A stretch of DNA of 64,000 bases from the NCBI GenBank assembly GCA_002293125.1, contig DBCR01000018.1:10602-74601 (forward strand), given 5' to 3'. The notes below the pieces were generated by a model. That model did no database searches, had not been told where the DNA came from, and saw only the letters and a list, made by a program, of their open reading frames with translations. Below are positions 1 through 64,000 of this stretch, one piece after another. Position 1 is the stretch's first letter. Every line of letters begins with the position of its first letter. This stretch comes from Opitutia bacterium UBA953 (GTDB lineage: Bacteria; Verrucomicrobiota; Verrucomicrobiia; Opitutales; UBA953). Made by a program: the position numbers and the translations under genes.

Positions 1-87
1 TTGGTCTATTTAAGGCACACCCCCTCTGGGGTGCATTCGGGTGTTGACGGAGGGGGGTCCTTTCTCATGTTCCCGCTTTCCCTCTTT

Positions 88-531
88 ATGAAGACCACGC
101 TAGCCAAGAACGTGCAGCTCAAGGACAAGACCTGGTATGTCGTTGACGCCAAGGACCAGATCCTCGGCCGCCTCGCTGTCAAAATCGCCAATATTCTCCG
201 CGGCCGCCACAAGCCCACCTACACCCCTCACGTCGACACCGGCGATTACGTCATCGTGATCAACGCCGACAAGGTCCGCCTCACGGGTTCCAAGGAAGAG
301 GACAAGACCTACATGTTCTACACCGGCTGGGTCGGCACCGCCTACCGCCGTACCGCCGCCGCCATGCGCGAGCGTCGCCCCGAGTTTATCGTCACCCATG
401 CCGTCAAGGGCATGCTCCCCAAGAACCGCCTCGCTAACGCCATGCTCCTGAAGCTGCGCGTCTATGCCGGCGATAAGCATGATCAGGCCGCTAACAACCC
501 TCAGCCTTTCCCCGAGGCTAAGAAGGTCTAA
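88..531 (+). CDS. rplM: 50S ribosomal protein L13
   Basis: ATG at 88 inside ORF 1..531. The translation MKTTLAKNVQLKDKTWYVVDAKDQILGRLAVKIANILRGRHKPTYTPHVDTGDYVIVINADKV is a typical L13 N-terminus, and rpsI follows. Confidence 0.95.
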   Translation: MKTTLAKNVQLKDKTWYVVDAKDQILGRLAVKIANILRGRHKPTYTPHVDTGDYVIVINADKVRLTGSKEEDKTYMFYTGWVGTAYRRTAAAMRERRPEFIVTHAVKGMLPKNRLANAMLLKLRVYAGDKHDQAANNPQPFPEAKKV

Positions 532-551
532 TCGCCCTTTCCCCTTTTTTA

Positions 552-950
552 ATGAGCGCCAAGTCCTCCGCTATCCTTGCCGTCGGCCGTCGTAAGACCG
601 CCTCGGCCCGCATCCGCCTTTCCCGCGGTACCGGTGTCATCGTCGTCAACGGCAAGCCCGTCGAAGAATACCTTTACACCGAGGCCCTGGTGAAGTCGGC
701 CACCCTCCCGATCACGATCGCCGGCCTCGACGGCCAGCTCGACGTCATCGTCCGCGTCATCGGCGGCGGCCCTAACGGCCAGGCTGGTGCCATCTCCCAT
801 GGTCTCGCCCGCGCGATCCAGAAGATGGACGCCACCCTCCGCGCTCCTCTCAAGAAAGAAGGTCTCCTTACCCGCGACGGTCGTATGCGCGAACGTAAGA
901 AGCCCGGCCGCCCTGGTGCCCGCAAGCGCTTCCAGTTCTCGAAGCGTTAA
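552..950 (+). CDS. rpsI: 30S ribosomal protein S9
   Basis: 132 aa ending in RERKKPGRPGARKRFQFSKR, the canonical S9 C-terminus. Conserved rplM-rpsI pair. Confidence 0.95.
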   Translation: MSAKSSAILAVGRRKTASARIRLSRGTGVIVVNGKPVEEYLYTEALVKSATLPITIAGLDGQLDVIVRVIGGGPNGQAGAISHGLARAIQKMDATLRAPLKKEGLLTRDGRMRERKKPGRPGARKRFQFSKR

Positions 951-976
951 TCCGCAAAGGGACAGGAAACCTCGAA

Positions 977-1002
977 GGCCCCGGCACCCCGGGGCCTTTT
1001 TG
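977..1002 (+). terminator. Intrinsic terminator after rpsI
   Basis: GGCCCCGG-CACC-CCGGGGCC hairpin followed by TTTTT. Confidence 0.7.
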
Positions 1003-1063
1003 TTGCCCAGTTCGCCGTGTCCCGCCATCAATTCGTCATTCAACCCACCTATTCTCTCAAGCC

Positions 1064-2113
1064 ATGTCCCAAAACCTGACCAAGGTCGGCATCGTCGGCG
1101 CCTCCGGGTACACCGGGGAGGAGCTCGTCCGCGTCCTGGCCCGCCACCCTCGGGTCAAGTTGGCCGCGGTCTGTTCCCGCACCTTGGCCGGTAAGTCCGT
1201 GGCCGACGAGATCCCGCGCCTCCGTGGTATCGTCGAGCCCGCCTTGGTCTTCTCCGCGTCCTCCCCCGAGGAGTGCGCGAAGTCCGACGTGGACGTCTGG
1301 TTCCTGGCGCTGCCCCATGGCGTCGCCGCCGAATACGCCGCGCCGCTCGTCGCGGCTGGCAAGCGGGTCCTCGATCTCTCCGCCGACTTCCGGCTGCGCG
1401 ACCTCGCGCTCTACAAAAAGTACTACGGCCATGACCATCCGGCCCCGGCGCTCGCCGCGCAGGCCCGTTACGTCATCCCGGAACTCCAGACGGATGAGGC
1501 GTGGAAATCCGCGAAGCTCATCGCTTGCCCGGGTTGCTACCCGACCAGCATCCAGGTGCCGCTCGTGCCGCTCCTCCGTGCGGGTCTGTTTAAACCCGAG
1601 CCGGGTCGGTTGATCATCAACTCTTACAGCGGCGTCTCCGGCGCGGGCAAGAAGGCCGACGTGGCTTTCCTGTTCTCTGAGCGTGACAGCTCGCTCAAGG
1701 CCTACGGCATCCCTGGTCACCGGCACATCGCCGAGATCGAGGAGCAGTTCGGCGTAGCCGCCGGCCAGCCGGTCGTGGTCCAGTTCAATCCGCACCTCGC
1801 CCCGATGCATCGGGGTATCGCTACGACCATCGTCGTGCCGGCCGCCGGCGTCACCGTCGCCCAGGTCGAAGCCGTGTGGCAGCAGGCCTACGCCGGCCGG
1901 CCGTTCGTGACCTTGCTCAAGTCGGGCGAATTCCCTGACACCGCCCACGTCGCGAACACCAACCGGGTCGCTTGCTCCGTCGTCGCCGACGCGCGCACAG
2001 GCAATCTCATCATCACTTCGGTGATCGATAATCTCCTGAAGGGCGCCGGCGGACAAGCGGTCCAGAACCTCAACCTGATGATGGGTTGGGACGAGTCCGA
2101 AGGCCTTCGCTGA
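1064..2113 (+). CDS. argC: N-acetyl-gamma-glutamyl-phosphate reductase
   Basis: N-terminal VGIVGASGYTGEEL dinucleotide-binding motif and active-site Cys context IACPGCYPTS. Sits in the arg operon. Confidence 0.95.
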   Translation: MSQNLTKVGIVGASGYTGEELVRVLARHPRVKLAAVCSRTLAGKSVADEIPRLRGIVEPALVFSASSPEECAKSDVDVWFLALPHGVAAEYAAPLVAAGKRVLDLSADFRLRDLALYKKYYGHDHPAPALAAQARYVIPELQTDEAWKSAKLIACPGCYPTSIQVPLVPLLRAGLFKPEPGRLIINSYSGVSGAGKKADVAFLFSERDSSLKAYGIPGHRHIAEIEEQFGVAAGQPVVVQFNPHLAPMHRGIATTIVVPAAGVTVAQVEAVWQQAYAGRPFVTLLKSGEFPDTAHVANTNRVACSVVADARTGNLIITSVIDNLLKGAGGQAVQNLNLMMGWDESEGLR

Positions 2114-2119
2114 TTTTCC

Positions 2120-3352
2120 ATGTCCATCGAGTTCACCAATGATTCGCCGGGCGTCTCCGACGTGCCCGGCTTCCGCGTCGGCGCCGCCGGCTGCGATATC
2201 CGTAACAAGGGTCTCGACCGCCTCGACCTGACGCTCGTCGTCGCCGACCACCCTTGCGCCGCCGCCGGCGTCTTCACGACGAACGACGTGAAGGCCGCTC
2301 CGGTGCGTTTCTGTCAGCAGGTGCTCGCCGTCTCCGCGGAAAAGATCCGTGGTATCGTCGGTAACAGTGGCAACGCCAACGCCTGCACGGCCGCCCAAGG
2401 CGATGCTGACGCCGTCGCGATGGCGAAGCTGGCCGCCGCCGCCGTGGGCGCTCCTTCCGACGCGTTCCTCGTCTGCTCCACCGGCCGAATCGGTGAGCTG
2501 CTCCCGATGGCCAAGGTCGCCGAAGGTATCAAGGTCTCGGCCTCCCGTCTTTCGCGCGATGCCGCCGAAGGCGTGCGCTCCGCCAACGCCATCCTCACCT
2601 CTGACACCCGTCCGAAGTCCGTCACCGCGCGCTTCGTCTGGGAAGGGAAGACCGTCACCATCGCCGGTATCGCCAAGGGCGCCGGCATGATCGAGCCCAA
2701 CATGGCCACGATGCTGGCCTTCGTCTGCACCGACGCGGCCGCTTCGCCCGCGGAGCTCAAGACGGCCCTGAAGTCCGCTTCGGACCAGTCCTTCAACTGC
2801 GTCAGCGTCGACGGTGATATGTCCACTAACGATACCGTTCTGCTGCTCGCTTCCGGCGTCTCGGGCGTGTCCGTAGGCGCCGCCTCCGCGCCCTCAGGCC
2901 TCCGCACTCTCTTTCAGGAAGCCCTCGATAAGGTCTGCTTCGCGCTGGCCGAGAAGATCGTCGGCGACGGCGAGAAGATCACCAAGGTCGTATCCGTGGA
3001 GATCGAAGGCGCCCGCACCCGCGCCGACGCCGAGAAGATCGCCCGCGCCATCGGCAACTCCCTCCTGGTGAAGTCATCCTGGTATGGCGAAGACCCGAAC
3101 TGGGGCCGCCTCGCCGATGCCGCCGGCTACGCCCGTACCGGCCTCGAGGAAGCCAAGCTGGACATCTATTACGACGACATCCCGGCCGTCCTCGGGGGCA
3201 AGCCCCTGCCCGAGAACAAGCCCCAGTGGAAGCAGGTCGTGAAGGCCGCCCGTTTCGCTGTTCGGCTCAAACTTAACCTCGGTGACGCAAAGTTCCGGCT
3301 CCTAGCCGCCGATCTCACCGACGGCTACGTGAACTACAACAAGAGCGAGTAA
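2120..3352 (+). CDS. argJ: Bifunctional ornithine acetyltransferase / N-acetylglutamate synthase
   Basis: [24 protein letters not shown] contains the ArgJ autoproteolytic A/T site. 410 aa. Confidence 0.95.
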
Positions 3353-3402
3353 GGTTTTCCGTTTACTCACCCGTCCGCAATCCCGACACTCCTTCCCGTA
3401 AG

Positions 3403-4284
3403 ATGAGCATTCCCGCCACGCAAAAAGCCGAGGTCCTTCTCGAGGCGCTTCCCTACATCCACAAGTTCCGTGGTTCCACCTTCGTGGTGAAGTACGGCGG
3501 TAGCTTCATGGATGATCCAAGTCCCGAAGGTCGCGACCGTGTCGCCACGGATATCGCCTTCCTGGCCGCCGTCGGAATCCAGGTCGTCGTCGTCCATGGT
3601 GGCGGTAAGGCCATCACCCGGGCCATGGATAAGGCCGGCATCAAATCCGAGTTCCGAGGCGGCATGCGCGTCACCGACGCCGCGACGGTCAAGATCGTCG
3701 AAGAAACCCTCAACATCGAGATCAACGGACAGATCTGCGAATCCCTCAAGGCGCGCGGTGCTAACCCGCTCGGTATGCCGGGCAACCACGTCAATCTTTG
3801 CGAGAAGCTCTTCGGTACCGATGATAAGGGCCAGCCGGTCGATATTGGCTTCGTTGGCGACATCAAGTTCGTGAAAACGAAGCTGATCAAGAAGGCGCTC
3901 GCCGATGGCCACCTGCCGGTCGTCTCGCCCATCGCGCTCGACGCCGATGACCAGGCTTACAATACGAACGCCGACGTCGCCGCCGCCGCGGTGGCCAATT
4001 CCCTCCGCGCCCGCCGCCTGATCTTCATGAGCGACGTCCCCGGCCTGCTCGCCGACGAGAAGGATCCGGCTTCGCTCATCACCACGCTGAAGGTCAGCGA
4101 AGTCGACGAACTCAAGCGCAAGGGTGTCATCGCTGGCGGGATGATCCCGAAGGTCGATAGCGCCGTGAAAGCCCTGAGAGAGGGCGTCCGCCGCGTGCAC
4201 TTCATCGACGGACGCGTCCCGCATGCGCTCCTGCTCGAGGTCTTCACCGATAAGGGTATCGGCACCGAAATCGTCCACGGTTAA
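3403..4284 (+). CDS. argB: Acetylglutamate kinase
   Basis: VVKYGGS and VVVHGGG amino-acid-kinase motifs. 293 aa. Confidence 0.95.
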
Positions 4285-5504
4285 TGAACGGCCCCTCCAC
4301 AGATCCTGCCGCCGCGAACTACGCGGACAATGTCGCCCATAACTACGGCGCTCCGCCCATCACGCTCGTGAAGGGGCAGGGGACGTACGTCTGGGACGCC
4401 GCCGGTAAGCGCTATCTGGATTTCGCCTCCGGCATCGCTGTCAACGCTATCGGCCACGCCCACCCGTACTGGGTCAAGCGCGTCTCCGAGCAGGCCGGCA
4501 AGCTAGTCCACGTCAGCAATCTCTACCGGAATGAGCCGCAAGGCCAGCTGGCCCATGCCCTCGCGCAGCGTTGCGGCCCGGGTCGCGTCATCTTCTGCAA
4601 CAGCGGCGCCGAAGCTAACGAAGGCCTGCTCAAACTCGCCCGTCTCCATGGTCAGCGTAAGTCTGGCGCCGAAGGCGCCTGCATCGGCGTCATCGTCGCC
4701 GAGAAGGCTTTCCACGGACGCACGTTCGGCGGCATGTCCGCCACGCCGCAGGAGAAGATCCAGAAGGGCTTCCGTCCGTTGCTGTCCGGCTTCACCGCCG
4801 TCCCGCTCAACGACCTCGCCGCCTGGGACAAGGCCATCGACCCCCAGACTACGGCCGCCGTCCTGATCGAATCGATCCAGGGCGAAGGCGGCGTGAATCC
4901 CGCCGCACCGGAGTTCCTCCGCGGGGTCGAGAAGATCTGCCGCGAGCGCAACGTCCTGTTCCTGATCGACGAGATCCAGTGCGGCATCGGCCGGACCGGT
5001 AAGTTCTTCGCCTATGAGTTCGCGGGCGTGAAGCCCGACGCGATCGCCATGGCCAAGGGCCTCGGCGGCGGCTTCCCCATTGGCGCGATCTGGATGGCGC
5101 CTCCCCACGACGACCTCTTCCAGGCTGGCTCGCATGGTACTACCTTCGGCGGAGGTCCGCTGGCGGCCACCGCCGGTCTGGCCGTGCTCGAGATCCTCGA
5201 GTCCGAACAGCTTGTCGCCAAGGTCGCGGAGCGTTCCGTCGCTTGGCACGCTGCGCTCCGTGAGCTCGTCGCCCTCCGCCCTGACCTCGTCAAAGAAGTC
5301 CGCGGGGCCGGCTACATGGTCGGCGTTATCCTTCATATCGACCCCGTTCCGGTCGTCGCCGCCCTGCGTGTGGCTGGTGTCCTGACCGCTCCGGCGGGCG
5401 GGGTGGCCGTGCGTCTACTCCCTCCGCTCAACGCCTCTCCCGAGGAGCTGGCCGAGGCTGTCGCAATCCTGCGTCAGGTCCTTGGCGGATGGAAGACCGC
5501 CTGA
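4284..5504 (+). CDS. argD: Acetylornithine aminotransferase (class III PLP)
   Basis: DEIQCGIGRTGKFFAYE and AMAKGLGGGFP motifs. The start overlaps the argB stop (TAATG). Confidence 0.9.
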   Translation: MNGPSTDPAAANYADNVAHNYGAPPITLVKGQGTYVWDAAGKRYLDFASGIAVNAIGHAHPYWVKRVSEQAGKLVHVSNLYRNEPQGQLAHALAQRCGPGRVIFCNSGAEANEGLLKLARLHGQRKSGAEGACIGVIVAEKAFHGRTFGGMSATPQEKIQKGFRPLLSGFTAVPLNDLAAWDKAIDPQTTAAVLIESIQGEGGVNPAAPEFLRGVEKICRERNVLFLIDEIQCGIGRTGKFFAYEFAGVKPDAIAMAKGLGGGFPIGAIWMAPPHDDLFQAGSHGTTFGGGPLAATAGLAVLEILESEQLVAKVAERSVAWHAALRELVALRPDLVKEVRGAGYMVGVILHIDPVPVVAALRVAGVLTAPAGGVAVRLLPPLNASPEELAEAVAILRQVLGGWKTA

Positions 5505-5571
5505 GCGGTTTCCACCCTTATTTTCCTCTGTCCAAACAGGGCTTGAGGCCTATGTTCAAACGCTTTCCGAG

Positions 5572-6519
5572 ATGCGTCATTTCCTAAAGGAGACCGACCT
5601 GAGTCCGGCCGAAACGGCCCAGGTCTTCGCTGCGGCTTCGGCGCTCAAGGCCGGCCGGGGCAAAGCCGCCGGGGTCGCCCTCGCGCACCAGTCCTGGGGC
5701 CTGATGTTCTTCAAGAAGAGCACCCGTACCCGCGTCTCCTTCCAGGTCGGCGTCCATGAGCTCGGCGGCCAGCCGGTGATGCTCAACGCCGATGACCTCC
5801 AGATCTCCCGCGGTGAGACCGTCGCGGATACCGCGCGCGTCCTTTCGCGTTATCTCCATGGCATGGTCATCCGTTGCCACGAACACAGCCTCCTCGAGGA
5901 ATTCGCCCGCTGCGGCACGATGCCGATCGTCAACGCGCTGTCCGACTTCCTGCATCCGTGCCAGTTCATGACGGACATGTTCACGCTCGCCGAGCGCTAC
6001 GCTCCCGGCCGTCCGGAACAGTATGCCGCTTCGCTCAAGGGCAAGAAGGTGGCCTTCCTCGGCGACACCGCCTGCAACATGGCGAATTCCTTCGTGCTCG
6101 GCGGCGCCGCCCTCGGCGTCGAGGTCGCGCTCGCCGGCCCTGCCGGCTATGAGCCCGGCGCCGAGGTCCGCGCCCAGCTGAAGAAGGACGGCCTTGCCGA
6201 ATCCTTCACCTTCTCGACCGACCCCGCCGCCGCCGTCAAGGGCGCCGACATGGTCTATACCGACGTCTGGGTGAGCATGGGTATGGAAGCCGAGAAGGCC
6301 GAGCGCCTGCGCACCATGCAGCCTTATCAGGTCAACGCGCAGCTGATGTCCTTGGCCAAGCCGTCCGCCTACTTCATGCACTGCCTCCCGGCCCACCCCG
6401 GCGAGGAAGTCTCGGCCGAAGTGCTCGCGAGCAAGCAGAGCATCATCTTCGACCAGGCCGAGAACCGTCTGCACGTGCAGAAGGCCATCCTCGCGCACCT
6501 CGCCGCCCACCGCGGCTGA
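5572..6519 (+). CDS. argF: Ornithine carbamoyltransferase
   Basis: FKKSTRTR carbamoyl-phosphate motif and HCLP motif. I chose the ATG at 5572 (MRHFLKETDL) rather than the ORF-track start at 5482, which overlaps argD. Confidence 0.9.
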   Translation: MRHFLKETDLSPAETAQVFAAASALKAGRGKAAGVALAHQSWGLMFFKKSTRTRVSFQVGVHELGGQPVMLNADDLQISRGETVADTARVLSRYLHGMVIRCHEHSLLEEFARCGTMPIVNALSDFLHPCQFMTDMFTLAERYAPGRPEQYAASLKGKKVAFLGDTACNMANSFVLGGAALGVEVALAGPAGYEPGAEVRAQLKKDGLAESFTFSTDPAAAVKGADMVYTDVWVSMGMEAEKAERLRTMQPYQVNAQLMSLAKPSAYFMHCLPAHPGEEVSAEVLASKQSIIFDQAENRLHVQKAILAHLAAHRG

Positions 6520-6537
6520 TTTTCCCATACCACTAAC

Positions 6538-7794
6538 ATGAGCAAGAAGAAGAAAATCGTCCTGGCCTACTCCGGTGGCCTCGACACCTCCGTCCTCCTT
6601 TCCTGGATCAAGGACAAGCACGACGCCGAGATGATCGCGTTCTGCGCCGACATCGGTCAGGAGGACGAGCTCAAGGGCCTCAAGCAGAAGGCCATGAAGA
6701 CCGGTGCTTCCAAGCTGTATGTCGACGACCTCCAGGCCGAGTTCGCCCGCGACTTCATCTTCCCGATGATGCAGGCTGGCGCCATCTACGAAGGTCAGTA
6801 CTACCTCGGTACTTCCATCGCGCGCCCGCTGATCGCCAAGCGCATGGTCGAGATCGCCCGCAAGGAAGGCGCCACCGCCATCGCTCACGGTGCCACCGGC
6901 AAGGGTAACGACCAGGTCCGCTTCGAGCTTACCTGCGCCGCCCTCGCCCCTGACCTCGAGATCATCGCCCCTTGGCGCAACGAAGCCTTCCGCAAGGACT
7001 TCCCCGGCCGCGCCGAGATGATCGCTTATTGCGCCGACCACAAGATCCCGGTCGAAGCCAGCGCCAAGAAGCCTTACTCCTCCGACCGCAACCTCCTGCA
7101 CATCTCGTTCGAGGCTGGTATCCTCGAGGACCCGTGGATGGACGCTTTCCATCCTTCGAACAAGGCCATGTTCAAGCTCTCCGTTTCCCCGGAAGACGCT
7201 CCGAACAAGCCCGAGTATGCCGAACTTGAGTTCCGCCAGGGCGACTGCGTCGCCGTCAACGGCAAGAAGCTCGATCCCCTCGGCGTCATGCGCACCCTCA
7301 ATAAGATCGGCGGCCGCCATGGCGTCGGCCGCGTCGATATGGTTGAGAACCGGTTCGTCGGCATGAAGAGCCGCGGTGTCTACGAGACCCCAGGCGGTAC
7401 GATTCTGCACTTCGCCCACCGTCAGATCGAGTCCCTGACCATGGACCGCGAGGTGATGAACCTGCGCGACTCGCTCGTCCCGCGTTACGCTACGCTCGTC
7501 TACAACGGCTTCTGGTATGCTCCGGAGCGCCTCGCCCTCCAGGCCCTCATCACCGAGTCCCAGCGCAACGTCACCGGTACCGTCCGCGTGAAGCTCTACA
7601 AGGGCGGCGTCTATGTCGCCGGCCGCAAGAGCCCGCGTTCGCTCTACAATCCGCACATCGCCACGATGGAAGCGGATCCGACCAAGGCCTACAACCAGGA
7701 TGACGCCACCGGCTTCATCCGCCTCAACGGCCTGCGTCTGCGCGTGAACTCGAAGGTCAACGGCGTCGCGAACCTCAGCAAGACGGTCCGCTAA
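6538..7794 (+). CDS. argG: Argininosuccinate synthase
   Basis: [13 protein letters not shown]-pyrophosphatase motif. 418 aa, typical length. Confidence 0.95.
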
Positions 7795-7814
7795 GGTCGG
7801 TCTGATCGATCAAG

Positions 7815-7852
7815 AAGAAGGGCGTCCCGGTTCGGGACGCCCTTCTTGTTTT
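7815..7852 (+). terminator. Intrinsic terminator after argG
   Basis: AAGAAGGGCGTCCCG-GTT-CGGGACGCCCTTCTT hairpin followed by GTTTT. Confidence 0.7.
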
Positions 7853-7856
7853 AAAC

Positions 7857-7931
7857 TGGAGGCGCGGGTCGGAATTGAACCGACGCATGGGGCTTTTGCA
7901 GAGCCCGGCCTTACCACTTGGCTACCGCGCC
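7857..7931 (-). tRNA. tRNA-Cys (GCA)
   Basis: The reverse complement reads GGCGCGGTAGCCAAGTGGTAAGGCCGGGCTCTGCAAAAGCCCCATGCGTCGGTTCAATTCCGACCCGCGCCTCCA. It has a 7-bp acceptor, anticodon loop CTGCAAA, TTCAAAT T-loop and an encoded CCA. Confidence 0.9.
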
Positions 7932-8031
7932 TGAAGACTGACAGGACCGTAAAATGCCTCCTCGGGGAGGGCGTTTCAAGGGTTTTGTGCAAGGGCTTCC
8001 CTTTGGGCGTTTTCTCGCCTATTAACGAGCC

Positions 8032-8532
8032 ATGAGCCAAGCCCAGCCAGCCTTCCGCGTCGGTCTCGGGTATGACATCCATCCGCTGGTCGCCGGCCGG
8101 CCGTGCATCCTGGGCGGGGTGAACATCCCGTCGCCGGTCGGGCCGGACGGGCATTCGGATGCCGATGTGCTGCTGCATGCCGTCGCCGACGCGATCCTGG
8201 GCGCCGCCGGCCTGCGTGACATCGGTCATTATTTCCCGAACACCGAAGCCTCCCTCAAAGGATTGGATTCCGCCGTGATCGTGAAGAAGGCCGTCGCCGA
8301 GGCCAAGGCGCAGGGTGGCTGGGTGGTCGGCAATGTTGATATCGTGATCATCGGGGAGCGCCCGAAGGTCATGGCGCACGTCGAAGCGATGAAGGTCAAC
8401 GTGGCCGGAATCATCGGAATTTCCCCTTCCCAGGTGGGCATCAAGGCCACGACCAACGAAGGGATGGACTCGATCGGGCAGGGGAAAGCCCTCGCCGTTC
8501 AGGCGATTTGCCTCGTTTTTAAAGGTGTTTAG
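8032..8532 (+). CDS. ispF: 2-C-methyl-D-erythritol 2,4-cyclodiphosphate synthase
   Basis: FRVGLGYDIHPL and GHSDADVLLHAVADA metal-binding motifs. Confidence 0.95.
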   Translation: MSQAQPAFRVGLGYDIHPLVAGRPCILGGVNIPSPVGPDGHSDADVLLHAVADAILGAAGLRDIGHYFPNTEASLKGLDSAVIVKKAVAEAKAQGGWVVGNVDIVIIGERPKVMAHVEAMKVNVAGIIGISPSQVGIKATTNEGMDSIGQGKALAVQAICLVFKGV

Positions 8533-8621
8533 GGGCGTTTTAAGGCCATCTTAAGGTTCGGGCTTGTGTTTTTGGCCTTAAAATCGAATAGTGAACGACC
8601 CTTAAGTACGAGGGGCACCCT

Positions 8622-9056
8622 ATGGAAAAGACTCTCATCATCCTTAAGCCCGACTGCATGGAGCGCCGTCTCTGCGGCACCGTCCTCGCCCGCTTCGAAG
8701 CCGCCGGCTTCGAAATCCAGGCCAGCAAGATGACCCGCCTCACGTCGGCTCAGCTTCGCGAGCATTACGCCCACGTCGCCGACAAGCCCTTCTACCCGGA
8801 GATCGAGGCCTTCATGTCCTCCCGTCCGGTGATCGTCGCCGTCCTCGTCGGCGACAACGTCATCTCCCGCGTCCGCGAACTTCTCGGACCGACTAATTCT
8901 AAAGTGGCTCCTAAGGGCACCATCCGTGGCGATTTCGGCACCGAGATGATGCGTAATGTTTGCCACGCCTCCGACAGCCCCGCTGCCGCGGATGCCGAGG
9001 TTCGCCGTTTCTTCCGTCCTGACGAAGTTTTCGCCCCCGAGGCGAGCCGAGTCTAA
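8622..9056 (+). CDS. ndk: Nucleoside diphosphate kinase
   Basis: MEKTLIILKPD N-terminus, GTIRGDFG, and active-site His context RNVCHASDS. Confidence 0.95.
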   Translation: MEKTLIILKPDCMERRLCGTVLARFEAAGFEIQASKMTRLTSAQLREHYAHVADKPFYPEIEAFMSSRPVIVAVLVGDNVISRVRELLGPTNSKVAPKGTIRGDFGTEMMRNVCHASDSPAAADAEVRRFFRPDEVFAPEASRV

Positions 9057-9072
9057 GCGAAAGCATAGCAAA

Positions 9073-9110
9073 ATAAGCCCCGCGGTTCGCGCTGCGGGGC
9101 TTATCTGTTT
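9073..9110 (+). terminator. Intrinsic terminator after ndk
   Basis: ATAAGCCCCGC-(10 nt)-GCGGGGCTTAT hairpin followed by a T-rich tail (CTGTTT). Confidence 0.65.
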
Positions 9111-9143
9111 GGCAGGTGAACGACCGGCGGCCATTTTGCCTGC

Positions 9144-9821
9144 ATGGAGTTTCATTGCCCAGGTTGCGGCCTACCGATCGAGGTGGCCGACCTCGCGCCG
9201 GCCCAGGGTGTCGCGGTCTGTCGCTTCTGTGAGAAGCCTTATCCTTTGGCGGCGTGCCAGCAGGCCGTACCGTATGAGCAGCGCAACATCGTGCCAGAGC
9301 AGGTGCTGCCGAAAGGCGTGGTGCTCGCGGAGACCATGGACGGCTTCCGGCTGACGCTTTCGACCCGCAGTTGCATCGCCTTCTTCCTGGTCCCCTTCAC
9401 CATGTTTTGGGCGGGCGGATCTGTCGGCGGCATCTACGGCATGCAGATCGCCAAGGGAGAGTTTGATCTCGTGATGTCGCTTTTCGGTCTGCCGTTCCTC
9501 GCCGGCTCGGTCCTCCTCATCGCCATCACCGTCATGGCCGTAGCCGGAAGCTGCGTGGTCGAATTGGCCGGAGGTAAGTTCTCGATTCGTACGGGAGCCT
9601 TAGGGGTCTACCGGACCCAATCAGCCGCCTGGGACGACGTGGTTTCCTGCCGCCTCACCGAGGCGACGAGTCGCGGGCGCAGCTCTTACACGACCACCTA
9701 TCAGGTCGAGGTCGAGGTCGAGGGTGGCAAGCCGCTCAGGTTCGGGGGCACCGGGGCCGAGCGCGAGACGGTGCTGTGGCTCAGTCGCTTCTTGGCCGGC
9801 CGAATCCAGCGCGGGCGATAA
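9144..9821 (+). CDS. Hypothetical membrane protein with N-terminal zinc-ribbon
   Basis: CPGCG...CRFC four-Cys ribbon at the N-terminus. Two hydrophobic helices (IAFFLVPFTMFWAGGSVGGIY and LFGLPFLAGSVLLIAITVMAVAG) precede a soluble C-terminal domain. I recognise no family. Confidence 0.55.
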   Translation: MEFHCPGCGLPIEVADLAPAQGVAVCRFCEKPYPLAACQQAVPYEQRNIVPEQVLPKGVVLAETMDGFRLTLSTRSCIAFFLVPFTMFWAGGSVGGIYGMQIAKGEFDLVMSLFGLPFLAGSVLLIAITVMAVAGSCVVELAGGKFSIRTGALGVYRTQSAAWDDVVSCRLTEATSRGRSSYTTTYQVEVEVEGGKPLRFGGTGAERETVLWLSRFLAGRIQRGR

Positions 9822-9864
9822 TTCCCCGTTGCCCTTGGGCGGGTGATTTGGGCAAAGTCGGCCT

Positions 9865-11133
9865 ATGCTGGATTCCAAGTTCCTCCGCGAAAACATCGAC
9901 CTCGTCCGCAAGGGCGTCGCCCGGAAGAAGTTCCAGGTCGACCTCGACGCCGTGCTGGCCGCCGACGAAGCCCGCCGCCACGCGGTGGCGGAGTTCGAGG
10001 TCGCCCGTTCCGCGCAGAACGCCGCGAACAAGGAGATGGCCGCGATGCCGAAGGGCTCGCCGGAATTCCAGGCCAAGGTCGCCGAGATGAAGTCCGCTTC
10101 CGCCAAGGTGAAGGAGCTGGAGAAGAAGGTCTCGGAGGCCGAAGAGCAGATGAAGGTCGTCGCGCTTTCCGTGCCGAACATCCCGCACGATAGCGTGCCC
10201 GAAGGCCGCACCGAGGCCGACAACAAGGTCATCCTCGAATGGGGCGACCACGCGAAGCTCATCTCCCCCGCGGCCAAGCCGCACTGGGACATCGCCTGGT
10301 TCAGCAAGGCGATCGACTTCGAACGCGGCGTCAAGGTCACCGGCGCGGGCTTCCCGTTCTATATCGGCGACATGGCCCGCCTGGTCCGTGCGCTGATCCA
10401 GTACTTCCTCGAAGAAGCCGGCGCCAACGGCTACACCGAGGTCCACGCCCCGTTGCTCGTCAACGCCGCCTCCGCCACCGCCACCGGCCAGCTGCCCGAC
10501 AAGGAGGGGCAGATGTACCACGCGCAGACCGACGATTTCTACCTGATCCCGACGGCCGAGGTGCCCGTCACGAACTTCTTCCGCGACGAGATCCTCGACG
10601 AGGCCTCCCTGCCGGTGAAGCGTGTCGGCTACACGCCGTGTTTCCGCCGCGAAGCAGGTAGCTGGGGTGCGCATGTGCGCGGCCTGAACCGTCTGCACCA
10701 GTTCGACAAGGTCGAGCTCGTGAAGTGGACGCACCCCGACAAGTCCTTCGAAGAACTCGAGCTCCTGCGTGGCGACGCCGAGCGCTTGCTCCAGAAGCTC
10801 AACCTGCCGTACCGCGTGCTGATGATCTGTGCCGGCGACATCGGCTTCTCCCACAGCAAGCAGTATGACCTCGAGGTGTGGGCTGGCGGCCAGAAGCGCT
10901 GGCTCGAGGTCTCGAGTTGCTCCAACTTTACCGACTTCCAGGCCCGACGTGCGGGGATACGATTCCGCCCGAAGGATGGAAAGCCGGAGTTCGTACACAC
11001 CCTTAACGGTTCCGGCCTCGGTCTGCCCCGCGTCCTCGCCGCCATCTTGGAGAATAATCTCCAGGCTGACGGTACCGTCCGCGTGCCCGAGGCGCTCCGT
11101 CGCTGGTACGGCAAGGACACGCTGTCGTTCTGA
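9865..11133 (+). CDS. serS: Seryl-tRNA synthetase
   Basis: MLDSKFLREN N-terminus, class II motif 2 TPCFRREAGSWG and motif 3 GSGLGLPRVLAAILEN. Confidence 0.95.
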   Translation: MLDSKFLRENIDLVRKGVARKKFQVDLDAVLAADEARRHAVAEFEVARSAQNAANKEMAAMPKGSPEFQAKVAEMKSASAKVKELEKKVSEAEEQMKVVALSVPNIPHDSVPEGRTEADNKVILEWGDHAKLISPAAKPHWDIAWFSKAIDFERGVKVTGAGFPFYIGDMARLVRALIQYFLEEAGANGYTEVHAPLLVNAASATATGQLPDKEGQMYHAQTDDFYLIPTAEVPVTNFFRDEILDEASLPVKRVGYTPCFRREAGSWGAHVRGLNRLHQFDKVELVKWTHPDKSFEELELLRGDAERLLQKLNLPYRVLMICAGDIGFSHSKQYDLEVWAGGQKRWLEVSSCSNFTDFQARRAGIRFRPKDGKPEFVHTLNGSGLGLPRVLAAILENNLQADGTVRVPEALRRWYGKDTLSF

Positions 11134-11186
11134 CGTTCGCTTTGGATTGGCAGGGCTTCGGTGTGACGTAGTCTGACCGCGTGCCG

Positions 11187-12575
11187 ATGAGCCTGCCCAC
11201 TCCCGATGCCTTGCGCGCGGCTGCTTTACGTTTGCCACGCTTGCCGTCGGCACCGGCCTCGTCCGGCCCCATTGCCGTCGCGGTTTCGGGCGGCGCGGAT
11301 TCGGTCTACTTGCTCTGTGCGCTCTGGGCGGACGAAGGCGTGCGGCGGAGATTACACGTCCTACACTTCGATCACCGGGCGCGGGGCGAAGCTTCGGCGG
11401 AGGACGCGCGTTTCGTCTTGGCCCTATGCGCCGCCCTCGACGTAACTTGCGTGCTTGGAATGAGGGCAGAGCAGGGGGGCGCTTCGGAGGCGGACCTGCG
11501 TTCGGCCCGCGACGCGTTCTTCGCCGAACAGCGTCAGGCTCTTGGTTTCGAACTGCTTTGCACCGCACATCATCTCGACGACGTCGTCGAGAACGCACTG
11601 CTCCGCCTTGCTCGCGGCGCTGGGCTCGCCGGACTCGCCGCCCCGCGGGTACTGCAGGACTTCCGCGATGCCCATCGCCGCTGGCGTCCGCTGATCGCCG
11701 CAGGCATCGCGAAGCCCGCCTTGCTGGCTTCGCTTCAGACCGCTGGCATCCCTTGGCGTGAAGATGCGACGAACGTTCTGCCCATCGCGGCCCGCAATCG
11801 CATCCGTGCTTGGCTCGCCGAGGGCGGCGAAGCGGCCTTGGGCGCAGGATATGCCGATGGGTTCGCGCGTTCTGCCCGCATTATCGGTGAGGCCCAGGCG
11901 GCCTTGGTCTGCTGGGCCCGGGAGCTGGGTTGTGTCATTCGTTCCGACGGCACCATGCCCGTCTCCTCGTTGCGTGGCCGACCTGAGTCCTTGGCCCAGG
12001 AGTGCTTGCGGGAGTTTCTCCATCACCATGAAATCTCCGACCCCGGCACGAAATCACTTTTACCGCTCACCTCGGCGATTGTCGTCGGGAGTGACGCCCA
12101 ATCCGCCGTGCGCGGGATCGTCGTGCGGGTGAAGGGCGGAGAACTTTCTGTTCTGAAGGAGATGGCACCCTTCGGTCCGGATGAGCGGTGCTTGCTGATG
12201 GGTTCGCCTGATGACGAAGGCGGCTTGCTTGCCGAAATCGTGGAAGTCGACGCGACCCTGTGGGCAAGCCTGTGCCGCGGCGAAATCTCCCCTGCGAAGG
12301 AGGTCTACGTCGTGGCGCCGGTTGAGGCGCTTGTTTGGCGAGGGCGAAAGGAAGGCGATCGCTATCAGCCGCTCGGCACATCCGGGTCGGCCAAACTGTC
12401 GGACCTTCTCATCAACCGTAAAATCCCCGCGGAAAGGCGGGAAGCCCTCCCGGTGGTGTTGGCCGGTTCCGAGATTCTCTGGGTGCCGGGCCTGCCGCCA
12501 GCCGAGTCCGGCCGTCTGGCCGGGCCTACGAAGGGGGCTCTCCGGTTGACTTGGCTTGGCCTCTGCTTAAGTTAA
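11187..12575 (+). CDS. tilS: tRNA(Ile)-lysidine synthase
   Basis: PP-loop AVSGGADSVYLL and the conserved tilS-ftsH order. The start may be the GTG at 11181 or the ATG at 11187. Confidence 0.85.
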   Translation: MSLPTPDALRAAALRLPRLPSAPASSGPIAVAVSGGADSVYLLCALWADEGVRRRLHVLHFDHRARGEASAEDARFVLALCAALDVTCVLGMRAEQGGASEADLRSARDAFFAEQRQALGFELLCTAHHLDDVVENALLRLARGAGLAGLAAPRVLQDFRDAHRRWRPLIAAGIAKPALLASLQTAGIPWREDATNVLPIAARNRIRAWLAEGGEAALGAGYADGFARSARIIGEAQAALVCWARELGCVIRSDGTMPVSSLRGRPESLAQECLREFLHHHEISDPGTKSLLPLTSAIVVGSDAQSAVRGIVVRVKGGELSVLKEMAPFGPDERCLLMGSPDDEGGLLAEIVEVDATLWASLCRGEISPAKEVYVVAPVEALVWRGRKEGDRYQPLGTSGSAKLSDLLINRKIPAERREALPVVLAGSEILWVPGLPPAESGRLAGPTKGALRLTWLGLCLS

Positions 12576-12586
12576 ACCTTCTGCCC

Positions 12587-14587
12587 ATGAGTCAAAACGA
12601 CCAGCCGGATGATAATAAAAACGGTCCCCGCTTGAACGCCAAACCCGTGCTGGTCTGGCTGCTTTTGATGGCCGCCATCATCGCCCTTTTCAATTTTCCG
12701 GGCGCGGAGTCCCGTAACGCCGTCCAGAAGCTGGAGGTTACCCAGGTGCTCGCTTACGCCCAGGAGAAGAAGATCAAGAACCTTACGATTCAGCCTAACC
12801 CGACCGGCGGTAACAATCGCTGGGTACACATCACGGGAGAACTCGAAGTCGCGGGCGCCAAGGAAGACGAAAAGACGCGCTTCTTCGCCGATGGCAGTCT
12901 GACCGAAAAGGCATTCGAGGCGCTCCAAGCTTCCGTCTCTCGCGACTCTTTTAAGGAACTTCCCGCCCAGACGGGTTGGACGATGTTCCTCTACAACGTC
13001 CTGCCCACGCTCCTCATCTCGGGGGTGGTGCTGTTCATGATGTACCGGTTCCTTAAGAACGCCAACCGCGGCGCGATGCAGTTCGCGAAATCCCGCGCGC
13101 GTCTTAACTCCACCGATAAGGAATCCACGACCTTCAAGGACGTCGCGGGCTGCGATGAGGCCAAGGAAGAGGTGAAGGAGATCGTCGACTTCCTGAAGGA
13201 CCCTAAGCGTTTCACCAAGATCGGCGCGAACATCCCGAAGGGGGTGCTGATGGTTGGCCCTCCTGGCACGGGTAAGACCCTGCTCGCCCGCGCCGTCGCC
13301 GGCGAGGCCGGCGTGCCTTTCCTCAGCATCAGCGGGTCGGATTTCGTCGAGATGTTCGTCGGCGTCGGGGCCGCCCGCGTGCGCGACACCTTTGAACAGG
13401 CCCGCAAACTCGCCCCCTGCATCATCTTCATCGATGAGATCGACGCGGTCGGTCGCCAGCGCGGCGCTGGTGTCGGCGGCGGCAACGACGAACGCGAGCA
13501 GACCCTCAACTCCTTGCTCGTCGAGATGGATGGTTTCGATGGCCAGGCTGGCGTGATCGTCATCGGCGCCACCAACCGCTCCGACGTCCTCGACTCCGCC
13601 TTGCTCCGTCCGGGCCGCTTCGATCGCCAAGTCTTCGTCGACCTGCCCGACTTGCGTGGTCGCGAGGCCGTCCTGGCCGTGCACGCCAAGCGTTTCCAGC
13701 TCGCTCCGTCCGTCGACCTGCAGCGCGTCGCGCGCATCACGACCGGCATGTCCGGCGCCGATCTGGCCAATCTCCTCAACGAAGGCGCGCTCCATGCGGG
13801 CCGTCGCAATCGCGAGAAGGTCGAGATGTCGGACATCGAGGAAGCCCGCGACAAGATTGCTTACGGCCGCGAGCGCAAGAAGGTCATGGACGAGTCCGAC
13901 CTTAAGAACACCGCTTACCACGAGGCTGGGCACGCCGTGGTGCAGGCCCTCATCGACGACGGCGCGCTGCCTCTCCACAAGGTCACCATCATCCCGCGCG
14001 GACGCGCCCTCGGCATGGCTATGCTCATGCCGACCAAGGAAATCCTCGGTTACTCCCGCAAGCGCCTGCTCGATTACATCTGCATGGCCATGGCTGGCCG
14101 CATCGGCGAGAAGGTGATCTCTGGCGAGATCTCCAACGGGGCCTCGAGCGACATCAAGCAAGCCACGCGTTTCGCACGCCAGATGGTCTGCGACTGGGGC
14201 ATGAGCGACCTAGGTCCCATCGCCTTCGGCGAAAATTCGGACACCGTCTTCCTTGGTCGTGAGATTTCGCGCACCCAGAATCACAGCGACGCCACCGCGC
14301 GCCGTATCGATGAGGCCATCTCCGCCATCGTGCAGGAGCAGTACGCCCGCGCCGAGAAGCTCATCGCCGACAACGCCGAAGCCCACCGCAAGATCGCCGA
14401 GGCGCTTCTGCTGTACGAGACCCTCGACGGCGTGCACGTGATGGAAATCCTGAAGACTGGTTCCATCCAGACGCCCATCGCCGGTCCCGTCGTGGCGGCT
14501 GCTCCGGCGGCGGACGTCGCCCACTCTCCGGCTAGCCCAGCCGCCGACGCTGGTCCCGGCCTGCAGTCCTCGCCCAGCCCCGCTTGA
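12587..14587 (+). CDS. ftsH: ATP-dependent zinc metalloprotease FtsH
   Basis: Walker [15 protein letters not shown] second region of homology, and HEAGHA zinc motif. I chose the ATG at 12587 (MSQNDQ) over the TTG at 12551. Confidence 0.95.
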
Positions 14588-14624
14588 GGTTTGCCCTCGG
14601 CTGGCCGGGAAGGTAGGGTGGGGC

Positions 14625-15200
14625 ATGGTCATCGGACTCACGGGCGGTATCGGCTGCGGTAAATCCGCGGCGGCCGCCTGCTTTGCCGAGCTCGGCTTCA
14701 ACGTGGTCGACGCCGATCAACTGGCGCGGCAGGTGTTGGAGTCCGCTCGTTGCATGAGCCAGCTGCGGGCCCGTTGGGGCGACGCCTGCCTGGGGGCGGA
14801 GGGCCGGCCTAATCGCCGATGGATCGCGACCAAAGTTTTCGACGACCCGGCGGAACGGGCCTTCCTCGAGGGCCTGACGCATCCCGAGGTGGCCCGACTT
14901 CGGCAGGCGGCCGTGGTAGATACGAAACGGCATCACGTGGTCGAGATTCCGCTCCTTTTTGAAAAAAACCTGACGACAGGATTCGAGTTCATCGTGTGCG
15001 TCGCTTGCTCCGAAGAGACACGTCGGTCCCGCCTGCTTAAAAAGGGCCTCGCCGATGAGGATATTTCACGCCGTACCGCTTCACAAATGCCTCTTGCGGA
15101 GAAGGTTAAGCGCTCGGATGTCGTCTTTTGGAACGACGGTGAGCTGGAATTCCTGCGTGCGCAGGTCGCGGTGCTGGTCGACCGGCTTCCAGTCGCGTAA
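14625..15200 (+). CDS. coaE: Dephospho-CoA kinase
   Basis: MVIGLTGGIGCGKS P-loop at the N-terminus. 191 aa. Confidence 0.9.
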   Translation: MVIGLTGGIGCGKSAAAACFAELGFNVVDADQLARQVLESARCMSQLRARWGDACLGAEGRPNRRWIATKVFDDPAERAFLEGLTHPEVARLRQAAVVDTKRHHVVEIPLLFEKNLTTGFEFIVCVACSEETRRSRLLKKGLADEDISRRTASQMPLAEKVKRSDVVFWNDGELEFLRAQVAVLVDRLPVA

Positions 15201-15267
15201 ATACGGCCATCTTTGGTTAATTTGCGGTTGCGGGCAAGGTGCCCCGATTTAGGGTGATTTTTCCCCA

Positions 15268-17052
15268 TTGTTCTCCTCTCTGAGGAACAATCTCCCTACC
15301 CTATCTTCCGCTCCGGATTTCCCCACTGTGACGACCGCCGACGACTACGTCATCCAATTCATTCAGGACAAGGGACTGGTGTCTCTTGCCGATGTGACCG
15401 AGGCCCGCGCCGCCATTGAGCCCGTCCCGGATGGCCAGAATGCCGACACCCTCGCCATCGCCAAGTTGGTCGAGACTAACAAGGTCGCGTGGACTAAGAT
15501 TACGTCCGCCCTCAGCCAGGAGTTCGACATGGAAATCGTGGATGTCGCGCAGGTCACGCCCTCCGATGACATCCTGAAGCTCATCAGCCGCGAACAGGCC
15601 GAGAAACATAACATCCTGCCGCTCCAGATGGACGGTACCGAGCTGCTCTTGGCTATCTCGGATCCGCTCGACACGGAGACCATCGATTCCATCTCGCGCG
15701 TGCTCAAGCTCGCCATCAACCCCAAGCTGGCTCCACCGGACGCCCTAAAGGAAGCCATTTCACGCTGTTATAACGGCGGTCAGATTGGCGGGTCCAATTC
15801 CTATTCCGACATCCTGGGCAAGGGCGGCGACGACGGCCTATCCGTCGAGCTCCCGCAAGGCGGCGACGTCAAGGAAGACGACGCGCCGATCATTCGTTAC
15901 GTCAACTCGCTCATCGTCGACGCCATCCGTCGCAAGGCTTCAGACATCCACCTCGAGCCTCTGGAGAAGCGTTTCCGAGTCCGTTTCCGTGTCGACGGCG
16001 TCCTGCAAGAGATGAAGGGCCCGCCCAAGCGTCTCCAACCTTCGATCATCTCCCGACTCAAGCTCATGGCGGAAGTCTCGCTCGCCGAGAAGCGGATTCC
16101 GCAGGACGGACGCATCCAGGCCCGCACCGGTGGACGCGACATCGACTTGCGCGTCTCGGTGCTCCCGACCGTCTACGGCGAATCGATCGTCATGCGAATC
16201 CTGGACAAGGAGGGCCTCAAGCTGGGCCTCCCGGAGCTGGGTTTCTTCGCCGACGACCAAGCCAAGTTCCAGGGCCTGATCTCGGGCTCGGATGGCGTCT
16301 TCCTTGTCACCGGTCCGACCGGTTCGGGTAAGTCCACCACGCTTTATTCGGCCCTGAACTACATCAACAAGCCGGACCGGAAGATCATCACCGTCGAAGA
16401 TCCCGTCGAATACCAGATGGCCGGCATTAACCAGGTGCAGGTGAAGCGCGATGTCGGGATGACCTTCGCCGCCGCCCTGCGTGCCATGCTTCGACAGGCG
16501 CCTAACATCGTGATGATCGGTGAAATCCGAGATTTAGAGACGGCGGAAATCGCGGTCAACGCGGCCCTCACCGGCCACATGGTGTTCTCGACCCTGCACA
16601 CCAATGACTCCGTCAGCTCCGTCACCCGACTCGTCGATATCGGCGTCAAGCCCTTCCTCGTGTCCGCTGCCTTGCGCGGCGCGCTCGCGCAGCGGCTGGT
16701 GCGTCGCAATTGCCAGGCTTGCGCGGCCCCTTATAAGCCGACCACGAAGGAACTTTATTCCATCGGCATGACGGAGCAGGACCTCGCCAGCGCCACGCCC
16801 ATGAAGGGCGCCGGCTGCCCGAAGTGCGGCGAGCGTGGCTACAAGGGCCGTCGCGGCGTCTTCGAGCTTTTTGTCATCACCGAGGAGGTTCAGGAGATGA
16901 TTTACGGCGGCTCCAACCTCGTCGACCTCCGCCGTAAGGCCCGCGAGGCTGGCATGCGCACCATGCGCGAAGACGGCCAGCGTAAGGTCGCCTCGGGCAT
17001 GACCACCATCGAGGAAGTGCTCGGTGCCACCGTCGCCGACGACATCATCTGA
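15268..17052 (+). CDS. Type IV pilus assembly / T2SS ATPase, PilB/GspE family (copy 1)
   Basis: N-terminal T2SSE_N-like domain, Walker [13 protein letters not shown], and tetracysteine CQAC...[17 protein letters not shown]. The start is a TTG and is uncertain. Confidence 0.85.
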
Positions 17053-17056
17053 CCCT

Positions 17057-18130
17057 ATGGCCTACGAGATGAACCAGTTGCTGGAGGCCATGATCGAGAA
17101 TGGCGCTTCGGACTTGCACATCCGCGTGGGCCGTTCCCCCAGTCTCCGCGTCAACGGCGAAATCATCTCCATCGACGGGCCGGCCCTGACGGAGGCCGAG
17201 GCCAAGACTATGGTCATGGCCATCGTTCCGCCGGGTCAGGTCGCGCGCCTTGCGGCCGATGGCGGCTGCGATTTCGCCTTCTCCTTCCGCGACAAGATAC
17301 GCCTGCGCGTCAACGCGTTCCGCGGCCTCGGCGGCCATGGCATGGTGCTGCGCTTGCTGCCGTCGGCGATGTTCACGCTCGAGCAGCTGCGGCTTCCGCC
17401 GGTCATCAAGGATATCCTCACCCGCTCGCGCGGCCTGGTGCTCGTGACTGGCCCCACCGGCTCCGGTAAGTCGACCACGCTCGCCTCGATGATCAACTGG
17501 ATCAACGAGAACGAACAAGGGCATATCATCACGATCGAGGATCCGATCGAGTACACCCATGCCCATAAGAACTGCCTGATCACGCAGCGCGAAGTCGGGG
17601 CTGACCTGCCTTCCTTCGCGGAAGGGGTACGTTCCGCGCTCCGTCAGGACCCCGACGTCATCCTCATCGGCGAGATGCGCGACCTCGAGACCATCGAGGC
17701 CGCCGTCACCGCCGCGGAGACGGGTCACCTCGTCCTTGGCACGCTCCACACCTCTGGCGCCACGCGCACGGTCGACCGTATCATCGACGCTTTCCCGGCG
17801 TCCGCCCGCGATCAGATTCGCGCCCAGCTTTCCACTTCCCTTAGCGCCGTGATCTCGCAGTGCCTGCTGCATACCACCGACGACAAGCGGGTCGCGGCGT
17901 TCGAGATCATGCTGCGCACCGACGCCATCGGCGCGAAGATTCGCGAGGGCAAGACCTACCAGCTGCTCACCGATATCGAGACCGGTGGCGCCCGCGGCAT
18001 GCGCACCCTCGACAGCGATCTGCTCGCTCTTTTCTTCCAAGGCACCGTGTCCGAGGAGGTAGTCTTCAATTACTGCCAGAGCCCCGAGGCCATGCGCGAG
18101 CGCATGCGCGGCGGGGCCGCGGCGCGTTAA
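17057..18130 (+). CDS. pilT: Twitching-motility retraction ATPase PilT
   Basis: ASDLHIRVG, Walker [23 protein letters not shown] and [11 protein letters not shown] (AIRNLIRE-like). It is short (357 aa) and lacks the N-terminal GspE domain. ATG at 17057. Confidence 0.9.
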
Positions 18131-18161
18131 AACCCTCCCCAACTCCTTTCCCTCCATTCCC

Positions 18162-19844
18162 ATGTTCGACGACCACAGTGACGTGATCCGTGATATCGCC
18201 CTCGAGGCCGGCCTCGTGACGCCTGCCCAGGCCGAGGAGATCTGGGAGTCCCACGCCACTACCGGAAAGTCGTTCAGCGATAGCCTCATGGACGCCGGGC
18301 TGGCTGACCGCCCGACCATCTTGCAGGCCATCGCCGACCACCTTCAGGTCCAGTTCTATTCCGCCGTGCCGGCCGACCCGGGTGAAGCCCTGACCAAGCT
18401 GCTGAAGGCGCCGCAGGCCCACAAGTATGTCGTGCTGCCCGTCGCTGACGAGGCCGGCAAACTCACGCTCCTTGCGAAGGACCCTTTCAATTCGTCCGTC
18501 ATCAGCGAACTCAGCTTCATCCTGCAGAAGGATATCGAACTGGCCGTGGCCGACCCGGCGCAGGTCGAGGCCGCCGTCACGCGGGTCTACGGCGAAGCCA
18601 CTTCCGCTTCGATGGAAGAGCTGCTGGGCGAATTCGGCGAAGTCGATGCCGCCGCCGTCACCGACGAGGATGTCACCAAGCAGGCCAGCCAAGCTCCGAT
18701 CATCCGCTTCGTCGACCTCGTGCTCCAGGAGGGCGTCAAGGCCAAGGCGTCGGACATCCACTTCGAGCCGTTTGAGCACGAGTTCCGCATCCGTCTCCGC
18801 ATTGACGGCTCGCTGTACGAAATGGCACCTCCGCCCAAGAACCTTGCCTCGGCCGTCATCGCCCGTGTCAAAGTCCTCTCTTCGCTCAACATCGCCGAGC
18901 GACGCGTGCCGCAGGACGGTCGCATCAAGACCACCATCAGCGGCCGCCAGATCGACCTGCGCGTGTCGACGTTGCCGACCCAGTTTGGTGAATCCGTGGT
19001 GCTCCGAATCCTAGATAAGACCGTCGTCAACTTGAGCCTCGAGGCTCTCTCGATGCACGACGATATCAAGGAAGGCATCCGCGCGATGGTCAGCCGACCT
19101 AACGGCATCTTTATCGTCACCGGCCCGACTGGTTCCGGCAAGACGACCACGCTTTACTCGGCGCTCCGCGAGGTGAACACCGAGGACGTCAAGATCCTTA
19201 CCGCCGAAGACCCCGTCGAATACGAAGTCGAAGGCATCATGCAGGTGCCGATCAATCACCAAGTCGGGCTGACCTTCGCCGCCGCGCTCCGCTCGTTTCT
19301 CCGACAGGATCCGGACACCATCATGGTCGGTGAAATCCGAGATCTCGAGACCGCGCAAATCGCCGTGCAGGCCTCGCTGACCGGCCACGTCGTACTTTCC
19401 ACGCTCCACACCAACGATGCCCCCGGCGCCGTCACCCGACTCATCGACATGGGGCTGGAGCCGTTCCTCATCTCGGCGTCCCTCGAGGGCGTACTGGCCC
19501 AGCGTCTGCTCCGTCGCGTCTGCAAGACCTGCCGCACGGCCTACGAGCCAGATAAGGACGTCGTCAATATGCTCGATGTCGATGCGCTCGAGATTGCTAA
19601 CAAGAAATTCTACTACGGCAAAGGCTGCGCCGACTGTAATCGCTCCGGTTACAAGGGCCGCCAAGGCCTCTTCGAACTGATGACGATCACCGACCAGCTC
19701 CGCTCGCTCATCACCCAGAAGGCCCCGACGCTCGTCCTCAAGCAGAAGGCGATCGAGTCGGGGATGCGTCCGCTCCGTGAAGACGGCCTGCGCTGCATCT
19801 TCGACGGCCATACCTCCATCGAGGAAGTCCTTAAGTATACCTAA
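18162..19844 (+). CDS. Type IV pilus assembly / T2SS ATPase, PilB/GspE family (copy 2)
   Basis: Second full-length paralogue. It has a T2SSE_N-like N-terminus, Walker [13 protein letters not shown], and tetracysteine CKTC...[17 protein letters not shown]. Confidence 0.85.
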
Positions 19845-19868
19845 CTTTCACAACCCCCCACTACTCCC

Positions 19869-21113
19869 ATGCCCGACTATAAGTACACCGCCATCGACCG
19901 CAACGGGGCGCAGACCTCCGGCAAGATCGAAGCCACCAATGACGAACAGGCCCGCCAGAAGCTCATGGCGAAGGGCCTCATGGTCACCACCCTCGCCAAC
20001 GACGCCGGCTCGGCGAAGCCCGCCGCCGCCCAGGCCGCCCCGGCCAAGGGTGGCTTCACGTTCGGCTCCAAGGTCAGCCAGAATGACGTGACGATCATGA
20101 CGCGTCAGCTGGCGACGCTCATCGTCGCCGGCCTGCCGCTCTTGCGCGCCCTTGAGCTTATCACCAAGCAGGAGCGTAATCCGGCCTTCAAGGTCATCCT
20201 CGCCAATGTCGCCGACAGCGTCTCCCAAGGTAACAATCTTTCCGAGGCCATGCAGGCTCATCCGAAGGTCTTCGACAAGCTCTTCGTCAACATGATCCGC
20301 GCCGGCGAGGCGGGGGGCGTGCTCGACAAGGTCCTCGACCGTCTTGCGAAGTTCCGCGAAAAGGCCGAGCGCATCCAGAAAAAGGTCAAGTCCGCGCTGG
20401 TCTACCCGGGTGTCGTCATGTCCGTGGCCATCATCATCGTCTATATCCTCATGGTGAAGGTCGTCCCTTCTTTCCAGAAGCTCCTCGACGGCCAAAAGAC
20501 GGAGATGCCACCGCTGACGAAGTTGGTCATCGGCATCTCCCAGCTGCTCACGGTCTACTGGTGGGCCACCCCCATCCTCGTGTTCGGTATCTACTTCTTG
20601 CTGAAGCAGTGGTTGTCGACCGAGAAGGGCAAGGAACTCTTCGATCGCATGATTTTCCGTCTGCCCAAGGTCGGGGCCTTCGTGCAAATCGTCTCGGTCT
20701 CGCGGTTCGCCCGCACGTTTGGTACGCTCATGGCTTCCGGGGTGCCGATCTTGCAGTCCATCTCCATCACGCGTGACACGCTCGATAATGTCGTCATCGC
20801 GAAGTCGCTGGAGCGCGTGCATGACCGCGTCCGCGACGGTGAGCCGCTCTCCGTGCCGCTCGAGCAATCCGGCGTCTTCCCGCAGATGGTGACCTCCATG
20901 ATCCAGGTCGGAGAAGAGACGGGCCAGCTGCCTGAGATGCTCAATCGCGTCGCGGACATCTATGACGAAGAAGTGGACAACGCCGTGACCGCGCTGACTT
21001 CCATCATCGAACCGGTGCTCATCGTCTTCCTCGCCGTCGTTGTCGGTGCCATCGTGCTCGCGATGTTCCTCCCGCTCATCGCTCTCATCACCAAGATGAC
21101 CGGCGGCGGCTGA
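19869..21113 (+). CDS. pilC: Type IV pilus / T2SS platform protein, PilC/GspF family
   Basis: 414 aa with a duplicated GspF-type cytoplasmic domain (FVNMIRAGEAGG and MIQVGEETGQLPEML) and three hydrophobic helices. Confidence 0.85.
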   Translation: MPDYKYTAIDRNGAQTSGKIEATNDEQARQKLMAKGLMVTTLANDAGSAKPAAAQAAPAKGGFTFGSKVSQNDVTIMTRQLATLIVAGLPLLRALELITKQERNPAFKVILANVADSVSQGNNLSEAMQAHPKVFDKLFVNMIRAGEAGGVLDKVLDRLAKFREKAERIQKKVKSALVYPGVVMSVAIIIVYILMVKVVPSFQKLLDGQKTEMPPLTKLVIGISQLLTVYWWATPILVFGIYFLLKQWLSTEKGKELFDRMIFRLPKVGAFVQIVSVSRFARTFGTLMASGVPILQSISITRDTLDNVVIAKSLERVHDRVRDGEPLSVPLEQSGVFPQMVTSMIQVGEETGQLPEMLNRVADIYDEEVDNAVTALTSIIEPVLIVFLAVVVGAIVLAMFLPLIALITKMTGGG

Positions 21114-21135
21114 GCTGATTCGAGGAGTCACGACG

Positions 21136-21166
21136 AAGCCCGATCCGCAAGGAGCCGGGCTTTTTC
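21136..21166 (+). terminator. Possible terminator after pilC
   Basis: Imperfect GC stem around a GCAA loop (AAGCCCGATCC-GCAA-GGAGCCGGGCTT) followed by TTTTT. Confidence 0.5.
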
Positions 21167-21201
21167 TTGTCCAGCGCAGGGGAGTGATTCCCCCAAAAAG
21201 G

Positions 21202-21240
21202 AGGCGGCTTGCATACCCCTATGCAAGCCGCCTGTTTTTT
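21202..21240. terminator. Strong bidirectional intrinsic terminator
   Basis: AGGCGGCTTGCAT-ACCCCT-ATGCAAGCCGCCT perfect 13-bp stem. It is flanked by AAAAAG on the left and GTTTTTT on the right, so it has a U-tract on either strand. Confidence 0.8.
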
Positions 21241-21381
21241 ACTGCTTTATCTTACTTACCCCATTGTCCCGTAGGACAAATTTAATATCTGATAACGTGC
21301 AATTAACTGCGGCCGCTTCAAGCCTATTTCTAATCTTTTTAAGCCACTCGTTTAAGTAACTGCCCTTCAAGGGCTTAAAAT

Positions 21382-21459
21382 TGGGTGCAGGGGTAGGATT
21401 TGAACCTACGACCTTCAGGTTATGAGCCTGACGAGCTAACCGGGCTGCTCCACCCTGCA
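21382..21459 (-). tRNA. tRNA-Met (CAT), initiator-like
   Basis: The reverse complement reads TGCAGGGTGGAGCAGCCCGGTTAGCTCGTCAGGCTCATAACCTGAAGGTCGTAGGTTCAAATCCTACCCCTGCACCCA. The D-arm, T-arm and variable region closely match the bacterial tRNA-fMet pattern, the anticodon loop is CTCATAA, and CCA is encoded. Confidence 0.85.
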
Positions 21460-21596
21460 ATAAGTGGGAGGCGAAGGAGAAAGCGGCTAGAGCCGAGTCG
21501 CAAGCCATTTCTTATGCGAGTTCAACCTCGGCGTTTTGGGCAAAAAGGGTTGAAGCAGGCGGGTCAGAGGGGAAGATTACCCACCCCCTTCTCGCG

Positions 21597-23576
21597 ATGA
21601 CTGAAGAAACTCCCACGCCCCATCCCGGCGAAATCCCTCCAGCTGACCAGGTCAAGGTCGACGCGGACTCCATCGTATCCAAGCGCCGGAAACTCAACTT
21701 CTGGCAACGTATCGGCGCCAGTGGCCTTTCCGTCTCCTTGGCGATCCACGTCTTATTGGTCTTCATCGCAGCCGCCTTCGTCGTCTCGACGGTCACCGAC
21801 AGCGGCAAGAAGGATCCGAATACCTTCGCCACCGGCGCCGGCGGCGGTTCCGGCGGCGAGCGCGTGAAGAGCACCGAGCGCAAGGTCAAACCGAAGAACG
21901 TCAAGTCCTTGGCCAAGACGACGACCCGTATCACTTCCAAGAGCGCCTCGGCTTCCATCGCGCTCCCCGACATGCCGAGCTCCGCCTCCGCTTCCTCGAT
22001 GATCTCGGGGGCGATGGCCGGCGGTGCGTCCAAGGGCTTTGGCGGCGGCGCCGGCGGCGGCATCGGCACCGGCAAGGGCATGGGCTCCGGTGGCGGCAAG
22101 AATTTCGTAGCCCGCCCGGTCATGGGAGCGAACATCTTCTCGCAGCGCCTGGCGGTCTACTTCGACGCCTCGGCCTCGATGCTTCCTTATCTCGACCGCG
22201 TCGAAGCGGAGATCCGCGATAAGTTCCCGGATGCGGACGTCTTCCTCAGCAACGGCGTGTTCATCGACGTGCATGATAACGAGATCGTCGGCGGCGACAA
22301 ATTCAAGGGTGCGCCGTTCCTGAATCGTCCCACCGGCGGCGGCTCGAAGAAGAACGCCAAGGGTGAGCTCGTCCCCACCGAGACGAATCCGGCTAAGCTC
22401 ACCACCCAGGGCCGCGCGATCCTCAAGAAGTACGGCAGTAATTTCAAGACGGGCTCCGTCGGTGGTTGGATCGACATCCTTAAGGATGACCGCACCTACG
22501 ATGCGCTGATCGTCTTCTCTGACTTCCAGGACGGCGTCCGCCAGATCCGCACCAAGGCCATCGGTAACGTGTCAGCCTACAAGCCCGACAAGGGCATGCG
22601 CGCCGACCCGCCCGTCGTCTTCTCCGATCGCACCAATCAGGGCGGCGGCTTTGCCCGTTCGGTCACCCTCATCGCCAGCGGCGGCGCCTCCGGCCAGCCG
22701 GTCGTGCAGTGTAAGGAAACCACGGGTCTGATCGTCGGCATGGTTGCCCTCGGCTCGGGTATCCCTCCGGGCACGACGGTCATCGAGATCAAGGATAACG
22801 TCAGTTTCACTCTCAGCAAGCCCCTCACCGCCGCCCCCTCTGGTCGCGTCGTCTGTAATAACGGCGGCGACAAGCGCTTCCCCGAAGAGAAGAAGTGGGA
22901 AGACGAGTGGGAGAAGGCCTTCGCCGGTGCCCGCGAGAACAAAGGGCCTCGCCTCTATCTCATCAGCACCTCCCGTGCTTACGGTAACAAGCCCGGGACC
23001 ATCCTTCAGCGCTGCGTCTCCGCCTCCGACGGCAGCGCGATCATGGTCAAGTTTGGTAACGCCAAGAAGGGCGCCAATACGATCGATGACCTGCATAACT
23101 ATGACGACCTTTACGTCGGAATGCCGGTGAGCGGCCGCGGGCTTCCCGACGGCGTCACGATTGTGGCGATGCCGACCACCAAGGAGATCATCGACCCCGA
23201 GGATCCCGAGAAGAAGCGCAAGAAGCGTGTCATCGACAAGCAACTCGCCATCTCCGCGCCGGTGCTCGAAGATTCCACTAACGCGGTCTTCGCCTTCACC
23301 CCGCTCATTCAGGCGGTCGGTACGCTCGCCAAGGATTCCAAAGTCATCGACGATGTCTCTGGCTCGATCGACCTCAAGACAGGCATGATCGTCGTGGACG
23401 GCCGCTTCCCCTCGGCCACCAAGGTGATCTCGGTGACCCCGAACAAGGCCGCCGCCGGATTCTTTACGGTTGAGATGTCGGCTCCCGCCAGCGCCACTGC
23501 CGCCAACGCGGTCCTACGTTTCCGTCCGGCTGCTTCGACCACGGGCAACGCCCGCGGCGCCGCTCCGACTCGCTAA
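21597..23576 (+). CDS. Membrane-anchored protein: TonB-like SxxxH N-terminal helix, Gly-rich linker, MIDAS-like (DxSxS) core domain, three C-terminal repeats (paralogue 1)
   Basis: 659 aa. The TM helix GLSVSLAIHVLLVFIAAAFVV carries S-x3-H. The core has RLAVYFDASASM, VEAEIRDKFPDADVF, GSVGGWID and YDALIVFSDFQDG blocks. It is paralogous to the next two genes. Confidence 0.75.
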   Translation: MTEETPTPHPGEIPPADQVKVDADSIVSKRRKLNFWQRIGASGLSVSLAIHVLLVFIAAAFVVSTVTDSGKKDPNTFATGAGGGSGGERVKSTERKVKPKNVKSLAKTTTRITSKSASASIALPDMPSSASASSMISGAMAGGASKGFGGGAGGGIGTGKGMGSGGGKNFVARPVMGANIFSQRLAVYFDASASMLPYLDRVEAEIRDKFPDADVFLSNGVFIDVHDNEIVGGDKFKGAPFLNRPTGGGSKKNAKGELVPTETNPAKLTTQGRAILKKYGSNFKTGSVGGWIDILKDDRTYDALIVFSDFQDGVRQIRTKAIGNVSAYKPDKGMRADPPVVFSDRTNQGGGFARSVTLIASGGASGQPVVQCKETTGLIVGMVALGSGIPPGTTVIEIKDNVSFTLSKPLTAAPSGRVVCNNGGDKRFPEEKKWEDEWEKAFAGARENKGPRLYLISTSRAYGNKPGTILQRCVSASDGSAIMVKFGNAKKGANTIDDLHNYDDLYVGMPVSGRGLPDGVTIVAMPTTKEIIDPEDPEKKRKKRVIDKQLAISAPVLEDSTNAVFAFTPLIQAVGTLAKDSKVIDDVSGSIDLKTGMIVVDGRFPSATKVISVTPNKAAAGFFTVEMSAPASATAANAVLRFRPAASTTGNARGAAPTR

Positions 23577-23598
23577 GTTTCGGTCCATGGGGCCAGAA

Positions 23599-23626
23599 GG
23601 CGAAGCCACCTGGCTTCGCCCTTTTT
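23599..23626 (+). terminator. Intrinsic terminator after paralogue 1
   Basis: GGCGAAGC-CACCTG-GCTTCGCC hairpin followed by CTTTTTG. Confidence 0.65.
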
Positions 23627-23715
23627 GTCCTTAGGGCATGGTCCCCATGCGACAAAAACAAAATATGATTCCCATGTCCCTCGCCCGCTCGCACTATTGA
23701 GGCAACCCCACGAAG

Positions 23716-24471
23716 ATGAATCCCCCGAAGGTTTTCACGGTCCTTGCGCTGGTCTTGCTCTCCGCCTTCGCCCACGCGGCCAAGACCGGCGGCAAGTCGG
23801 GGGGCGGTGACGAGCCGGCTCCGCGTATCGCGGTCTACCTGGATTGCTCCAGCTCGATGGTGCCCTACCTCGAGGCCGTCGAGGCCGAGGTGCGTAAGCA
23901 GTTTCCCGACGCCGACGTGTTCAAGGTGCCCGCCATCAAGGTCTGGGTCGATGGCGCCGTCGTCCGCGGTGGCGCGGCCACCGTGCTGCCGCATAAGCCC
24001 GCGGCCGGGCCGACGGTCAGCCTGGACACGAGCCGTCTTAGCGCGACGGGCAAGGAGATCCTGGCCCGCTATGCAGGTAATTTTGAAGTAGGTTCCGTCG
24101 GGGCCTGGGTCGATATCCTGCGCACCGAGAAGCGTTACGACGCGCTGGTGATCTTCTCCGACTTCAACGACCAGGTTTTACAGGTTCGCCTCGGCAGGCC
24201 GCCGCTGCGGACTTACGTCGACGATGCCGGCCAGCGCTCCCTTCCCGAAACGGAGATCAAGGATGACCGCACCGTCGCCGAGAAGGCTTGGGAAGACGTC
24301 TGGGTCGGTTCCTTCGATCTCGCGAATGCGGGCAAGGCGCCGGCGCTCTATCTTTTCTCCACGCGTAATCCGGCCAGTCGGATCCTGCAGAAATCGGCCG
24401 ATGTCTCGGGCGGAAAGTTCACGCTCATCGACTGGCTTCGTCCCGACGGTCCGCCTAAGCCGAGCAACTGA
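23716..24471 (+). CDS. Secreted MIDAS-like (DxSxS) domain protein (paralogue 2)
   Basis: 251 aa with a signal peptide (MNPPKVFTVLALVLLSAFAHA-AK). Core blocks are RIAVYLDCSSSM, VEAEVRKQFPDADVF, GSVGAWVD and YDALVIFSDFNDQ. Confidence 0.75.
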   Translation: MNPPKVFTVLALVLLSAFAHAAKTGGKSGGGDEPAPRIAVYLDCSSSMVPYLEAVEAEVRKQFPDADVFKVPAIKVWVDGAVVRGGAATVLPHKPAAGPTVSLDTSRLSATGKEILARYAGNFEVGSVGAWVDILRTEKRYDALVIFSDFNDQVLQVRLGRPPLRTYVDDAGQRSLPETEIKDDRTVAEKAWEDVWVGSFDLANAGKAPALYLFSTRNPASRILQKSADVSGGKFTLIDWLRPDGPPKPSN

Positions 24472-24564
24472 GGCTAGTCCCTAGGGTCATTCTGCGGTCG
24501 GGTTGCAGGGTGAACCTGAGTGCTCGCTCGCTTGATGCAGGCCATGGGTTCGTAGGCTTGGGGG

Positions 24565-25650
24565 ATGGATCAACCCAAGCCTTTCGTGGCCGGTCGGCGA
24601 CGCGCTTCGGCACGTTCATGGCGCGGCTTCCTGCTCTCCCTGGCGATGCATAGCTTGCTCGTCGTGGTCGCTTGTTGGGTGGTGTTCCACGAGCCGGTGT
24701 CCCCGACGAAGCAGGAGTTCACTGCGCATGCGGTGGCGGGGGGCAAGTCGGGTGGCCCGTCGCAGACGCACCCCATTACCCGCAAGCCTAAGGTGCTCAT
24801 GCCGCAGAAGCGGCTGACTTCGAAGTCTGCCAGCGCGACCTTGGCGCTGCCGCCCATGAAGGCGATGACTCCGGAGATGGGGTTAGCTGGACTGTCCGGT
24901 GGACAAGGGAAGGGCGGCTTCGGGCGCGGGCAGGGTGCCTTCGGCGGCAATGGCCTGGGCGCTGGTTTAGGTAACCGTGCCGGGTTTGTCGGCCGTCCGG
25001 TGATGGGCGCCTTCATCCGCGCCCAACGTGTCGCGGTCTATCTCGATTGCTCCGGTTCGATGCGCTCCTATTTGCCGCGGGTCGAAGCGGAGATCCGCAA
25101 GCAGTTTCCCGATGCTGATGTGTTTCGTTTCGATGGCGCCCGGGTCGTCGGCTTGGGGGACGTGGTGGTCTTCGGCCGCCGGTTCCACGGTAACGCCCCG
25201 CGTCTGCGCGAAGGCCCGACGCAGACCGCGCTCGAGACGCTGACGCCGAACGGCCGCTCCGTACAGGCCAAGGTCCGCGTTGCCTGCGAGAAGGGCTCGT
25301 TGGGCGCGTGGATGGATCGACTATTGGCGGAATCCTACGATGCCTTGGTGGTCTTCTCCGATTTTCAGGACGGAGTCCGTTTGTATGAGTCGAAAAAAGG
25401 TGAGCCGAAGATGGTCTATTCGGATAGTTCCTATCACAAGGTCGGCGGCGTCCAGAAAGGGCACACCCGTTGGCAGCGGGAGTGGCTGGAGGCCTTTGCC
25501 AAGGCGCCGAGCGGAGCCGGTCCGAGGCTTTACCTCTACACTGTCCAAAAGGAGCCGCAGGCTTTCCTTCAGGCCTGCGTAGCCGCGTCGGGAGGAGCCT
25601 CAACTTCGGTATCCTGGCTGAAAAATGGCGGGCGCAAGGCGTCGCCTTGA
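24565..25650 (+). CDS. Membrane-anchored protein: TonB-like SxxxH N-terminal helix, Gly-rich linker, MIDAS-like (DxSxS) core domain (paralogue 3)
   Basis: 361 aa. The TM helix FLLSLAMHSLLVVVACWVVF carries S-x3-H. Core blocks are RVAVYLDCSGSM, VEAEIRKQFPDADVF, GSLGAWMD and YDALVVFSDFQDG. Confidence 0.75.
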   Translation: MDQPKPFVAGRRRASARSWRGFLLSLAMHSLLVVVACWVVFHEPVSPTKQEFTAHAVAGGKSGGPSQTHPITRKPKVLMPQKRLTSKSASATLALPPMKAMTPEMGLAGLSGGQGKGGFGRGQGAFGGNGLGAGLGNRAGFVGRPVMGAFIRAQRVAVYLDCSGSMRSYLPRVEAEIRKQFPDADVFRFDGARVVGLGDVVVFGRRFHGNAPRLREGPTQTALETLTPNGRSVQAKVRVACEKGSLGAWMDRLLAESYDALVVFSDFQDGVRLYESKKGEPKMVYSDSSYHKVGGVQKGHTRWQREWLEAFAKAPSGAGPRLYLYTVQKEPQAFLQACVAASGGASTSVSWLKNGGRKASP

Positions 25651-25687
25651 CGGTTGCACCCTTCGGCGGGACGGCTTGGATAGGCGC

Positions 25688-26107
25688 ATGGTCCCCTTCA
25701 CGGCAGAATACCGCGCCAATTTCTCCGACACCGACGCCGCGGGCATCGTGCATTTCTCCACGATCTTCTTCTGGGTCGAGGCGACCGAAGAGGCCCTCTT
25801 CCGTCATCTCAAGCTACCGTTCCTCCGCACCGAGGGCGCCAAGCTCACCGGCTTCCCCCGCGTGCGCGTCGAGTGCGACTTCCTTTCGCCGATCTACCGT
25901 GAGGACGTCGTGATCGTCGCGCTGACACCGATCGAGATCGGCGACAAGAAACTCGTCTGGGGCTTCACCGCCGCCGTCGGCGAACGCGCCGTCGCCAAGG
26001 GTGCCCTGACCACTGTCTACGCCTGGCGCGAAGCCCAGGGTCCCATGTCGGCCGCCCTCGTGCCGCTCGACATCAAGACGGCCCTGCAGAATCATTTCGG
26101 CGCGTGA
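25688..26107 (+). CDS. Acyl-CoA thioesterase, 4HBT/YbgC-like hotdog fold
   Basis: N-terminus YRANFSDTDAAGIVHFSTIFFWVEATEEALFRHL matches the 4HBT catalytic Asp region. About 139 aa from the ATG at 25688. Confidence 0.7.
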   Translation: MVPFTAEYRANFSDTDAAGIVHFSTIFFWVEATEEALFRHLKLPFLRTEGAKLTGFPRVRVECDFLSPIYREDVVIVALTPIEIGDKKLVWGFTAAVGERAVAKGALTTVYAWREAQGPMSAALVPLDIKTALQNHFGA

Positions 26108-27501
26108 GGGAGGCGGCGACAATCAGCGAAGGTGCGGTCTCCCGGGTCGGCTTGGCCGCCGTCGTCCTCGCCGCCTTACTCTGGTCGGCGATCAGTTTCA
26201 TGCCTCCGGGGCCTTTGCATGCGGATGAGGCCGTCCAATGGTCTCTCGCCAAGGAACTCTCCGAGGGCACGCCCTATAGTTCGCATCAGGACAAGTTCCA
26301 CGGGCCGACGCTGGCCACGGTCCTACTCATCTCGGCTAAGCTGACGGGCACCGCGCCGATGGACATGGACGAGCATTACCTCCGCAGCGTCGTTTCGATC
26401 TTCCTCGGGCTTATGGCGGCCGCGGCTCTCATCCTGCCGGGTATCGGTCGGTCAGTCCGTTACGTCACCGCAGGTTTCGTCGTTCTGACGGCAGGCTGCA
26501 CGCCGTTCAGCTATTACTTCGTCCAAGAGATGCTGCTGGTCACGGGCTTCGTCTGGGGGGTCGCGTTGTGGATGCGCGCCGAAGGCTCGCCGCCTTCTTC
26601 CCGCTGGTGGCTTCTCTCCGGCGCGACTTTCGGTTTCGCTCTCGCCTGTAAGGTCACCGCGGCGGCTTACCTGTTTCTGTTCATCGTGGCCTTGCTGCTG
26701 TTGCGTCGCTTTGTGCCCGACCGGCGGTGGCTTCGTTTCGGTTTCGGTCTGGTCGCTTCCTGGGCGTTGTTCCAATCGGTCGGCTTCACGGATTTCGACG
26801 GCCTGCGGACCTGGTGGGTGCAGCTTGCCCGGGCCCTCGGCGTCGCGAGCGGTCATTCCGAGGACACCTTACTTGCCGCCAGTCTGGCACCATGGGGCTG
26901 GGCCGCCGCTTGGTTGGCGGTCTTCGCGCTGGCTCGCTCCGGTCTTTCGCTCGCCGGTTGGCGGAGCCGTCATGAAGCTGATCTCCCTTGTTTGGCCGCC
27001 TTCCTCGTCTTCCTGTTTCACCTCGCGCTACCCTATAAGACTCCGTGGCTCCTGCTGCTGGTCTTCTCGCTACCTCTGACGCTCGCGTTGCCGTATCTTC
27101 TGGTCGGACGCACCGTGCGGGCGCTGGTCCTTGCACCCGCCTTGGTGACGGTCGCACTGATGGCCCAGATGTCGCTGTCTTCCCATACGAAGACGTCGGT
27201 CGCAGTCCCAGACTTTCATCATAAAGTCGCGAAGCTGGCCAAGGCTTACGGTGATAAGTTCTATATCGCGGTGGAAGGCGGGCATTACTGGCCGCTCCCT
27301 TATTATCTCCGGGCGCACCGGGTCGGCTACGGCGACTTCCCGCAGTCGGCCAAGGCGCCACTCCGGCTGATCCCGGCGACCGATGCGAGCGAACCGGTCG
27401 TCCCAGGGTATACTGTCTCGAGCCTGACCCTGCGCGAGGGCGGTGATCGCTATTGGGTGCTGGTTGCCAAAGGCTACGAAAGCGTTTTCATCGGTAAGTA
27501 A
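26104..27501 (+). CDS. Polytopic membrane protein, GT-C (ArnT/PMT-like) glycosyltransferase-like
   Basis: 465 aa with at least 9 hydrophobic helices. An early loop reads PLHADEAVQWSLA, resembling the acidic first-loop motif of GT-C enzymes. The GTG start overlaps the upstream stop (GTGA). Confidence 0.5.
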   Translation: MREAATISEGAVSRVGLAAVVLAALLWSAISFMPPGPLHADEAVQWSLAKELSEGTPYSSHQDKFHGPTLATVLLISAKLTGTAPMDMDEHYLRSVVSIFLGLMAAAALILPGIGRSVRYVTAGFVVLTAGCTPFSYYFVQEMLLVTGFVWGVALWMRAEGSPPSSRWWLLSGATFGFALACKVTAAAYLFLFIVALLLLRRFVPDRRWLRFGFGLVASWALFQSVGFTDFDGLRTWWVQLARALGVASGHSEDTLLAASLAPWGWAAAWLAVFALARSGLSLAGWRSRHEADLPCLAAFLVFLFHLALPYKTPWLLLLVFSLPLTLALPYLLVGRTVRALVLAPALVTVALMAQMSLSSHTKTSVAVPDFHHKVAKLAKAYGDKFYIAVEGGHYWPLPYYLRAHRVGYGDFPQSAKAPLRLIPATDASEPVVPGYTVSSLTLREGGDRYWVLVAKGYESVFIGK

Positions 27502-27504
27502 GCC

Positions 27505-28440
27505 ATGGAAGACACCCCTATCATCCACAACTTCTCGCACGAGGCCTTCGGCTCCCGTTTCTGGGTGCGCATCGCCTCCGAAGACGGCGTCTATGCGCGC
27601 AATGCCGCCGAGGCGCTTTTCCAGCTGCTCGACGACCTCGATTTCCAGACCGACCGTCGCCACGACAGCGGACCGGTCGCTTCGATCAACCAGATGCCTG
27701 AAGGGGCGATGGTCGCCACTTCCGAACACGTGCAGGCTCTCTGGAATTTCTCGAAGGACGTGAGCGCCGACACCAACAAGGCGTTCGACGCCACCGCCGG
27801 GGCTTTGTTCGACTATTGGAAGAACCGCGGCGACATGCCTTTAAATCCTGACGATCAAGCTTGGACGCAGATCATGTCGGCCTACCGTGAAGGCGAATTC
27901 CGCCTTGATGGTTGCGAACTCCACTGCGTCAAGTTCGGCATCGCCGTCGACTTTGGCGCCATCGTCCGCGGCTACGCACTGGATCGCATGGCCGACATGC
28001 TCGAGAGCAGCTGGGGCATCCACCGCGCCTTGCTCATGGCCTCCGGCAGCGTGACCCTTGCGCTCGATCCGCCCGGCGAATCGGCCGGCTGGCGCATCGG
28101 CGTCGGCGCCCAGTCCGAGATCAAGCTCTGCCGATTCGCCATGGCCAGTAAGACGGCCGACACGACGCACGGTAATCTTGTCGACCCTCGCACGGGTCAG
28201 GTGATTTCCTTGCCCGGTCCGGTGCGTGCCATCGCGACATCTGCCCTCGAGGCAGAGGGATTGGCGATGGCCGGCGCTGTCCTCAATGCCTCCGAGGCCG
28301 AAGAATTCGTCAATCGCGGTTGCAGTCGCGGGCTCTGGCTGCCGGACGGCACCAAGCTGGGTTCGGTGACGTATTTCGAGGTGACCGATCGTTCGGTGCC
28401 CGAAGCTACGACGACTTCCTCCGAAGAGTCGGCTACCTGA
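27505..28440 (+). CDS. FAD:protein FMN transferase (ApbE family)
   Basis: FDATAGALFDYW and DFGAIVRGYALDRMADML match ApbE family blocks. 311 aa. Confidence 0.65.
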   Translation: MEDTPIIHNFSHEAFGSRFWVRIASEDGVYARNAAEALFQLLDDLDFQTDRRHDSGPVASINQMPEGAMVATSEHVQALWNFSKDVSADTNKAFDATAGALFDYWKNRGDMPLNPDDQAWTQIMSAYREGEFRLDGCELHCVKFGIAVDFGAIVRGYALDRMADMLESSWGIHRALLMASGSVTLALDPPGESAGWRIGVGAQSEIKLCRFAMASKTADTTHGNLVDPRTGQVISLPGPVRAIATSALEAEGLAMAGAVLNASEAEEFVNRGCSRGLWLPDGTKLGSVTYFEVTDRSVPEATTTSSEESAT

Positions 28441-30187
28441 GCTTGGTCTCGATGTCCCGTAGCAAGGTCTCGCGGTTACCGGAGAACAGGTAGACGTCGG
28501 AACCGAGGCGTCGGAGCGCGGCCTGCAGGACTTCCTTCGACGGGCGACGGTTCTCCATCAGCCGGCGCAGGTAGGTCTCGAGGTCGGCCGCGATGCGCGG
28601 GTGGTCGAGTTTAAGCTGCACGATCTGCTGCAGCACGGCCTGGCTGCTCTCATTCTGGAGATGGGCCTGGATGAGCACGTCGTTGGCCTCGTCGTAGCGC
28701 TTGGCAATAATCAGCTTACGACTCGCCGAGATCAGCACCTGGGGCGGCACCTTCCGGTTCTGCATCAGTTTCTGAAGATTGATCGAGCCGATCTCCGTCT
28801 GACCGTCGGCGAAGTAGGCGATGGTCCGCAGGGCTTCGAAGGCCATGCGGGTCTCGGCCACCCACTGGTCGCGCTCCGCCTGCTTGTAGAGCTCGTCCAC
28901 CAGCAGGATGGTCTCGCGTGCGCGACCGGCGTTCAGCAGGCATTCCACGTGGACAAGGTCGAAGCGGACGCGATTGGGGAAGCGGCGCTCCTTGGCGAGC
29001 TTCGCCAGGCGGGCAGTGAGGGCGACGTCGGCGGTCTCGTTGCCGAAGCGCGCGAGGTCGAGCATCGCCTGCTCTTGGTTGCCGTAGCGGGCGATAGCCT
29101 TTTCCGCGATGGTCGAACGGGCTGAACGGTTAGCGTCACCTGGCAGGAGGTAGAGTGATTGGATGAGCGGGCCGGGTTTATCCGGCATGCTGATCGCCAA
29201 TAGATCGAGGCAGTCTTTGGCTCGTGAAAGTTCTCCGCTTTCCTTCAGCCAGCGGGCCTTCATCTCGAGGAGCCTGATGCCGGCGGGGTAAGCCGCGAGG
29301 GCGGCATCAAGTTCGGCCAGAGCGCCGCCGCGATCCCCGCTCTCCCAGAGAATCTGGCAGTTGAGCAGGTAGCCGTCCGCGGTCTGGTCGAGCCGGTAAT
29401 CCTTGATGAACTTCAGGGCCTCGCTGAAGTTGCCACGAAGGAAGTGGGCCTGGGCCGCCGCGAGCCGAAGGTCCGCCTGGATTTCAGGCGATACATCCTT
29501 GTCGCCCTGATACTTGGCCGCCGTCGCAATCAGCCGCGCATCTTGGTCGAGCATGAAGCAGCGGGTGATGTATTGGCGGAAATAGTCGGGGTCCTTCTTG
29601 GCGAAGATGAGCGACTCTTCGAGCAGTTGATAGGCGTCGAGCGGGCGCTGGAACTGGAAGAACAGATCCGCGCAGAGCCGTTGGGCTTCGAGATTAGCCG
29701 GGGTGAGCTGCGCGCCGGTGCCGATGTAGCGCGCGAACTCGGCGTAGTCCTGCCGGGCAAGCGCCGCCTGGGCGACGCTGACGAAGTATTCCCCTTTACG
29801 GTAGAGATGCGCGGACCGACCGTACGTGTCCTTGACCGTGAGGAGCTTCGCCCGCTCCCGGAGCCGGATTTGCTCCTTGTCGCGGAAGAGATTGGTGGCG
29901 GAATTGACCACGGAGTCCGGGAGGTAGAGATACATGTCGGCCCGGCGCGTGGTCGGGATGCCGTTCATGAAGCGCTCCTTGAAGTAGTTCACTTCCGACA
30001 AGGCTACCCAAAGGATCAGCAGGAAGACCGGGAAGAGCAGGGCGATCCGCTTCCAGCTTGGGCGATACTTGCGCTCCTTGTACCCGATCGCTTCGACGAT
30101 GACCATCCCCAGCAGGATAGGGTAGCTCGAGCGTGAACTCTGCCCTTGGCCGTAGACGTAATGGGGGTCGGCTGACATGCCTGCCAC
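28433..30187 (-). CDS. Membrane-anchored TPR-repeat protein
   Basis: 584 aa with two N-terminal hydrophobic helices, then repeated A/L/Y-rich 34-residue helical hairpins. Confidence 0.65.
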   Translation of the reverse strand: MAGMSADPHYVYGQGQSSRSSYPILLGMVIVEAIGYKERKYRPSWKRIALLFPVFLLILWVALSEVNYFKERFMNGIPTTRRADMYLYLPDSVVNSATNLFRDKEQIRLRERAKLLTVKDTYGRSAHLYRKGEYFVSVAQAALARQDYAEFARYIGTGAQLTPANLEAQRLCADLFFQFQRPLDAYQLLEESLIFAKKDPDYFRQYITRCFMLDQDARLIATAAKYQGDKDVSPEIQADLRLAAAQAHFLRGNFSEALKFIKDYRLDQTADGYLLNCQILWESGDRGGALAELDAALAAYPAGIRLLEMKARWLKESGELSRAKDCLDLLAISMPDKPGPLIQSLYLLPGDANRSARSTIAEKAIARYGNQEQAMLDLARFGNETADVALTARLAKLAKERRFPNRVRFDLVHVECLLNAGRARETILLVDELYKQAERDQWVAETRMAFEALRTIAYFADGQTEIGSINLQKLMQNRKVPPQVLISASRKLIIAKRYDEANDVLIQAHLQNESSQAVLQQIVQLKLDHPRIAADLETYLRRLMENRRPSKEVLQAALRRLGSDVYLFSGNRETLLRDIETKLR

Positions 30188-30230
30188 GATGTTCCTGCTC
30201 CCCTCGGGGCGGGCAAGAGCGGATTGCCCG

Positions 30231-32234
30231 TCAGAGGCTCGCGGCGGCCTCTTGGGCGGTCTGGACGGGGGCGAGGCAGGTCTGGCCTACGCAGACGGCA
30301 AAACCGGTCGCAGAAGGCTCTGCGACGAGAAAGACGGGCCGATACGGCCGGGTCTGGGGCGCGGTCTTCTCGTCGCCGTTTAGGGCCTGGCGCAGTTCCT
30401 CCCAACGCCCGGATGCTTTGACGGTCGCATGACCGATGGCGAAGCGGGCGATACCGTCCAAGGCATGGGCGACGCCGTTGGGCACGTTCTTGCAGAGGCC
30501 GCCGTAGGCGGTGGAAAGATCAGCAAACTCACGCGCCCAGCGGGTGTCCGTGGAAAGCATCTGGATCTGCCCGAAGCCGTGGAGGAGCGAGGAGTTGCCG
30601 GAGGGTACGGCGTTATCGAACCAATCCTTCTGGCGGACGGAAAGGTCGTCGCGGTCGGCCGATACGACAAAGGAGCCGATGGAGTGCGGATCGCCGAACA
30701 GAGTTTGCGATGCCGACAGCAGGCCCTCGGCGCGTTGGGCGTAAGGATGCGCCTGCCCCGGTCTGGCCCAGCGGGCATAGGCGGCCAAGGCGAGCTCCGC
30801 TTCGGCGAGCCAAGCGTAGTCGCTGAGGTTGCCGACCAAGGTCGTCTTGTCGCCGTGCGCGACGGAAAGCAGCTTGGCGCCGTCTTCACGGGCGAAGCGC
30901 GTCCACAGGTTGGCTTCGGTTTCGATGGCGAGTTCGACCCATTCCTTGCGTCCGAGGATCCAGCCGGCCTTGGCGAGGTTGCCGACGAGCAGGGCGTTCC
31001 AGCTGAGGAGGTTCTTGTCGTCGCGCGCTGGCTGGGGACGCTGATCGCGGATCGCGAGGAGCTGGGCCCGCGCGGCGACGAAGCGTTGCCGTGCCGCATG
31101 GTCACCCTTGAGCTTGGGGATATTCTTCCCCTCGAAATTACCCTTATCCGAAAGGCCGTAGGCCTGGGCGAAGGCGAAGGCCTCGTCGCCGAGGGCGGCC
31201 GCCACTTCCGGCGCGGTCCACACATAGGTAGTGCCTTCGTGGTGATCGGTATCGGCATCGAGCGAGGCGGCGAACAGTCCGTTGGCGGTGCGCATCTCAC
31301 GGAGCATCCAGTCGACGGTCTCGATGCAGACGTCGACGTAGAGCGGATCGCGGTAGCGGGCCCAGGCTTCGGCGTAGGTGCCGAGCAGCTGGGCGTTGTC
31401 ATACAGCATTTTCTCGAAGTGCGGGACGGTCCAGTCGCGGTCGACGCAGTAGCGATGGAAGCCGCCGCCGACCTGGTCGAACAAGCCGCCGCGGGCCATG
31501 GAGCCGAGGGTGATGGTCAGGACGGCATCGATGCGGGAGGCGAGCGCGCGGTCGGTTTCGACCGCCGCGGCGCCGCGCAGGCCGAGCAAAAGGTTCAGGG
31601 TGTGCGGGGTGGGGAACTTCGGTGCGGCGCCGAAGCCTCCGAAGGTGTCATCATGCTGCTCGCAGATGCGGCGGGCGGCGGCCACGAGGTCATCAGGCGT
31701 GGGGGCGCTGCCATCGGCGTCCGGCGCCCGGGTGAGGTGCGTGAGGTTTTGCGCGATGGCGTCGGCGTTGGCGGCGAGCTCGGACTTGTTGCGATGGTAG
31801 AAGTCAGAGACGCGCATGAGCAGTTGCGGCCAAGGTACCTGGCTGTGCCCGCGGTCTTCGGGTGGAAAATACGTCCCGCCGAAGAACGGTCGGCCATCCG
31901 GCAAGCAGAAGCAGTTGAGCGGCCACCCGCCGTGACCCTGGATCATCTGCACGGCGTCCATCATGAGTTTGTCGACTTCAGGGCGTTCCTCGCGGTCGAC
32001 CTTGATGCAGACGAAATGCTGGTTCATCAGGTCAGCGATCCAGGGCTGCTCAAAGGATTCGCGGGCCATCACGTGGCACCAGTGGCAGGAGGAGTAGCCG
32101 ACCGACACCAGCACGGGCTTATCCTTGGCCTTGGCCTCCGCGAAGGCCTCGGCGCACCAGGGCCACCAATGCACGGGGTTGGCCTCGTGTTGGCGGAGGT
32201 AGAGCGAGCTTTCGTGGGCCAGGCGGTTCGACAC
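30231..32234 (-). CDS. Thioredoxin-domain protein, YyaL/DUF255 family (N-acylglucosamine epimerase-like C-terminus)
   Basis: [24 protein letters not shown] and [14 protein letters not shown] motifs. The start is uncertain. I place it at the in-frame GTG at 32234 (VSNRLAHE), whereas the ORF track extends to 32591 over mutL. Confidence 0.8.
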
Positions 32235-32400
32235 GTCTGGAAGGTTGGCATCCTTCGGCAGGGTGCAACAAAGACCGTTTCCGAGCCGTTCGACTTGCAG
32301 GGGAGGGGGCGAAGGGCAAAGGTTCGCGGGTGCCTTCCGTCCGCCCCAGCCGCGTCCTCGGCCGTCCCCTCGGACGGTCTGAGGCCAAGCCTGCCTGATC

Positions 32401-34131
32401 ATGTCGACCATTCGCATCCTTGAGGCGACGGTGGCCAACCAGATCGCTGCTGGTGAAGTGGTGGAACGTCCGGCCGCGGTCATCAAGGAACTGCTCGAGA
32501 ACTCCCTCGACGCCGGTGCGCGTCGCGTGACGGTCGATTTCTCCCGGGGCGGCAAGGCCCGGATGATCGTCGAGGACGACGGGAAGGGCATGACGGGCGA
32601 CGAAGCGTTGCTGAGCCTTGAACGTCATGCGACCAGCAAGATCCAGGTGGCTTCCGACCTCGACCGCATCGCGACGTTCGGCTTCCGCGGAGAGGCGCTG
32701 CCCTCCATCGCCAGCGTGGCCCGCTTCACGATGCAGACCCGCCCGGCCTCCGCGCCTTCGGGCACCGAAATCGCGATCAATGGCGGTAAGCTGGTGCACC
32801 GGCGTGACCATGGGATGGCGCCGGGTACGCGCATTGAGGTTTCCAATCTTTTCCATCCGGTCCCGGCTCGGCTGAAGTTCTTGAAGTCCGATGAGACCGA
32901 GGCTGCTCATATCGTGCGTCTGGTGCGTCTCTACGCCATCGCTCATCCCGAAGTCGGTTTCCTGCTGCGCGAGGACGGCCGCGAGATCTTCCGTTCGCCG
33001 GGCAATGCGCCGCTCCTGGATCGCGTCCGCGAAATCTGGGGCCGTCAGGTAGCCGAAGAGGTCACGATCATGCCTTCCTTTGCGCGTCCAGACATGCGCC
33101 TCAGCGGCCTGCTGGGTAAGCCCGGCGTGAGCCGCGGTACGCGTCAGGACCTGGTCACCGTCGTCAACGGCCGTCCGGTCGACAGTCGTACGATGGCCTT
33201 CGCGCTGACGGAAAGTTATCATACGCTGATCCCGAAGGGTCGTTACCCGCTGGCGTTCATATTTCTTGAGATGGATCCGGCATGGGTCGACGTAAACGTC
33301 CATCCCGCCAAGCGTGAGGTGCGCTTCCGCGACGAAGCCAAGGTCCGCAATTTCCTGATCGAGTCCGTCCTCGCGGTGCTGCGCGCGCGTGCCGACGACG
33401 GTCTGCCCGCCGAGACGGTTCCGGCCGTAGCACCGGCCACTCCGTTGGCCGCCGCCGCACCCCCGACGGTGAGCGGTCCGATCGCATCCGGCGCCGCGCC
33501 CTCGGCTTATGTGCCGCCGGCCGCCGCTTCCGCTGCGCCGACCCACGCGCCGGCGGTCCGCCTTGGCTGGCGTCTGCTCTCCCGTCTCCGCGAAGAACGC
33601 GCCGTCTTCGAGACGCCCACCGGTCTGGCCATCCTCGATATCGGGGCAGCGCACCAGCGCGTGCTCTACGAATCCATCCTCGCGCAATTCACCGCGCAGA
33701 AGCCCGTCAGCCAGCCGATGCTCGTGCCGCTGAGCATCGAGCTCGAACCGTTGCCCGCCGCGGTGCTCAAGGAGCGACTGCCGCTACTGGCCTCGGCCGG
33801 TTTCGATTTCGAGGAGTACGGTCGCAACTTCTGGCGCATCCAGGCTCTCCCTGCATGGCTCGAGCCTGAGGACGCCTTGGCCTTCGTCCGCGACTTGCTG
33901 GCCGAGATGGCCCGCCGCGAGGGTGACTTCGGTCGTCCCTCGCTGGCCTATGATGCCCTCGCCAAGATTGCTGTCATCAAGGCTCGCCGTAAGGGCGACA
34001 GCCTTTCGGACGCCGAACTGATGGAGCTGGTGCAGGCGTTGTTCCGTGCCGTCCAGCCCGGCAGTTGCCCGCGTGGACGCCGGACCTATGTCGAGTGGAC
34101 GGATGCCGACCTGACCCGCCGTTTCGGCTGA
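32401..34131 (+). CDS. mutL: DNA mismatch repair protein MutL
   Basis: N-terminus [37 protein letters not shown] (GHKL ATPase motif I). Confidence 0.95.
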
Positions 34132-36117
34132 TCAGCGGCGGCCCTTGTGGCGCTTCGGCGAAGCCGGCTTGCCGGTGCGCAACGCTTCAATCTGGTCGCG
34201 TAGATTCGCCGCGCGTTCGAACTGAAGTTCGTCCGCCGCCGCGAGCATCTCGGTTTCCATATCGGATAGGACGCGCGCGATATCGCGGTCGTCGGTACCT
34301 TCGGCCACCGCGAGGGCTTCGTCGGCTTCGAGGTCCACGAGGCTTTCCTCGATCCTGCGGCTCGTGCTCTTCGGGGTGATGCCGTACTTCGTGTTATGGG
34401 CTTCCTGGCGCTTGCGGCGGTCGCCGCAGATGGTCAGCGCACGCGTGAGAGACTTCGTCATCACATCGGCGTAGAGCAGGACCTTGCCTTCGACGTGGCG
34501 CGCCGCGCGGCCGGAGGTCTGGATGAGGCTCGTCTCGCTGCGGAGGAAGCCCTCCTTGTCGGCGTCGAGGATGCCCACGAGCGCCACTTCCGGAAGGTCG
34601 AGGCCTTCGCGGAGCAGATTGACGCCGACGAGGACGTCGAAAGACCCGGCGCGCAGGCGGCGTAGAATCTCGACGCGTTCGATCGCATCGATGTCGGAGT
34701 GCAGGTACTCGACCTTCAGGCCGCTATCCCGCATGAAGTTGGCGAGGTCCTCGGACATCCGCTTGGTCAGCGTCGTGACGAGCGTACGGAAGCCGCGGGC
34801 GGCGACGCCCTTGGCTTCGCCGATGATGTCCTCGACCTGACCCGCGATCGGGCGGACTTCCATGATCGGGTCGAGCAGGCCCGTCGGGCGGATGACCTGT
34901 TCGGCGACGACGGATGAGACTTTGTACTCGTGGGGCGCCGGGGTAGCCGAGACGTAGACCGCTTGGTCGACGAGCGTGTCGAACTCCTCGGGGCGGAGCG
35001 GGCGGTTCTCGAGCGCGGAGGGCAGGCGGAAGCCGAACTCCACGAGGCGTTCCTTGCGGGCGCGGTCACCGTGATACATCCCGCCGATCTGCGAGACCGA
35101 GACGTGGCTTTCGTCGATGAAGACCAGCTTGTCCTTCGGAAAGAAGTCCAGGAGGCAGTGCGGGCGCTCGCCGGGACGGCGGCCGGACATGTGCATCGAG
35201 TAGTTCTCGATGCCCGGGCAGAAGCCCGTCTCGCGGAGCATCTCGAGGTCGTGCTCTACGCGCATGCGGATACGTTGTGCTTCTACGAGACGATTCGTCT
35301 TCTCGAAGTGGGTGACCCGTTCCTCGAGCTCGGTGCGGATGGCGGCGGCGGCGGCTTTCACGCGGCCCGGTGCCATCACGTATTGGTTGGCCGGGTAGAG
35401 GTCGAACTTTTCGAGCTGCTTGCCCGGCTTCACGCTGACCGGGTCGAGTTCGCGGATGGCCTCCAGCGTGTCGCCCCAGAATTCCAGGCGGACGGCGGAC
35501 TCCATGTAGGCCGGCCAGACGTCGATCGTCTCGCCGCGGGCGCGGAAGTTACAGCGCTCGAGGATGGCGTCGTTACGGACGTATTGGTTGGCGACGAGCT
35601 TCGTGAGGAGTTCGTCGCGGCGCATCGTCATGCCGGTCTTCAGCGCGATCATCGCGGCCAGGAAGTCCTCGGGCGAACCGAGGCCGTAGATGCAGGAGAC
35701 CGAAGCGATGACGACGACGTCGCGACGGGAGAGCAGGGCGCTGCTGGCGCTGATGCGCAGACGCTCGATGTCCTCGTTGATGGCCGAGTCCTTCTCGATG
35801 AAGGTGTCCGTCGACGGCACGTAGGCCTCCGGCTGGTAGTAGTCGTAGTAGCTGACGAAGTATTCGACGGCGTTCTCGGGGAAGAAGTTCTTGAACTCCG
35901 AGTACAGTTGCGCGGCCAGCGTCTTGTTGTGCGAGATGATGAGCGCCGGGCGCTGCTGCTGCACGATCAGGTTCGCCATCGTGAACGTCTTGCCCGAGCC
36001 GGTCACGCCGAGGAGCGTCTGGCGCGCGTTGCCGGCGCGCAAGGAGGCTTCGAGCGCGGCGATGGCGGTCGGCTGGTCGCCCATCGGGCGGTAGTCGGAT
36101 TTGAGACGGAATTCCAT
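34132..36117 (-). CDS. uvrB: Excinuclease ABC subunit B
   Basis: GVTGSGKTFTMAN Walker A, helicase motifs, and the C-terminal UVR motif ELQFERAANLRDQIEALR. Confidence 0.95.
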   Translation of the reverse strand: MEFRLKSDYRPMGDQPTAIAALEASLRAGNARQTLLGVTGSGKTFTMANLIVQQQRPALIISHNKTLAAQLYSEFKNFFPENAVEYFVSYYDYYQPEAYVPSTDTFIEKDSAINEDIERLRISASSALLSRRDVVVIASVSCIYGLGSPEDFLAAMIALKTGMTMRRDELLTKLVANQYVRNDAILERCNFRARGETIDVWPAYMESAVRLEFWGDTLEAIRELDPVSVKPGKQLEKFDLYPANQYVMAPGRVKAAAAAIRTELEERVTHFEKTNRLVEAQRIRMRVEHDLEMLRETGFCPGIENYSMHMSGRRPGERPHCLLDFFPKDKLVFIDESHVSVSQIGGMYHGDRARKERLVEFGFRLPSALENRPLRPEEFDTLVDQAVYVSATPAPHEYKVSSVVAEQVIRPTGLLDPIMEVRPIAGQVEDIIGEAKGVAARGFRTLVTTLTKRMSEDLANFMRDSGLKVEYLHSDIDAIERVEILRRLRAGSFDVLVGVNLLREGLDLPEVALVGILDADKEGFLRSETSLIQTSGRAARHVEGKVLLYADVMTKSLTRALTICGDRRKRQEAHNTKYGITPKSTSRRIEESLVDLEADEALAVAEGTDDRDIARVLSDMETEMLAAADELQFERAANLRDQIEALRTGKPASPKRHKGRR

Positions 36118-36118
36118 C

Positions 36119-36784
36119 TCAGCCTAGGCGTCCGCGGGCGAGCCACTGCGGGTCGACCTCCGAAAGGTCCTTCACGATACGGTGGGCGCCGACAGGCTCC
36201 AGCTGCTCGCGGGTGTTGGTCGTCGCGAGCGCGATGGTGATGAAGCCACCGGTGAGGCCGGCCTGGAGGCCCGAGAAGGAATCCTCGAAGACGAACGACG
36301 CCGCCGGATCGCCGCCGCCGAGGGCGCAGGCCTTCAGGAAGACCTCCGGGTCAGGCTTGCCCTTCGTGACGTCCTCGCTGGCGACCGCGCCGGCGAAGAA
36401 GTGGCCGATGCCGAAGAGCTCGAACGACAAGGCGAGATTCTCCTTGTGCGTCGACGTGCCGATGACGCACGGGATGCCGAGGTCTTTAAGTGCGCCGCAG
36501 AGTTCGCGGACACCGGGGAGCAGGCGAACGTGGCCGGTACGGGCGATGTCGCGGTAGAGGGCCTCCTTGCGATGAGACAAGCGCTTCACCTCGGCGGGGT
36601 CGCGCGTCCAGTTAAGGATGTCGGGGATAATCAGCTCGTTGCGCTTACCGAAGCCACGTTTGAAATGTTCAGCTGGCAGGGGGAGGTTCTGTTCCTTGGC
36701 CAAGGCTTCCCAGGAGCGTTCATGGGCGACGGAGGAGTCGATGACGACTCCGTCCCAGTCAAAGACAGCGACAGTACGAGGCAT
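36119..36784 (-). CDS. HAD-superfamily hydrolase (beta-phosphoglucomutase-like)
   Basis: HAD motif I VFDWDGVVIDS, motif III GKPDPEVF and motif IV FEDSFSG. Confidence 0.8.
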   Translation of the reverse strand: MPRTVAVFDWDGVVIDSSVAHERSWEALAKEQNLPLPAEHFKRGFGKRNELIIPDILNWTRDPAEVKRLSHRKEALYRDIARTGHVRLLPGVRELCGALKDLGIPCVIGTSTHKENLALSFELFGIGHFFAGAVASEDVTKGKPDPEVFLKACALGGGDPAASFVFEDSFSGLQAGLTGGFITIALATTNTREQLEPVGAHRIVKDLSEVDPQWLARGRLG

Positions 36785-36787
36785 GGA

Positions 36788-38266
36788 TCAGTGCTTGTCC
36801 CAAGGCAGCGTGACCTTGATCGGACGATGCTCCCAGACATTGAAAGGTTCGAAGATCTGGCCCGGGGCGAGGATGCCGTTCGGGTCGAGGGCCTTCTTGA
36901 TCGCGAGCATCGCGCCGATCTCGGCCGGCGTGTGCTGTAGGGAGAGGAAGGGGGACTTCGCCAAGCCGATGCCATGTTCGCCCGTGATCGCGCCGCCGAG
37001 TTCGACGACCTTTTCCATGACCTCACGGATGGCCTGTTCGGCCTTGCGGCAGTGCTCTGGGTTGAACCGGTCGTACATGATGTGCACGTGGAAGTTGCCG
37101 TCGGCCGCGTGACCGAAGGTCGGGGTCGCCAGGCCGAAGCGGTCGCGGACCTCGCGCGTGAAGCGGAGCAGGGCGACGTAGCCGCGGATCGGCACCACCA
37201 CGTCTTCGTTCAGCTTGGCGTCGCCCAGGGCGAACATCGCCTGCGAGCAGGTACGGCGGAGTTCCCAGAGCGCTTCGGCTTCCGCGGGGTCTTCCGGCGC
37301 GCGGAAAGCGACCGCATGGCGCTTCGCCCAGGCGTTGACCTTGACCGCATCATCGGCGAGGGCGGCGGGGTGTCCGTCGATCTCGACCAGCAGCGCCGCG
37401 TGCGTCTCGGCGGAGCCAGCCAGTTCGCTGTCGGTGAAGACGCGCTGGCCGCGGCGTTTCTCCGCGGCGGCGACCGTCTGGACGTCGAGAAATTCGAGCA
37501 CCGACGGATTCACGCGCAGCGAGAGCAGGTCGATGGCGGCATCGAGCGCGGCTTCATCGGTACGGAAGGCCAGCAGGAAGGTGCGCCGGGCGGCGGGTAG
37601 GACGGAAAGCTTGAGGGTCGCTTTGGTGATGACGCCGAGCGTGCCTTCGGAGCCGATCCAGAGGTCGCGCAGATTGAGGCCGCTGACGAACTTGCGGAGC
37701 GGGGCGGCCCAGCGGACCTTCTCGCCGGTGGGGAGGAAGCCTTCGAGGGCGTAGACGTGATCACGGACCACGCCGTATTTCGCGGCGCGCAGGCCGCCGG
37801 CGTTGGTGGCGATGTTGCCCCCGATGCTGCAATGTTTCACCGAGGACGGGTCGGGCGGAAAGAAGAGGCCGTGCGGTGCGGCGAGATCGTTGATGTGGGC
37901 TGTGATCGCGCCAGGCTGAACCGTCGCCATCGAGGAGACCGGGTCGATTTCGATTTTGTCCCAGTGGTCGAGGTGGATGACCCAGCCGCCCTTGATCGGG
38001 GCGCAGGCACCGGTCGTACCGGTGCCGCGGCCGCGGACCGTAACCGGGACGCGGTATTCGTTGGCGAGTTTCAGCGTGATGCCGATGTCGTCTTCCGTCG
38101 CCGGGCGGACGACCGCCTCGGGCATGAAGGATAGGCGCATGTTGTCGAACGACGCGGCGAAGCATACGGCTTCGTCGGTCAGGACGACCTGCGGACCCAG
38201 CTTCACCAGGAGGGCCTGGGTGGCGGCGGGATGCGTCTGCGCGGGAGGGCTCACGCCTCCCATCAA
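36788..38266 (-). CDS. FAD-linked oxidase (GlcD / D-lactate dehydrogenase family)
   Basis: FAD-binding PCMH-type region VTVRGRGTGTTGAC and C-terminal GGAITGEHGIGLAK. Confidence 0.8.
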   Translation of the reverse strand: MMGGVSPPAQTHPAATQALLVKLGPQVVLTDEAVCFAASFDNMRLSFMPEAVVRPATEDDIGITLKLANEYRVPVTVRGRGTGTTGACAPIKGGWVIHLDHWDKIEIDPVSSMATVQPGAITAHINDLAAPHGLFFPPDPSSVKHCSIGGNIATNAGGLRAAKYGVVRDHVYALEGFLPTGEKVRWAAPLRKFVSGLNLRDLWIGSEGTLGVITKATLKLSVLPAARRTFLLAFRTDEAALDAAIDLLSLRVNPSVLEFLDVQTVAAAEKRRGQRVFTDSELAGSAETHAALLVEIDGHPAALADDAVKVNAWAKRHAVAFRAPEDPAEAEALWELRRTCSQAMFALGDAKLNEDVVVPIRGYVALLRFTREVRDRFGLATPTFGHAADGNFHVHIMYDRFNPEHCRKAEQAIREVMEKVVELGGAITGEHGIGLAKSPFLSLQHTPAEIGAMLAIKKALDPNGILAPGQIFEPFNVWEHRPIKVTLPWDKH

Positions 38267-38272
38267 GCAGGC

Positions 38273-40237
38273 TTAGCCCAGTTCGGCAAGCCACGCCGTC
38301 GCCTCGGCGTCGGAAGGCATGCGCCAATCGCCGCGGGGGGACAGGGCCAGCGAGCCCACCTTGGGGCCGTCCGGCATGGCCGAGCGCTTGAACTGCTGGC
38401 TGAAGAAGCGGTTCAGGAAAGAGCGGAGCCAGTGGCGGATCTCCGCCTGGTCATATTTCCCGGCAAACGCGTGCTCGGCGATCCAGAGGACCTTCGAGGG
38501 GCGGAAGCCGTTGCGGATGATGTGGTAGAGGAAGAAATCGTGGAGCTCGTACGGTCCGACCAGCATCTCCGTCTGCTGGGCGATCTCGCCATCGTCGCCC
38601 GGAGGCAGCAGTTCAGGGCTGACGGGGGTCGCCACGATGTCCTCGAGGATGGAGCGTTCGGTGCCGACGTGGCGGGCGTGGGCGGCCCAGCCGACGAGGT
38701 GCTTCACCAAGGTCTTCGGCACGCCGATGTTCACGTGGTACATCGACATGTGATCGGCGTTGAACGTGCACCAGCCGAGCGCGGCTTCGGAAAGATCGCC
38801 GGTACCGACGACGAAGCCGTGGCTCTGGTTGGCGACGTCCATCAGGATCTGCGTGCGCTCGCGGGCCTGGGCGTTCTCGAAGGTGACATCGTGCTTGCCG
38901 GCCGGATGCTGGATGTCGCGCAGGTGGCGTTCGACGGCTTCATTGATCGGGATCTCGCGGGCGGTGATGCCGAGCGTTTCCATCAGGCGCATCGCGTTGA
39001 CGCGCGTGCGGGCCGAGGTGCCGGGGCCAGGCATCGTGAGACCGATGATGCCCTTGCGGTCGAGGCCGAGGCGGTTGAAGGCTTCGAGCGTGACGAGCAG
39101 GGCGAGCGTCGAATCAAGGCCGCCCGAGACACCGATGACGACATGCTTGAGGCCCGTGTGGCGGATGCGGCGGGCGAGGCCCGTCGACTGGATAGCGAAG
39201 ATCTCCTGGCAGTTCTCGTCGCGGCGGTGCGGGTCCGACGGTACGAACGGATGTTGGCTGTAACGGCGACGCAACTTAGGTGTCTGGCCGGTCGGCACGC
39301 CGAGGGTGAAGCCGATGACGCGCGGGCGGACGGCCACAGGGGCGCCGAAGAAGGTGCTGTTGCGACGGCGTTCGGCCGCGAGGCGGTCGAGGTCGATCTG
39401 CGAGACGATCAGCGCGAGGTCGAAGCGGAAGCGCTCGGATTCGCCGAGGACGACGCCGTTCTCGGCGATGAGACCGTGGCCGCTGTAGACGATATCGGTG
39501 CTCGATTCGCCCGCGCCGGCGGCGGCGTAAACGTAAGCGGCGAGGCAGCGGGCGGACTGTGACTTCACCAGGTCGCGGCGGTAGGCGGCCTTGGTCAGGA
39601 GCTCATCGCTGGCGGAAAGGTTGCAGAGCAGGGTGGCGCCGGCGAGGGCCTGGGCACCGCTCGGAGGTTCGACGGCCCAGAGGTCTTCGCAGATCTCGAT
39701 GCCGAGCATACAGTCGGGCATGTCAGTTGCCTGGAAGAGCAGGTCGGTGCCGAAAGGGACTTTCTGTCCGAGGAGTTCGATTTCGGTGACTGGGGCGACC
39801 CGGGCCGAGGCGAACCAGCGCTGTTCGTAAAATTCCCCGGTGTTCGGGAGGTGGGTTTTTGGAACAACCCCGAGGATTTTACCGCGGGAGACCGCTACGG
39901 CCACGTTGAAGAGGCGTCCATGGACCTCCAGCGGGGTGCCGATGAGGGCAGTGAGGCCAAGCCTCGTGGTAGCCTCGCAAACCTGCCCTAGGGCCTTTAC
40001 GGCACCGTTTAGGAGGGTCCGTTGGCCGAAGAGGTCGCCACAGCTGTAGCCGGTCAGGCAGAGCTCGGGGAGAACGACAATTTCCACCCCCTCTTGGGCG
40101 GCTTTTTCCAGGGCCAGAATGATCAGGGTGGCGTTGGCCGCAGGGTCCCCCAGGCGGAGGGCCGGCGAGGCGGCCGCCACGGTCACAAAACCGTTCTGGT
40201 GGATGCGGTTGGACATCAAAGGACTGGTATCCGTCAT
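38273..40237 (-). CDS. nadE: Glutamine-dependent NAD+ synthetase
   Basis: N-terminal CN-hydrolase domain (VVLPELCLTGY) plus a synthetase domain with GVSGGLDST. I use the ATG at 40237 (MTDTSPLMSNRIH). The 1019-aa ORF-track extension runs antisense through thrB. Confidence 0.9.
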   Translation of the reverse strand: MTDTSPLMSNRIHQNGFVTVAAASPALRLGDPAANATLIILALEKAAQEGVEIVVLPELCLTGYSCGDLFGQRTLLNGAVKALGQVCEATTRLGLTALIGTPLEVHGRLFNVAVAVSRGKILGVVPKTHLPNTGEFYEQRWFASARVAPVTEIELLGQKVPFGTDLLFQATDMPDCMLGIEICEDLWAVEPPSGAQALAGATLLCNLSASDELLTKAAYRRDLVKSQSARCLAAYVYAAAGAGESSTDIVYSGHGLIAENGVVLGESERFRFDLALIVSQIDLDRLAAERRRNSTFFGAPVAVRPRVIGFTLGVPTGQTPKLRRRYSQHPFVPSDPHRRDENCQEIFAIQSTGLARRIRHTGLKHVVIGVSGGLDSTLALLVTLEAFNRLGLDRKGIIGLTMPGPGTSARTRVNAMRLMETLGITAREIPINEAVERHLRDIQHPAGKHDVTFENAQARERTQILMDVANQSHGFVVGTGDLSEAALGWCTFNADHMSMYHVNIGVPKTLVKHLVGWAAHARHVGTERSILEDIVATPVSPELLPPGDDGEIAQQTEMLVGPYELHDFFLYHIIRNGFRPSKVLWIAEHAFAGKYDQAEIRHWLRSFLNRFFSQQFKRSAMPDGPKVGSLALSPRGDWRMPSDAEATAWLAELG

Positions 40238-40300
40238 GTTCACCGTTGACCGAAGGGGAGGCAACCCGAAAGGTCTGCCCACCCCTGTTAAAGGGGCCTT

Positions 40301-41254
40301 ATGTCCGCTCAGCCGCTCAAAGAAGTCCGTATCTTTTCGCCTGCCACCGTGGCCAACGTGGCCTGCGGTTTCGACGTGCTTGGCTTCTGCATCGATGCCC
40401 CGGGCGACGAGATCGTGGCTCGCTTCTCGACCACCCCCGGCCTGCGCATCACCAAGATTACCGGCGATGACGGGCGACTGCCCCTCGATTCGAAGAAGAA
40501 TACCGCCGGGGTCTCCGCCCACGCGCTGCTTCGTCACCTTGGCAAGAGCGACCTGGGTATCGAGATGGAGATCCACAAGAAGATGCCCTTCGGCAGCGGC
40601 CTCGGCTCCAGCGCCGCGAGCGCGGTCGGCGGTGCCTTCGTCGTCAATCGTCTCCTCGGCGACCCGCTGACGCGTCTTCAGTTGTTGCCTTTCGTCGTCG
40701 CCGGCGAAGCCGCTGCCGATGGAGCCTGGCATGCCGATAACGTCGGACCTTGTCTCCTGGGTGGCATCACCCTCATCCGTTCTAACGCTGAGCTCGACGT
40801 GATGGACGTCCCGATCCCGGAGCGTCTCTGGGCCGCCGTCGTGCACCCGGACATCGTTGTGCTCACCAAGGTCGCCCGCGAGATCATGCCTCGCCAGATT
40901 CAGCTCGAGACTTCCACGCAGCAGAGCGGCAACCTCGGCGGCCTGCTGTGCGGCTTCTTCAAGAGCGACTACGCCCTCATCGGTCGTTCGCTTCACGACC
41001 TTATCGCCGAGCCCCACCGCCACCGCTTGATCCCTGAGTTCTACCGCGCCAAGGCCGCCGCCATGGCCGCCGGCGCGCTGGGTTTCTCGATCTCCGGCGC
41101 CGGCCCAAGCGTGTTCGCGCTTTGCGACGGCGAGGAGACCGCCCGGAAGGTCGCCGCCGCTGTCGCCGCCGTGTTCGCTTCGGTGCCGATCAAGGCCACG
41201 CCTTACGTCTCGCGCATCAATCCCAAGGGTGTCCATGTCCTCTCCGAGTCCTAA
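40301..41254 (+). CDS. thrB: Homoserine kinase
   Basis: GHMP kinase motif PFGSGLGSSAASAV and N-terminus PATVANVACGFDVLG. Confidence 0.9.
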   Translation: MSAQPLKEVRIFSPATVANVACGFDVLGFCIDAPGDEIVARFSTTPGLRITKITGDDGRLPLDSKKNTAGVSAHALLRHLGKSDLGIEMEIHKKMPFGSGLGSSAASAVGGAFVVNRLLGDPLTRLQLLPFVVAGEAAADGAWHADNVGPCLLGGITLIRSNAELDVMDVPIPERLWAAVVHPDIVVLTKVAREIMPRQIQLETSTQQSGNLGGLLCGFFKSDYALIGRSLHDLIAEPHRHRLIPEFYRAKAAAMAAGALGFSISGAGPSVFALCDGEETARKVAAAVAAVFASVPIKATPYVSRINPKGVHVLSES

Positions 41255-42569
41255 GTTGGAATTCGTCTCCACCGTCGACGCTTCCTGTCGCGGTTCCCTG
41301 CGTGACGTGCTGCTTTCGGCCATACCCGCCAAGGGCGGCCTCTGGGTGCCGACGCATATCCCGCAGATCGCGCCCGATTTCGTGGAGCGCCATCGCGACG
41401 CGTCCTATGCCGACCTCGCCGAGGCCGTCATCGCTCCCTATTTCGCCGAAGTCCTCGGCCCGGCGGTCCTTCGTCAGCTTTGTCACGAGGCTTTCAATTT
41501 TCCCGTGCCGCTCGTCCACCCCGAGGGATTCAAGGGCACGCCGGCTGAACGCATCGCCGTCCTTGAACTCTTTCAAGGCCCGTCCGCGGCCTTCAAGGAC
41601 TTTGCGGTCCGCACGCTCGTGCGCGTCACTGCACGTGTCCTCGGCGACGAGTTTCCGCAGCTGACCGTGCTCGCCGCGACTTCCGGCGATACGGGCGCTG
41701 CCGTCACGGAGGCTTGCTCCGGCGTCCCCGGCGTCCGCGCCGTGGTGCTCTACCCGCGCATCGGTGTCAGTGGCGTGCAGGAATCCCAGATCGCCCGCGC
41801 CCGTCCCGGCGTGGTCGCGCTGTCTGTCGATGGCACGTTCGACGATTGCCAGGCGATGGTGAAGCGCGCTCTCGCCGATGAGTCCCTGCGTCGTCGCCGC
41901 CCTTTGCTCACGGCCAACTCCATCAATCCGGTCCGTCTGATCGCCCAGGTTCCGTTCGCCTTCCACGCCAACCGCCTGCTGGCTCCGGGACGGCGCATGG
42001 GCATCGTGGTGCCTTCGGGCAATCTCGGTAACGTCGGCGCGGTGCAGCTCGCCCGTCGCATGGGTCTCGATGTCGCCGCCCTTGTCGCCGCGACCAACAC
42101 GAATTCGCCTTTGCCCGCCCTTTTCGCCACCGGCGAATATCGTCCGCGCCGCGCCACGCCCACGGCCTCTAACGCCATGGACATCGGTGACCCGAACAAC
42201 CTCAGTCGCCTGCTTGCCTGGCGTGAGGGTGGCCCGGCGGTCGGCGCCGTCACCGTCGATGACAAGGCCACGCTCGATGCCATGCGCCGCGTTCGCGATG
42301 CGGGTGGTTATGTTCTTTGCCCGCACTCCGCGGTCGGCTGGAAGGCCGCCGAGGATCTGCTGGCTCGTGACGGCGATAAGCTCGACGACATCATCGTCTT
42401 CGGCACCGCGCATCCGGCCAAGTTTCCGGATGTGTTGCAGGAAGCCTTTGGTGAAGCTAATGCTTCTCGCTTCCCGGGCGAGCTGCCCGCGCCGTCGCCG
42501 ATCAAGATCGGCAACGACTTCGAGTCCGTCCGCAAGGTCCTCGAATCTGAAGCTGGCTTCGGACGCTGA
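41229..42569 (+). CDS. thrC: Threonine synthase
   Basis: PLP-lysine context GPSAAFKDFA and SGNLGN motif. It follows thrB with a short overlap. Confidence 0.9.
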   Translation: MSMSSPSPKLEFVSTVDASCRGSLRDVLLSAIPAKGGLWVPTHIPQIAPDFVERHRDASYADLAEAVIAPYFAEVLGPAVLRQLCHEAFNFPVPLVHPEGFKGTPAERIAVLELFQGPSAAFKDFAVRTLVRVTARVLGDEFPQLTVLAATSGDTGAAVTEACSGVPGVRAVVLYPRIGVSGVQESQIARARPGVVALSVDGTFDDCQAMVKRALADESLRRRRPLLTANSINPVRLIAQVPFAFHANRLLAPGRRMGIVVPSGNLGNVGAVQLARRMGLDVAALVAATNTNSPLPALFATGEYRPRRATPTASNAMDIGDPNNLSRLLAWREGGPAVGAVTVDDKATLDAMRRVRDAGGYVLCPHSAVGWKAAEDLLARDGDKLDDIIVFGTAHPAKFPDVLQEAFGEANASRFPGELPAPSPIKIGNDFESVRKVLESEAGFGR

Positions 42570-42572
42570 GGC

Positions 42573-42719
42573 TTACTTTGAAGCGTTGTCCGGATCCGGC
42601 TTGGCCGCGGCTTTCTTGGCCGGGGTGGCTTTTTCGGCGGGCGCCTGTTCGATCACGATGATGCAGCCCGAGAGGGTGAGGCTGGCGAGCGCGAGGGCGG
42701 CGGCGAGGGCGGTCTTCAT
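42573..42719 (-). CDS. Small lipoprotein with Lys/Ala/Pro-rich tail
   Basis: MKTALAAALALASLTLSGC lipobox, then IIVIEQAPAEKATPAKKAAAKPDPDNASK. 48 aa from the ATG at 42719. Confidence 0.5.
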   Translation of the reverse strand: MKTALAAALALASLTLSGCIIVIEQAPAEKATPAKKAAAKPDPDNASK

Positions 42720-42766
42720 GTCAGGAATAATAGGGTGTGGACTGGCTGGGTAAACCCGCAAAACAG

Positions 42767-42791
42767 AAAAGGCCGCCAGGAGGCGGCCTTT
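42767..42791 (-). terminator. Intrinsic terminator after the ExbD genes
   Basis: On the minus strand AAAGGCCGCC-TCCT-GGCGGCCTTT is followed by TCTGTTTT. Confidence 0.7.
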
Positions 42792-42811
42792 GCGGACGGC
42801 TAAGACGTCGC

Positions 42812-43255
42812 TTACTCCGTGTCGGACACCGCGAACGTGACGTTCGTGATGTTCGCCTTGGCGAGGCAGTCGAGGACGTTGATCACGCGCTCGTAGCGGG
42901 CGTTCTCTTCGGCCTGGACCGTGATGAGTAGCTTCGTCTTGGACTGCTCGGCAGCTTCGCCCAGTTGCTTCATCTGGTTATAGAGGTTCTCGAGGAGTTT
43001 GTCGCCGGACGCGCCGACCGGGTCTTCGTTAAGGGTGATTTCTCCGGTCTCGCTGATGCCGATGGTGACTTCGTCGGGAAGCTCGGTCTCTTTGGAAGTC
43101 TCGGCGTTGCCGGGGAGGGTGGTCTTCAGCTCATGTTCGACCTTCACGGCGCCGGCCATGACCATGAAGAAGAGCATGATCACGAAGACCACGTCGATCA
43201 TGGGAGCAATCTGGAAGCCAGGATTTGCGTCGGGCAGTTGTGGGGCTTGTCTCAT
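42812..43255 (-). CDS. exbD: Biopolymer transport protein ExbD/TolR (copy 2)
   Basis: FQIAPMIDVVFVIMLFFMV N-terminal TM with the conserved Asp. 147 aa. Confidence 0.85.
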   Translation of the reverse strand: MRQAPQLPDANPGFQIAPMIDVVFVIMLFFMVMAGAVKVEHELKTTLPGNAETSKETELPDEVTIGISETGEITLNEDPVGASGDKLLENLYNQMKQLGEAAEQSKTKLLITVQAEENARYERVINVLDCLAKANITNVTFAVSDTE

Positions 43256-43258
43256 GGC

Positions 43259-43699
43259 TTATTCTTCTTTGTTAAGGCCGGAGAAGGCGATGTTGTCGAT
43301 ACCGGCTTCGGCGCCCCATTCGAGGGCCTTGGAGATGTATTTCGCATGGCACTCCTTATCGGCGCGGATCAGCAGGCGATACTTCTCATTCGTGCCCTTA
43401 CGATCGGAGAGTTCCTTCGCGATGCCTTCCTTGTCGTTCGGGTCGATCTCGCGATCGTCGATCTTGTACTTGGCCTGGCCCGTGGTCTTGTCCCACGAGA
43501 TATTGATCAGTCCCGCAGCGGCCTTATCGTCGCGCTTGATGCCGTTGGAAGCGACCGGCAGGGAGATGTTCTTGTCCACCCTGAGCACCTGCGCCGAGGT
43601 GATGGACATGAAGAAGATGAGCAGCACCAAGAGCACGTCGATCATCGGCGCGACCTGGAACTCCGGCTCCCCTTCTCCGCCTCCTCCTCCGCCTGCCAT
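43259..43699 (-). CDS. exbD: Biopolymer transport protein ExbD/TolR (copy 1)
   Basis: FQVAPMIDVLLVLLIFFM N-terminal TM with the conserved Asp. 146 aa. Confidence 0.85.
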   Translation of the reverse strand: MAGGGGGGEGEPEFQVAPMIDVLLVLLIFFMSITSAQVLRVDKNISLPVASNGIKRDDKAAAGLINISWDKTTGQAKYKIDDREIDPNDKEGIAKELSDRKGTNEKYRLLIRADKECHAKYISKALEWGAEAGIDNIAFSGLNKEE

Positions 43700-43731
43700 G
43701 GCTGTGTTGTTTGGTTAGGGGTGGAAAGGGC

Positions 43732-44520
43732 TTACGACTGGACGTTCGAGGACGTGTTCCAATCGGGCTTGGAGGCGTAGATTTCCTCGTCGCCGACCTT
43801 ACGACCTTCGATTTCTTCGTAGGGGAAGGCGCGGAACAGGCCGGTCACGATCTCGGTGATGTCGTGGACGCCCTTGTTGATGCGGTTCGCGAGCAAGTAG
43901 TAGGACATGAACGCCGGGATAGCGACGGCCAGGCCAGTGCCAGTCGCCACGAGCACTTCGCCGATCGCGCCAGAGAGCTTGGAGGGGTCGCCCACGCCGG
44001 AGGTGCCGAGGGTTTCGAAAGCGGCCATCATGCCGGTCACGGTGCCGACCAGGCCGATCATCGGGGTGCAGACGCCGATCACGGAGAGGTAGGAGGAACG
44101 GCCCTTAAGCTCGGCGTTGACGCGAGTGATCTCGGAGATGATCGCTTCTTCGGTCATGGTCTTGCCATCTGGGGTGAAGGCGACACCGGCGCGGACGACG
44201 TCAGCGAGGGGGGAGCCGGCGGACTTGGCGAAGGCGTAGGCACCGACGTAGTCACCCTTTTTGAAGAGCTCGCGGAGCTGAGTGACATGGTCGACCGGGT
44301 AGAGTTTACTAGCGCTCGTGCGCATGTAGCCGTCGACGATGAACCAGACCATCGCCACGGAGCAGGCGGTGAGCGGGTACATGACCCAACCACCTTCGAT
44401 GAAGATGTCTATGAGGGTCTTCTTGTGGGCGCCACCGGCGGCTTCCTGGGCCGAGGCTGCGATGGTCATCAGGCCGAGGAGGACGGCGCTGAAGGAGGTA
44501 TTACGGAGGTTCATCTTCAT
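43732..44520 (-). CDS. exbB: MotA/TolQ/ExbB proton-channel protein
   Basis: PMIGLVGTVTGMMAAF and GEVLVATGTGLAVAIPA channel helices. The N-terminus is signal-like. I chose the ATG at 44520 over the longer ORF-track start. Confidence 0.85.
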   Translation of the reverse strand: MKMNLRNTSFSAVLLGLMTIAASAQEAAGGAHKKTLIDIFIEGGWVMYPLTACSVAMVWFIVDGYMRTSASKLYPVDHVTQLRELFKKGDYVGAYAFAKSAGSPLADVVRAGVAFTPDGKTMTEEAIISEITRVNAELKGRSSYLSVIGVCTPMIGLVGTVTGMMAAFETLGTSGVGDPSKLSGAIGEVLVATGTGLAVAIPAFMSYYLLANRINKGVHDITEIVTGLFRAFPYEEIEGRKVGDEEIYASKPDWNTSSNVQS

Positions 44521-44572
44521 GATGATGGGGTGTAGGTTGGTTTTAGGTGAGGTTTTGGAAAGGGGCAAGGAC

Positions 44573-45589
44573 TCACTTGTTACCTTCGACCTTCTCTTCG
44601 GCGGCAAGTTTAGGCTTGGCCATGATGACGCCGTCCGGGAGGGGGCCGCCGGCAGCGATCTTCTTTTGATCGGCCTCGGCCTTGGCACGTTCTTCCTTGG
44701 GAAGCATCTTCTTGGCTTCTTCGGCTTCTTTGGAGACCGGGTAGGAGACGATGATGTCGTAGAGGTAGCGGTTGGCGACGGTCTCGAGCTTCTGGTCGCG
44801 AAGGGCGGGGCTGTCCATTCCGCGGAACGACCGGGCGGCGCCCAGCATGGCCTTCGGTACGATTTCGGACTCGGAGCCGAAGAAGACTGGTACGCGGAGG
44901 TAGGTGGTCATCGCGGCTTCGTACTTCTTGGAGGCGAAGAGCGAGTTGCCCTTCACGAGGTGGAGGCGGGCCTGGAGTTCGGCTGTATCCACCTTGGCCA
45001 GGAGTTCCGTGGACTCCTTTATGACCGCCTCGTGTTCGCCTTTGCGGGCGCGCTGCATCAGGCGGGCGAGCTGGATCTGGGTGGCTACCTCGGGGAGCTT
45101 GGCGGCCTCTTCCTTCTCGAAGGCGGTGAGGAATGATTCCGTGGCGGCGTCGTTCTCGAGGCGGTCGAGGGCGTCGAGCTTGACGATGGACGCACGGGCC
45201 CACCAGGAGCCAGGGACGTTCTTGATCGGTTCGAAGAACTTCAGCACGGCTTCAACGTTGTCGAGGGCCTTGGCCGGTTCGCCCCGGCTGACGTTGGCCT
45301 GGGCGTCCGTGAGGCGGGAGGGCATCGGCCAGATCACTTCGGTGACTTCGGATAGCTTGCGGGTGAGGGTCACCTCGATGCCGCCGGAGTTGCTGACGCG
45401 GACGATCTCTCCCTTGATGACGTTGATCGTGCCTTTCTTGGCATCGACGATCGGTTTCGGCGGGATGGAGCTGTCCATCTTGAACGGGTCGTTGATCTCC
45501 CAGCGTTCGCCTTTGAAGACGAAGGTCTGTGCCGGCGAGGAGGCGGCGGCGAGGAGCGCGAGGGCAGGGAGGAAGAAGGAGAGACGCAT
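44573..45589 (-). CDS. Secreted helical-repeat (TPR-like) protein
   Basis: Signal peptide MRLSFFLPALALLAAASSPAQT. The middle is helical and the C-terminal tail is Lys/Glu/Ala-rich. It lies immediately upstream of exbB. Confidence 0.6.
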   Translation of the reverse strand: MRLSFFLPALALLAAASSPAQTFVFKGERWEINDPFKMDSSIPPKPIVDAKKGTINVIKGEIVRVSNSGGIEVTLTRKLSEVTEVIWPMPSRLTDAQANVSRGEPAKALDNVEAVLKFFEPIKNVPGSWWARASIVKLDALDRLENDAATESFLTAFEKEEAAKLPEVATQIQLARLMQRARKGEHEAVIKESTELLAKVDTAELQARLHLVKGNSLFASKKYEAAMTTYLRVPVFFGSESEIVPKAMLGAARSFRGMDSPALRDQKLETVANRYLYDIIVSYPVSKEAEEAKKMLPKEERAKAEADQKKIAAGGPLPDGVIMAKPKLAAEEKVEGNK

Positions 45590-45594
45590 GGTGA

Positions 45595-48500
45595 TCAGAG
45601 TCCGAGGAGGAAGGATTTGGCTTCTTGGGCTTCGCGGGTGTCCTTGATGCGGTCCTTCTCGAGCATCTCCTTCAGGAGCACCTTGGCGGCGTCCTTCTGG
45701 TTGAGCTTCGTGGCGAAAAGCTTGGCGGACGCGAAATAGGACTTGGCGGCCCAGACCTCATATTTCTTCCAGGTCATGAAGCAGCGGCGGTAGTAGGCGA
45801 TGGCCTCGTTGTAACCCTTCTCGTCGGTCGCCTGGCGTTCGGCCATCAGGCCGAGCCAATAGAGGGAGGCGGCCGTCTTTTCTCCGCGCCATTCCTTGGT
45901 CTTGGCGATTTCCTCGAACTCATCCTTGGCTTCCTTGTACTTGGCGAGTTCGGCGAGGGCGCGAGCCCGCGTGAAGCGGAGGTCGAGCTCCTTCGACATC
46001 AAGATATTGTTATCGATGGCCTCGTTGCAAAGCGAGAGGGCTTCGGCGTACTTCTTGTTGGCGTAGGCGATCTCGGCCAGGCCGGCGAAGCCGTAGTCGG
46101 CGTATTCCGAGGAGCGGGAATGTTCGAGGATGTAGCCGAAATAATCGGCGGCCTTCTTGTCGTCGCCCTTCGCGAGGAGGCTGTCGCCGACGAGTCCGAG
46201 GATCGTCGGGTTGAGTTCCTCGGCCTTGTAGATGGCCGCGATTTTGGCGTAGTTGGCGGCGGTCTTCTCAGGTTCGCGGGTGAACACCGCGAGCTGGCCG
46301 AGGGCGAAGAAGCCGCGGGCTTGGGCGACGAGGGAATTGCGGTGGTCTTCGAGGCGGAGCAGCTTGACCAGCTCTTTTTCAGCATCTTCGCTGGTGTAGG
46401 CGCCGGGCTCGGGCTTGGCTCCCGGCTTCACGCGCTTGACCTTGCGGGCGATTTTCTCGGCCAGGAAGACGATGAGCTTCTCGGTGCCTTCCTGGGTGCG
46501 GTCGTTGATCGATTCGGAGACGGCGTCGGAGAGGATCTTGAGGGCGCGCTTCTTCTGGTCGGCGATGGAGGTCTGGCGCTTGACCTCGACCTTGGCGAGT
46601 TCGGCCTCGAGTTCGGCGGAGAGCTTGCGGACGGAAGCCTTGGCGACGTCGATCTCCGGTTGGGTGATGCCCGGCTTGCGCTCGAGCGTGTCGACGGCCT
46701 TACGGGCGGCGGCGAGCTGGGCGCTGAAATTCTTGCGGACCTTCTCGGATTCAGCGGCGAACTCGGGCATGTCGCCCATACGCTCGGTCGAGCGGATGAC
46801 CTCGTAGAGGTAGGTCATCGCCTTGGGGTCGTTATGGTTCCAGTCGAAGATTTCTCTGAACAGGTCGCGCATGCGCTTGTGTTCGCCGCGTCCCGGGAGG
46901 AGTTTGCGGAGTTCACCGAGGACGAATTCGAGGGCCTGCGGATTGGTGCGGGCGTTCTTGGCGGCGGCTTCGTAGGCGTCGATGGCCTTATTGGTGACGG
47001 CTTCCTTCTCTTTTTCTAACTTGGTCTTGATCTCGACGAACTTGTCCTTGTCGGGGGTCTTGGCGTTGAGGCGGACATCGAGGTCGGCGGCCTTGACCTT
47101 CTTGTCGATTTCGTCGGCGAGGGCGATGTTGGCGTCGCCGATCAGCGTGTAGACCTCGGGCACCTGGGACATGACCTCATCGGTGTTGTCCTTGGAGTAA
47201 TCCTTGAGCCAGTCTTCGCAGATCTTGATGGTGCCGGGGATGTCGCGAGGGGAGGTGCCGAACTTGACGATGGCCTGACGGTAGCGGACGTCAGGGATGA
47301 ACTGGCCTTTCGGGTATTCCTGCTCGTATTTATCGAAGTCGACCTTGGTCTCCTTGTACTTGCCTTGGAAGAACGAGCAAAGCGCGTTCATGTAGAGCAC
47401 CTGCTGGCGGACCGGGGAGCGCTCGTGCTTCTTGAGGAATTCCTCGAAGGCCTTCTGGGCGGGCGCCCAATCGACCTGGGAGAAGAGGCAGGCCGCGATA
47501 CGGAAGTCGATCTCTTCGACGACCTCGGGCGTCAGGGTCTTTACGTTGGCCAGGACCCACTTGTAGTGGCCGATAGCCTCGGGAAACTCTTCGCGCTCCT
47601 GGGAGATGTCGCCGAGGATCAGCGCGATAGCGGAGACCTGTTCGTCTTTCGGGAACTTGGAGATGAATTCCTTACACTTCGCCTGGGCCTCGTTGTTGCG
47701 ACCGATGCGGCGCAACGCGAGGATGTGGTAGTAGTAGGCGCCGGAGATGCGGCTGAAGCCGGGGCTGTTCTCGAAGATGTCGAGGAAGGCGACGTGGGCC
47801 TCCCATGGGCGCTTCAGCTCGAGCAGGCAGAGGCCGATGCGGTAGGAGATAAACGCGTCGTAGTCCTTGTTGGCGTTAAACTCCTCCTGGATCTTCTTGA
47901 ACTGCGCGACCTCTTGCTTGGTCTTCTCGAGGTTGGCGGCCTGTTCGGGGTTCGGCTTGGGGAAGTTCTTGGTCAGCGTGTCGACTTCCGTCTGCTTGGC
48001 CTCGATGGTGCGACCGAAGGAGCTGCTGAGGTTGGCGCGACGCAACGTGCCTTGGTAATTCGTGAGGGCCTGGCGGTAGAAGTCGGCGCGGAAATTCTCG
48101 TCGGCGGCCGTTTCGGCGGCGGAGAAGCGAGCGTCGCCGATCTCGAGGCGCTGGAAGTTGGAGCGGACGACTTCGACGGGTGAACCGGTGCTCTTCGCGT
48201 CGATCTCGTTCTTCAGCTGGGTCGCTTCCTTGGTCAGGCCGAGCTTGGTGTACATGTCGACCAACTTGTAGGCGGCCTCGCGGCGTTCCGGCGTGTTGAT
48301 GCCGTCGGCGGTCGCCTGCTTCAGCAGGGTCAGGGCCTGGGCGTAGGCGGCCTTCTTGACGTCATCCGGCGAGCTCTTGGCGCGGTCGACGATGATCTGG
48401 GCGGAAAGGGTGTAGGCGCTGACGCGCTCTTCGGGGCGGGCGAGCGAGTTGGTGCGAATCTTCTCGAGGCGGGCGAGCGCGAGCTCCCATTTACCCTGCT

Positions 48501-48933
48501 TGGAATAGGCTTCGATGAGCAGAAGCTCGGCGGTGCCGCGGCGATTGTCGGTATCAGAGAGGAAGTCCTCCGTGCCCTTGGGGAACTTGTCGAGGAAGGC
48601 GGTCAGCTCGGTTTCGGCCCGCGGCCAATCCTTGATGAAGAAATGACAGAGGGATTTTTGGAAGGAGACGACGGCCTTGAGCTTCGGTTCGACGTCGACG
48701 GCTTTGGCGTCGAGATCTTCGAAAAGTGCGAGGGCCTCCCGGTACTTCTTTTCTTCGAGGTTCTTGATGGCATCCTTGTAAAGGAGGGACAGCGGGTCCT
48801 CCTGTGGCTTCTGCGCGGTCGGCAGCGGGCGAGCCTGCGCCTTCAAGTCACTGGTGACGGGGGTCAGGGCAATGAGGACGGCGAGCAAGGCGGCCTTGGC
48901 CAATTTATAGGTGCGGGACTCTTTGATAAGCAT
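45595..48933 (-). CDS. Very large secreted TPR-repeat protein
   Basis: About 1112 aa from the ATG at 48933 (MLIKESRTYKLAKAALLAVLIALTPV). Dozens of TPR-like A/Y/L-patterned helical hairpins run along its whole length. Confidence 0.7.
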   Translation of the reverse strand: MLIKESRTYKLAKAALLAVLIALTPVTSDLKAQARPLPTAQKPQEDPLSLLYKDAIKNLEEKKYREALALFEDLDAKAVDVEPKLKAVVSFQKSLCHFFIKDWPRAETELTAFLDKFPKGTEDFLSDTDNRRGTAELLLIEAYSKQGKWELALARLEKIRTNSLARPEERVSAYTLSAQIIVDRAKSSPDDVKKAAYAQALTLLKQATADGINTPERREAAYKLVDMYTKLGLTKEATQLKNEIDAKSTGSPVEVVRSNFQRLEIGDARFSAAETAADENFRADFYRQALTNYQGTLRRANLSSSFGRTIEAKQTEVDTLTKNFPKPNPEQAANLEKTKQEVAQFKKIQEEFNANKDYDAFISYRIGLCLLELKRPWEAHVAFLDIFENSPGFSRISGAYYYHILALRRIGRNNEAQAKCKEFISKFPKDEQVSAIALILGDISQEREEFPEAIGHYKWVLANVKTLTPEVVEEIDFRIAACLFSQVDWAPAQKAFEEFLKKHERSPVRQQVLYMNALCSFFQGKYKETKVDFDKYEQEYPKGQFIPDVRYRQAIVKFGTSPRDIPGTIKICEDWLKDYSKDNTDEVMSQVPEVYTLIGDANIALADEIDKKVKAADLDVRLNAKTPDKDKFVEIKTKLEKEKEAVTNKAIDAYEAAAKNARTNPQALEFVLGELRKLLPGRGEHKRMRDLFREIFDWNHNDPKAMTYLYEVIRSTERMGDMPEFAAESEKVRKNFSAQLAAARKAVDTLERKPGITQPEIDVAKASVRKLSAELEAELAKVEVKRQTSIADQKKRALKILSDAVSESINDRTQEGTEKLIVFLAEKIARKVKRVKPGAKPEPGAYTSEDAEKELVKLLRLEDHRNSLVAQARGFFALGQLAVFTREPEKTAANYAKIAAIYKAEELNPTILGLVGDSLLAKGDDKKAADYFGYILEHSRSSEYADYGFAGLAEIAYANKKYAEALSLCNEAIDNNILMSKELDLRFTRARALAELAKYKEAKDEFEEIAKTKEWRGEKTAASLYWLGLMAERQATDEKGYNEAIAYYRRCFMTWKKYEVWAAKSYFASAKLFATKLNQKDAAKVLLKEMLEKDRIKDTREAQEAKSFLLGL

Positions 48934-49071
48934 CGGTTGAGGGGAGCGTTTAGCTCCGCATCGGGGGTATGTAGAATTAGCCCAGCCGGCCGCAGATTGC
49001 CAAGCAATAAGCCCCTTTTGAACGACATTCATTCGAGGGGGTATGCCCCAGGGGTGGCCCCTGTGAATAAC

Positions 49072-50010
49072 TCAGCCACCGGGCTTCATGCCTGTCGCCA
49101 AAATAGTCTCAAAACAGGGTTCTTTGACTTCTTTGGCAACGACCCGCACCTCGGATTGGCGGAAACCAGCCTCCTCGATCCAGTCATGGAGCTCGTTTTC
49201 TTTGAATCCGAGCCAGCGGTCAGCGTAAAGTTCTCGGGCTTTCTCGAAACGATGGGCGCGGAGGTCGAGGATGAGCAAGCGGCCGCCGGGCTTGAGGATG
49301 CGAAAGGCTTCCGACAGCGCCAGCCGCGGGTTCTCGGCGTGGTGCAGGGCTTGGCTGAGTAAGGCGAGGTCGATGCTCCGGTCCGGCAGGGGGACTTTCT
49401 CGATGTTGCCGAGGATGTAGGTCAGGTTCCGGAGATGTTCCTTCTTAGCCAAAGCACGGCCGACCTGGACCATCCGGGGGGAGTTATCGACACAGTGGAC
49501 GCTCTCGGCTTGGCGGGCCAACAGGCGCGAGAGCGTGCCGTCGCCGGCGCCAAGGTCAGCGATTCGCACGCGCGGTGTGAGGAGGAAGAGCATCTGCCCG
49601 ATCGCTTCCCATGAGCGGCCGGGGCAGTAGTTGCGGCCGAGACGGTCGGCGACGAGGTTGAAGTGCTGCTCAGCTTTCTGGCGGCGCTTCTCGATGATGC
49701 GTTGCAGGGAGCGCTGGTCCGCGGCGGACTTCGACTCGCGCGCGCTGGCGGCGAGGGCGGCGTCCACGATACCGATGACACTCACCGGCAGGTCGCGGGC
49801 GAGCGAGTAGAACGACTTCTTGCCATCGCGGCGGTCGTTCACGAGCTGGGCTTTTCGAAGCAATGCCAGATGGGTCGAGATGCGCGACTGGGGCAGTCCG
49901 AGGATTTCCTGGAGCTCACCGACCGCCAGCTCACCACGGTGCAGTAGGTGCAGGATACGGGACCGGGTCGGGTCGGCTAAGAGGCGCAGGGTTTCCCAGG
50001 GGTCGGACAT
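49072..50010 (-). CDS. ArsR-family HTH regulator fused to class I SAM-dependent methyltransferase
   Basis: N-terminus LADPTRSRILHLL...VGELQEILGLPQSRISTHLALLRKAQLV (ArsR wHTH). C-terminal methyltransferase motif I IADLGAGDGTLS. Confidence 0.8.
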   Translation of the reverse strand: MSDPWETLRLLADPTRSRILHLLHRGELAVGELQEILGLPQSRISTHLALLRKAQLVNDRRDGKKSFYSLARDLPVSVIGIVDAALAASARESKSAADQRSLQRIIEKRRQKAEQHFNLVADRLGRNYCPGRSWEAIGQMLFLLTPRVRIADLGAGDGTLSRLLARQAESVHCVDNSPRMVQVGRALAKKEHLRNLTYILGNIEKVPLPDRSIDLALLSQALHHAENPRLALSEAFRILKPGGRLLILDLRAHRFEKARELYADRWLGFKENELHDWIEEAGFRQSEVRVVAKEVKEPCFETILATGMKPGG

Positions 50011-50043
50011 GCGGGCAGGTTGGGGTGCGCCGGCGTCCGTGTC

Positions 50044-50072
50044 AAAAGAGGAAGCCCCGTTTCCGGGGCTTC
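50044..50072 (-). terminator. Intrinsic terminator after the GreA-like gene
   Basis: On the minus strand GAAGCCCCG-GAAA-CGGGGCTTC is followed by CTCTTTT. Confidence 0.65.
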
Positions 50073-50097
50073 GTCAGCAGGCCATCTGGCTGGGTGC

Positions 50098-52065
50098 TTA
50101 GCGCTTATCGACCCAGCGGGTGATGCGGATGACGGTCCAGGATTCAGCCTTACCGTTGATGTTCGTCGTGAAAGTCTCCCCCGTCCTGTGGTTGAGGAAC
50201 TGCTTGGCCAGCGGGGAGATGTAAGAGAGGATGTTCTTCTCCGGTTCGCCGTCCCAGGCGCCGAGCAGGTCGTAGGCGAACTCCGTCTGGTCGGAGCCGC
50301 GGCGGAGGACCACGCTGGAGCCGACGCTGATGGTGTCCGTGTTGGCTTCCTTGAAGTCGGTGACCTTGGCCTTCTTCAGCAGAGCGTCGAGCTCGGCGCG
50401 ACGGGCGGCGAGGGTGTCATGGTCCTGTCGGGCCATCTTGTATTCGGAATTTTCCTTCAAGTCGCCGTGCTCCTTGGCGATCTGGATGGCTTCCTTGACC
50501 GCGGGGAGGCGTACCTTGACGATGTCCTCGAGCTCGCGCTCCTTTACTTCCTTCGAGTTCTTGGAGACGAGGAGTTCCTTTTCCTCGGCTTCGGAGCCGG
50601 AATGCTTGGACTTGGCGAGGCGCTGGACGTGCGGCTCGATCTTGGCGAGGCGAGAGAGGAGAGCCTTCTTGGTCATCTCGTCGAAGCCCTGGCTGCTCAT
50701 CATCGTGCGGGTGAGGTCGAAGATCGTCTCGCTGTCGGCCTTCTTGCCGTCCGCGGGGATCAAGATGTTGGCGATGAGCTCCTTGTCCTTGATGAGTTCG
50801 TTGGCGAGCGGGATGCGGGCCGTGGAGTTGGACTCGAGGGACTCGGTGTCGATCGAGGAAAGGATGGCTCCGAGCAACGACGGGTTGATCAGGCGGCCGA
50901 CGATATCGGCGTACTTCTTCGAGTCGCGATTCTTGATGACCCAGATGATGACCGGAGCGCGGAGTTCGCGGGTCTCGAGCCACTGAGCGAAGCGGGCGGA
51001 GACGACGGCAGCGAGTTCTTGGTCGCAGAGGTAGGCGATCGATTCGGAGACGAGCTTGGCGGAGCCGCTCTTCGTGCCGCCGATATCGCGGTTGCGGAGC
51101 AGGTCGAAGGCGCGTTCGGACCAGTTGTCGCCGTGATGGGCGCGGACGAGGTCGAGCAGGCTGCGGATCTTCTCGGTGGTGTGAGGGATGTTCAGCGCGA
51201 CGAAGGCGAGGTCGCTTTCGGTGCAGAGGGCGATGATTTCCGAGGCCGTCGGGCTGACGGTTTCGACGTTCTCGACGGCGGAGCGGAAGAATTTATCGCG
51301 GTTCCAGATGCCACCGAGGATGGCAGGGAGGTTGTCGCGCTTGCGGGCGGTCTCGAGCTTCTTGATTTCCTTGGCGAGGTCCGCGGAGACCTTGTCGAGA
51401 TTGGCAGCGTTGGCGGCCGAGCGGGTCTCCGAGGAGGCGCTGCCGGCGAGCTCTTCGAGGAGAACGAGCTTACGTTCGAAATTAGGGGCGCTTTCGTACT
51501 GGGCGAAAAGGTCTTCGCCGAGGTCCTTGGGGGCTTCGAGGAGGGCGTACAGACCACCTTTACGCTCCGGGACGAGGATGGCACGGTCCTTACGGAGGGC
51601 GGCTCGAGCCTTGGTCCACCAGGCTTTGAAGGAGGTGGCGCGATCCTTGCCGGCCGGCAGAGAGGCGAAATAGACGCGGTCGAGGTTGGCCTCGAGGGCG
51701 TAGGAAGTGCATTCGCCGGTAGGGTATTCGGCGAGGAGGGCCTTCACGACGCCAGCAGGGTCGTTGGCGACCATGTTGGCGACCTCGGCTTTGGTGCTTT
51801 CGCCGTAGGCCTTAGCCACGACGCCGTTGGGATTGATGACCTCGATCTTGCCGAGGAAGAAGGCGGCATCCATCGCGTGGGCCTTCTTGTTCTGTTCGGG
51901 GAAATCGACGGTGAGGCGCTTGGTGGCTTCGTCGTAGGCGCGGATGACGCCGATACCCCAGGCTTGGTGGAGGCAGAAGGCCGGCTGACCCGTGGCTACC
52001 AAGTCGATGGCGGCCTGCAGGGAGTTGATTTTACCACCTTGTGGGTTGTGGGCCTTGTTGCTCAT
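50098..52065 (-). CDS. Long GreA-family transcription elongation factor homologue
   Basis: The C-terminal ~150 aa carry AKEHGDLKENSEYKMARQDHDTLAARRAELDALLKKAKV (GreA coiled-coil) plus a GreA C-terminal globular domain. An N-terminal extension of about 500 aa precedes them. ATG at 52065. Confidence 0.7.
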   Translation of the reverse strand: MSNKAHNPQGGKINSLQAAIDLVATGQPAFCLHQAWGIGVIRAYDEATKRLTVDFPEQNKKAHAMDAAFFLGKIEVINPNGVVAKAYGESTKAEVANMVANDPAGVVKALLAEYPTGECTSYALEANLDRVYFASLPAGKDRATSFKAWWTKARAALRKDRAILVPERKGGLYALLEAPKDLGEDLFAQYESAPNFERKLVLLEELAGSASSETRSAANAANLDKVSADLAKEIKKLETARKRDNLPAILGGIWNRDKFFRSAVENVETVSPTASEIIALCTESDLAFVALNIPHTTEKIRSLLDLVRAHHGDNWSERAFDLLRNRDIGGTKSGSAKLVSESIAYLCDQELAAVVSARFAQWLETRELRAPVIIWVIKNRDSKKYADIVGRLINPSLLGAILSSIDTESLESNSTARIPLANELIKDKELIANILIPADGKKADSETIFDLTRTMMSSQGFDEMTKKALLSRLAKIEPHVQRLAKSKHSGSEAEEKELLVSKNSKEVKERELEDIVKVRLPAVKEAIQIAKEHGDLKENSEYKMARQDHDTLAARRAELDALLKKAKVTDFKEANTDTISVGSSVVLRRGSDQTEFAYDLLGAWDGEPEKNILSYISPLAKQFLNHRTGETFTTNINGKAESWTVIRITRWVDKR

Positions 52066-52165
52066 TGCAAAAGTGGGTTTTGGGGATAACAATTCTCACT
52101 TGCAAGCAGGAAGGCGGGGGGCCTTGGGGTCTATGCCTCGACAGCCCTCCTGGCCTGCGTCCCAC

Positions 52166-53296
52166 ATGGCCTTTAAGCCCGAAAAACCCTCAATCCACGG
52201 CGAAACTCCCGAGACCCTCGGCGAGCGATTGGTCACGGATGGCCATCCTCGCTACCGGGCCGGTCAGGTCTTCGAATGGCTCTACCCTCGCCGGGCCGAG
52301 ACCCCGGAGGCGATGACCAACCTTCCGGCCAACCTCCGGACCTGGCTTTCGGCCAATTATGATTTCGAGGCGACCAGTCTGATCCAGCGGAAGGCCTCAT
52401 CCGACGTCACCCAGAAAATCCTCCAACGCCTCCGAGACGGTTCCCTCATCGAGACCGTCATCATCCGGGCCCCGATGGAGGGGGTGGGGCAAGAGAAGTC
52501 CCGTCGGACGATCTGCATCTCGACCCAGGTCGGCTGCGCCTATGGGTGCAAATTCTGCGCCTCGGGCCTCGAGGGCTGGAAGCGCGACCTTTCAATCGGT
52601 GAAATCGTCTCCCAACTCGTCCAAGTCTGCCGCATCGAAGACAAGACCGACCCCGCCCGCGCCGCCGAAGGGCTGGCGTCCTTCGACAACATCGTGGTGA
52701 TGGGCATGGGTGAGCCGCTGGCTAACTACGAGAACCTGATGTCCGCGCTCCGCATCGTGAACGCGCCCTGGGGCTTCGGCTTCGGTGCCCGCCGGGTCAC
52801 GATTTCCACCTCAGGCGTGGTCCCTAAGATCCTCAAGCTCGCCGAGGAGCCGCTGGGCTTCCGCCTTGCCATCAGTCTGCACGGCGCGACCAACGAGGTT
52901 CGTGATCAGATCATGCCGGTGAACAAGAAGTTCCCGCTCGAGGAACTCATCCCCGCGGCGAAGGCCTTCGCCCGCAAGCATGGCCGGATGCTGACCTTGG
53001 AATTCATCCTGATCGAAGACATCAACGACTCGCTCGAGCAGGCCAGGAAACTCGCCGTGATCGCCCGGGAACTGCACGCGCACGTGAATCTCATCCCGTA
53101 CAACAAGGTTGAAGGCCTGCCGTGGGTGCGCCCGTCTCTGACGCGTCAGGATCGCTTCGTGAAGGAACTCCGCGGGCTCGGCGTGACGGCGACGCTCCGT
53201 CGCGAGAAGGGGCACGATATCGACGCGGCCTGCGGTCAGTTGCGTCTCCAGACGGAGAAGGCGCAGGCCGTGAATCCACCGCCCGCGGCGGCTTAA
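52166..53296 (+). CDS. rlmN: 23S rRNA/tRNA adenine-C2 methyltransferase RlmN (radical SAM)
   Basis: CISTQVGCAYGCKFCASG (CxxxCxxC) and the C-terminal catalytic Cys context DIDAACGQL. The start is 52133 or 52166. Confidence 0.9.
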   Translation: MAFKPEKPSIHGETPETLGERLVTDGHPRYRAGQVFEWLYPRRAETPEAMTNLPANLRTWLSANYDFEATSLIQRKASSDVTQKILQRLRDGSLIETVIIRAPMEGVGQEKSRRTICISTQVGCAYGCKFCASGLEGWKRDLSIGEIVSQLVQVCRIEDKTDPARAAEGLASFDNIVVMGMGEPLANYENLMSALRIVNAPWGFGFGARRVTISTSGVVPKILKLAEEPLGFRLAISLHGATNEVRDQIMPVNKKFPLEELIPAAKAFARKHGRMLTLEFILIEDINDSLEQARKLAVIARELHAHVNLIPYNKVEGLPWVRPSLTRQDRFVKELRGLGVTATLRREKGHDIDAACGQLRLQTEKAQAVNPPPAAA

Positions 53297-53943
53297 GCCG
53301 TCAACGCGGCCGCGAAGGCCTTGCGGTCGGGAGCCTTGAAGAAGGCGGTGCCGGCGACGAACGTATCCGCGCCCGCCTCGCGGCAGCGGAGGCCGGTCTC
53401 GATGTTGATGCCGCCATCGACCTCGAGGCGGAAGTGGGCTCCGCGCTTCGCGCGTTCGGCTGCGAGGAGGCGGATGCTATCGAGGACGGAAGGGATGAAT
53501 GACTGTCCGCCGAAGCCGGGGAAGACCGTCATGCAGAGCACGAGGTCGACAGAGTCGAGGTAAGGAAGTACGCGGCGCGGGTCGGCATCGGGGTTCATCG
53601 CAATGCCGGCGGAAAGCCCTGCGGCCTTGATTGCGGCAATGGTCTTGGCGACGTCATGGTCGGCCTCGACATGCACCGTGAGGCGTTCGGCGCCGGCCTT
53701 GGCGAAGGCCTCGACGTAGCGGTCGGGATGGCTGAGCATCAGGTGCACATCGAAGTGCAGCTTTGTCAGCGGACGCAGGTCCGCGACGACCTGCGGACCG
53801 AAGCTGATGTTGGGCACGAAGTGTCCGTCCATGATATCGATGTGCAGCCAGGTCAGGCCGGCTTCCTCCACCGTACGGACGCCTTGCGCGAACGCGCCGT
53901 GATTGGCGGCGAGCAGGGAGGGGGCGACGACTGCGGGGTTCAT
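53293..53943 (-). CDS. rpe: Ribulose-phosphate 3-epimerase
   Basis: PSLLAAN...HIDIMDGHFVPN and GFGGQSF motifs. ATG at 53943 (MNPAVVAPS). Confidence 0.95.
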   Translation of the reverse strand: MNPAVVAPSLLAANHGAFAQGVRTVEEAGLTWLHIDIMDGHFVPNISFGPQVVADLRPLTKLHFDVHLMLSHPDRYVEAFAKAGAERLTVHVEADHDVAKTIAAIKAAGLSAGIAMNPDADPRRVLPYLDSVDLVLCMTVFPGFGGQSFIPSVLDSIRLLAAERAKRGAHFRLEVDGGINIETGLRCREAGADTFVAGTAFFKAPDRKAFAAALTA

Positions 53944-53945
53944 GC

Positions 53946-54431
53946 TTACCAGGCGGTGGTGGCGGCTTCGCGAATCTGCGAGGCGATGTCGCCGAAGAGC
54001 GTCGGTCCGAGGCTGAGTTCCTCGGCGGCGGGATCGCCGGAGACCTGCAGTGTCGCGATGGAGCGGAAGAGGCGGTCCTTGAAGAGGACGCGCTTGCCGC
54101 CGTCGGTCGTCAGGGTGCAACGCACCTCGAAGCTCACGCGGTAGCTCGTGAAGGCGTACGCGTCGCCGGTCTTGGTGGTGAACCCGTCGCGCTGATACCG
54201 CGTGACTTCGGCTTCAAGGCGGGCTTCGCCAGGGCCGACCTTCACGCGAGGATCGCCCGCGAGGGCTTCGACGATCTTGCTGTGCAGCACCGCGTGGGTG
54301 CCGGTGCGTGCCGTGGAATTGCGGATCGGCGCGACTTCGATGTTACGGAAAGCGGGCTTGGGTCCGCCGAGTTGGTAGGCGGAGCAACCGACCAGCAGGG
54401 AGGCCGCGAGCAACCCGAGGAGGCCCTTCAT
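53946..54431 (-). CDS. LptE-like LPS-assembly lipoprotein
   Basis: Lipobox LLVGCS followed by AYQLGG...FRNIEVAPIRNST. 161 aa. The layout resembles LptE, but the assignment is tentative. Confidence 0.45.
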   Translation of the reverse strand: MKGLLGLLAASLLVGCSAYQLGGPKPAFRNIEVAPIRNSTARTGTHAVLHSKIVEALAGDPRVKVGPGEARLEAEVTRYQRDGFTTKTGDAYAFTSYRVSFEVRCTLTTDGGKRVLFKDRLFRSIATLQVSGDPAAEELSLGPTLFGDIASQIREAATTAW

Positions 54432-55549
54432 CGACGGTCTCCTCCCGTGGCGGGCTTCGGCTCTTCCTTCTTGAAGCCGAGCGTATCGAGGTCTCCGCCG
54501 ACGACCTGCGGTTTGGCTTCGGAGGGGGGGCGCGGACGCGGAACGGTGCCGAGCAGTCGATCGGCGAAGCTCTTCGGAGGATTGGGGTCCTTCTGGATAA
54601 GGGCGAGGAGTGCTTCGGCTTCCGTGGAGGCGGCCGATTCCGGCGCGATGTTGCGGCAAGCGTTGGCCATCAGTTTGGCGGCTTCCGGATTGTTGCGGTC
54701 GTAGAAGTAGAACTTGGCGAGATTCAGGCGGGCGCGGGCGGCGCGGTCGCGCAGAAGGGCGATTTGTTCAAGGGCCTGTTTGGCGCGCGGGTCGTCGGGG
54801 AACTGGTCCGCCAGCGTGCGCCAGTGGTCGGCGGCTTCGATGGTGGTAGCTTGGTCCCAGGCCGGCCCGAGTGATTCCTTGGAGCGCATCGTGGCGAGCA
54901 TCTCGAGCCCCTCGGCGGCGAACTTGGAAGTGGGGTAATCGCTGACGAGACGTTCGAGGGCCTCGATCGTCTTGGCATCATTGCCGCCCTCCAGACCTAG
55001 GCGGGCCGTGCGGATGAGGCATTCGTCGGCGTACGGGCCATTGGGCGCGAGGCGGAGGGTCTTCTGCCAGAGGGCGACCGCTCCCTGGGGGTCGCGGAAC
55101 CACGGGAACCAGCCGCCTAGCTTGCGGCGTTCGCCAGCGGCGAGACGGTTCGCAATCTCGAACTGCAGCTTCACGGCTTCGCCGAAATTGACGAAACTCG
55201 AGTGGCGTGCGTAGAGGTCGTCGATGAGTTCGGTGGCGGTCTCGAATTCATGGCGCGCGGCATGCAGGCGGGCGCGCTCGAGGATGGAGACGGCCTCGGC
55301 TTCGGTGCCGGTGTTGGCTTCGCCGATGACGGACCATTCCTTGATGGCCCTCCCTTCGTCGCCGCCGGCGGCGGTCTGGGAAGCGCGGTTCATCGCGAGT
55401 AGCACGACGGGCAGGCGGTCAGCAGGGACGACGTCGTTCGTCGTGCCGGGCTTGAGGTGCCATCTTCCCTCGAAGTGGACGTATTCGGCACGGGCGAGAG
55501 GGCCGAGCAGGAGCGCGACGGCGAGGAGGGTTTTAGCGAGGTGGTTCAT
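54428..55549 (-). CDS. BamD/YfiO-like TPR outer-membrane assembly protein
   Basis: Signal peptide followed by repeated xxYPxSxxAxxA-type blocks (LVSDYPTSKFAAEGL and LADQFPDDPRAKQAL). It also has LAKFYFYDRNNPEAAKLMANA, reminiscent of the BamD C-terminal region. Tentative. Confidence 0.45.
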   Translation of the reverse strand: MNHLAKTLLAVALLLGPLARAEYVHFEGRWHLKPGTTNDVVPADRLPVVLLAMNRASQTAAGGDEGRAIKEWSVIGEANTGTEAEAVSILERARLHAARHEFETATELIDDLYARHSSFVNFGEAVKLQFEIANRLAAGERRKLGGWFPWFRDPQGAVALWQKTLRLAPNGPYADECLIRTARLGLEGGNDAKTIEALERLVSDYPTSKFAAEGLEMLATMRSKESLGPAWDQATTIEAADHWRTLADQFPDDPRAKQALEQIALLRDRAARARLNLAKFYFYDRNNPEAAKLMANACRNIAPESAASTEAEALLALIQKDPNPPKSFADRLLGTVPRPRPPSEAKPQVVGGDLDTLGFKKEEPKPATGGDRR

Positions 55550-56546
55550 GCCAGCGGAGAAGGGTTGCGCCCCAGGTGAGACCGGCGCCGAAGGCGACGA
55601 TGAGGACGAGGTCGCCGTGCTTGATCTTGCCGTCTGTCCAGGCTTCTTCAAGCGCAAGCGGAATCGAGGCCGCCGACGTGTTGCCGTAGCGCTCGAGATT
55701 CGAGGGGAAGCGGTCCATGCCCACGTTGAGCTGGCTCGCGACGGCTTCCAAAATACGGCTGTTCGCTTGGTGCGGGATGAACCACGCGACCTGTTGCGTT
55801 TCCACGTCGCACTTGGCGAGGACGCGTTCGCAGGATTCCGTCATCACGCGCACGGCGTGGCGGAAGACTTCCTTGCCGTTCATCCGCAGGAAATGCTTGC
55901 CGTCGCGCAGGGAGTCGGCGGTCGCGGGGGCGGCGGAGCCTCCGCCGACGCAATGCAGGAGCTCGGCGTTGTTGCCGTCGGCGCCGAGCAGGTTGCCGAG
56001 CAGCCCGACGTTCTTCTCTGGGGTGGTCTCGAGTAGGACGGCGCCGGCGCCGTCGCCGAAGAGCACGCAGGTCGTGCGGTCCGACCAATCCACGACGCTG
56101 GAAAGTTTTTCGGAGCCGATGACAAGGGTGCGGCGATAGGCCCCCGAACGCATCATGTCCTTGGCGACCTGGAGGGCATAGACGAAGCCGGAGCAAGCGG
56201 CGGAGACGTCAAAGCAGGGGATGTCACGGCGGAGGCCGAGCTTGGCCTGAAGGAGGCAGGCCGTGGACGGGAAGGGAACGTCCGGCGTCATGGTGGCGAC
56301 GATGAGCAGATCGACGTCGGCGGGGGTCAGGCCGGCGCGTTCGAGGGCCTTGGCGGCGGCCTTGGCGCCCATGTCGGAGGGGTTCTCGCCTGGAGTGGCG
56401 ATGCGTCGTTCGGCGATGCCGGAGCGGGTTTTGATCCACTCGTCGGAGGTGTCCACCATCTTGGACAGTTCGGCATTGGTGAGCTTGCGTTCTGGAGTGT
56501 GGACCCCGATGGCCCGAATGAAGACTGAAAGCTCAGCGCTGCTCAT
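55533..56546 (-). CDS. fabH: 3-oxoacyl-ACP synthase III
   Basis: Active-site Cys context DVSAACSGFVYAL, plus HQAN and GNTSAASIP motifs. Confidence 0.95.
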   Translation of the reverse strand: MSSAELSVFIRAIGVHTPERKLTNAELSKMVDTSDEWIKTRSGIAERRIATPGENPSDMGAKAAAKALERAGLTPADVDLLIVATMTPDVPFPSTACLLQAKLGLRRDIPCFDVSAACSGFVYALQVAKDMMRSGAYRRTLVIGSEKLSSVVDWSDRTTCVLFGDGAGAVLLETTPEKNVGLLGNLLGADGNNAELLHCVGGGSAAPATADSLRDGKHFLRMNGKEVFRHAVRVMTESCERVLAKCDVETQQVAWFIPHQANSRILEAVASQLNVGMDRFPSNLERYGNTSAASIPLALEEAWTDGKIKHGDLVLIVAFGAGLTWGATLLRWHEPPR

Positions 56547-56594
56547 CGATGCGTGAGAAAAGACCCCTTGGGCGGGGAAGGGAACACTAAAACC

Positions 56595-57665
56595 TCAGGC
56601 TTCCTCCGGGGTCGAGGAAATCACCGCATTCGCCTCGGCCAGCGAGGTCAGCATACGGTGGCCGGCACCGTGGCCAAGGGCTTCCAGACCTAGGCGAATG
56701 GCGCTGGCGATGCTCTGGCGGTTGCTTGAGCCGTGGGCCTTCATGACGAGTCCGGTGAGGCCGAGTAATGGCGCTCCACCGTAACGTTCTGGTTTCAATT
56801 TGCCTTTGAGGTCGCGCAGGAGGGGGAACATCGCGATGCCCCCGGCCAAGTAGACGGGATTGCTCTTCACCTTGCTGCCGACCATGTCGCGGACCATGTA
56901 GACGAGGCCTTCCAGGGTCTTGAGGATCACGTTACCCGTGAAGCCGTCAGTCACGACGACATCGCAAGCGTCGCCAAAGACGTCGAATCCTTCGACAGGG
57001 CCGACGTAATTGATGCGATCTCCCATGGCCTTCAGGAGGGAGTGGGTGCGATTGATGCGCGCGCCGCCTTTGCCTTCTTCGGTGCCGACCGAGAGGAGGC
57101 CGATGCGCGGGCTGACGATACCGAGGGCGCTTTGGGCGTAGATGGAACCGAGGACGGCGTTATGCACCATCTGGGCGGGCGTAGCCTCAGGGTTGGCGCC
57201 CACGTCGAGCATGACGAAATGGCCTTCACGGCGCGGCATGATGGCGGCGAGGGCAGGGCGTTCGGCGCCTTCCATCGGGCGGACCTTGATGGTACCCGCG
57301 GCGACGAGGGCCTTGGTGTTGCCGGTCGAGATGACGACGTCGACTTCGCCAGCCTTGAGCATCTCAAGGGCGATCACCATGGAGGAATCACGCTTCGACT
57401 TGAGCACGGCCATCGGGGCGTCGTCCGGAGCCACGATGCTGGCGGCGTGGCGGAAGCTGACGCGGCTGTTCTTCAGCGTACGATGCTCGATCGCGAGCAT
57501 GCGTAGGTTATCTTCATGGCCGACGAGCACCAAGGCGTCGTCCGGCCCGATGATGCCTTCCTTGAAAGCGACGGCGGCAGCGGCCACGGCTTCCGAAGGC
57601 CCCATATCGCCACCCATGCAATCCAGGGCGATACGATGACCTTTCTTCAGAGGGGCGTCGCTCAT
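56595..57665 (-). CDS. plsX: Phosphate acyltransferase PlsX
   Basis: IALDCMGGD N-terminus and DGFTGNV motif. Conserved rpmF-plsX-fabH order. Confidence 0.95.
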   Translation of the reverse strand: MSDAPLKKGHRIALDCMGGDMGPSEAVAAAAVAFKEGIIGPDDALVLVGHEDNLRMLAIEHRTLKNSRVSFRHAASIVAPDDAPMAVLKSKRDSSMVIALEMLKAGEVDVVISTGNTKALVAAGTIKVRPMEGAERPALAAIMPRREGHFVMLDVGANPEATPAQMVHNAVLGSIYAQSALGIVSPRIGLLSVGTEEGKGGARINRTHSLLKAMGDRINYVGPVEGFDVFGDACDVVVTDGFTGNVILKTLEGLVYMVRDMVGSKVKSNPVYLAGGIAMFPLLRDLKGKLKPERYGGAPLLGLTGLVMKAHGSSNRQSIASAIRLGLEALGHGAGHRMLTSLAEANAVISSTPEEA

Positions 57666-57692
57666 GGGGTCGGGCTGGGCCCGGAGAGGAGC

Positions 57693-57872
57693 TTAAGCTC
57701 CGGCATCCAGCACCTGACGGCCGCGGTACTTGCCCGAGGTGGGGTCGACGCGGTGGGAGCGGCGGAGGGCGCCGGATTCGCCGTCTTTGACGAGTTTCGG
57801 GGCGCGGAACTGGTTGGCGGCGCGACGGAGTCGGCTGCGGCGTTTGGACTGTTTACGTTTCGGATTGGCCAT
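57693..57872 (-). CDS. rpmF: 50S ribosomal protein L32
   Basis: Absent from the ORF track because it is shorter than 60 aa. The minus-strand translation is MANPKRKQSKRRSRLRRAANQFRAPKLVKDGESGALRRSHRVDPTSGKYRGRQVLDAGA (59 aa). This is the L32 signature N-terminus, in the position expected upstream of plsX. Confidence 0.85.
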   Translation of the reverse strand: MANPKRKQSKRRSRLRRAANQFRAPKLVKDGESGALRRSHRVDPTSGKYRGRQVLDAGA

Positions 57873-57975
57873 GGTTCTACGCTGGGATGAGGGTTGGTTC
57901 TACCCCTCCCTCCCCCTCGGTCAAGCCCCCTTTCCATTCCCTTGCGATTGTGGGCCGGTTTGTTTGGCTGGCCTT

Positions 57976-58524
57976 ATGCCCGGCCATCCCGCCCTTTTCC
58001 TCGATCGTGACGGTAACCTGATCCGCGACCACCACCATACCTGCCGGGAGGAGCAGATTGAGCTGATTCCGGAGGTGAAGCCAGCCCTGGAGGCCTGCCT
58101 GCGGGCCGGCTACCGTCTCTTCGTGCTGACCAACCAGAGCGGCATCAACCGTGGCATCTTCACCTGGGCGCAATACGAGGCGTGCAATCGCCGCATGCTC
58201 GAACTGTTGGCGCTGCCGGCTCCGGGCATCCTGGAGATCAAGGCGGCGCCGGAGCGGCCCGATGAACCTTCCCTGTATCGTAAGCCGAGTCCCCGTTTCA
58301 TCTTGGAGAAGATCGCGGAACATGGACTCGATCCGGCACGCTGTTGGATGACGGGCGACCGTGCCACGGACTGGGAGGCCGGGCTTAACGCCGGCATCCG
58401 TTCGTGCGCCATGCGCAGCGGCGCGGCTAAACCAGAGGAGCTTTGGGAGGCGGCCCGCCGTGGTTTCGCGGTACACGATGATTTTCCTGCATTCGTGCGC
58501 GCGGAACTGAAGCTGGCTTTCTAG
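57976..58524 (+). CDS. HAD-IIIA phosphatase (D,D-heptose 1,7-bisphosphate phosphatase GmhB-like)
   Basis: ALFLDRDGNLI (DxDG motif I) and LFVLTNQSGINRG (motif II). ATG at 57976. Confidence 0.7.
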   Translation: MPGHPALFLDRDGNLIRDHHHTCREEQIELIPEVKPALEACLRAGYRLFVLTNQSGINRGIFTWAQYEACNRRMLELLALPAPGILEIKAAPERPDEPSLYRKPSPRFILEKIAEHGLDPARCWMTGDRATDWEAGLNAGIRSCAMRSGAAKPEELWEAARRGFAVHDDFPAFVRAELKLAF

Positions 58525-58532
58525 GCCAACAA

Positions 58533-58560
58533 AAAGGACGAACCGGTGGGTTCGTCCTTT
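58533..58560. terminator. Bidirectional terminator hairpin between convergent genes
   Basis: AAAGGACGAACC-GGTG-GGTTCGTCCTTT, preceded by AACAAAA on the plus strand, which gives a T-tract on the minus strand. Confidence 0.7.
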
Positions 58561-58578
58561 GATCGCCTGGAAAGGAAA

Positions 58579-58902
58579 TTAGGCCTTCGGCTTTTCCTTA
58601 TCGCAGGGGCACTTGTCTTCCTTCTTGTCGTCGCCGGCAGCAGCCTTGGGCTTTTCCTTGTCGGACGGGCAACCGTCGCACTTCTTCTTTTCTTCGGAAA
58701 CGAGGGAGGCCTTGGGCTTTTCCTTGTCGGACGGGCAACCGTCGCACTTCTTCTTTTCTTCGGAGACGAGGGAGGCCTTAGGCTTTTCCTTGTCGGACGG
58801 GCAACCGTCGCACTTCTTCTTTTCTTCGGCGCTGACGAAGGCAGCGGAGAGAGCGAGGATACCGACGGTGAGGGTCAGGAGTTTGAGGAACTTGGAGTTC
58901 AT
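58579..58902 (-). CDS. Small secreted Cys-rich tandem-repeat protein
   Basis: Signal peptide MNSKFLKLLTLTVGILALSAAFVSA. Then three identical 22-aa units EEKKKCDGCPSDKEKPKASLVS (the last truncated) plus a degenerate unit DDKKEDKCPCDKEKPKA. Confidence 0.75.
   Translation of the reverse strand: MNSKFLKLLTLTVGILALSAAFVSAEEKKKCDGCPSDKEKPKASLVSEEKKKCDGCPSDKEKPKASLVSEEKKKCDGCPSDKEKPKAAAGDDKKEDKCPCDKEKPKA
58645..58829. repeat. 66-bp direct tandem repeat, about 2.8 near-identical copies
   Basis: Copies start at 58645, 58711 and 58777. The unit is CTTGGGCTTTTCCTTGTCGGACGGGCAACCGTCGCACTTCTTCTTTTCTTCGGAAACGAGGGAGGC, with only 1-2 substitutions between copies. A degenerate copy lies at about 58585-58644. 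The repeat is in-frame inside the CDS. Confidence 0.9.
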
Positions 58903-58943
58903 GATAGATGACTATGGTTGGTGAATCCTAGCCCAAGTCAATC

Positions 58944-58963
58944 GGCCGGAGGTCATTCCGGCC
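58944..58963 (-). terminator. Weak hairpin between the binding-protein gene and the Cys-repeat gene
   Basis: GGCCGGA-GGTCAT-TCCGGCC 7-bp stem with no clear U-tract. It could be a terminator or a 5' leader structure. Confidence 0.3.
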
Positions 58964-58975
58964 AGTGAGTTTACC

Positions 58976-59770
58976 CTACCGACCGATCGCGTTACGGATG
59001 CGGGCAATCTCGTCCAATGACTTCGTTAAACCGCTGCCAGGCAACCAGTTGCTACCACTATTGACCTGATAGACGTGCTTGTTCTTAACGCAGCCCAGGT
59101 CTCTGACTCCGGGGATTCGCCCCATTTCAGTGGCTTTTTCAGGGCTGGTCGTGATGAGGCTGTCCACTCCGGAATTTTGGACCCAGAGCACGGCGTCCGG
59201 TTTTGCAGCGACCAGGAGCTCCCAGTCGAACTTCAACCAGGCGCCGCGCGACAGGGCGGATTGCAACCCGGCGGCGGCCAAGGGTTCGGCAAGATAACTT
59301 TCCGGGCCGGCCATGACTCCATCCCAGATGACGATGATTTTTCGCGTCGGCGTCGCAGGCCGATTGGCGAAGGTCGCGGCAATCTTCTTTGCGGCATCGG
59401 TGCGTCCAGTCGCTTCGCCGATGAGAAGGATGTCCTTGCTGACGGAGTCGCGTGACTCCGGGTTCAGGACGAGCGTTCGCAGCCCGGCCTTCGCGCACTT
59501 CTCCGCCCAGAGTGGATTCGCCATGCGCGGGAGAATGACGAGGTCGGGCTTGGTCTTCAGCAGGCGCTCGAGGTCAGGCAGGAAGACGTCGGCGTCGCGC
59601 GCGGCCAGATGTTCTTTCAGGAGCGGACACCAGCGAGTCGCCATGACGATCTCCGTTGAGCAGCCTAGATCGATCAACGTCTGCGTCGCGCCCGGGCTGA
59701 AGCTGGCGATACGGTGACCAGCGGCGCTCAGCGTCAGGCAGGTCGCGAGCCAGAGGAAGAGCGGGCGCAT
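58976..59770 (-). CDS. Periplasmic substrate-binding protein, class 8 (BtuF / Fe-siderophore type)
   Basis: Signal peptide, then RIASFSPGATQTLIDLG and KPDLVIL blocks typical of BtuF/FhuD-like binding proteins. 264 aa. Confidence 0.7.
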   Translation of the reverse strand: MRPLFLWLATCLTLSAAGHRIASFSPGATQTLIDLGCSTEIVMATRWCPLLKEHLAARDADVFLPDLERLLKTKPDLVILPRMANPLWAEKCAKAGLRTLVLNPESRDSVSKDILLIGEATGRTDAAKKIAATFANRPATPTRKIIVIWDGVMAGPESYLAEPLAAAGLQSALSRGAWLKFDWELLVAAKPDAVLWVQNSGVDSLITTSPEKATEMGRIPGVRDLGCVKNKHVYQVNSGSNWLPGSGLTKSLDEIARIRNAIGR

Positions 59771-60672
59771 CAGGCCGAAAGCAGGCGCGCGAGGCGCATC
59801 GCCGAATCGAAGCTTCCGCGGTCCGCCTTGCCTTGGCCGGCGATTTCGTAGGCGGTGCCGTGGTCAGGGCTCGTGCGCACGTGCTTCAGCCCGAGGCTGA
59901 GGTTGGCCGACGTCGAGAAGTCCACGGCCTTCAGCGGCGCGAGGCCTTGGTCGTGGTAGATGGCGGCGACGGCGTCGAACTCACCCTGCAGGTGGCGGTG
60001 GAAAACGGTGTCGCCCGGCAGCGGGCCGACGACTTCATGCCCTTCGGCGCGCAAGGCTTCGACGGCCGGCCTGATGATGGCATCGTCTTCCTTCCCCAGT
60101 AGGCCGCCTTCGCCGGCGTGCGGGTTCAGTCCGCAGACGGCGATGCGTGGCCGACGGTCGCCGAGCTTCACACGGAGTGAAATGAGCGCGAGTACCGTGC
60201 GACGGATATCCGCGGCGGTGACGTTGCGCGGTACGTCGGCGAGCGGGAGATGCCAGGTGACAAGCCCGACGGTCATTTTGCCCCCAGCGAAGGCCATCAC
60301 GGGCTCGCCACTCCAACGCGATGCGAAGAATTCCGTCTGGCCGGGAAAGGTATAGCCCACGCCAGCGAGGCCCTTCTTGTTCACGGGTCCAGTGACGACG
60401 GCGGCGAAGCGCTCACCGGAGGCGCCGCGGGCCGCCATCTCCATCGCGTCGATCGCGATGAGCTGTCCAGCGTCGTCGGGTTTGCCGGGACGGGTGACGA
60501 AATCTTTCGGCCCGACGGAGATGCCTTGGCCGAGCCGTGCGATCCAATCGGCCGGGCCGATGGGCACGACGGTGGGCGCTGATTCCGGGTGCGCTTTAAG
60601 CCAGCTGGCGAGGAGTTCCGGGCCGACTCCGGCTGGATCTCCGCAGGTGACGGCGATGGGCAAGGAACTCAT
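59770..60672 (-). CDS. pdxA: 4-hydroxythreonine-4-phosphate dehydrogenase
   Basis: IAVTCGDPAGVGPEL, GLNPHAGEGG and TSPDHGTAYEIAG motifs. Confidence 0.95.
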   Translation of the reverse strand: MSSLPIAVTCGDPAGVGPELLASWLKAHPESAPTVVPIGPADWIARLGQGISVGPKDFVTRPGKPDDAGQLIAIDAMEMAARGASGERFAAVVTGPVNKKGLAGVGYTFPGQTEFFASRWSGEPVMAFAGGKMTVGLVTWHLPLADVPRNVTAADIRRTVLALISLRVKLGDRRPRIAVCGLNPHAGEGGLLGKEDDAIIRPAVEALRAEGHEVVGPLPGDTVFHRHLQGEFDAVAAIYHDQGLAPLKAVDFSTSANLSLGLKHVRTSPDHGTAYEIAGQGKADRGSFDSAMRLARLLSA

Positions 60673-61448
60673 TCGGGCGAGACGAAGCGGCCACGCTTAC
60701 CGCCGAGAAAGAAGTTTAGGAAATCACGCGCCTCCAAGGTCTGGTAGTTGCCTTCGCTCAGGGCTTTCTGCGCGAGCGTGGCGCAGGTGCCGTGGGTGGC
60801 GTAGACTGCGTGGTAGGCCTGCTTGATCTCCGCGACGGCGGGGGCTGGCACGGCACGACGGCGCAGTCCGATGAGGTTGAGTCCAGAGATCAAGTTGCGC
60901 CCGTGGGCCAGCGCGTTGGGCGGCACGTCTTCAGTGATGACGGCGTTACCCGAGACGAGCGCCCCGCCGCCGATACGGCAGAATTGGTGCACCGCCACGC
61001 CCCCGCTGATGAAGGCCTTATCTCCGACGGACACGTGGCCACCGAGCATGCAGCCGTTGGCGAGGATGACCCGATCGCCGAGTATGCAATCGTGGGCGAC
61101 ATGGCTACCGGCCATGAGCAAACCATCCGCGCCGATGACGGTGTGCGTGCCGGCCTTGGTGGCGCGGTGGATGGTGACGTGTTCGCGGATGACCGTGCGG
61201 TCGCCGACGCGCGTGCCAGAGTCCGTCGCGGGGTCGAAGGAAAGATCCTGCGGATCACCGCCGACGACGGCGAAGTGGTCGACGCGTACGCCGGCCCCGA
61301 GTTCAGTCCGTGCCTTTACGATGGCATGCGCCGCGATGCGGCAGCCGGATCCGAGCGTCGCGCCGGCTTCGATGATCGCGAACGGTCCGACCTCGACGTC
61401 GGTCGCGAGTCGGGCGGAAGGGTGGACCTGGGCGGAAGGGTGGATCAC
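60669..61448 (-). CDS. lpxA: Acyl-ACP:UDP-N-acetylglucosamine O-acyltransferase
   Basis: MIHPSAQVHPSA start, a long run of left-handed beta-helix hexapeptide repeats, and a C-terminal helical domain. 259 aa. Confidence 0.9.
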   Translation of the reverse strand: MIHPSAQVHPSARLATDVEVGPFAIIEAGATLGSGCRIAAHAIVKARTELGAGVRVDHFAVVGGDPQDLSFDPATDSGTRVGDRTVIREHVTIHRATKAGTHTVIGADGLLMAGSHVAHDCILGDRVILANGCMLGGHVSVGDKAFISGGVAVHQFCRIGGGALVSGNAVITEDVPPNALAHGRNLISGLNLIGLRRRAVPAPAVAEIKQAYHAVYATHGTCATLAQKALSEGNYQTLEARDFLNFFLGGKRGRFVSPE

Positions 61449-62056
61449 TTCGGAGGGTTGGCGCTGCCGAACAGTTCAAGTTGGGCGGCTTTGACCATAT
61501 CGTAGACGCGGAGCAGGCGGAGCAACTGCAACGTGTCGGATTTGGCGTAACTCTGGTTCGATTCGACCACTTGGACGAGGTTCTCGAGGATTGTCCGAAA
61601 GGTCAGCACATGGTCGACGCCGCTTTCGCGGAGCAGGGTGATGCTTTCGGAGCGCTGCGGTTCGGTGGACGGGATGCCCGGTAGCACCAGGATTTTCGCC
61701 ATGGGCTGGTCCTCGGGCGATGTCAGATCGGCGAACGCCTCCTTCGCGGCCTTGACGGCTTCCTCGCGGACGAACTCGAGGAGGTCACCCTTCTTGATCA
61801 TCGTCGGGGTGATGGCCTTGGTCGTATGCCAGGCTTTCACCGCGACGACGGCGGCACCGATTTTCGGCAGGTCCGAGCTGAAAAGCTGGAAGGGGGCATC
61901 GGCTCCGCGGAGCGGCGCCGGATTGATCACCAGCAGATCGCCTTCTTCATCGGCGCGTTTCCTGCGGGATTGGACGGCGTACTTGCGCGACTGACGCACG
62001 AAGAAACCGTTCATCTCGAAATACTCGCGGACCAGACTGTCGTCGAAACCCGCCAT
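61445..62056 (-). CDS. Hypothetical protein, translationally coupled to lpxA
   Basis: 203 aa. Its stop overlaps the lpxA start by 4 nt. I recognise no family (see findings for a tentative nuclease-fold resemblance). Confidence 0.6.
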   Translation of the reverse strand: MAGFDDSLVREYFEMNGFFVRQSRKYAVQSRRKRADEEGDLLVINPAPLRGADAPFQLFSSDLPKIGAAVVAVKAWHTTKAITPTMIKKGDLLEFVREEAVKAAKEAFADLTSPEDQPMAKILVLPGIPSTEPQRSESITLLRESGVDHVLTFRTILENLVQVVESNQSYAKSDTLQLLRLLRVYDMVKAAQLELFGSANPPK

Positions 62057-62110
62057 TGGCTGATAGGATGCGGGCGAGGGGGCGGTTTGGTCAACCCGCG
62101 ATAAAAGACC

Positions 62111-62839
62111 TCAAAGGACGAAGCCGGCCGGAGCAATCGCCACGGTGAACTCACCCTTGAGTGAGCCCGCCTTCAGCGCTGGCACCAGTTCCGAAAGGGC
62201 GGAGGTGCGGATCGTCTCGTGCAGCTTGGTGAGTTCGCGGCCGACGCATGCGACCCGCTCGGGACCGAGAATCTCCAGCATCTCGTCCAGGAAGTCGCTG
62301 ATGCGGTGGCAGGACTCGTGAAGTACGATAGTCTCATCGGCCTCCTTGAGGCCTTCGAGGAAGCGACGGCGGGCCGCGGATTTCGGCGGCAGGAAGCCGA
62401 CGAAGCGGAACGCGTTGGTCGGGAGTCCGGAGGCAGAGAGCAGGGCCACGATCGCGCACGGGCCAGGCAAAGGGGTGACGGTTAGGCCGCGCCGCCGGCA
62501 TTCGCGGGTGACGCGAAAGCCGGGGTCACTGATGCCTGGCGTGCCTGCATCGGTGATCAGGGCGATCTTCGCGCCGCCGGCGATCTTGTCGGCGATCAGG
62601 ACGGCGGCGTCCTTCTCGTTGTGCTCATGGTAGGCGAGCATCGGCTTGGAGATCGCGAGGTGGCGAAGCAGGCCGCCGGTCACGCGCGTATCTTCGCAGG
62701 CGACCAGGTCGCATTCCGCGATGGCCTCGCGGGCGCGGGCGGTGATGTCGCCGAGGTTACCCAACGGCGTAGCCACGACCCAGAGCCGTCCGGCCGGTCC
62801 CTGCGGACGGCCAGCGGCACCTGCGTCGGCGGGCGACAT
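62111..62839 (-). CDS. rsmI: 16S rRNA (cytidine1402-2'-O)-methyltransferase
   Basis: LWVVATPLGNLGDIT and LVACEDTRVTGGLL motifs (tetrapyrrole-methylase fold). Confidence 0.9.
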   Translation of the reverse strand: MSPADAGAAGRPQGPAGRLWVVATPLGNLGDITARAREAIAECDLVACEDTRVTGGLLRHLAISKPMLAYHEHNEKDAAVLIADKIAGGAKIALITDAGTPGISDPGFRVTRECRRRGLTVTPLPGPCAIVALLSASGLPTNAFRFVGFLPPKSAARRRFLEGLKEADETIVLHESCHRISDFLDEMLEILGPERVACVGRELTKLHETIRTSALSELVPALKAGSLKGEFTVAIAPAGFVL

Positions 62840-63009
62840 CAGCGTCGGTAGCCGGAACCCGGCGTCGATACGCCTGGGAGGCCGCCCTGCCAGCTGGAAG
62901 GCTGGGACAGGGGGAGCATGGAGTCGGCTGGCTTCTCGACGGTCTCACAACCTGTCAGACCAAGAAGGCAGGCAAACAGGGCGAAGGCGATGAGCGTGCG
63001 GCCGAACAT
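62839..63009 (-). CDS. Small lipoprotein (56 aa), not in ORF track
   Basis: The minus-strand translation is MFGRTLIAFALFACLLGLTGCETVEKPADSMLPLSQPSSWQGGLPGVSTPGSGYRR, with lipobox LTGC. ATGA overlaps occur at both ends, with the upstream gene stop at 63009-63011 and the rsmI start at 62837-62839. Confidence 0.5.
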   Translation of the reverse strand: MFGRTLIAFALFACLLGLTGCETVEKPADSMLPLSQPSSWQGGLPGVSTPGSGYRR

Positions 63010-63950
63010 CAGTTGAGCGTGATCTTAGTGGAGGGAGCGAGAGACACCGAGTCGGCCTTGGAGATGGCGCGGATGTCGAGTTCCTTGTCAGGCTGCAGCT
63101 GGCCGAAGGACAGGACTCCCTTGACGGTCGAGATCTGGACCTTGCCGACCTTCTTGCCGGCGATTTTCACGTCAAAGATGTCCTTGGCCTTGATACCGTT
63201 GGCTTCGCCGACCGAGAAGGCGACGATGCCGGAGTCGGCGTCGAGGGCGAGAACGTAGGTCAGGATGTTTTCGATCGGCGCATCGACGGCGACGACGGCT
63301 GGGGCATCATCACCCGGCTTGGCGGGCTCGCCGAGAGGGTCGCTGGCGAAGCCGAAGGGGGACGGGTTGTTATCCATCGCGCGGGAGACCTTGGCGTGGA
63401 GGCCGCGGTATTTGCCGATGATGAGTTCGGCTTTCTGTTCGGCGTTGGTAGCCTTGGTTTCGATTTCAGCGAGCTGTTCTTTCGTGAACATGGCGGCAGC
63501 CTTTTCAGTGGCCTTGACGAGCTCTTCCTTGGTGCTGGCGAGGGCGGCTTCCGCGCCGTCCTTCTTGCTGTTGGCGTCGGTCAGCTGGGCGGCGAGTTCG
63601 TCGCGCTTGCGGGTGAGTTCGGCGCGTTCGCCTTCCAGCGTGGTGTTCGCGGCGGTGAGGCCCTCGATCTTCATCTTCTTGTCGGCGACGTCGGCGATGA
63701 AATCCTTCTTTTCTAGTTCGAGGTCGTTGATGCTCTTGCGCTTGGCGGTAAGGAGGGGGCCAACGGTTAAGAGCGAAGTCATGCGGGCGTCATATTCCTT
63801 GCCGGCCTTAACTTCGGCGTCGGTCACGGCCCAGGCGGTGTTCGTGAGGGCGAGATCCATCTTGCCTTTCAGGAGGAAGGCAAAGACGGCGGCGGCGCTG
63901 GCGGCGACGACGGTCAGGACGCGGAGGAAGGTGTTGAGCTTCTTGTTCAT
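63009..63950 (-). CDS. Membrane-anchored coiled-coil protein
   Basis: N-terminal TM FLRVLTVVAASAAAVFAFLL and about 150 aa of heptad-like K/E/A/L-rich sequence. The C-terminal region is beta-rich (IVAFSVGEANGIKAKDIFDVKIAGKKVGKVQISTV). Confidence 0.65.
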   Translation of the reverse strand: MNKKLNTFLRVLTVVAASAAAVFAFLLKGKMDLALTNTAWAVTDAEVKAGKEYDARMTSLLTVGPLLTAKRKSINDLELEKKDFIADVADKKMKIEGLTAANTTLEGERAELTRKRDELAAQLTDANSKKDGAEAALASTKEELVKATEKAAAMFTKEQLAEIETKATNAEQKAELIIGKYRGLHAKVSRAMDNNPSPFGFASDPLGEPAKPGDDAPAVVAVDAPIENILTYVLALDADSGIVAFSVGEANGIKAKDIFDVKIAGKKVGKVQISTVKGVLSFGQLQPDKELDIRAISKADSVSLAPSTKITLN

Positions 63951-64000
63951 GGGGTAGGTGAAGGGGTAGGGCTGGGGTTAGGAATGGCTGAAGAGGGTCT

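Follow-up and report, generated by a model that had tools for sequence, protein, structure and literature searches.

Three tandem genes on the forward strand, P1, P2 and P3 (Table 1), lie in a 64,000-nucleotide stretch of DNA (the window) from a freshwater Opitutales bacterium. Their third-position GC content (0.75–0.82) is typical for real genes in the window. The three proteins share a core of about 210 residues, which is 41–43% identical to that of P1 in pairwise comparison and contains more than 60 invariant columns. The original prediction of three same-strand paralogues of 659, 251 and 361 aa is thus borne out. The DASAS, DCSSS, DCSGS, SLAIH and SLAMH motifs all translate at the predicted positions, and the remaining shared blocks, FSDFxD, GS[VL]G[AG]W, W..[EV]W, LYL[IFY][ST] and TSKSASA, were also found. 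All parts of the predicted observation are confirmed, while its interpretation as a whole is partly supported.

Table 1. Features of the triplet, its surroundings and the candidate motor cluster (positions in the window)
Feature	Position	Strand	Description
Terminator hairpin	21202–21233		Bidirectional, 3' of pilC; 14-bp stem, 8 GC pairs, T runs on both strands
tRNA-Met	21382–21459	-	Same position in 15/15 syntenic loci
P1	21597–23576	+	ORF, 659 aa; anchored paralogue; vWA-like head and three beta-rich extra modules; AF2 model
P1 TM anchor	21723–21797	+	Residues 43–67, GLSVSLAIHVLLVFIAAAFVVSTVT; S47-x3-H51 (SLAIH) at 21735–21749; helix 43–67 in AF2 model
P1 first linker block	21813–21848	+	DPNTFATGAGGG; candidate stator/motor box; family consensus FaTGAGGG
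P1 second linker block	21924–21977	+	TRITSKSASASIALPDMP; common to P3 and Tichowtungia transducers (TTRMASVSQASFSLPDM) in BLAST and HMM alignments
P1 head	22110–23051	+	Residues 172–485; DASAS 22164–22178; GSVGGW 22452–22469; FSDFQD 22515–22532
P1 head insertion	22659–22859	+	Residues 355–421; beta-barrel-like; AF2 strands, pLDDT ~80–90
Weaker repeats of P1 insertion	23109–23306 and 23379–23546	+	Weak internal repeat similarity
P2	23716–24471	+	ORF, 251 aa; signal peptide 23716–23778, then head alone
P2 head motifs		+	DCSSS 23842–23856; GSVGAW 24091–24108; FSDFND 24154–24171
P3	24565–25650	+	ORF, 361 aa; anchored paralogue
P3 TM	24619–24690	+	SLAMH at 24637–24651
P3 linker	24691–25011	+	KRLTSKSASATLALPPM at 24808–24858
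P3 head	25012–25635	+	DCSGS 25045–25059; FSDFQD 25354–25371
4HBT thioesterase	25625–26107	+	Pfam 4HBT; 26 nt overlap with P3
465-aa membrane protein	26104–27501	+	4 nt overlap with thioesterase gene
ApbE	27505–28440	+	Pfam ApbE; 3 nt gap after membrane protein gene
Candidate partner motor cluster	42812–49032	-	TPR-tolQ-tolR-tolR; 17 kb from triplet
TPR protein	45595–49032	-	
Mul1B/YbgF-like secreted protein	44573–45589	-	
tolQ/exbB-like	43732–44688	-	Pfam MotA_ExbB; NCBIfam best match tolQ, below cutoff
tolR/exbD-like, two different genes	43259–43699 and 42812–43255	-	Pfam ExbD twice; NCBIfam best match tolR, below cutoff

P1 and P3 have a four-part plan in common: a TM helix with S-x3-H, a disordered linker, a C-terminal head and no TonB C-terminal domain. 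As predicted for the last part, no Pfam or NCBIfam domain of any kind was detected in either protein. The P1 orthologues (81–98% identity) belong to Verrucomicrobiota/Opitutales and are all named "hypothetical". The family is small, with 127 representatives among 1.84 billion, in which one TM helix precedes a C-terminal head. It falls into three subfamilies that are joined by hhalign at 99.7–99.9% probability.

The predicted TonB-type S-x3-H anchor of P1 and P3 is strongly conserved. [ST]-x3-H is kept in 36 of the 37 divergent main-family representatives and in all 8 of subfamily B, versus 7 of 206 (3.4%) unrelated TM segments from the same genomes. The His is almost invariant in the family anchors, versus 6% of the background TM segments, and Asp is absent from all 74 anchors examined. 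In the SHLS motif of E. coli, the L and the second S are not conserved in the family, where Ala and Val stand at positions +7 and +11. In other respects P1 and P3 are built like E. coli TonB/TolA, with an S-x3-H anchor helix, a conserved block after the helix, a flexible periplasm-spanning region and a globular C-terminal head. In contrast, they have neither TonB_C nor TolA domain III, and their spacer is rich in Gly, Ser and Ala instead of being Pro-rich or helical. The linkers of P1 and P3 are each 117 residues long (5 and 10 Pro), contain two conserved blocks and are disordered in the AF2 model.

The architecture had been taken for an undescribed one. This is refuted, since SHLS-anchored vWA force transducers have been proposed by computational prediction in PVC bacteria, including Verrucomicrobia (Williams-Jones et al. 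2025, Mol Biol Evol 42:msaf138, PMC12204202). The type examples are the TonB/TolA-like Transducers 1 and 2 of Tichowtungia aerotolerans, encoded next to TPR-tolQ-tolR-tolR; their sequences and description were taken from PMC12204202. BLAST of the N-terminal module against them gave 32% identity over 85 residues (E = 6e-5), and the N-module HMM matched them with E ~ 5e-7. Against 3,158 background ORFs, this HMM found the family genes and only one other match (E = 0.005). In the HMM alignment, the first linker block of P1 aligns with Tichowtungia residues around 55–60, which are termed the stator box in PMC12204202. These alignments indicate that the whole anchor-linker module, not the helix alone, is homologous to that of the motor-adjacent Tichowtungia transducers.

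The Tichowtungia transducers resemble P1 and P3 in further ways. They have one N-terminal TM helix with Ser and His, a disordered linker of ~100–120 residues with the stator/motor box and the second block TTR[IM]xSxSxASxxLPDM, and a C-terminal vWA-like head replacing TonB/TolA domain III. Both occur as tandem heterologous pairs in the PVC superphylum. In contrast, the heads are not detectably related (hhalign probability < 2%); the family head keeps the full DxSxS...SD signature, while Tichowtungia has LDANK at the DxSxS position. The Tichowtungia genes lie directly downstream of TPR-tolQ-tolR-tolR, whereas P1 and P3 are 17 kb away from such a cluster and on the opposite strand. The array described here also adds an anchorless secreted paralogue and one with beta-barrel modules. 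TPH-vWA proteins, the second vWA class in PMC12204202, are likewise membrane-tethered, form heterologous pairs and occur in Verrucomicrobia too. However, they have a trans-pore helix of the TolR type in which an Asp is conserved and Ser/His are lacking, and their genes adjoin tolQ.

The head has no match among Pfam, NCBIfam and PDB sequences and stays below the threshold of every Pfam/NCBIfam vWA model. A vWA-like fold, as was predicted for the core, is nevertheless indicated by several tests, each of which is sub-threshold singly. The AF2 model of P2 (pLDDT 81, pTM 0.82) has the secondary structure and strand order of vWA; the pLDDT of the P1 head is ~80–90. The Foldseek matches in PDB were led by the MDN1 MIDAS domain (8ql1, E = 0.022) and the CLCA1 VWA domain (6pyo, probability 0.80), and the top match in BFVD was a VWFA protein (E = 1.7e-3, probability 0.96). 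Nine of the top 17 named BFVD matches are annotated as vWA and one as CobT-like. No head match reached E <= 0.001 in either library, and the TM-scores against vWA/MIDAS structures were 0.3–0.5. By hhalign, DxSGSM and FSDFxD..LYxxS are in register with DxSGS and TDG..beta5 of real vWA domains, in short local matches of at most 84% probability.

The predicted conservation of DxSxS also held. Identity within the family has fallen to ~35%, and DxSxS and FSDFxD recur in almost every full-length member, thus more than by chance. The D, S, S and strand-4 Asp are at least 90% conserved, distant subfamilies included. Like the vWA/integrin I MIDAS domains (YfbK, BatB 4jdu/3ibs, CLCA1, MDN1), the head has their strand/helix order, DxSxS after strand 1 and an acidic residue after strand 4. 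It differs from them by the extra conserved VEAEIRxxFPDADVF, GSxGxW and WxxxW, and by a long loop and hairpin insertions.

The Ser after strand 1 could also be a nucleophile if the head were a Rossmann-like enzyme such as an esterase of the SGNH/GDSL type or an O-acetyltransferase. Weak Foldseek PDB matches include the PatB O-acetyltransferase (E = 0.028) and a GDSL esterase, and the gene is translationally coupled to the thioesterase. However, there is no conserved His anywhere in the head, so the SGNH catalytic triad is absent. The BFVD matches are overwhelmingly vWA, and hhalign aligns two colinear vWA elements. An enzymatic head is therefore highly improbable.

P1 and P3 might instead be passive periplasmic vWA scaffolds of the BatA/BatB kind, with the anchor as a tether and its Ser/His serving oligomerisation or another non-motor role. 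Motor genes adjoin neither the triplet nor the family genes in the ten other genomic contexts examined, the full SHLS is not kept, and the Ser is missing from the anchor of many subfamily C members, all in line with a mere tether. Yet tonB seldom adjoins exbBD either (PMC12204202), and both the near-invariant anchor His and the anchor-plus-linker homology to the motor-adjacent Tichowtungia proteins speak against a scaffold. The typical Bat neighbours MoxR, DUF58 and BatC are absent from the contexts examined. A BatA/BatB-type identity of the core is not supported either, since BatB structures are matched by YfbK (E = 4e-9) but not by the profiles of the family. A passive scaffold is thus considered unlikely.

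The pil block that had been noted beside the triplet is real (PilB, PilT, PilB and PilC at 15268–21113). Since pilus-associated proteins such as PilY1 carry vWA domains, P1–P3 could be tethered adhesins or assembly factors of this type IV pilus-like machinery, unlinked to a Ton/Tol-type motor. In line with this, P1/P3 follow pilB-pilT-pilB-pilC throughout Opitutales, including where the sequences of P1 and P3 have dropped to 45–55% identity. However, the synteny runs from FtsH to UvrB, far past the pil genes, so the pil adjacency is not specific. The downstream order of thioesterase, membrane protein and ApbE is conserved across Opitutales as well. Between pilC and P1 lie a strong terminator and the antisense tRNA-Met, and judged from the sequence these mark the boundary of a transcription unit of the triplet that is separate from the pil block. 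No pil genes adjoin the additional copies of the family found in this or related genomes, and Pfam and NCBIfam show no PilY1, pilin or PilMNOPQ signatures in P1–P3. The conserved S-x3-H and the homology to motor-adjacent transducers would also be left unexplained. The pilus-associated role, which had been offered as an alternative, is weakened by these results and appears quite unlikely.

We consider it fairly probable that P1 and P3 act as periplasmic force transducers of the TonB/TolA kind that are anchored in the inner membrane and bear a divergent vWA-like head instead of the TonB C-terminal domain. As copies of such a head, two of them on a TonB/TolA-style anchor, the proteins represent variants of the predicted proton-powered force-transducer class. 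The Ser/His of the N-terminal helix would dock at the rim of a proton-driven 5:2 motor of the ExbB/TolQ-ExbD/TolR type, and the FxTG block just past the helix would engage the periplasmic domain of ExbD/TolR. The flexible 117-residue Gly/Ser-rich linker would let the head span the periplasm. The head may then grip a partner, its putative cargo, via a MIDAS-like metal site formed by D-x-S-x-S after strand 1 and the FSDFxD Asp after strand 4, possibly together with the Ser of GSxGxW; an equivalent of the MIDAS Thr in the head is a guess. Proton flow through the motor would exert a pulling force on the gripped partner. The proton-motive-force coupling of the original prediction matches the published proposal because of the anchor-linker homology to the tolQ-tolR-adjacent force transducers, while metal binding and motor coupling are what we infer.

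The most likely motor of P1 and P3 is the TPR-tolQ-tolR-tolR cluster, which has the same composition as the motor loci of PMC12204202 and no transducer gene of its own. No such gene was found beside it; downstream, a 62-aa lipoprotein-like ORF is followed by a convergent gene on the forward strand.

P2 is an anchorless, secreted copy of the head that arose recently and is limited to the close clade bearing the triplet. The cleavable signal peptide predicted for it agrees with its N-terminus, MNPPKVFTVLALVLLSAFAHA|AK, which by eye is a Sec signal with an AxA cleavage site. P2 is likely to partner the anchored heads, to compete with them or to bind their ligand beforehand. In Foldseek, the P1 head insertion matches barrels of ~70 residues from F1/V1-ATPase subunits and phage proteins (probability up to 1.0, E = 0.013).

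Every gene, motif and coordinate of the original prediction translates as it had described. P1, P2 and P3 are three neighbouring paralogous genes in a window of 62–66% GC, whose closest genomes are those of freshwater Opitutales; P2 shares 98% identity with a gene of 'Opitutae bacterium BS6'. By GC content at the codon positions, all three look like real genes, and their common core is 41–43% identical. None of them gave any Pfam or NCBIfam match at E ≤ 1, except for tolA_full on the first 40 residues of P3 (E = 0.12). P1 and P3 start with a short basic cytoplasmic segment, which is followed by one transmembrane (TM) helix (residues 43–67 of P1) with a Ser and a His four residues apart (S-x3-H; S47 and H51 in P1, S25 and H29 in P3). 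The linker after the helix has 117 residues, is Gly/Ser/Ala-rich and disordered in the AlphaFold (AF2) model, and contains 5 and 10 prolines in the two proteins. Two blocks were found in it: FATGAGGG directly after the helix, and R-I/L-T-S-K-S-A-S-A-x-x-A-L-P about 45 residues on (21924–21977 in P1, 24808–24858 in P3). The head comes next and has about 210 residues. P2 consists of the head alone behind a putative Sec signal peptide with an AHA/A cleavage site, both read by eye. The S-x3-H within this signal peptide (SAFAH) was rejected as a meaningful motif; it locates in the AxA cleavage region and its Ser is not kept in orthologues (LLAAFAHA in P0406).

The P1 head carries a beta-barrel-like insertion of about 70 residues, and two weaker copies of this module are C-terminal to the head. 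In Foldseek (probability up to 1.0, E = 0.013), the confident copy was similar to the beta-barrel at the N-terminus of F1/V1-ATPase subunits and some phage tail proteins. When the full P1 model was used as Foldseek query, the matches were dominated by this small insertion and were uninformative on the head. In the 139-nt gap between P1 and P2, a terminator-like hairpin (23599–23620; 9-bp stem with 7 GC pairs, then CTTTTTG) lies 23 nt past the P1 stop and may, by attenuation, keep the expression of P2 and P3 below that of P1.

Features of the P1–P3 region and of the candidate motor cluster, with positions in the window
Feature	Position	Strand	Description
Bidirectional terminator	21202-21233	both	14-bp; between pilC and P1
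tRNA-Met	21382-21459	minus (antisense)	between pilC and P1; kept in 15/15 syntenic loci
P1	21597-23576	+	ORF, 659 aa
P1 small beta-rich module, three copies	22659-22859 (inside head), 23109-23306, 23379-23546 (C-terminus)	+	motif xGMxVxGxGhPxGTxV
P2	23716-24471	+	ORF, 251 aa
P3	24565-25650	+	ORF, 361 aa
62-aa ORF	42573-42761	minus	directly downstream of second tolR-like gene; lipoprotein-like signal LTLSGC, Lys/Ala/Pro-rich tail, no family match
Candidate motor cluster	42812-49032	minus	TPR (1145 aa), Mul1B-/YbgF-like secreted (338 aa), tolQ-like (43732-44688), tolR-like x2 (43259-43699, 42812-43255); composition as in PMC12204202

Only 127 relatives at E ≤ 0.001 were retrieved when 1.84 billion cluster representatives were searched exhaustively with a profile. 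In the full-length members the head is always C-terminal with one TM helix ahead of it, and the motifs AVY[LMF]DxSxS and FSDFxD are near-universal. The weak tail of the search contained two further subfamilies, B and C, with the whole architecture. Since they also aligned to the main family by hhalign (99.9% and 99.7% probability), this tail is not noise. The anchor motif had been noted in P1 and P3 and proved to be conserved: [ST]-x3-H is present in 36/37 anchors of the main family, 8/8 of subfamily B and 9/29 of subfamily C, against 3.4% in a background of 206 TM segments that are unrelated but come from the same genomes, and the His is retained in many of the remaining subfamily-C members. 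Relative to this His, G-8, L+3, A+7, W+10 and V+11 are also conserved. With A+7 and V+11, the SHLS motif of E. coli is thus not retained at its L and its second S. A TolR-like trans-pore helix (the TPH-vWA type, with an Asp in the helix, no Ser/His and an adjacent tolQ) was rejected, because an Asp inside the TM helix was found in none of 74 anchors.

Tandem pairs are the rule in the family (36 loci), and triplets including P2 are limited to the closest clade (21 loci). Near subfamily-C genes, too, there tends to be a second gene of comparable size with no Pfam match, such as one of 276 aa directly upstream of P0447 (locus L082, 2550–4452) and one of 351 aa about 2.6 kb from P0478 (JGI contig), and gene pairing may be general across the superfamily. 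Some main-family members (P0387, P0391, P0404; P0374, P0376, P0388–P0390, P0394, P0398) have long cytoplasmic N-terminal extensions ahead of the anchor, which are either a zinc-ribbon-like CxxC...CxxC module or 150–350 residues of probable coiled coil. These extensions suggest cytoplasmic inputs to the transducers.

The AF2 model of P2 (pLDDT 81, pTM 0.82) shows the order b1-a1-b2-b3-a-b4-(hairpin)-a-b5-a-b6, which is the vWA order, with DxSxS (D43 and S45 in P2) and FSDFxD at the ends of b1 and b4, respectively. Foldseek of the head against the PDB gave nothing at E ≤ 0.001; at the top of its list stood the MDN1 MIDAS domain (E = 0.022) and the CLCA1 VWA domain (probability 0.80, target TM 0.49–0.50), amid generic Rossmann folds. 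Against the viral library, the best match was a VWFA protein (E = 1.7e-3, probability 0.96), and among the named top-17 matches nine are annotated as vWA and one as CobT-like. As a YfbK query of about 1.4 Mb of Opitutales DNA, meant to supply a vWA profile from the same phylum, found no canonical vWA protein, a genuine vWA profile was built from E. coli YfbK and four PDB vWA segments. Two separate colinear hhalign matches were obtained between the family and this profile. In the first, b1-DxSGSM-a1 fell on the vWA b1-DxSGSM-a1 with at most 84% probability (subfamily C versus YfbK alone); in the second, IYWFSDFxD...LYxxS fell on ILLATDGD...TLSTFGVG with 84% (subfamily C) and 74% (whole superfamily). 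The D, S, S and the strand-4 Asp were aligned in register with DTSGS and TDG of YfbK. These four residues are invariant in P1–P3 and their orthologues, and their conservation reaches at least 90% in the distant subfamilies, so the DxSxS of the original prediction is also conserved among relatives. On order and spacing only, the Ser of the invariant GSxGxW may take the place of the MIDAS Thr of the alpha2-alpha3 region.

None of the curated vWA models matches P1–P3, and only 2/42 distant relatives touch Pfam VWA_4 (E = 0.0064). PDB sequence searches with main-family and sister-family profiles found no vWA chain; the closest match, over the LDTSASM segment, was to the uncharacterised protein 3rag_A. 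The head has no conserved His, which argues against an SGNH-type enzyme. The predicted vWA fold stands on topology, Foldseek leaders and hhalign register, and falls short on curated models. Each test is weak alone but they are concordant, and the head was concluded to be a divergent vWA-like domain retaining the residues of the MIDAS positions, with a putative metal site.

The original prediction regarded the architecture as undescribed. This is wrong, because the class had already been proposed by Williams-Jones et al. 2025 (PMC12204202), the only paper retrieved by a literature search on the combined terms of the architecture. Members of this class combine a TM helix that carries the SHLS motif with a disordered linker bearing a motor box, with a domain II of about 100 residues and with a vWA head; they are distributed in Proteobacteria, Planctomycetes, Verrucomicrobia, Bacteroidetes and Rhodothermaeota, and the evidence for them is AlphaFold 3 models and synteny. 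Sequences of two tandem transducers of Tichowtungia aerotolerans are printed in the supplement of PMC12204202. By BLAST, residues 29–108 of Tichowtungia Transducer 2 matched residues 45–126 of P1 with 32% identity (E = 6e-5). The HMM of the N-terminal module of the family hit both Tichowtungia proteins at E of about 5e-7, in matches that spanned helix, FxTG box and LP block, and among 3,158 background ORFs it hit the family genes and only one other (E = 0.005). In the HMM alignment, the FxTG block of the linker was aligned with the Tichowtungia stator-box region. The Tichowtungia transducers are alike in the Ser and His of the anchor, the disordered linker with a box after the helix and the vWA-like C-terminal head. 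The positions of the L and second S of SHLS are apparently Ala and Val in them too. They also have the second linker block, which is absent from the text of PMC12204202 and distinct from the stator box.

In contrast, the heads differ. The Tichowtungia heads have LDANK where the P1–P3 family has DxSxS, and hhalign of the family profiles against them, with the two sequences machine-read from the supplement PDF, gave less than 2% probability, while the canonical vWA profile gave 47%. Homologous N-terminal modules with heads that do not align indicate that the anchor-linker module is common to both, and that the head of P1–P3 is a different or much diverged vWA-like domain in which the metal-site signature is intact. 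New relative to PMC12204202 are the family with the MIDAS-intact head, the soluble paralogue P2, the beta-barrel-decorated P1, the distance from the motor locus and the superfamily of three subfamilies.

Two known classes were also compared. The TonB family is characterized by the TonB C-terminal domain (TonB_C/TIGR01352) and a proline-rich spacer, and both are absent in P1 and P3; the lack of the C-terminal domain had been noted and was borne out by Pfam and NCBIfam scans. A core of the BatA/BatB type, named in the original prediction as an outcome against it, was not found. YfbK matches BatB structures at E = 4e-9, whereas the family profiles show no such similarity, and P1–P3 have a thioesterase, a membrane protein and ApbE as neighbours instead of the MoxR, DUF58 and BatC-E genes of a Bat operon. 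BatA/BatB membership was rejected.

A role as pilus-associated vWA proteins had been offered as an alternative, as PilB, PilT, PilB and PilC genes lie upstream of P1. This block (15268–21113) encodes two ATPases of the PilB type and one of the PilT type together with a PilC-like platform, with ftsH and coaE ahead, and no pilin, PilMNOP or secretin gene was found in it. Synteny extends from FtsH to UvrB across the Opitutales, so that the pil adjacency of P1 and P3 is not specific, and extra single copies of the family elsewhere have neither pil nor motor neighbours. Together with the terminator and tRNA-Met, these observations speak against co-transcription with the pil genes or a specific functional connection to them. 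Across the Opitutales, P1 and P3 are 45–55% identical versus 78–88% for PilB, and their divergence is much the faster. A PilY1-type pilus vWA adhesin, a class marked by a PilY1 C-terminal propeller and by co-transcription with minor pilins, was rejected on the lack of a Pfam match and of a pilin gene between pilC and P1, and on the terminator and antisense tRNA between the two units.

The mechanism of the original prediction, a proton-motive-force-coupled and metal-dependent module, is the best-supported reading and coincides with the proposal of PMC12204202; both the coupling and the metal binding are predicted. In PMC12204202 the motor cluster is adjacent to the transducers, whereas the cluster of the window is 17 kb off and on the opposite strand. 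No TonB, TolA or vWA transducer gene is attached to it, and only the small 62-aa ORF stands next, which may encode a small lipoprotein partner of the motor. Motor genes were not found beside family members in ten other contexts either (P0464, P0447, P0478, P0473, P0430, P0376, P0391 and non-syntenic Opitutales loci). We infer that this cluster is most likely the motor for P1 and P3. Its match to the Mul1B family (NF052542) scores 41 bits versus a cutoff of 75 and hints faintly at the Akkermansia mucin-utilisation (MUL) locus, and this connection was treated as weak because the match is below the cutoff.

In a further-reaching picture, which we consider improbable, P1 and P3 would be the missing transducers of the TPR/Mul1B-like/TolQ/TolR-TolR motor, and proton flow would pull, within the periplasm, a partner held by an intact MIDAS through a force-loaded integrin-like grip. 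They would form a third Ton/Tol branch that imports or handles polymers in Verrucomicrobia with the neighbouring type IV pilus-like ATPases, and the secreted P2 would be a soluble adaptor or regulator. Such a role is hinted at by the Akkermansia mucin-utilisation genes, which reportedly combine pili with a periplasmic TPR/ExbBD-type complex.

To our knowledge, TonB and TolA were long the sole known routes for proton-motive energy across the periplasm. The proposal of the third, vWA-headed class dates from 2025 and was built on structure predictions alone (PMC12204202). A version of the head with every MIDAS-position residue makes a concrete prediction of metal-dependent ligand capture under load, and P2, in which the head occurs naturally in soluble form, is ideal material for crystallography, for metal-binding assays and for ligand fishing. 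The transducers lie apart from the matching motor cluster in the genome; like tonB, such proteins can be missed by synteny-based searches. The three subfamilies delineate a compact superfamily that is otherwise unannotated and is covered by no Pfam or NCBIfam model. As long as no cargo or phenotype has been found, these additions are of incremental, not transformative, value.

Downstream, the P3 stop overlaps a 4HBT thioesterase gene (25625–26107) by 26 nt, and a 465-aa membrane protein (4-nt overlap) and ApbE (3-nt gap) are next. The best NCBIfam matches of the thioesterase are YbgC-family models at 27 bits versus a cutoff of 68.7, and an identity as YbgC of a tol-pal operon was rejected. A second hotdog-fold context exists elsewhere: a YciA-like thioesterase precedes the single-copy family gene in the gut-clade copies (8608–9057 in L061), with near-identical ORFs of about 149 aa in L062 and L067. 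The occurrence of a hotdog thioesterase with the family in two unrelated contexts recalls ybgC, which heads tol-pal operons. No Pfam or NCBIfam model matched the polytopic 465-aa protein (26104–27501) that is encoded between the thioesterase and ApbE. It is 43–58% identical in the loci L001, L005, L012, L020 and L023, where the flanking genes are 86–99% identical, and this pattern looks like allelic replacement or hypervariability.
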